A stretch of DNA of 28,284 nt, taken from positions 1 through 28,284 of the forward strand of contig JAVKHO010000025.1 in the NCBI GenBank assembly GCA_031459915.1, written 5' to 3'. The DNA comes from Candidatus Tepidifontimicrobium thermophilum (GTDB lineage Bacteria; Sysuimicrobiota; Sysuimicrobiia; Sysuimicrobiales; Sysuimicrobiaceae). The position numbers and the translations under genes were made by a program. The notes beneath the pieces are model-generated. The model made no database searches. It was given only the letters and a program-made list of their open reading frames with translations, and had not been told where the DNA came from. Positions 1 through 28,284 of the stretch are shown here, piece by piece. Numbering within the stretch: position 1 is the stretch's first letter; every line of letters begins with the position of its first letter.

Positions 1-219
1 CAGCACCGTAAGGGTACGGGCTTGGGTCAGCTGCTCGGCTTGCTGCCGCACCCGGCTTGCGGCGCCGGGGGCAGGGAGCCGGTCGAGGACCTCGGCCCGA
101 CGGGCGAGCTTAGCCCCCAGCAGTTCCCTGGTCAGCTCTACGCCCAGCTCGTTACTAGGGGCCAGGGCCTGGGCTCTGCGCAGTCGGGGTTCGCTCGGGG
201 AAGGGCCACGAACACGCAC
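1..219 (-). pseudogene. N-terminally truncated fragment resembling stand-alone Cas1/casposase-like integrase; runs off the window edge
   Basis: Manual translation of 219->1 has no stop: VRVRGPSPSEPRLRRAQALAPSNELGVELTRELLGAKLARRAEVLDRLPAPGAASRVRQQAEQLTQARTLTVL. It matches, from recall, the LRRAQALA...G.E..RELL.AKL linker/helix segment of solo Cas1 proteins. Only about 50 bp separate it from the upstream gene stop. Confidence 0.6.
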
Positions 220-271
220 CGGCGCGCCCGGACGGCCACGGGCCTCTCCTGTACCCGGCCTACCACGCCGC

Positions 272-2347
272 TCAGTGGGACTCCGCGGCCTGGCGGCGGT
301 GGGCCGCCTCCTCCACCACCTTCTGGGCGATGTGAGACGGGACCTCCTCGTAGTGGGAGAAGCTCATCTCGAAGAACCCGCGGCCGCCCGTGATGGACCG
401 CAGGTCGCTGGCGTACCGGAGCATCTCCGCCATGGGCACCTGGGCCCGCACGGTGGTGGTGCCGTCGCCGTTGGGCTCCATCCCCTGGATGCGGCCCCGC
501 TTGCCGTTGAGGTCGCCGATCACGTCCCCCACCAGGTCGTCCGGGACGGTGACGGACACGTTCATGATGGGCTCCAGGAGCACCACCCCGGCCTGCTCCG
601 CGGCCTTCTTGAACGCCAGCGACCCCGCGATCTGGAAGGCGATGTCCGACGAGTCCACGGGGTGGGTCTTGCCGTCCACCAGGGTCACCCGCACGTCCAC
701 CACCGGGTAACCCGCCAGCACACCCTCCTCCATGGCCTTGCGGACCCCTTTGTCCACCGACGGCCGGAACTGCTGCGGGATGGCGCCGCCGAAGATCCTG
801 TCCACGAACTCGTACCCCGTGCCGCGGGGCAGCGGCTCGATCTCGATGGTGCACACCCCGTACTGGCCGCGGCCGCCTGTCTGCTTCACGTAGCGGCCCT
901 CCGCGGTCGCCTTCTTCCGGACGGTCTCCCGGTACGGCACGTGGGGCTGGCCCAGCTGGACTTCCACGTGGAACTTGCGCCGCAGACGGTCCGCCACGAT
1001 CTCCAGGTGGGACTCGCCTAACCCTGACAGGATGGTCTTCTTGGACTCCGGGTCGTGCTCCACGTGCAGGGTGGGGTCCTCCTCCGCTAGCCGGGCCAGG
1101 GCCTGGCCGAGCTTGTCCTCGTCCTGCTTGCTCTTCGGCTCCACGGTCATGGAGATGGCGGGCCTGGGGAACTCCACGGGCCGCAGCCGCACGGGGTGGT
1201 CCTTGCTGCACAGGGTGTCGTTGGTCTGGGTCTCGCTGAGCTTGGCCACGGCGCCCAGGTCCCCCGCGGGGACCTCCGATACCGGGATCTGCTGCTTGCC
1301 CCGGAGCAGGTACAGCTGGCCCACGCGCTCCGCGCGCTCCTTGTTGGCGTTGTACACCTGGGAGTCCGAACGCAGGGTGCCCGAGTACACGCGGAAGTAG
1401 GAGAGCCGGCCCACGTACGGGTCCGCCATGGTCTTGAATACCAACGCGGCCAGGGGCCCCGAGGGGTCCGGGCGGAGCGTCTGCCCGTCCACGGACACCT
1501 CCGCGGGCCGGTCCGCGGGACTCGGCACCAGATCCACCACCAGGTCCAGCACACTCTGCGCCCCCAGCCCCGAAGTGGCCACCGCGCACACCACGGGCAC
1601 CACCCGCCCCGAGGCCACGCCGGCCCGCAGGCCCCCGCGCAGCTCGTCCTCCGACAGCTCGCCCTGCTCCAGGTACTTCTCCAGGAGGGCGTCGTCGGAC
1701 TCTGCGGCTCGCTCCAGCAGTTTTTCCCGCCAGCTCAGGGCCTCGTCCCGTGCGTCCTCAGGCAGCTCCGCCTCCCTGGCCCGTCCCCCCTCGTACGTGA
1801 ACGCCCGCATGCCCACCAGGTCCACCACGCCGCGGAGGGCCGTCTCGGAACCCAGGGGGACCTGCAGGGGGACCACGTGGGCTCCGAACCGCGCCTGCAG
1901 GGACTCCACGGCCCGGGCGAACTGCGCGTTTTCCCGGTCCAGGCGGTTCACCACCACCAGGCGCGGCAGCCCGTGCTGGTCGGCCACCTTCCACAGCTTT
2001 TCGGTCTGCACCTGGACCCCGCTGAGGGCGTCCACCACGAACAGGGCCGCGTCCGCCACCCGGAGCGCCGCGTGCGCCTCGCCCACGAAGTCGGGGTAGC
2101 CAGGGGTGTCGATCAGGTTCACCTTGTGGTCCCGCCACTCCAGGGGAGCGGTGGCGGCGTTGATGGTGATCTTCCGCCGGACCTCCTCCGGGTCGAAGTC
2201 CGTGGTGGCGGTCCCGTCGTCCACGCGCCCCATACGCTCCGTGGCCCCCGCGCAGAACAGCAACGCTTCCACCAGGCTGGTCTTGCCCACGCCCCCGTGC
2301 CCTACGACCGCCACGTTCCGGATGCGTTCCACCGGGTAGGTCTTCAC
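272..2347 (-). CDS. fusA: Elongation factor G-like GTPase (EF-G2/EF-G II type)
   Basis: 691 aa. G1 GHGGVGKTS, DTPGY, G4 NRLD, LAEEDPTL, GLGESHLEI, KQTGGRGQYG, HPVDSS, LLEPIM, DLRSITGGRG. GTG start with GGGAGG RBS. Not in the rpsL-rpsG-tuf operon. Confidence 0.93.
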   Translation of the reverse strand: MKTYPVERIRNVAVVGHGGVGKTSLVEALLFCAGATERMGRVDDGTATTDFDPEEVRRKITINAATAPLEWRDHKVNLIDTPGYPDFVGEAHAALRVADAALFVVDALSGVQVQTEKLWKVADQHGLPRLVVVNRLDRENAQFARAVESLQARFGAHVVPLQVPLGSETALRGVVDLVGMRAFTYEGGRAREAELPEDARDEALSWREKLLERAAESDDALLEKYLEQGELSEDELRGGLRAGVASGRVVPVVCAVATSGLGAQSVLDLVVDLVPSPADRPAEVSVDGQTLRPDPSGPLAALVFKTMADPYVGRLSYFRVYSGTLRSDSQVYNANKERAERVGQLYLLRGKQQIPVSEVPAGDLGAVAKLSETQTNDTLCSKDHPVRLRPVEFPRPAISMTVEPKSKQDEDKLGQALARLAEEDPTLHVEHDPESKKTILSGLGESHLEIVADRLRRKFHVEVQLGQPHVPYRETVRKKATAEGRYVKQTGGRGQYGVCTIEIEPLPRGTGYEFVDRIFGGAIPQQFRPSVDKGVRKAMEEGVLAGYPVVDVRVTLVDGKTHPVDSSDIAFQIAGSLAFKKAAEQAGVVLLEPIMNVSVTVPDDLVGDVIGDLNGKRGRIQGMEPNGDGTTTVRAQVPMAEMLRYASDLRSITGGRGFFEMSFSHYEEVPSHIAQKVVEEAAHRRQAAESH

Positions 2348-2362
2348 GTCCGGCCCTCCCGT

Positions 2363-3325
2363 TCAGTATCCTGCTTCCCTATCTACCACGTTCCGCAGCG
2401 GCTCTCCCGCCACGTACCGCTTCAGGTTGTCGCAGAACAGCTCGACCACGCGGTCCATGTACCCGTGGAAGCTGCCCGCCACGTGGGGGCTCAGGAGCAC
2501 GTTGGGCAGGCCCCACAGGGGGCTTTCGGGGGGCAGGGGTTCGACGGCAAAGGTGTCCAGGGCGGCTCCCCGCAGCCGGCCTTCCCGTAGCGCCTCCACC
2601 AGGGCCGCCTCGTCCACCAGCCCGCCACGCCCCACGTTCACCAGCACCGCGCCCGGCTTCATCCACCCCAGCTGCTCCCGCCCCAGCAGCCCCCGGGTGG
2701 ACGGTACCAGAGGAAGGGTCAGGACGACGTAGTCCGACTTCCGCAGCACCTCCTCCAGCCCCTCCGGCCCCACCACCCGGTCCACGTGGGGGGTGGGCCG
2801 GGGACGCCGCCGCATCCCCCACACCTGCGCCCCGCACGCCTTACACAGGCGCGCCACCTCCTGTCCTACAGACCCCAGGCCCAGCACGCCCACCGTGCAG
2901 CCCGCCAGCTGCCCGCCCTCGTCCCGCTGCCACCGCCGCTGCCTCTGGTGCTCCACGTGCACGTGGAGGTTCCGGGCGAACATGAGGAGCCAGCCCAGCA
3001 CGTGTTCCGCCAGCGGGGTGGCGTGGATGCCCCGGCTGTTGGTGATCAGCACCTCGGACCGCCACAGAGCCCCGCCCAACAGGTGGTCCACGCCCGCGGA
3101 GGTCACGTGCACCCACCGCAGCCGCGGGGCCCTCTCCACCCAGGCGTCCGGGACCGCCCAGCTCACCAGGACCTCCGCGTCGGGCAGGTGTGCTTCCGCC
3201 TCCTCCCGCCGCACCACCCGCACGTCCACCTCCGGCCCGCAGCTGCGGATGAGCTCCGCGTGGTGGGGCTGCATCCGCGCGGTGCACAGCACAGTCAACG
3301 GTCGGCTGCGGCGGCTACGGAGCAT
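2363..3325 (-). CDS. D-2-hydroxyacid dehydrogenase family protein
   Basis: SAGVDH, GLGSVG Rossmann motif, NVGRG, LDTFAVEPLP, SPHVAG. Start placed at ATG 3325, overlapping the LysRS stop; the ORF-track extension to 3454 lies inside LysRS. Confidence 0.9.
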   Translation of the reverse strand: MLRSRRSRPLTVLCTARMQPHHAELIRSCGPEVDVRVVRREEAEAHLPDAEVLVSWAVPDAWVERAPRLRWVHVTSAGVDHLLGGALWRSEVLITNSRGIHATPLAEHVLGWLLMFARNLHVHVEHQRQRRWQRDEGGQLAGCTVGVLGLGSVGQEVARLCKACGAQVWGMRRRPRPTPHVDRVVGPEGLEEVLRKSDYVVLTLPLVPSTRGLLGREQLGWMKPGAVLVNVGRGGLVDEAALVEALREGRLRGAALDTFAVEPLPPESPLWGLPNVLLSPHVAGSFHGYMDRVVELFCDNLKRYVAGEPLRNVVDREAGY

Positions 3326-4919
3326 ACCTGACAGGCTGCCGACCCGAGGCCTCCCGCAGCCGGCGGACCACGAACTCCCGGCCCAGGGCGGCCAGCATGG
3401 CCCCGGCCTGGGGGCCGCTGCTCTTGCCCAGAAACGCCACGTACACGGCGCCAAACGCCTCCTGGGCCGAAAGCCCCAGCTCCGCCTTCAGACCGTGAAG
3501 GGTGGCCTGCACGGTATCAGGCTCCAGCTCTCCGGCCTCCAGGCGGTCCGCCAGGCGAGCCAGCAGCTCGCGCTGCGCCCCGGTGAGGGAGGCAACCTCC
3601 GGCGGCAGCGACTGCGTGACCGCGACACGGTAGTGCGGCGGGGCCCACTTCTCCAGCCACCGCCGCGCGTCCTCCACCCGCGCCCGCAGCTCCTCGCGAT
3701 CGGCTTCCGTGAGGGGGGCTCGCTTCTCCCGCTCCACCTGTTCCTCGACCCGCACGTGGGGCATCTGCACCCAGAAGGCCACCTTGGCAAAGCGCGGCCG
3801 GACGAACGGCCGGGGAGGGTCGGGACGGATCCACGCGTAGTGGAAGGTGCGGGCCAGATCCCGGACGTCCTGCTGTTCGCCCGGCGTCCGCGCGGGGAGC
3901 TCACCGAAGTACGCGGCCGCGGCCCGGTCGTACTCGTCGTACAGCCGCGGGACGGTCTCGCCGCCGGGGTCGAAGTCGATGGCGGTCCGGTAGTAGGCCC
4001 GCACCACCAGAAAGCGCACCAGCTCCGGGCGCAGCACGTCCAGCAGCTCCCGTGCGCTCACCCCGCCGCGGCTGCTGGCCATCTTCTTCCCGCCCACCAG
4101 GAAGAACTCGTACGGGATGGGGAAAGGGACCTCCACGCCGAAGATGCGCCGCGCCACCACGGAGGCGGTGTCGTGGCTGCCGCCCCGGGTCATGTGGTCC
4201 TTGCCGGCACCCTCCACCTTCACCCCGAAGTGCGCCCACTTCGCCGCCCACTCGGTGCGGTAGGTGAGCTTCGCACCCCCGCCAAACGGCGACCGCCGGC
4301 CCCGGTGGCCGCAGCCCTGGGCCCACGCCACCTTGTCCGGCCGGCACTCGTACTCCACCGCCTGTCCGTCCCAGCCCAACACCACCGTGGTGCCGATGCG
4401 GCCGCACCGTTCGCACAACACCTGCACCGGGTGGCGCTCCGCCCGCCGGCTGCCGGTGATCTCCCGCTCGATGGCCACGATCTCCGCGGCACGGTCCAAA
4501 GCCACCCGCAACGCGGGGTCGAACGCTCCGGTGCGGTACAGGTGGCTGGTCCGGTACGTGCGGGGCGTGCACCCCACGGCCCGGAAGACGGACTCGAACT
4601 CCCGGGCGAAGTGGTCCGCGAAGCTCGGAGCGTCGGCCCCGTGCCACGGCACGTCGCACAGAGGCCGGCCCATGTGGGGGCGGTAGAAGTCCTCCGGGAG
4701 CGAAGGCGGCAGTCCGTCCAGAGGGTCGAAGTCGTCGAACCCGTACAGGAAGTCCACGGGCTGCCCGCGCTCCCGCAGGCCGCGCGCCACCGCGTCGTGC
4801 AGGATCACGCCCCGCAACGACCCCACGTGGGCGGGTCCAGACGGCGTCCACGCGTCGTTCACCACGTACGGCGCGGCGCGCTCCTCACAGATCCGCTCCA
4901 CCAGGACGTCCACCCACAC
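3315..4919 (-). CDS. lysS: Class I lysine--tRNA ligase
   Basis: TPSGPAHVGS (HIGH-like), DDFDPL, CERCG and C...CGH zinc motifs, EWAAKW, EGAGKDH, PYEFF, KMASSRG (KMSKS-like), C-terminal GKSSGPQAG. Confidence 0.95.
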   Translation of the reverse strand: MWVDVLVERICEERAAPYVVNDAWTPSGPAHVGSLRGVILHDAVARGLRERGQPVDFLYGFDDFDPLDGLPPSLPEDFYRPHMGRPLCDVPWHGADAPSFADHFAREFESVFRAVGCTPRTYRTSHLYRTGAFDPALRVALDRAAEIVAIEREITGSRRAERHPVQVLCERCGRIGTTVVLGWDGQAVEYECRPDKVAWAQGCGHRGRRSPFGGGAKLTYRTEWAAKWAHFGVKVEGAGKDHMTRGGSHDTASVVARRIFGVEVPFPIPYEFFLVGGKKMASSRGGVSARELLDVLRPELVRFLVVRAYYRTAIDFDPGGETVPRLYDEYDRAAAAYFGELPARTPGEQQDVRDLARTFHYAWIRPDPPRPFVRPRFAKVAFWVQMPHVRVEEQVEREKRAPLTEADREELRARVEDARRWLEKWAPPHYRVAVTQSLPPEVASLTGAQRELLARLADRLEAGELEPDTVQATLHGLKAELGLSAQEAFGAVYVAFLGKSSGPQAGAMLAALGREFVVRRLREASGRQPVRYAP

Positions 4920-4997
4920 GGGAGACCCTCAAGGAACCGTTGTCACGACGTCCCCGGAGCCGGCTCCTGGCCTGAGGACGCCGGCCTCCGTCGGTCC

Positions 4998-6344
4998 CTA
5001 GGATACCGGTGCCGCGGGCGCCCGTGCCACCAGCCACTTCCGCGCGGGACCTGCCACGAAGAACGACCCGGTGACCACCAGCAGGTCCTCCGGCCCGCAG
5101 CACCTCAGGCCCTCTGCCACCGCCGCCTCGCAGTCCTCCACCACCCGGACCCGCGGGTGCGCCTCCCGCAGCGTCTGCGCCAGCTCGCCCGCAGGCACCG
5201 CCCGCACGTGCTGGGCCGTGGTGACCACCACCTCGTCCGCGCAGGGCAGCACCTCCTGCGCCGTCTGCCAGGTCTCGTGACCCCGGACCATCCCCAGCAC
5301 CAGCACCACCCGCCGGTCCGGGAACAGCTCCTCCAGGGTAGCCCGCAGGGCGCGCATGGAAGCGGGGTTGTGCGCCACGTCCACCAGCACCCACGGACGC
5401 TGTCCCACCAGCTCCTGGCGGGCCGGCCAGCGCACCCGGGCAAGGCCCTCCCGCACCAACTGCGGGTCGGGGCGTTCGCCGTCCCTCGCCAACCACGCCT
5501 CCACCGCGGCCACCGCCACCGCGGCGTTGGTGGCCTGGTGCCGACCCAGCAACGGCACCCAAAGCCCTCCGTACCGCTGCAGCGGCGTTTGTACCGACAG
5601 GCGCACGCCGCTCAGCTCGCTGGCCTCCACGTGGAACTGCACCTCCGACCCCACACGCACGCGCCGGGCACCGAGCTCGCGGCAGGTCGCCTCCAGGACC
5701 TCCTCCGCCTCCGGGGACTGCGGGGCACACACCACGAGCCCCCCGGGCCGGATGATGCCCGCCTTCTCCCGGGCGATCTCCCGCAGGGTGCTACCGAGCA
5801 CGTCCGTGTGGTCGTAGGAGATGGGGGTGACCACGGAGACCTCGGGGTGGCACGCGTTGGTGGCGTCCAGCCGGCCGCCGATCCCCACCTCCAGCACGGC
5901 TCGCTGCACCCCTTCTTCCACGAAGTACCGCGCCGCCAGGGCCACGGACACCTCGAAGTACGTGGGCTTGCCCCACGGGTCGCGTGCCCCCGCCTCCACC
6001 GCGGGGACGGTGTCCTGCACGAGCCGGGCCAGCCGCTCGGGAGGGACCAGGACGTCGTTGATGCGGATGCGCTCCCGGTAGTCCTGTAGGTGCGGCTTCG
6101 AGTAGAAGCCCACCCGCTGCCCGTGGGCCTGGAGGATGGACACCAGCATGGCGGCCGTGGACCCCTTGCCCTTGGTGCCCGCCGCCAGCACCGAGCGGAG
6201 CCGGTCCTGCGGGTCCCCCAGACGCCGCAGCAGGGCCTGGATCCGCTGCAGCTTGATCTCCGCGTAGGGGACTGCAGAACGCTCGTAGTTCAGCAGACCG
6301 TCCAGCCACTCCAGGGCGCGAGGGTAGTCCCACGCCGCTCTCAC
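4998..6344 (-). CDS. folC: Folylpolyglutamate synthase/dihydrofolate synthase
   Basis: [70 protein letters not shown] overlap with folD. Confidence 0.95.
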
Positions 6345-7201
6345 CGATCCCCTCCTTCCACCTGCAGGCGCGCGGCCCGAAGGGTGTTGCGCAGCAACAT
6401 GGCCACCGTCATGGGCCCAACGCCTCCCGGCACGGGGGTGATCCAGCCTGCCACCTCCCGGACCGCGTCGAAGTCCACGTCACCCACGATCCGGTCGTCC
6501 TGCCGGGTGATCCCCACGTCCACCACCACCGCACCCGGCTTGACCATGTCTGCGGTCACTAGGCGCGGCCTACCCACCGCGGCCACCAGCACGTCCGCCT
6601 GCCGGGTGTGGGCACCTAAGTCCCGGGTGCGGGAGTGGCACAGGGTGACCGTGGCGTGTTCGGCCAGCAACAGCAGGGCCGTGGGCTTGCCCACCAGGTT
6701 GCTGCGGCCCACCACCACGGCCCGCGCGCCCGCCAGGTGCACTCCCGTGGACCGCACCAGCTCCAACACGCCCAGAGGCGTGCAGGGCACGAGCTGCGGG
6801 CGGCCCAGGCTCAGGCGTCCCGCGTTGTACGGGCTCAGCCCGTCCACGTCCTTGCGGGGGTCCAGGCGTTCGAACACCGACTCGGGGTCCAGGTGCTCGG
6901 GCAACGGCAGCTGCGGCAGGATCCCGTGCACGTCCTCCCGCGCGTTCAACCGGTCCACCAGGTCCAGCAGCTCCTGCTGCGAGGTCCGGGCGGGCAGGTG
7001 AAAGGTCTCTGACCGGATGCCCACCGCCGTGGCGGCGCGCGCCTTGTTGCGGACGTACAGGGCGGAAGCCGGGTCGTCGCCCACCAGGATGGCGGCCAGG
7101 GCGGGGCTGGTTCCGTGGCGGGCGGTGAAGGCTTCCACCTCCCGCTGCACCTCCTCGCGGATCCGCGCGGCCAGGGCGCGACCGTCCAGGATCTCGGCCA
7201 T
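6341..7201 (-). CDS. folD: Methylenetetrahydrofolate dehydrogenase/cyclohydrolase
   Basis: [49 protein letters not shown] 7201 with GGAGG upstream. Confidence 0.96.
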
Positions 7202-7295
7202 GCTGGAGATTCCTCCGGCGAACGTGGGTCGGCCGCCCGACTCGGGCAACCGAACCCTACGTTACCACACGGGAAAAGGGGCGTGCGGGCTCCTG

Positions 7296-8021
7296 TTAGG
7301 GCGGCGAACCCGCGGGGCTGAAGTCCGCGCAGATCCGGCAGCTAGCGCCCGGCTGGCTGCTGACCACCACGTCCTGGGAGTTCACCACCACCGCCCGCAG
7401 CTTGAACCGAACGGGCCAGTCCTTCTGCGTGAGCACGGGGTTGAAGCGGCGTTCCAGCTCCCTCAGCACGGGCTCCGGTACGGGGAAGCCGTTCACCCGG
7501 AGCCGGTCCAGCCGGAAGTACATCTCGGGCCCGCCCTCCACAACGAAGGTACCCCGCAGCTCCACGGGCAGCTGGGCTCCCCACAGGGGGACCACACCCC
7601 GGCCGTACACGTACCCGCGCTCGCTCCACAGGCGGACCCGCTGCCCCGGCGTCAGCTGGGAGAAGTACTGCTCGAGGTTTTCGAAGCTCACCCGCATGTG
7701 CAGGGCGCTGTCGCGGACCCCGTCTGCCTGGAACTGCCCCCGGCGCAGGGCCTGCGGGTTGAAGCTCACGCCCACCAGCCGCACCCACGCCTCGTCCACC
7801 CGGAAGCCGTCGGACAGGGTCGCCCGGGCTGCGTACACACTCACCCGCGCGTAGCCCCCCTCGTACAGGTCCGGTACCGCGTCCACCCGCAGGACCCTGG
7901 CCTCCCGGAAGAAGCTGGCCACCGCCTGGCGCACCAACGCTTCGTCCGCCGACGCGACGGGCGCCACCCACAGTGCCGAGAGGGCCACCAGGCTCAGGGC
8001 GGCAGCGGGCCAGGACCGCAT
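7296..8021 (-). CDS. Exported protein, LmeA/DUF2993-like
   Basis: Signal-peptide-like N-terminus ending ASA-D. Beta-rich body with FNPVL..KDWP and .L..V.V pattern near the C-terminus, as in DUF2993/LmeA-type proteins (recall). Confidence 0.55.
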   Translation of the reverse strand: MRSWPAAALSLVALSALWVAPVASADEALVRQAVASFFREARVLRVDAVPDLYEGGYARVSVYAARATLSDGFRVDEAWVRLVGVSFNPQALRRGQFQADGVRDSALHMRVSFENLEQYFSQLTPGQRVRLWSERGYVYGRGVVPLWGAQLPVELRGTFVVEGGPEMYFRLDRLRVNGFPVPEPVLRELERRFNPVLTQKDWPVRFKLRAVVVNSQDVVVSSQPGASCRICADFSPAGSPP

Positions 8022-8107
8022 CCGGCTCCCCCCGAAGCCGCGTTTGCAGGATCTGTGCCGCGAACGCCGCAGTCTCCGGACGCCTCCCGGACCACGGTGC
8101 GCTGGGC

Positions 8108-8181
8108 TGGAGCGGGAGACGGGAATCGAACCCGCACCACCAGCTTGGAAGGCTGGGGCTCTACCATTGAGCTACTCCCGC
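8108..8181 (-). tRNA. tRNA-Gly (TCC)
   Basis: GCGGGAGTAGCTCAATGGTAGAGC...CCAGC-CTTCCAA-GCTGG...GGTTCGATTCC...CTCCCGCTCCA. Full cloverleaf, U73, encoded CCA. Confidence 0.97.
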
Positions 8182-8203
8182 CCGCGAAGCGGTCTCCTGA
8201 GAA

Positions 8204-8290
8204 TGGTGGGCGGGGAAGGATTCGAACCTCCGAAGGCATTCCGCCAGCTGATCTACAGTCAGCCCCCTTTGTCCGCTCGGGCACCCGCCC
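8204..8290 (-). tRNA. tRNA-Tyr (GTA)
   Basis: GGGCGGG acceptor stem, anticodon arm GCTGA-CTGTAGA-TCAGC, long variable arm, GGTTCGAATCC, A73, CCA. Confidence 0.96.
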
Positions 8291-8301
8291 AGCCAACTGC
8301 G

Positions 8302-8330
8302 ATTGTAGGTTCGGCCCCAGTCGGGGTCAA
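8302..8330 (-). promoter_or_regulatory. Sigma70-type promoter for tRNA-Tyr/tRNA-Gly
   Basis: TTGACC-17 bp-TACAAT, ending 11 nt before the mature tRNA 5' end. Confidence 0.75.
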
Positions 8331-8731
8331 GGCGCACGGCGGCGTCGAGCCGCCGACGCCTGCTTTCCGGAAGTCCCCGCAAGCCGTTCCTGCAGGACCT
8401 CCGCGAGGACCACGGCGTTGTTGTGCCGTTCGTCGCGGGCGCCGAACACGAGGGTGACGGTATCGTGCCGCGCCCGTTCCGCGAGCTGCTGGACGAGCTC
8501 CCGCGCCGGGCTGCGGGACAGTTCCTCCCGGTACCGCCTGCGGAACTCCTCCCACTTGACCGGGTCGTGGCCGAACCACCGGCGCAGCCGGTCGCTGGGT
8601 GCCAGCTCGCGCGCCCACAGGTCCACCCGCGCCGCCTCCTTGCTAAGCCCCCGCGGCCACAGCCGGTCCACCAGGACCCGGAAGCCGTCCTGCGGTTCCG
8701 GCGGCTCGTACACGCGCCGCACCCGCAGCAT
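8327..8731 (-). CDS. DUF488/YeaO family protein
   Basis: RVYE, DGFRVLVDRLWPRGLSKE, ELAPS..LRRWFGHDP, F..RY..EL, HNNAVVL. Confidence 0.9.
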   Translation of the reverse strand: MLRVRRVYEPPEPQDGFRVLVDRLWPRGLSKEAARVDLWARELAPSDRLRRWFGHDPVKWEEFRRRYREELSRSPARELVQQLAERARHDTVTLVFGARDERHNNAVVLAEVLQERLAGTSGKQASAARRRRAP

Positions 8732-8738
8732 CAACCGT

Positions 8739-8747
8739 ATTATCCCA
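8739..8747 (-). promoter_or_regulatory. Putative extended -10 for leaderless DUF488 transcript
   Basis: TGgGATAAT, 7 nt before ATG 8731; no Shine-Dalgarno. Confidence 0.45.
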
Positions 8748-8818
8748 CGGTCCGGAGCCCTGGACCCCGGAGCCCGGGACGTGCAAAATGGTGGGCGGAC
8801 TCTGTCGGGGAGGTCGGG

Positions 8819-9205
8819 ATGGCAGCGGTCCTAGGAGTGCTGCTGGCTCTGGCCCTGATGGGCACCGCGGTGTACGCGGCGTGGCGGCTCGGGGCACCCA
8901 CGTGGCGACAGGCGATCCAGGAGGCCGACCAGGAGCTGTCGGGCGAAGCCCCGGTGCCGCGCCCCAGCCTGGTGGCGGACGTGGGCGACCACAACCCACC
9001 GCCGCGGCTTTCGTGGAACTGGGCCGCGGCGCTGCTGGGCCCCTTCTGGTACCTGTGGCGCGGGCTGTGGGCGCACTTCTGCGCCCTGGCCGCGGTGGTG
9101 CTGCTGAGCGGCGGGCTCCTGGCTCCCTTCGTGTGGCTGTACTGCGCCCTCAAGGCCAACGAGGACCTGTGGGAGCTGCGCAAGGCCCGCTGGAGCGCGT
9201 ACTGA
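8819..9205 (+). CDS. Small membrane protein, DUF2628-like
   Basis: ATG 8819 after GGAGG. N-terminal TM helix, SWNWAAALLGPFWYLWRGLW motif, two further hydrophobic segments. Confidence 0.7.
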   Translation: MAAVLGVLLALALMGTAVYAAWRLGAPTWRQAIQEADQELSGEAPVPRPSLVADVGDHNPPPRLSWNWAAALLGPFWYLWRGLWAHFCALAAVVLLSGGLLAPFVWLYCALKANEDLWELRKARWSAY

Positions 9206-9232
9206 CGGGGTCTCCGGGGAGTTCCGGGCCAT

Positions 9233-10177
9233 CTAGCCCTGCGGGTACAGCCGCCGGAGGAAACCTTCCTTCCGGCGCCAGTCCTCGCTGACCTTCACCC
9301 ACAGGTCCAGGTACACCGGCCCGCCCACCCAGGCCTCCACCTCGGGGCGCGCCCGGCGTCCGATCTCGCGGATCACGCGGCCTCTTGAGCCCACCAGGAT
9401 CTTCTTCTGGGAAGGCCGCTCCACGTGGAGGGTGGCGCGGATGTAGGTGACCTCACCCCTTTCGGCCTTTCGGAACTCCTCCAGCTCCACCGCGATGGCG
9501 TGCGGGACCTCCTCCCGGGTGAGCTCCATGGCCTTCTCCCGGATGATCTCCCGCACCAGGGCCTGCAGAGGCTGGTCCGTGAGGTCTTCCGGAGAGAAGT
9601 ACGGCGGGCCCTCCGGCAGCCGGCTCACCAGGGCCTCCACCAGCCGGTCCAGCCCCTCCCGTCGCAGGGCGCTCGTCACCAGGACCTCCTCGGGCCGCAG
9701 ACGCTCACCGAGCCACCGCCGCCAGACCTCCAGGCTCTCCGCGGCCGCCAGGTCCCGTTTGTTGAGGGCCACCAGAAGCGGGACCCGGACCCGTCCCGCC
9801 GCCTCCGCGGCCGCCTCCGCCTCGTCCCCCGGGCTGCGGGAGCCGTCCAGGACCAGCAACGCGAGGTCCACTTCTTCCAGGACCCTGCGCGCGCCGCGGA
9901 CCATGTGCTCGCCGAGCTTGTGGCGGGGACGGTGCAGTCCCGGGGTGTCCACGAACACCACCTGCGCCCCGGGAAGGGTGAGGACGCCGCGGAGGGGACT
10001 CCGGGTGGTCTGCGGTACGGGCGAGGTGATGCTCAGTTTCGCGCCCACCAAGGCGTTCAGGAGGGTGGACTTGCCGCTGTTGGGCGGGCCGAACAGCGCC
10101 ACGAACCCCGACCGGTGTCCCGGTAGGGATCCGGGTGCTGACTTCCGGTCCCCTGCCGCGTCCGGCTTCTCGAGCAC
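9233..10177 (-). CDS. era: GTPase Era
   Basis: SGFVAL.GPPNSGKSTL, PQTTR, DTPG, NKRD, EIIREK, EEVPH, KH domain VGSRG, LDLWVKV. Confidence 0.96.
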   Translation of the reverse strand: MLEKPDAAGDRKSAPGSLPGHRSGFVALFGPPNSGKSTLLNALVGAKLSITSPVPQTTRSPLRGVLTLPGAQVVFVDTPGLHRPRHKLGEHMVRGARRVLEEVDLALLVLDGSRSPGDEAEAAAEAAGRVRVPLLVALNKRDLAAAESLEVWRRWLGERLRPEEVLVTSALRREGLDRLVEALVSRLPEGPPYFSPEDLTDQPLQALVREIIREKAMELTREEVPHAIAVELEEFRKAERGEVTYIRATLHVERPSQKKILVGSRGRVIREIGRRARPEVEAWVGGPVYLDLWVKVSEDWRRKEGFLRRLYPQG

Positions 10178-10183
10178 GGACCG

Positions 10184-10192
10184 ATTCTACCA
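10184..10192 (-). promoter_or_regulatory. Putative extended -10 for leaderless era transcript
   Basis: TGgTAGAAT, 6 nt before GTG 10177; no Shine-Dalgarno. Confidence 0.55.
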
Positions 10193-10223
10193 GCCGGTGC
10201 GCAGTGGGCTACCGACCCTCCGG

Positions 10224-10631
10224 TTACCGGTGTTCCTTCGGGCTCCGGAAGGCCCGGGGGAGGAAGTCGGGAAAGGAGTAAACCCGGGTGCGGCCGCGCC
10301 GGCTCAGGACCACGAACTGCGTGCCGAACTCCGCCATAACCTGCCGGCAAGCCCCGCAGGGCGTGAGCTCGCGATCGTCCGGGCCGGCCACCGCCACCGC
10401 CACCACCCGCCGCGCGCCCTCGGAGACCGCCTTGTGGATGGCCACCCGCTCCGCGCAGTTGGACAACCCGTAGGACCCGCACTCCACGTTGCACCCGGTG
10501 TACACGCGGCCCTGCTCGTCCAGCACCGCAGCCCCCACCCGGAAGCGGGAGTACGGCGCGTACGCGAACCGGCGCGCGCGCCGGGCCGCGCGCGCCAGGG
10601 CCTCCGCAGTACCCCGGTCCAGTTCCCTCAC
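10224..10631 (-). CDS. cdd: Cytidine deaminase (homotetrameric, three-Cys type)
   Basis: AYAPYSRFRVGAA, GCNVE, CAER, PCGACRQ. GTGA overlap with the upstream gene. Confidence 0.95.
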   Translation of the reverse strand: MRELDRGTAEALARAARRARRFAYAPYSRFRVGAAVLDEQGRVYTGCNVECGSYGLSNCAERVAIHKAVSEGARRVVAVAVAGPDDRELTPCGACRQVMAEFGTQFVVLSRRGRTRVYSFPDFLPRAFRSPKEHR

Positions 10632-11917
10632 GGGCGCGGCGCGGCCTCCGCGTCCTCCGGTGCCAGCTTCTCCACCCTCAGGCGCGCGATCCGCTGCCCG
10701 TCCAGTTCCTCCACGCGGATCCGGACCCCGTCGTAGGTGAGCTGCTCGCCCTGCTGGGGCACGTGTCCCATCCGGCTGTACACGAACCCGCCCAGGGTGT
10801 CCACCTCGCCCACGGGGAGGTCCAGCCCCAGGCGTTCGTTGACCTCCTCAAGGTGCATCCGGGCGTCCACCAGGGCGGTCCGGTCGTCCAGCATGACCAG
10901 CGGTTCACGCTCCTCCACGTCGTACTCGTCCCGGATCTCGCCCACGATCTCTTCCAGCACGTCCTCGATGGTCACCAGGCCCGCGGTCCCGCCGTACTCG
11001 TCCACGACGATGGCCAGGTGGACCTTCTTCTGGCGCATCTCCTGGAACAGCTCGTCCACCTTCTTCGTCTCGGGCACGTAGTAGGCGGGCCGCATGACCT
11101 CCGCGGCGGTGATCTGGGTCTGGCCGTCCCGCAGGTAGCGGAACAGGTCCTTCACGTACACCACGCCCACGATGTGGTCGATGGTCTCCCGGTACACGGG
11201 GATCCGCGAGTGCCCCTCCTCCAGCACCAGGTCCACGATCTCCCCGAGGGGTGCATCGTGGCGGACCGCCACCACGTCCACCCGGGGCACCATGATCTCC
11301 CGCACCACCGTCTCCCGGAACTCGAAGATGGAGTGGATCATCTCCCGTTCCCCTGCCTCCAGCTCGCCGTTGGCCTCCTCCATGCGGGCCACCAGGTCCA
11401 GCTCGCCCTCGGCTAAGGGGGCTTCGCGCGGGACCTGTACCCGCAGGACCCAGCCCGCGGCCCGGGCCAGCAGCACTACCAGGGCCACCACGGGAGCCAG
11501 AAGCCAGGTAGCAAGGCGGGCGGGCAGCGCGCACCACAGGGCCACACGGTCCGGCGAGCGGGCGGCTGCGGCCCTGGGCAGGGCCTCCACGACCAGCAGG
11601 AACACCGTGCCCGCCACCGCGAAGGCCAACCACGCACCCGCGGAGCCGAACCGGGTCGCCAGGTCGCTGGCCAGGACCACCGCCGCCCCCACGCTGGAGA
11701 GGGCGTGGCCGACCCGAAGGGCGCTCACGAGGCGCGAGGGAGCTTCCACCAGGCGCAACGCCACCGCGGCCGGCAGGTGCCCCTGCTCCGAAAGCTGCCG
11801 TAAGCGCTGGCGGCTGGCCCGCGGCAGGGCGACCTCGGCGAGGGAAAAGAAGGCAGCCACCCCGGCCAGGACGGCGAACAGCAGGTACCGTCCCAGGCTA
11901 CTGCCCGGATCTTCCAC
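10628..11917 (-). CDS. Hemolysin-family CNNM(DUF21)-CBS-CorC/HlyC protein, putative Mg2+/Co2+ transport-related
   Basis: AFFS.AE.A and N-terminal TM helices, VREIMVPR, HSRIPVY, AIVVDEYGGTAGLVTIEDVLEEIVGEI.DEYD, DTLGG. AGGAGG RBS. Confidence 0.92.
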   Translation of the reverse strand: MEDPGSSLGRYLLFAVLAGVAAFFSLAEVALPRASRQRLRQLSEQGHLPAAVALRLVEAPSRLVSALRVGHALSSVGAAVVLASDLATRFGSAGAWLAFAVAGTVFLLVVEALPRAAAARSPDRVALWCALPARLATWLLAPVVALVVLLARAAGWVLRVQVPREAPLAEGELDLVARMEEANGELEAGEREMIHSIFEFRETVVREIMVPRVDVVAVRHDAPLGEIVDLVLEEGHSRIPVYRETIDHIVGVVYVKDLFRYLRDGQTQITAAEVMRPAYYVPETKKVDELFQEMRQKKVHLAIVVDEYGGTAGLVTIEDVLEEIVGEIRDEYDVEEREPLVMLDDRTALVDARMHLEEVNERLGLDLPVGEVDTLGGFVYSRMGHVPQQGEQLTYDGVRIRVEELDGQRIARLRVEKLAPEDAEAAPRP

Positions 11918-11988
11918 TTAAGGCGTTCCTCCTACAGGACGCCCACCGTTGCGCGAGGTGGACGTGGGGCACACCGCCCCGGCGGCGG

Positions 11989-12480
11989 TCATTTTAACAC
12001 GGGCCCCGAGGCCTTCTCAACCGGACCGGACGGCCGGCGCAGCGTCCGCCACGCCGCCGCGCCGGCGGCCGCCACGGCTCCCACCGCGGCCACGGTAGGC
12101 TTGACCCACGTCGCGGGAACTCCCAGCCGCGCCAGCAGCGGCGGGCCCAGCACCACCGCCCCCGCCGCCGCGGCCGCCGCCGCGCCCAGCACCACCGCGG
12201 CCGCGCTGGTGTCCTTCACCCGCCGCGCCACTTCCGACGGCTGCGGCCACAGCCCGTCCACCAGGACCTCCACCGCGGTGTTCACCAGCTCCAGACTCAG
12301 CACCAGCCCGCAGGCCACAGCCAGCAGCGCCACCTCCATGGCGGACGCGTCCACCACCAGGGCCAGCGCCAGCACGCCCGCCGCCACCGCGCACTGGATC
12401 CGCAAGTTGCGCTGGGTGCGGAGGGCGTAGGCGACCCCGCAGCCCGCGGCCCGGAAGGCTTCCGCCAGGGTCCGGTTCAC
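11989..12480 (-). CDS. dgkA: Diacylglycerol/undecaprenol kinase family protein
   Basis: QRNLRI, LELVNTAVEVLVD, VKDTSAAAV. GTG 12480 overlaps the ybeY stop (GTGA); conserved ybeY-dgkA context. Confidence 0.88.
   Translation of the reverse strand: MNRTLAEAFRAAGCGVAYALRTQRNLRIQCAVAAGVLALALVVDASAMEVALLAVACGLVLSLELVNTAVEVLVDGLWPQPSEVARRVKDTSAAAVVLGAAAAAAAGAVVLGPPLLARLGVPATWVKPTVAAVGAVAAAGAAAWRTLRRPSGPVEKASGPVLK
11991..11999 (-). promoter_or_regulatory. Putative internal extended -10 promoter for hemolysin-cdd
   Basis: TGtTAAAAT inside the last dgkA codons, about 70 nt upstream of GTG 11917. Confidence 0.5.
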
Positions 12481-12923
12481 CGCCGCTTCGGCCTCCTCGC
12501 AGTCCACGCACGCACCAGACGCCGCTGCACCTCCCACATGGCCCGGCGCCCGTGCGGGGTTTCGTCCTCGTATCCCAGCAGGTGCAGGGTCCCGTGCACC
12601 GCCAGGAGGGCGACCTCCCGCGCGAGGGGGTGCCGCGCCCGGCGGGCCTGCCGGGCAGCCTGCTCCACGGAGATCACCACGTCGCCCAACAGGCCTCCGG
12701 CTCCGTCCTGCGGGAAGGCCAGCACGTCCGTGGTCCGGTCCTTCCCCCGGTACGCCCGGTTCAGGGACCGCACGGTGGCGTCGTCCGCCAGGACCACGCT
12801 CACCTCCACGGGGCCAGTGACCCCCTGGTCCTGCAGGGTCAGCCGGACCGCCCCGCGGGCAGCCCTGGCGAGGTCACGGGCCCACGCGCGGCCGGCGGCC
12901 CGGTACAGGAATCGCACCGACAC
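12477..12923 (-). CDS. ybeY: rRNA maturation endoribonuclease YbeY
   Basis: LNRAYRGKDRTTDVLAF, LGDVVIS, HGTLHLLGYED. Start uncertain (GTG 12923 or TTG 12953). Confidence 0.92.
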   Translation of the reverse strand: MSVRFLYRAAGRAWARDLARAARGAVRLTLQDQGVTGPVEVSVVLADDATVRSLNRAYRGKDRTTDVLAFPQDGAGGLLGDVVISVEQAARQARRARHPLAREVALLAVHGTLHLLGYEDETPHGRRAMWEVQRRLVRAWTARRPKRR

Positions 12924-14964
12924 CGCGCTGCCGCCGCCGGCGGTGCGCTTCAAGGCTCGCCTCCGGGTACTCCAGGCGCGGGTGGAACATGGACACCAGC
13001 AGCCGGGTGAACACCTGCGTGATGCGCTCCAGGTCTCGGAAGGTGAGGTCGCACTCGTCCAGCTGCCCGTCCTCCAGCCGCTCGTGCACGATCCGACGCA
13101 CCAGCTCCCGGATCCGCTCGGGCGTGGGGTTCTGCACGGAACGGGCCGCGGCCTCCACGCCGTCCGCCAGCATCACGATGGCGGCTTCCCGGGTCTGCGG
13201 CTTCGGCCCCTCGTACCGGAAAGCCTCGGGATCCACAGGCCCCTGCTGTTGCTCCACGGCCCGGTGGTAAAAGTACGCCATCAGGCTGGTGCCGTGGTGC
13301 TGGGGGATGAAGTCCGCTACCACCTTGGGCAAGCGGTACTGGCGGGCCAGCTCCAGCCCGTCCCGCACGTGGGCCGCCACGGCCAGCGCGCTCAAGCTGG
13401 GCGCCATCCGGTCGTGCGGGTTCTGCCCGCCCACCTGATTCTCCACGAAGAAACCGGGCCTGCGCAGCTTGCCCACGTCGTGGTAGTAAGTACCCACGCG
13501 GGCCAGGAGGGGGTCCGCACCCACCGCCTCCGCGGCCGCCTCCGCTAAGTTGGCCACCATGAGGGTGTGGTGGTACGTCCCGGGAGCTTCCAGCTGCAGC
13601 CGCCGCAGGAGGGGGTGGCTGGGGTTGCTGAGCTCGAGGAGCTTGATGGGGGTCACCAGGCCGAAAAGGTCCTCCAGGTACGGAAGCGCGCCGGTGGCGA
13701 GGATCCCGCACAGGACCCCGCCTGCTGCACCCACACCGGCATTGAGGGCCGCGTCGCGGGTCGGCGCTCCGGTCAGGAGGTCCAGCGCCAGCGCGGTGGC
13801 TGCGTTGGCGAGCCCCACCAGGAGGCCCGCGTACGCGAGGTCTGTCCGGCGGTGGATCCGGCGTGCGCTGAACACGCCCACGGCCGCACCCGCGTACGCC
13901 ACCGCCACCAGGCGCAGGTCCTGGGTGCCCAGCGTCCCCGCCAGGACCGCCAGCGCACCGGCGGCGAAGAGCGCCAGTCGGGGATTCACCAGCACCGCCA
14001 GCAGGATGGCCACCGCCGCCGTGGGCACGAGCAGCGGGTGGATCGTGGCCGCCACCAGGCGCGTGCCCGCGGCACCCAGCCACACCAGCAGCCCGGTGAG
14101 CACCAGGAGCTTGGGGCTACTCCACACCTCGGGCTGGAAATAGGCCAGGTAGGCGCCGAGGACGGCCACCAGGGCGGCCACCAGCACCAGGGTGCCGGCC
14201 AGCTTGCTCCACGGCCACGGACCGGTCGCCAGCCCCAGGGCCTGCAGCTTGCGCATCTGTTCGGGTGTGACCACCTCGCCGCGGCGCACCACCACCTCGT
14301 CCTTCAGGACCCGGACCCGGACCGGCTCTACCCCGGCCCGGGCCGCTTCCCGCGCCCGGCGGGTCTGCAGCTCGTCCACCACCAGGTTGGGCCGCAGGGC
14401 ACGGTCCGCCACCCACCTGCTGAACGCCAGAGCCGGCCCCCTGACCCCCTTCTCCCGCAGGATCGGCTCCAGTTGCTGGCGGGCGCCAGACAGGTCCTCC
14501 GGCCTCAGGGGCCGGGCCATCAGCCGGTAGGCGGCCGAGACGGCAGCGTCCAGGGCCGCCACCAGGTGCGTCCTGTCCAGGCTCAGGGCGGCCTCCAGCG
14601 CCTCTGCCTGCAGGCCCAGGCGGCGCAGGCGTTCCCGACGGGCCTCCGGAGACAGGGTGCGGTCCGCCCGCACCGCCAGCACCGACTCCACCAGCCCGCG
14701 CGCTTCCTGCTCGGACCGCTCCATGGCTTCCGGGACCGCCCGGTACGCCACGGGCACAGCTGCCGCCACCTCCTCCCGGACGGCCTCCGTGCGCTCCCAG
14801 TCCACGAACTCCACGGTCCGGGGCGCCACCACGTCCTGCGGGCTCACCGCGCCTGTCCGGAGGGGGACGGCAGGGGGAAAGTACGGCGACACGCCCACCG
14901 CGGCCAGAAGGACCGTGAGGGCGACCAACCATCCGGCCGGATGCCACCGTTTTGGAATCCGCAC
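12874..14964 (-). CDS. pgpH: 7TM-HD (HDIG) phosphohydrolase, PgpH/YqfF-like cyclic-di-AMP phosphodiesterase
   Basis: Extracellular 7TMR-HDED-like region, multiple TM helices, LLELSNP.HPLL, APGTYHH, YYHDVGK, FVENQ, QHHGT, FRYEGPKP, MLADGVEAA, DGQL. Sits upstream of ybeY. Confidence 0.88.
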   Translation of the reverse strand: MRIPKRWHPAGWLVALTVLLAAVGVSPYFPPAVPLRTGAVSPQDVVAPRTVEFVDWERTEAVREEVAAAVPVAYRAVPEAMERSEQEARGLVESVLAVRADRTLSPEARRERLRRLGLQAEALEAALSLDRTHLVAALDAAVSAAYRLMARPLRPEDLSGARQQLEPILREKGVRGPALAFSRWVADRALRPNLVVDELQTRRAREAARAGVEPVRVRVLKDEVVVRRGEVVTPEQMRKLQALGLATGPWPWSKLAGTLVLVAALVAVLGAYLAYFQPEVWSSPKLLVLTGLLVWLGAAGTRLVAATIHPLLVPTAAVAILLAVLVNPRLALFAAGALAVLAGTLGTQDLRLVAVAYAGAAVGVFSARRIHRRTDLAYAGLLVGLANAATALALDLLTGAPTRDAALNAGVGAAGGVLCGILATGALPYLEDLFGLVTPIKLLELSNPSHPLLRRLQLEAPGTYHHTLMVANLAEAAAEAVGADPLLARVGTYYHDVGKLRRPGFFVENQVGGQNPHDRMAPSLSALAVAAHVRDGLELARQYRLPKVVADFIPQHHGTSLMAYFYHRAVEQQQGPVDPEAFRYEGPKPQTREAAIVMLADGVEAAARSVQNPTPERIRELVRRIVHERLEDGQLDECDLTFRDLERITQVFTRLLVSMFHPRLEYPEASLEAHRRRRQRGVGAIPVPGRRPRVGP

Positions 14965-14986
14965 CCGGTGCGCCTCCGTCGCCCCG

Positions 14987-15451
14987 CTATTCTAGCAGCT
15001 GGCCGAGGGCCCGCACGACCGCGCGGCGGTCCTGCGGCCGCCGCACCACCACGAGGATGGTGTCGTCCCCGGCCACGGTACCGGCGATTTCCGGCATCCG
15101 GACCTCGTCGATGGCCGCGGCCACCGCGTTCGCACGGCCCGCCAGGGTCTTCACCAGGACCAGTCCCTCGCCCCAGTCCACCGCGGTGACGAACTCCCGG
15201 AACGCCGCCGCCAGCTTGGCCCGCGCTCCGGGGGAGGGGGCCTGGGGCACGCCCTGCGGCGGCGCGTACCGGTACTGACCCCGCTCGTCGGGCACCTTCA
15301 CCAGCCCCAGGCGCTTGATGTCCCGGGAGACGGTGGCCTGCGTCACCTGCAGCCCCTTCCGGCGCAGGGCCCGTACCAGCTCCGCCTGGGTGCGCACGGG
15401 CTGGGAAGAGACGATCTCCAGAATCAGGCGTTCCCGCTGCGCGCGGTTCAT
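14987..15451 (-). CDS. argR: Arginine repressor
   Basis: TQAELV, VTQATVSRDI, GTVAGDDTI. ATG 15451 overlaps the argH stop (ATGA). Confidence 0.96.
   Translation of the reverse strand: MNRAQRERLILEIVSSQPVRTQAELVRALRRKGLQVTQATVSRDIKRLGLVKVPDERGQYRYAPPQGVPQAPSPGARAKLAAAFREFVTAVDWGEGLVLVKTLAGRANAVAAAIDEVRMPEIAGTVAGDDTILVVVRRPQDRRAVVRALGQLLE
14989..14997 (-). promoter_or_regulatory. Putative extended -10 promoter for the pgpH-ybeY block
   Basis: TGcTAGAAT at the end of argR, then GGAGG and GTG 14964. Confidence 0.5.
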
Positions 15452-16917
15452 AGGCCCTGGAGGAGCTTTCCCTGCCGGTAGGCAGCGTACACAGGCGGGT
15501 CGGCTGCCGCGGCGAGCCACGCCCGGGTGGTCTCTACCTCGCGGCGGGCCGCCTCAAGTTGCTCCGCGACCCGCTCAGGAGCCGGTCCTCCGTGGGACCG
15601 CCGGGCCCGGCCCGCACCCTCCGGCCGCAGGGCGTCGTAAACGTCCGCCTCCACCTGCGGGCAGCAGGACTGCAGCACGTCCAGCGAAAGCTCCCACAGC
15701 TCACAGCCGCGGGCTTCCGCCTCCCGCACCGCCCTGCCCGCCTGCTCATGCGCCTGACGGAAGGGCACCCCGCGCCGGACCAGGTAGTCCGCCAGGTCGG
15801 TGGCCGTGAGGAACCCACCCTCCAGCGCCCGGGCCATGCGGTCCGGCCGGTACCGGATCCCCGCAGCCAGTACCCGGGCCGCCTCCAGGCAGCCCGCGGC
15901 GGTGTCCAGCGCGTCGAACAGCATCTCCTTGTCTTCCTGCAGGTCGCTGTTGTACGAAAGGGGCAGCCCCTTGAGCACCGACAGCAGCCCCGCCAGCGCC
16001 GCACTCCCCCGTCCGGCCTTCGCGCGGATCAGCTCGGCAACCTCCGGGTTCTTCTTCTGGGGCATGAGGCTGGACCCTTTGGCCACGGTGTCGTCCAGCT
16101 CCACGAACCCGAACTCCGCGGAACTCCACAGGACCACCTCTTCCGCCCACCGGGACAGGTGCACCAGCAGCACCGCGGCGGCAAACGCAGCCTCCAGCAC
16201 GAAGTCCCGGTCCGCCACCGCGTACAGGCTGTTGGGGAACAAGACGGAAAAGCCCAGCCAGTACGCGCTCCGCTCCGGGCGGACAGGTAGCGGGCTGCCG
16301 GCCAGGGCGCCGGCGCCCAGCACCGAAACCCCCGCGTGGTGGTGCGCGGCCTGCAGCCGCCGCGCGTCCGCGTTGAGGGCCCACACGTGGGCCAGCAGGT
16401 GGTGGGCCAGGCTCACGGGCTGCGCCCGCTGCAGGTGGGTGTAGCCGGGCATCCAGGTCTCCAGGTGCCCGGAAGCCTGGTGGACCCAGACCTCCTGCAG
16501 TTCGGCCACCCGTCCCACCAGCTCCCGCAGGCGGTCCCGGACGTACAGCCGCAGGGCGGTGGCCACCTGGTCGTTGCGGCTGCGGGCCGTGTGCAGCTTC
16601 CCTGCCGCCTCACCCACCCGCTGTCGCAGGACCCGCTCGATCCACGTGTGGACGTCCTCCTCGGTCCCCTCCACCGCCAGGCGGCCTTCCTCCACGTCCC
16701 GGAGGATCCCCGCGAGACCCTCCAGCACCGCTCGGGCGTCGTCGCCCGTGAGGATGCCGGACTCTGCCAGCATGCGGGCGTGCGCCAGGCTGCCGACCAG
16801 GTCGTGCCGGACCAGCCGGCGGTCGAAGGGAAGCGAGGCGGTGAACCGGTGCAGGGTCGGGTCCAGGTCGGCCCCGAACCGGCCGCCCCACAGCTTACCC
16901 GGCTTGCCCTCGGACAT
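15448..16917 (-). CDS. argH: Argininosuccinate lyase
   Basis: KLWGGRF, LHTARSRNDQVAT, PGYTHLQRAQP, GSSLMPQKKNP, YNSDLQEDKE, ATDLADYLV. Confidence 0.97.
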   Translation of the reverse strand: MSEGKPGKLWGGRFGADLDPTLHRFTASLPFDRRLVRHDLVGSLAHARMLAESGILTGDDARAVLEGLAGILRDVEEGRLAVEGTEEDVHTWIERVLRQRVGEAAGKLHTARSRNDQVATALRLYVRDRLRELVGRVAELQEVWVHQASGHLETWMPGYTHLQRAQPVSLAHHLLAHVWALNADARRLQAAHHHAGVSVLGAGALAGSPLPVRPERSAYWLGFSVLFPNSLYAVADRDFVLEAAFAAAVLLVHLSRWAEEVVLWSSAEFGFVELDDTVAKGSSLMPQKKNPEVAELIRAKAGRGSAALAGLLSVLKGLPLSYNSDLQEDKEMLFDALDTAAGCLEAARVLAAGIRYRPDRMARALEGGFLTATDLADYLVRRGVPFRQAHEQAGRAVREAEARGCELWELSLDVLQSCCPQVEADVYDALRPEGAGRARRSHGGPAPERVAEQLEAARREVETTRAWLAAAADPPVYAAYRQGKLLQGL

Positions 16918-16927
16918 CCGCGACGGT

Positions 16928-18166
<1,239 letters not shown>

Positions 18167-18171
18167 CCCGC

Positions 18172-19407
18172 TCACCTCCTTTCCACGGCTTCCGCCGCAC
18201 CCTCTGGAGGCTGCGCCGTCACCGCCTCTAGGGCCTCCTCCAGGATCCCCACGGCCCGGTCCACCTCCTCCTCGGAGACCACCAGGGGCGGACACAACCG
18301 CAGCGTGTTCGGGCGCACCGCGTTCACCAGCAGGCCCCGCTGGCGGCAGCTGGCCTCCACCGCCGCCGCCTCCACCTTCAGGTCCACCGCCACCAGCAAC
18401 CCGACCCCGCGCACCTCGCTCACCGCGGGCTGCCGGCTCGCCAGGGCCCGCAGCTGCGCCTGGAGCCGCTCGCCCACGCTAGCCGCGTGGTCCACCAGCT
18501 TCTCCGCCTCCAGGGTGTCCAGCACCGCGCACACCGCGGCCGCGCTCAGGGCGTTGCCGCCGAAGGTGGAGCCGTGGTCGCCCGGGCCGAAGGCCGCCGC
18601 CACCTCCTCCCGCGCCAGCACCGCGCCCACGGGCACGCCACCCCCCAGTCCCTTCGCCAGGGTGACCACGTCGGGAGCCAGCCCGTAGCGCTGGAAGGCG
18701 AACCACGCTCCCGTGCGGCCCACCCCCGTCTGCACCTCGTCCAGCATGAACAGGATGCCCTTCTCCCGACACAGCTCCTGCAGCCCGCGCAGGTAGTCGG
18801 GGTCCCCGGGGATCACCCCGCTCTCCCCCTGCACGGGTTCCATCAGCACCGCGCACGTAGTAGGCCCCACCGCCTCCGCGGCCGCGGCCAGATCGTTGTA
18901 GGGGACGAAGCGGAAGCCTGCGGGCAGCGGCTCGAAGCCCTGGTGGTAGCGCGGGTTTCCGGTGGCGGCCAGGGTGGCCAGGGTGCGGCCGTGGAAGCTG
19001 TTGTGGGCCACCACGATCTCGTGCGCTTCCGGACCCCGGTGCTGCTTAGCCCACTTGCGGGCCAGCTTGATGGCCGCCTCGTTGGCCTCCGCCCCGCTGT
19101 TGCAGAAGAACACCCGATCCAGCCCCGACCGCTCTGCCAGCCGCCGAGCCGCCTGAGCCTGTTCGGGGATGTGGTAGAGGTTGGACACGTGCACGTAGCG
19201 GCTCGCTTGATCCGTCAGGGCCTGGACCAGGGCGGGGTGGGCGTGGCCCAGGCTGGTGACCGCGATCCCCGCCACGAAGTCCAGGTACTCGCGTCCTTCG
19301 AGGTCCCACAACCGCGCGCCGCGCCCGCGGGCGAAGGCCACGGGGATCCTCCGGTAGTTCTGGAACAGGTACCGTTGCGACCACTGGATGACGGCCTCGG
19401 TGTCCAT
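18172..19407 (-). CDS. argD: Acetylornithine aminotransferase
   Basis: YLDFVAGIAV, NSGAEANEAAIKLAR, SFHGRT, EPVQGE, DEVQTG.GRTG, LAKGLGGG, HGSTFGGN; operon context. Confidence 0.95.
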   Translation of the reverse strand: MDTEAVIQWSQRYLFQNYRRIPVAFARGRGARLWDLEGREYLDFVAGIAVTSLGHAHPALVQALTDQASRYVHVSNLYHIPEQAQAARRLAERSGLDRVFFCNSGAEANEAAIKLARKWAKQHRGPEAHEIVVAHNSFHGRTLATLAATGNPRYHQGFEPLPAGFRFVPYNDLAAAAEAVGPTTCAVLMEPVQGESGVIPGDPDYLRGLQELCREKGILFMLDEVQTGVGRTGAWFAFQRYGLAPDVVTLAKGLGGGVPVGAVLAREEVAAAFGPGDHGSTFGGNALSAAAVCAVLDTLEAEKLVDHAASVGERLQAQLRALASRQPAVSEVRGVGLLVAVDLKVEAAAVEASCRQRGLLVNAVRPNTLRLCPPLVVSEEEVDRAVGILEEALEAVTAQPPEGAAEAVERR

Positions 19408-20288
19408 CACGCCTCCGGTTCACGTTTGCGGATCATGGTGCCGACCCCCGTGTCCGTGAACAGCTCCACCAGCAGCCCGTGGGGGACCTCCCCGCCGATG
19501 ATGTGGGCGCTGCGCACGCCTCCCTCCAGCGCCGCCAGACACGCCTCCACCTTCGGGATCATGCCCCGGGACACCACGCCTTCGGTGATGAGGGTACGCG
19601 CCGCCTCCGGAGTCAGCTCCGACAGCAGCTCGCGGCCGTGCGCGGTCTCCCGGTAGATGCCCTCCACGTCCGTGAGCACGATGAGTTTGTCGGCCCGCAG
19701 GGCCACCGCCAGGGCGGCCGCGGCGCTGTCCGCGTTGAGGTTGAAGCTCACCCCGTCGGGCCCGAATCCGAGCGAGGCGACCACGGGCAGGTAGCCGGCG
19801 TCCAGCAGCACCTCCACCACCTTCGGGTCCACCTGGGCCACCTCGCCCACGAGCCCCAGGTCCACCCCGGGCGCGTGCCTGCGCGCCCGCAGCAGGGCCG
19901 CGTCCTTTCCGGAAAGGCCCACCGCGCGGCCTCCGGCCCGGTGGATGAGGGTCACCAGGTGCTTGTTCACGCGCCCCGCCAGCACCATCTCCACGACCTC
20001 CATGGTCTCCTCGTCGGTGACCCGGAGGCCGTTGACGAACCGGGTCGTCTTGCCGAGCCGCTCCAGCAGGCGCGTGATCTCCGGGCCGCCCCCGTGCACC
20101 AGCACGGGCCGCACGCCCGCCTGCTGCAGGAGCACCAGGTCCTGGGGGAGGGTGCCCAGGGACGGGGCGTCCAGCACGCTACCGCCGAACTTCACCACCA
20201 CGGTCCGGCCCTTCCACGCGGCCACGTACCGCAGGGCCTCTGCCAGGGACCGGCCGAGGTTGTGGGGAAGGGTGGCCAAGATCCTCAC
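19407..20288 (-). CDS. argB: Acetylglutamate kinase
   Basis: EALRY N-terminal helix, VVKFGG, VHGGGPEI, GLRVTD, NLNAD, LTDVEG, GMIPKV, ELFTDTGVGT (arginine-sensitive-type signature). Confidence 0.96.
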   Translation of the reverse strand: MRILATLPHNLGRSLAEALRYVAAWKGRTVVVKFGGSVLDAPSLGTLPQDLVLLQQAGVRPVLVHGGGPEITRLLERLGKTTRFVNGLRVTDEETMEVVEMVLAGRVNKHLVTLIHRAGGRAVGLSGKDAALLRARRHAPGVDLGLVGEVAQVDPKVVEVLLDAGYLPVVASLGFGPDGVSFNLNADSAAAALAVALRADKLIVLTDVEGIYRETAHGRELLSELTPEAARTLITEGVVSRGMIPKVEACLAALEGGVRSAHIIGGEVPHGLLVELFTDTGVGTMIRKREPEA

Positions 20289-20306
20289 CGCTCCTCTGTC
20301 CCGTTT

Positions 20307-21521
20307 TCACGTGATGTAGCTGCCGTTGATGCGGACGTACTCCTCACCCAGATCACAGGTCCACACCCGCGCCCGGCCCGGGCCCAGTCCCAGGTCCACC
20401 CGCAGCAGGACCTCCGGCCGCCGCAGCGCCTGCGCTGCCCGGTCGAACACGCCCTCCACGCCCACCCCGCCGTGCACCACCTGAACGTCCCCGAACCACA
20501 CCGCCACCCGCCGTTCGTCCACCTCCGCGCCGGAGTAGCCCACCGCGGCCACCACCCGGCCCCAGTTGGGCTCTCCCCCGTGCAGCATGGTCTTCACCAG
20601 CAGCGAAGTGGCCACCGCGAAGGCCGCCCGCTCCGCGTCGGCCTGGTCTCTGGCGCCCTCCACCACCACCTCCACCAGGCGCTGGGCGCCCTCGCCGTCC
20701 CGCACCACCATCCTCGCCAGATCCTGAGCCACCGCGGTGAGGGCCTCCGTGAACCGGTCCAGGTCCTCTCCGCCCTCCACGGGGGGCGCCTGTGCCTGGC
20801 CGTTGGCCAGCACCAGGACCGTGTCGTTGGTGCTGGTGTCCCCGTCCACCGTGATCCGGTTGAAGGATTCATCCACCGCGTGCTCCAGCGCCCGCCGGAG
20901 CACCGGCGCGGGGACTGCGGCGTCCGTGGTGAGGAAGCACAGGGTGGTGGCCAGCCTGGGGTGGATCATCCCCGCGCCCTTGGCCATCCCGCCCACGGTC
21001 ACCTGCACCCCGCCCACCGTGGTCACCGCCGCGGAGGTCTTGGGGAAGGCGTCGGTGGTCAGGATGGCCTCCGCGGCCTGGTCACCCGACCGGGACAGCG
21101 ACCGCACGGCCAGCGGGATCCCGCGCCGTAACGCCTCCATGGGCAGCGGCACGCCGATGACCCCCGTGGACGCCACCAGCACCTGCTCCGCGGGGATCCC
21201 CAGGGCCTGCGCGGTGCGCTCCGCCATCTCCTGTGCGTCGTGCCACCCGCGGTCGCCGGTGCAGGCGTTGGCGTTCCCGCTGTTCACCACCACGGCCCGG
21301 GCCACGCCCCGCCGCACCACCTCCTGACACCACCGGACCGGCGCCGCCTTGATGCGGTTGGTGGTGAACACCCCGGCCACGGTGGCCGGGGACTCCGAGA
21401 CCAGCAGGGCCAGGTCCGGCTTGCGCTGCTTGATCCCGCAGTGCACGCCCGCGGCCAGGTAGCCCCGGGGCGCGGTGACCCCACCGGAAGTGCGTTGCCA
21501 GGACAAAGGCTCGGTGAGCAT
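20307..21521 (-). CDS. argJ: Ornithine acetyltransferase ArgJ
   Basis: GVFTTN, NSGNANACTG, STGVIG, ILTTD, AKGAGMIHP..AT, DGDTSTND, RDGEGA, NWGR, TCDL..EYV.IN. ATG 21521 after GAGGTG. Confidence 0.96.
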   Translation of the reverse strand: MLTEPLSWQRTSGGVTAPRGYLAAGVHCGIKQRKPDLALLVSESPATVAGVFTTNRIKAAPVRWCQEVVRRGVARAVVVNSGNANACTGDRGWHDAQEMAERTAQALGIPAEQVLVASTGVIGVPLPMEALRRGIPLAVRSLSRSGDQAAEAILTTDAFPKTSAAVTTVGGVQVTVGGMAKGAGMIHPRLATTLCFLTTDAAVPAPVLRRALEHAVDESFNRITVDGDTSTNDTVLVLANGQAQAPPVEGGEDLDRFTEALTAVAQDLARMVVRDGEGAQRLVEVVVEGARDQADAERAAFAVATSLLVKTMLHGGEPNWGRVVAAVGYSGAEVDERRVAVWFGDVQVVHGGVGVEGVFDRAAQALRRPEVLLRVDLGLGPGRARVWTCDLGEEYVRINGSYIT

Positions 21522-21544
21522 CGGGGACACCTCGACGGCTCGGG

Positions 21545-22579
21545 TTAGGGGAACAGGGCGGGAGTCCACAGGCCGGTGGTCTCCGGCAGGCCGAACATGA
21601 CGTTCAGGTTCTGCACCGCCTGCCCCGCCCCGCCCTTCACCAGGTTGTCCAGGGCCGCCACCGCCACCGCCAGCCCGCGTTCCGCGTCCACCCGCACGGT
21701 GACGTCGCAGAAGTTGGAGCCGTAGGTGGCCTTGGTCTGTGGCAGCTCGCCCTCCAGCACCCTCACGAACGCCTCCCCGCCGTACGCCTCCCGGTACAGG
21801 CCCAACGCCTCCTCCGCGGAAAGCGAGCGGGTGAGGGGCGCGTAGCAGGTGGCCAGGATCCCCCGGGTCATGGGGATCAGGTGGGGGGCGAACAGCACCG
21901 ACACCGCAACCCCCGCCTCCGCCAGCGCCTGCTCCATCTCGGGCTGGTGGCGGTGGACGCCCACGTTGTACGGCTTGACGTTTTCGTTCACCTCGCCGAA
22001 GTGGGTGCCCGCGGAGGGGCTGCGTCCCGCGCCGGAGACCCCTGACTTGGCGTCCACCACCACGGGACCCGCCACCAACCCCGCCTGCACCAGGGGCGCC
22101 AGCGCCAGCACCGCGGCGGTGGGGTAGCAGCCGGGGTTGGCCACCAGCCGCGCGGTCCGGACCCGGGACCGGTACAGCTCCGTGAGCCCGTACACCGCCT
22201 CGCCCAGCAGCTCGGGGGCGGTGTGCTCCTGCCTGTACCACCGCGCGTACGCGGCGGGGTCCTTCAGGCGGAAGTCGGCGCCCAGGTCCACCACCCGGGC
22301 TCCCGCGGCCAGCAGCTCCGGTGCCGCCTGAAGGGCCATGCCGTGGGGCAGCGCCAGGAACACCACGTCGGAGTCCCGGCCGATCCGCCCCAGCTCCGCG
22401 GGCTCCAGGACCTGGTCCACGACACCCCGGAGGTTGGGGAACACCGCGCCCATGGCCCGGCCCTCGTGCTGGGAGGCGGTGAGGTGCACCAGCTCCACCT
22501 GCGGGTGCCCGCTCAACAGCCGCACCAGCTCCCCGCCGGTGTAGCCGGAAGCGCCGACGACGCTCACGCGGATGGCCAT
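21545..22579 (-). CDS. argC: N-acetyl-gamma-glutamyl-phosphate reductase
   Basis: GASGYTGGEL, LALPHG, DLGADFRL, ANPGCYPT, SGVSGAGR, HRHQPE, LDNLVKGGAGQAVQNLN. Confidence 0.97.
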   Translation of the reverse strand: MAIRVSVVGASGYTGGELVRLLSGHPQVELVHLTASQHEGRAMGAVFPNLRGVVDQVLEPAELGRIGRDSDVVFLALPHGMALQAAPELLAAGARVVDLGADFRLKDPAAYARWYRQEHTAPELLGEAVYGLTELYRSRVRTARLVANPGCYPTAAVLALAPLVQAGLVAGPVVVDAKSGVSGAGRSPSAGTHFGEVNENVKPYNVGVHRHQPEMEQALAEAGVAVSVLFAPHLIPMTRGILATCYAPLTRSLSAEEALGLYREAYGGEAFVRVLEGELPQTKATYGSNFCDVTVRVDAERGLAVAVAALDNLVKGGAGQAVQNLNVMFGLPETTGLWTPALFP

Positions 22580-22615
22580 GGAATTACTATACGCAAGCGT
22601 GCATGAAGATTCAAA
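22578..22615 (-). promoter_or_regulatory. arg operon promoter with two overlapping ARG boxes
   Basis: TTGAAT(22614-22609)-17 bp-TATAGT(22591-22586)-6 nt-ATG. Boxes ttTGAATCTTCATGCAcg and tgCGTATAGTAATTCCat, 2 bp apart. AT-rich island in GC-rich DNA; argR is in the same operon. Confidence 0.8.
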
Positions 22616-23279
22616 CCCACCCGGCGGCCAGCTCCCCCAGGCTAGTGACCACCCGGTCAGGACTCACCCCCAGGCGCTCCCAGGGCAGCCCGCGGCGGTT
22701 CACCCACGCGGTGGGGAACCCGTACGAGGCGGCGCCGGCGACGTCGAACCCGTTGGAGGACACGAACAGGACCTCCTCCCGCGGGATCGCGAGGCTCCGG
22801 CACACGAAGTCGTAGGCGGCGGGGTGCGGCTTGTAGACCCGGACCTCGTCGTCCACGCTCAACACCGCCTCCAGGTACCGGCTCAGGCCGCTGGAGACGG
22901 CCGCGGATTGCAGCATCTGACGGGTGCCGTTGGAGAACACGCAGCAGCGTACGCCGCGCGCGGTGAGCTCCGAAAGGGCGGGCGCTGCGTCCGGGAAGGC
23001 CGGTACATCCAGCCACGCGGACATGAGCCGGTCCCGAGCTTCCGCGGACAGGTGCAGGCCCGCGGCCTCGCACGCGAATTCCAGGGCGTCCCGGGTCACC
23101 GCCCAGAAGTCCCGGTACCGATCCAGGAGGCTGCGCAGCCACGTGTACTCCAGCTGCTTGGCCCGCCACAGGCGCACGAGGGCTGTTCCCTGTCCTGGGG
23201 CCTCCGCCTCCGCGCGCGTCACCAGCCCTTCTGTGTCGAACAGGGTACCGTAGGCGTCAAAGACGGCCACCCCCGTCAT
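22611..23279 (-). CDS. Haloacid dehalogenase type II family hydrolase
   Basis: FDAYGTLFD, WRAKQLEYTW, FSNG, YKPHP..Y, FVSSNGFD. ATG 23279 overlaps the Maf stop. Confidence 0.92.
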   Translation of the reverse strand: MTGVAVFDAYGTLFDTEGLVTRAEAEAPGQGTALVRLWRAKQLEYTWLRSLLDRYRDFWAVTRDALEFACEAAGLHLSAEARDRLMSAWLDVPAFPDAAPALSELTARGVRCCVFSNGTRQMLQSAAVSSGLSRYLEAVLSVDDEVRVYKPHPAAYDFVCRSLAIPREEVLFVSSNGFDVAGAASYGFPTAWVNRRGLPWERLGVSPDRVVTSLGELAAGWV

Positions 23280-23875
23280 CCTTCCCCCTCCGGCGGGTAC
23301 AGTTCGGGCAGCCGGCGCAGCAGCAGCTCCGCCAGCCGCGGCACGGGCAGGCCCACCACGTTCCAGAAGTCTCCCTCCACCGCTTCCACGAACGCGGAAG
23401 CCCGGCCCTGGATGGCGTACCCGCCCGCCCGGCCCCGCCACTCCCCGCTGCGCACGTACGCGTCCACCTCCCGGTCGTGAAGCCGCCGGAAGCGGACCCG
23501 GGTGGTCTCGTGGTGCAGCTCCTCCCACTCTTCGGTCAGCAGGCACAGGCCGGAGACGACCGTGTGGGTGCGGCCCGACAGCATGCGCAGCATGGCCGCG
23601 GCCTCCTCCTCGGTGGAGGGCTTGCCCCACGTGCGCCCGTCCAGGACCACCGTGGTGTCCACGCCCAGCACCGGGCGGCCGCCCGCCGCGGCCAGCACGG
23701 AACGCGCCTTGCCCCGGGCGTGCTGCCGGACCATCCCCACGGGGTCCGTGCTGGGCCCGTCGTCCTCCTCAAAAGGAGGCGGGACGACCACGAACGGGAT
23801 CCCCAGCTGGGCCAGGATGGCCCGCCGCTGCGGCGAGGTGGAGGCCAGGACCAGTACCTGCCTGGGTTCTGCCAC
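23276..23875 (-). CDS. maf: Maf family nucleoside triphosphate pyrophosphatase
   Basis: LASTSPQRR, GKARSV, VDTTVV, GKP, LSGRTH, AGGYAIQG, NVVGLP. Start GTG 23875. Confidence 0.92.
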   Translation of the reverse strand: MAEPRQVLVLASTSPQRRAILAQLGIPFVVVPPPFEEDDGPSTDPVGMVRQHARGKARSVLAAAGGRPVLGVDTTVVLDGRTWGKPSTEEEAAAMLRMLSGRTHTVVSGLCLLTEEWEELHHETTRVRFRRLHDREVDAYVRSGEWRGRAGGYAIQGRASAFVEAVEGDFWNVVGLPVPRLAELLLRRLPELYPPEGEG

Positions 23876-23882
23876 GCCTTCG

Positions 23883-23888
23883 AGTGTA
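23883..23888 (-). promoter_or_regulatory. Putative -10 for leaderless maf transcript
   Basis: TACACT, 7 nt before GTG 23875; no clear Shine-Dalgarno. Confidence 0.45.
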
Positions 23889-23936
23889 CCGCGCCGCGGG
23901 CAGGGTCCGAGACGCCCTGCGGCGAACTCCTGAGGG

Positions 23937-24944
23937 GTGCTGTTGGACGCCGCCCTGCCGCCGTGTTCTCTGCGTGAGGTCCCCCGGCTGGCCCGCGCCG
24001 CGGAGGAGCTGGGCATCCACTGCCTGTGGAGCCCTGAGACCCAGCACGACCCCTTCCTGCCCGGCCCCCTGGTGTTCGAACACACCCGCCGTCTGGCCTT
24101 CGGCACCGCGGTGGCCATCGCGTTCGCCCGCAGCCCCGCCACCCTGGCGTACACCGCGTGGGACCTGGCGCAGGCTAGCTCGGGCCGGTTCATCCTGGGA
24201 CTGGGGACCCAGGTCCGCGCCCACGTGGAGAGGCGGTTCGGGATGCCGTGGCCGGAGTCCGTGGTGGGCAAGCTGCGGGAGCAGGTGCTGGCCATGCGGG
24301 CCTTCTGGCGGTGCTGGCAAACGGGCGAGCCGCTGCGCTTCGAAGGCCGGTACTACCGGCTGAACCTGATGTCGCCGTTTTTCAACCCCGGACCGGTGGA
24401 CCACCCGGACGTCCCCGTGTACCTGGCCGGCGTGAACACGGGCCTGGCGCGCCTGGCGGGCGAGCTGGCCCAGGGCTTCCACGTGCACCCCCTGCACAGC
24501 CCCGACTACCTCAGGAAGGTGGTCCTCCCTGCGCTGGAAACCGGCGCGTCCCGTGCGGGGCGCCGGCGTTCGGACGTGGCGGTCACCGTCAACGCGTTTG
24601 TGGCCACCGACGACGGTGAGGTGGAGTTCGTGCGGTCCCAGATCGCCTTCTACGCGTCCACCCCCTCCTACCGGGCAGTGTTCGCCCTCCACGGGTGGGA
24701 GGAGGTGGCGCAGCGCCTGTCCCAGCTGGCCTCCGCGCGCCAGTGGGAAGCCCTTCCCCGGCTGATCACCGACGAGATGGTGTCCGCGTTCGCGGTGGTG
24801 GCCGACCTCTCCGGACTTGCGGAAGCCCTCCGGGCCCGGTACTCAGGCCTCGCGGACCGCCTGGTCCCCTACCTGCCCTTCGACCCCGACCGCCGGGCGG
24901 ACCTGTGGGCCGCCCTCGCGTCCGGTCTTGCCCGCACAGGCTGA
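23937..24944 (+). CDS. LLM-class oxidoreductase, putatively F420-dependent (TIGR03617-like)
   Basis: ETQHDPFL, GTAVAIAFARSP, GRFILGLGTQV..HVERRF, YRLNLM.PFFNPGP, QIAFYASTPSY. Confidence 0.85.
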   Translation: MLLDAALPPCSLREVPRLARAAEELGIHCLWSPETQHDPFLPGPLVFEHTRRLAFGTAVAIAFARSPATLAYTAWDLAQASSGRFILGLGTQVRAHVERRFGMPWPESVVGKLREQVLAMRAFWRCWQTGEPLRFEGRYYRLNLMSPFFNPGPVDHPDVPVYLAGVNTGLARLAGELAQGFHVHPLHSPDYLRKVVLPALETGASRAGRRRSDVAVTVNAFVATDDGEVEFVRSQIAFYASTPSYRAVFALHGWEEVAQRLSQLASARQWEALPRLITDEMVSAFAVVADLSGLAEALRARYSGLADRLVPYLPFDPDRRADLWAALASGLARTG

Positions 24945-25034
24945 GGGCGCGCCGCGGTCCCGCCACGCTTCTTAAAAAAGGAGTAGTTCCCAGCGCTCCG
25001 GCAGGACAGGCGATACTTCCCGTGGAGAGGGACG

Positions 25035-25556
25035 ATGGACCTGTTCGAAGCCATCCAGCGTCGCCGGTCGGTCCGGGCCTACGAGCCCAGGGCCGTGGAG
25101 GCCGACAAGCTCCGCCGGATCCTGACCTGCGCCCTCGCGGCACCTTCCGCCGGCAACCTCCAGGCCTACACCGTCGTGGTGGTCACCGAGCCTGACACCA
25201 GACGCGCGCTGGCCCGGGCCGCCCTGGACCAGGAGTTCGTGGCCCAGGCGCCCTGCGTGCTGGTCTTCTTCCAGGACCCCTCGCGCTCCGCCGTCCGCTA
25301 CGGCCGCCGGGGAGCTGAACTGTACTCCCTCCAGGACGCCACCATCGCGTGCAGCTACGCCCAGCTGGCGGCCACGGCCTTAGGGCTGGCCACCTGCTGG
25401 GTGGGAGCCTTCGGCGAGCACGAGGTCCGGCGCTTGGTGAAGGCACCCAGGGACCTGAGACCGGTGGCGCTGCTGACGGTGGGCTACCCTGCAGAGGCAC
25501 CCGGCCCTGCCGGACGCCGGCCGCTGCGCGAGGTCGTCCGGTGGGAGACCTTCTGA
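25035..25556 (+). CDS. Nitroreductase family protein
   Basis: AI..RRSVRAY, APSAGNLQ, LAATALGLATCWVGAF, VGYPAE. Confidence 0.92.
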   Translation: MDLFEAIQRRRSVRAYEPRAVEADKLRRILTCALAAPSAGNLQAYTVVVVTEPDTRRALARAALDQEFVAQAPCVLVFFQDPSRSAVRYGRRGAELYSLQDATIACSYAQLAATALGLATCWVGAFGEHEVRRLVKAPRDLRPVALLTVGYPAEAPGPAGRRPLREVVRWETF

Positions 25557-25560
25557 CGCG

Positions 25561-25636
25561 TGGTGCCTGGGGAGGGAGTCGAACCCCCGACACGGGGATT
25601 TTCAGTCCCCTGCTCTACCACCTGAGCTACCCAGGC
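25561..25636 (-). tRNA. tRNA-Phe (GAA)
   Basis: GCCTGGGTAGCTCAGGTGGTAGAGCAGGGGA-CTGAAAA-TCCCC...GGTTCGACTCC...CCCAGGCACCA. Confidence 0.97.
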
Positions 25637-25641
25637 CCTTC

Positions 25642-25719
25642 TGGCGGGAGCGACGGGATTTGAACCCGCGATCTCCGGCGTGACAGGCCGGTGTGTTAAC
25701 CTGGCTACACCACGCCCCC
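25642..25719 (-). tRNA. tRNA-Asp (GTC)
   Basis: GGGGGCGTGGTGTAGCCAGGTTAACACACCGGC-CTGTCAC-GCCGG...GGTTCAAATCC...CGCTCCCGCCA; G73. Confidence 0.97.
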
Positions 25720-25735
25720 GCTCCCGCCGAACGGT

Positions 25736-25764
25736 AGTCTACCGGCCGCGCAGCGCGAGGGCAA
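25736..25764 (-). promoter_or_regulatory. Sigma70-type promoter for tRNA-Asp/tRNA-Phe
   Basis: TTGCCC-17 bp-TAGACT upstream of tRNA-Asp. Confidence 0.65.
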
Positions 25765-25825
25765 GGGTGCGCGCCCGCCACCGCCAGGGTACCATTCTTC
25801 CGGGACGCCGTCGGAGGAGGGCTCC

Positions 25826-27178
25826 ATGCCGCGCGGAAGCCGAGAGTTCGTGACCCCGGACACGGTAGGCCTGCTGGTGGACCTGTACGAGCTGACCATG
25901 GCGCAGTGCTACTTCCGCGAGGGCAAGAACGAGCTCGCTACCTTCGACCTGTTCGTCCGCGCCCTGCCGCCCCATCGGGCCTTCCTGCTCAACGCGGGGC
26001 TGGACACCGTCCTGGACTACCTGGAAGGCCTGCGGTTCGGCCCGGAGGCGGTGGACTACCTGCGCAGCCTCGGCCTATTTGACGAGGAGTTCCTGGACTA
26101 CCTGCGGCACTTCCGGTTCACCGGGGACGTGCGGGCGCTCCCGGAGGGCGAGGTCTTTTTCCCCCCGGAACCCGTCCTGCAGATCACCGCTCCCCGCATC
26201 GAGGCCCAGATCGTGGAGACGTTCCTGCTGAACCAGGTGAACTTCCAGGTGATGGTGGCCAGCAAGGCGGCCCGGGTGGTGCTGGCGGCCCGGGGCCGGC
26301 CCGTGGTGGACTTCAGCCCCCGCCGGGACCACGGCACCGACGCCGCCCTGAAGGCGGCCCGCTCCAGCTACCTGGCGGGCTGTGTGGGTACTTCCAACGT
26401 GCTGGCGGGCATGCTGTACGGGATCCCCGTGTACGGCACCATGGCGCACTCCTACGTGATGTCCTTCGACAGCGAGCTGGAGGCCTTCCGGGCCTACGCC
26501 CGCCACTTCCCCGACCAGTGCGTGCTCCTCATCGACACCTACGACACCCTCGAGGGCGCGCGGCTGGCCGCCCAGGTGGCGGACGAGCTGCAGGCCAGCG
26601 GCCACCGCCTCCGGGCGGTGCGCATCGACAGCGGCGACCTGCTGGAGCTCAGCCGGCAGGTCCGCCGGATCCTGGACGAGGCCGGCCACCCGGAAGTCCA
26701 GATCCTGGCCAGCGGGGACCTGAACGAGTACCGGATCGCGGAGCTGGTGGGAGCCGGTGCCCCCATCGACGCCTTCGGCGTGGGGACGGAGATGGGGACT
26801 TCCTACGACGCGCCGGCCCTGGGCGGGGTGTACAAGCTGGTGGAGGACGAAAGCGGCTACCGCATCAAGCGCAGCACCGGGAAGGTGACCCTCCCCGGCC
26901 GCAAGCAGGTGTGGCGGGTCTGCCGAGAAGGCGTGCTGTACGAGGACGTCATCGCCCTGGCGGACGAGCCGGGCCCTCCGGGCGCAGAGCCCCTACTGGT
27001 GGAGGTGATGGTGGGAGGCGTCCGGTCCGTGCGGGAGACCCTCGCGGAGGCCCGGGAGCGGGCCCGGCGCCGGCTACGGGCGTTGCCGGAGGCCCTACAG
27101 GACCTGCGGGACGGCTCCTACCCCGTGCGCCTGGGACCGCGCCTGGAAGCCCTCTTCCACCGGATGGCGTCCGCGTAG
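25826..27178 (+). CDS. pncB: Nicotinate phosphoribosyltransferase
   Basis: DLYELTM, F.LFVR.LP, AQIVET, GTSNV, GTMAHS, LIDTYDT, RIDSGDL, ASGDLNE, FGVGT, VYKLV, PGRKQV. GGAGG RBS. Confidence 0.95.
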   Translation: MPRGSREFVTPDTVGLLVDLYELTMAQCYFREGKNELATFDLFVRALPPHRAFLLNAGLDTVLDYLEGLRFGPEAVDYLRSLGLFDEEFLDYLRHFRFTGDVRALPEGEVFFPPEPVLQITAPRIEAQIVETFLLNQVNFQVMVASKAARVVLAARGRPVVDFSPRRDHGTDAALKAARSSYLAGCVGTSNVLAGMLYGIPVYGTMAHSYVMSFDSELEAFRAYARHFPDQCVLLIDTYDTLEGARLAAQVADELQASGHRLRAVRIDSGDLLELSRQVRRILDEAGHPEVQILASGDLNEYRIAELVGAGAPIDAFGVGTEMGTSYDAPALGGVYKLVEDESGYRIKRSTGKVTLPGRKQVWRVCREGVLYEDVIALADEPGPPGAEPLLVEVMVGGVRSVRETLAEARERARRRLRALPEALQDLRDGSYPVRLGPRLEALFHRMASA

Positions 27179-27182
27179 CGGC

Positions 27183-27683
27183 CTACTGGAACCGCACCCG
27201 CACCCGGTCCCGGTCCTGGGGGTAGTAACGGAGGAACTCGTCCACCGTCATCTCCCGGTCGTTCACCCACACCCGAAGCCGCCCCGGGGCCTGGCCGCAC
27301 TTGTCGCCGTTGCGGAACCGGCGGCCGTCCGGCAGCACCAGGGCGTCCGGCTCCAGCGACACCCCGATGGACCGGAGAAACGTGGCCAGTGTCGCCTGCC
27401 GGCCCTCCTCGTCCGTCTCGGGGTGCACGTGGATCACCCCGTCGCCGTGGGTGTGCACGTTGCCGGGGCTGGGAGGAAAGGCCAGGGCGCGGCCGCACAC
27501 CTCCACGGAGAAGGGGGCGTGCCAGTGGGCTCCGGCCCGCGGGTACGGGGGCCGGGACCGGATGGCGTAGGCGACCACCGCCACCCCCAACACCACCAGC
27601 GCGCCGAAAGCCCAGGGCCAGATCCGGTCGACGGGGCGCTTTGCCTTGTGAGGCTCCTGCTTGGGGCTCCTGCGCCTGGCCAT
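27183..27683 (-). CDS. Uncharacterised membrane-anchored protein with HWH / HTHGDG..HVH motifs
   Basis: ATG 27683, basic N-terminus, one TM helix, then HWHAP...CG, NVHTHGDGVIHVHP, TLATFL, and VN...YYPQDRD.V.V.F at the C-terminus. Confidence 0.75.
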   Translation of the reverse strand: MARRRSPKQEPHKAKRPVDRIWPWAFGALVVLGVAVVAYAIRSRPPYPRAGAHWHAPFSVEVCGRALAFPPSPGNVHTHGDGVIHVHPETDEEGRQATLATFLRSIGVSLEPDALVLPDGRRFRNGDKCGQAPGRLRVWVNDREMTVDEFLRYYPQDRDRVRVRFQ

Positions 27684-27697
27684 GGCCTTTCGACGCT

Positions 27698-28009
27698 TCA
27701 GACGGGGTAGCCCATGCTCTGCAGGGCCAGCCGGCCTTCCTCCGTGAGCCTCTCGGGCGTCCAGGGCGGGCTGAACACGATGTCCACCTCCACCTCCTCC
27801 ACCCCCGGCAGCTGGCCCACTTTCCACCGGATCTCCTCCGCCAGGACCGGCCCAATGGGGCAACCCAGCGCGGTCAGGGTCATCTGGATCCGGACCTTAC
27901 CATTTTCCTGCGCGATGTCGTAGATCAACCCCAGGTCCCAGATGTTCACCGGGATCTCCGGGTCGTAGCAGGTCTTCAGCACCTCCACGATCTCTTCCCG
28001 ACTCGCCAT
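27698..28009 (-). CDS. DUF59/MIP18 (SufT/PaaD-like) metal-sulfur cluster assembly protein
   Basis: YDPEIPVNIWDLGLIY, MTLTALGCP, VFSPPWTPE. Confidence 0.92.
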   Translation of the reverse strand: MASREEIVEVLKTCYDPEIPVNIWDLGLIYDIAQENGKVRIQMTLTALGCPIGPVLAEEIRWKVGQLPGVEEVEVDIVFSPPWTPERLTEEGRLALQSMGYPV

Positions 28010-28035
28010 AGCGCCCCCCTTGCGTGACCTTTTCT

Positions 28036-28044
28036 AGCCTACCA
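28036..28044 (-). promoter_or_regulatory. Putative extended -10 promoter for the DUF59 gene
   Basis: TGgTAGGCT, then a short leader with AAGGGGGG RBS before ATG 28009. Confidence 0.45.
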
Positions 28045-28060
28045 CAGCCCGGCGGCGGTC

Positions 28061-28231
28061 CTGCCCCCCGGCTCCTGTCCCCCGGCCCTGTCCCCTGGCT
28101 CTGTCCCCGGGCCCTGTCCCCGGGCCCTGTCCCCGGGGCCCTGTCCCCTGGGCTCTGTCCCCGGGCCCTGTCCCCCTGGCCCTGTCCCCTGGGCCCTGTC
28201 CCCGGGCCCTGTCCCCTGGGCTCTGTCCCCC
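28061..28231. repeat. Tandem minisatellite, 13 units of 13-14 bp, core CTGTCCCC
   Basis: Units start at 28061 (degenerate), 28075, 28088, 28101, 28114, 28127, 28141, 28155, 28168, 28182, 28196, 28209 and 28223. Commonest unit is CTGTCCCCGGGCC. Confidence 0.97.
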
Positions 28232-28284
28232 TGCGCTGCGCCAGCAGGTGGCATCTGTGGGGTCTGCCGCCCCCGAGCTCCGAG

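Follow-up and report, generated by a model that had tools for sequence, protein, structure and literature searches.

A front-truncated casposase gene behind fusA2 in a hot-spring bacterium, very probably the relic of a family-3-like casposon

Family 1 casposons target aEF-2 genes. Those of family 3 are described as intergenic in the accessible part of PMC4779613, and AceAut-C1 of Ca. Acetothermum autotrophicum, a member of family 3, encodes a Cas1 with a C-terminal zinc-binding domain plus HTH (accessible part of PMC4046053). According to the accessible part of PMC6977970, casposases dimerise via their N-terminal beta domains, and a helix and a loop of the N-terminal region link the dimers into a tetramer that clamps the target. 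Two further groups are also independent of CRISPR: Cas1-solo group 1, which is without catalytic residues in the same portion of PMC4046053, and the proposed family 5 casposases, which come from hot springs, mostly lack PolB and have no C-terminal HTH (accessible part of PMC9755687).

The window analysed here is a stretch of 28,284 nucleotides, the entire contig C18 of genome G000 (a metagenome bin of 2.6 Mb in 33 contigs). The gene at its left end is very probably the front-truncated casposase of a family-3-like bacterial casposon, a dead relic and likely a decaying pseudogene at the edge of an island. We regard the locus as an ordinary one, i.e., a new instance of a kind of casposon already known. 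The features that the argument needs are these:

1..219, minus strand: 5′ part of a 5′-truncated casposase (cas1-solo) frame, which other assemblies of the species extend to 420-424 aa
1..207, minus strand: homology to the casposase linker and to the helices that open the catalytic domain (positions 97-167 of the family profile)
208..271, minus strand: 64-bp stretch from the fusA2 stop to the start of cas1 homology, holding the putative deletion junction
138..250, minus strand: AGGAG-led frame of 33 codons, no family match
97..99, minus strand: codon 41, Arg in the reference; runs X9 and X10, the majority of strain records and at least 90% of the family have Gln
1..13, unstranded: strain junction, where a contig of run X9 (probably X10 too) departs from the reference at position 13
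272..2347, minus strand: fusA2, a host EF-G paralogue whose conservation in relatives ends with the stop codon; it forms the island's left border

The minus-strand frame from 219 to 1 encodes 73 aa from a GTG start and stays open to base 1, just as the first-pass annotation had read it; since the window is the complete contig, the frame runs off the contig end, and the strain junction at position 13 is a likely cause of the break. Its proposed likeness to Cas1 stood up. Against Pfam PF01867 (Cas_Cas1) the peptide aligns at profile positions 72-138 with E 0.0035 and 17 bits, below the cut-off of 22.3; a profile built from 33 family relatives matches it at E 2.3e-20, with the alignment beginning at profile position 97 of 520. 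No other Cas1 match was found in the genome. The reported excess of A/T-ending codons is real as well (19/72, 26%, vs 319/3963, 8.0%, in ten neighbouring genes; Fisher p 4e-6), and the most reached in any of 50 host blocks of 72 codons is 13. We considered this bias as a signal of decay and rejected it: the same stretch holds 5/65 and 13/64 such codons in two intact relatives, and because one of them is biased alike, foreign origin is the better reading.

A GTG at 239, preceded by AGGAG at 250-246, does open a separate frame of 33 codons out of register with cas1, as had been noticed. The frameshift that the first-pass annotation placed near 185-190 did not hold, as family alignments run ungapped across the spot and the other two frames of the stretch give no match to the casposase family profile.

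Past base 1, a search for longer proteins found a record of 420 aa, 99% identical to the fragment, that extends the frame. The motif with the catalytic Glu, expected just there, is present as E..A..YW (E77), and H160, D172 and E175 are likewise retained, aligned with the invariant columns and with 6OPM. Cysteines 283, 286, 298 and 301 (zinc finger) are followed by an HTH-like tail; the four Cys are invariant and the tail helical in both the casposase family and this record. The long form scores 109 bits against PF01867, over the cut-off, passes the cut-off of TIGR00287 too, and is 67% identical across 406 aa to the intact casposase of genome G035, so the continuation belongs to a casposase and not to an unrelated family. 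The record's cluster has 11 members, seven of them named Cas1 of an Armatimonadota bacterium. The sequence beyond base 1 is known through protein records and not as DNA, because no contig DNA matched there: an exact-pattern scan of metagenome contigs for the window DNA gave 0 matches, a metagenome protein scan gave 37 loci, none belonging to this species, and 12 pattern matches in viral contigs were none of them confirmed.

What the gene lacks is its front. In the model of an intact relative (pLDDT 86.7), beta strands occupy approximately residues 18-100 and the first helix begins at 108; the homology in the window sets in directly past the final strand predicted for the N-terminal beta domain. 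Judged from this model and the alignments, the whole domain of about 100 aa is missing from the window gene. The first-pass annotation had argued that there was no room for it behind fusA2, and indeed the GTG at 219 comes 52 bp past the fusA2 stop (272-274), and the domain turned up neither in the other frames nor on other contigs of the genome. Positions 208..271 contain no cas1 match in any frame and no TIR motif, promoter or terminator. We propose that an ancestral casposon inserted in a strain-variable island, and that a later deletion, reaching from immediately past the fusA2 stop into cas1, would have removed the beta domain together with the replication genes and one end of the element. 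As the domain that makes the dimer and the tetramer is lost, the remnant is predicted, by analogy, to be unable to assemble or to integrate DNA, and little protein is expected because the reference allele has no in-frame ribosome-binding site.

The family to which the protein belongs is large. Of 8000 candidates scored, at least 2880 are relatives (the 120 best mostly measure 500-545 aa), a scan of 50%-identity representatives returned 777 at E up to 1e-30, and at least 394 stretches were confirmed in GTDB genomes. Among 79 genome loci out of the best 80 of these at least 394 confirmed stretches, a large PolB-like gene lies beside the casposase in 63, or in 51 of the 58 loci with at least 8 kb upstream. 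Polymerase B motifs are seen in the consensus of the large neighbouring genes, and matches to PF03175, all weak, were obtained for 12/18 of the neighbouring polymerases; sequence searches of the PDB with one of them gave no match, and the label stands on the motifs plus PF03175. An HNH-like gene accompanies 24 of the 79 loci, a label read from motifs with the Pfam HNH match absent. A scan of 94 loci, run without a motif prior, found TIRs with a flanking direct repeat in 24, delimiting elements of 12-20 kb, mostly with a 14-bp TSD. On a hot-spring contig, a casposase 65% identical sits in a full casposon module.

One of these 24 elements surrounds the closest intact relative, in G035 (L032:5522-18349; G035:C1:1955521-1968348), and spans 12,828 bp, with TIRs, an exact 14-bp TSD and an intact casposase. 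It carries helicase-like, ParB, HTH, methylase and PLD genes and gave no polymerase or HNH match; it is a non-autonomous casposon. In a quick IQ-TREE tree (47 rows, outgroups on long branches) the window protein shares a clade with this and other TIR/TSD-flanked casposases, apart from CRISPR-linked Cas1, with support of 100 on both branches. An orphan extra element end lies immediately past the right TSD of the G035 element. Elsewhere in the same genome, a 350-aa frame at G035:C1:2888093-2888722 (L035) gives a weak, divergent Cas1 match and has no tblastn similarity to the casposase family. Further observations among the relatives are tandem casposons with one common target duplication in Acidobacteriota genomes (L046/L055, L050/L071 and L092), CRISPR-like repeats (L045:19223-19860) that a Chloroflexia genome has within the right end of a casposon (830-20785) delimited by TIRs and a TSD, and repeat pairs close to the casposase in L056.

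Compared with the described systems, the nearest likeness is to family 3. A zinc finger and an HTH, both C-terminal, are shared by AceAut-C1, the 420-aa record and the family, and the repeat ends of AceAut-C1 given in the PMC4046053 supplement have the GGGATA and GTCAA motifs in common with the TIRs of the relatives. The relatives further resemble family 3 in their PolB, HNH-like and HTH genes, TIRs that start with GGGATA and 14-15-bp TSDs at intergenic sites; the window copy differs in having no N-terminal domain, no other element genes and no element ends. We therefore file the protein as a family-3-like casposase, likened to the published members by domain layout and end motifs. In the PDB, the family is matched best by 6OPM, the casposase of M. 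mazei (profile E 3.6e-38, predicted fold E 6.5e-18), a family 2 enzyme that shares the catalytic E/H/E, a 14-bp TSD and a C-terminal HTH (accessible part of PMC6977970). On the other hand, identity is about 22%, 6OPM is archaeal and targets tRNA-Leu or intergenic sites, a zinc finger is not described for it in that part of PMC6977970, and it possesses the dimer/tetramer beta domain that the window gene is without. Family 5 and Cas1-solo group 1, which have independence of CRISPR in common with our protein, were ruled out: the former lacks the C-terminal HTH that the 420-aa record has, and the latter has lost the catalytic residues that the record keeps.

CRISPR-associated Cas1 (TIGR00287, PF01867) shares fold and catalytic residues, and one could suppose that the fragment is a piece of an adaptation cas1 belonging to an array of the genome itself. 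Pfam and NCBIfam do call the protein Cas1, and the genome has an orphan array at the start of contig C16. Yet the window protein is without linkage to cas2 or an array, has the ZnF-HTH tail, falls in a separate clade, and matches a casposase at 67% over 406 aa vs 31-46% over short stretches for the CRISPR Cas1 of relatives; no cas2 or RAMP gene was found in G000. We give this reading virtually no credence, and the suggestion in the first-pass annotation that the protein is a CRISPR-independent Cas1 is upheld by its place among casposases in the tree, apart from CRISPR-linked Cas1. As to the array itself (G000:C16:1-345), no cas1, cas2 or RAMP gene was found alongside it in the assembly.

The fragment could also be imagined as an assembly chimera, given its place at the very end (base 1) of a metagenome-bin contig. 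Such a join is refuted because contigs from runs X10 (13-703) and X3 (1-301) span the junction of cas1 and fusA2. Of the 23 listed runs, 12, from seven hot-spring studies, contain half or more of the sequence words in bases 1-270 (seven of the 12 are marked as possible sources of the assembly and five are not), and eight protein records have the same start; the probability of an artefact is negligible.

Comparison of the locus downstream of fusA2 in relatives, a check that the first-pass annotation had recommended, showed the fragment to be missing from 11/11 genomes of the host's own family, where similarity ends at the fusA2 stop codon (in two of the 11 the contig ends 68 bp past that stop). 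In G004, G005, G006, G007 and G009 the DNA downstream of fusA2 matches contig C31 of G000 from about 4200 onwards, which by synteny points to the other border:

L168:1-4170 (G000:C31): likely far side of the island, with an intact hsdR (1047 aa), a small membrane-protein fragment and scraps, before a conserved host gene

The scraps are presumably a methylase and an IS3-like transposase, labels given from motifs. This layout suggests an island of variable content, different among species and strains, with the fragment as its left edge. The DNA between C18 and C31 is unassembled, and the far end of the casposon may sit there. The closest congener, G001 (L003), has unrelated cargo at the same spot, which we take, again from motifs, to be a broken glyoxalase-like gene and TusA-like and DsrE-like genes. 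Because the cargo differs there, the 3′ flank of fusA2 may be regarded as a turnover hotspot.

The fragment is single-copy in G000, and the other parts that would mark a casposon or a CRISPR locus, for which the first-pass annotation had proposed a search (cas2, array, PolB, TIR), were not found at the locus, with the gap beside the gene unassembled. By tblastn the genome gave no match for two PolB queries, HNH, helicase or ParB, the G035-type TIR was not found in it, and at 96% completeness it holds no cas2, RAMP gene or second cas1. Neither the fusA2 border nor C31:1-4300 shows a TIR or TSD, and the gap could hold the element end on the downstream side of cas1; the TTGAC target discussed below is absent from the fusA2 border. 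An 11-bp direct repeat shared by the fusA2 3′ end and C31:4136, reminiscent of the aEF-2 targets of family 1, was tried as a TSD and rejected, as approximately 1-2 such matches are expected by chance (an estimate); the copy at C31:4136 sits in what we take, from a motif, to be the IS3-like transposase scrap.

These absences also bear on a different history, in which the gene was already broken elsewhere and was brought behind fusA2 by an IS3-mediated event or an integrative island, with no local casposon insertion. Transfer of this sort is compatible with the locus because the border shows neither target site nor element end: TIR, TSD and TTGAC target are all missing, and the 3′ end of fusA2 is not a promoter, the usual target of the family. 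It would also account for the IS3-like and methylase scraps at the far border and the unrelated cargo of the closest congener at the same spot. However, neither border shows an integrase or matching element ends, and a local deletion gives the same picture in fewer steps. We consider it a possible but unlikely course of events, and a compatible variant, as it would alter the history and leave the verdict of a dead gene in place.

Another casposase remnant exists in this neighbourhood of the chromosome. In congener G003, contig C129 (L169:4627-5353) carries the 3′ part of an unrelated casposase, frameshifted and 96% identical to P0018 over 67 aa. About 100 bp from it, a probable toxin-antitoxin pair has a TTGAC site resembling a promoter, and the other end of that contig is syntenic with C31:8875-10495 of G000, i.e., the same chromosomal neighbourhood.

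Strain variation, read from four runs and from protein records, informs the state of the gene. Among 11 near-identical records, three are frameshifted near codon 147, two leave the frame after approximately residue 264 (one of these is also frameshifted) and two after approximately 275; in sum, 6/11 have lesions, three are full length (420-424 aa) and two are partial without a break, although the records may stem from a few studies and not be independent, and some lesions could be assembly errors. All eight records that include the 5′ end have the same start, the GTG at 219. In run X7, one contig (12.3 of a depth of 31.2) carries an extra base behind 216, and this, judged by eye, would join the AGGAG-led start to the cas1 frame. 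In run X9 a variant departs from cas1 at codon 69 (window position 13) into a sequence starting with TTTGAC, the target motif on the cas1 strand. The motif might be what is left of a target, but it is not followed by a −10 box, and neither G000 nor five congeners contain the sequence.

Some of these data count against the relic reading. Three records retain an open frame of 420-424 aa with all catalytic residues, the cut falls almost exactly at a domain boundary, and the X7 insertion would place the AGGAG-led start in frame. The 420-aa form deviates at just four near-invariant columns (intact members listed: 1-10), which fits a recent truncation; since only four such columns have changed, decay would be young or absent in the strains with the 420-aa form.

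One may then ask whether the truncated Cas1 has been domesticated, a module of catalytic domain, ZnF and HTH translated by read-through from fusA2 and acting as a monomeric nuclease or by binding DNA (casposon ends, defence). The clean cut at the boundary of beta and helical domains, the long frame and catalytic residues preserved in three records, the identical start of eight records, the in-frame variant in one X7 contig and the defence-type genes on the far side of the island are what one would expect of it. However, the truncated form is restricted to one species, three different lesions spread across 6/11 records with a fourth junction in X9, and the reference allele has no in-frame ribosome-binding site. 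Nor is there a conserved truncated subfamily: the median length before the motif is 106 aa in 119 homologue records, and among the short homologues, read by eye, only P0039 starts right at the motif, several others being partial N-terminal calls. Domestication is thus improbable on the present data. The more specific scenario, in which one species recruited a boundary-cut casposase, coupled to EF-G2 and with a one-base on/off switch, to serve in a defence island either as a monomeric nuclease or in blocking casposons that arrive, strikes us as quite improbable. Of the two outcomes that the first-pass annotation had offered, the remnant of a Cas1-encoding mobile element stands, and the lesions that other strains carry make a naturally N-truncated, functional Cas1 unlikely. 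A dead, front-truncated relic remains the preferred reading.

The intact relatives revealed a trend in target choice. TTGAC lies at the end of 19 of the 24 target duplications, in the following elements:

L032, L041, L045, L046, L049, L050, L053, L055, L063, L067: elements with a duplication ending in TTGAC
L071, L075, L080, L081, L091, L092, L096, L104, L110: further elements with a duplication ending in TTGAC

On the host side, a −10-like TAnnnT follows 16-19 bases past the TTGACN hexamer in 15/19, vs 105/2689 (3.9%) for all TTGAC in these loci at that spacing, and three of the four TTGAC sites without a −10-like box continue as the TIR of a tandem element. With one site common to the members of each of two pairs, 17 distinct duplications are left, and the independent ones are fewer still, as several Acidobacteriota sites appear homologous; five of the 24 elements break the TTGAC rule. 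Taken together, the target sequences suggest that integration by this casposase family duplicates the −35 box of a predicted promoter and spares the host promoter: insertion would rebuild the −35 element, and the host promoter would therefore be left intact. We found no report of promoter or TTGAC targeting by casposases in a literature search mostly of open-access papers, and the accessible part of the casposon review PMC9939771 does not use the word promoter.

Finally, the locus itself is of little weight: it is one more fossil of casposons that repeatedly invade and then decay in hot-spring Armatimonadota, with the second, unrelated remnant in G003, and public annotation wrongly names such fragments CRISPR cas1. 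The lead on promoter targeting in the relatives could matter more. If it is true, promoters would be a ubiquitous and harmless landing site for these casposons; if it is confirmed, bacterial casposases gain a defined and directly testable target, and this large and little-described family (at least 394 stretches in GTDB genomes) becomes a possible source of site-specific integrases.
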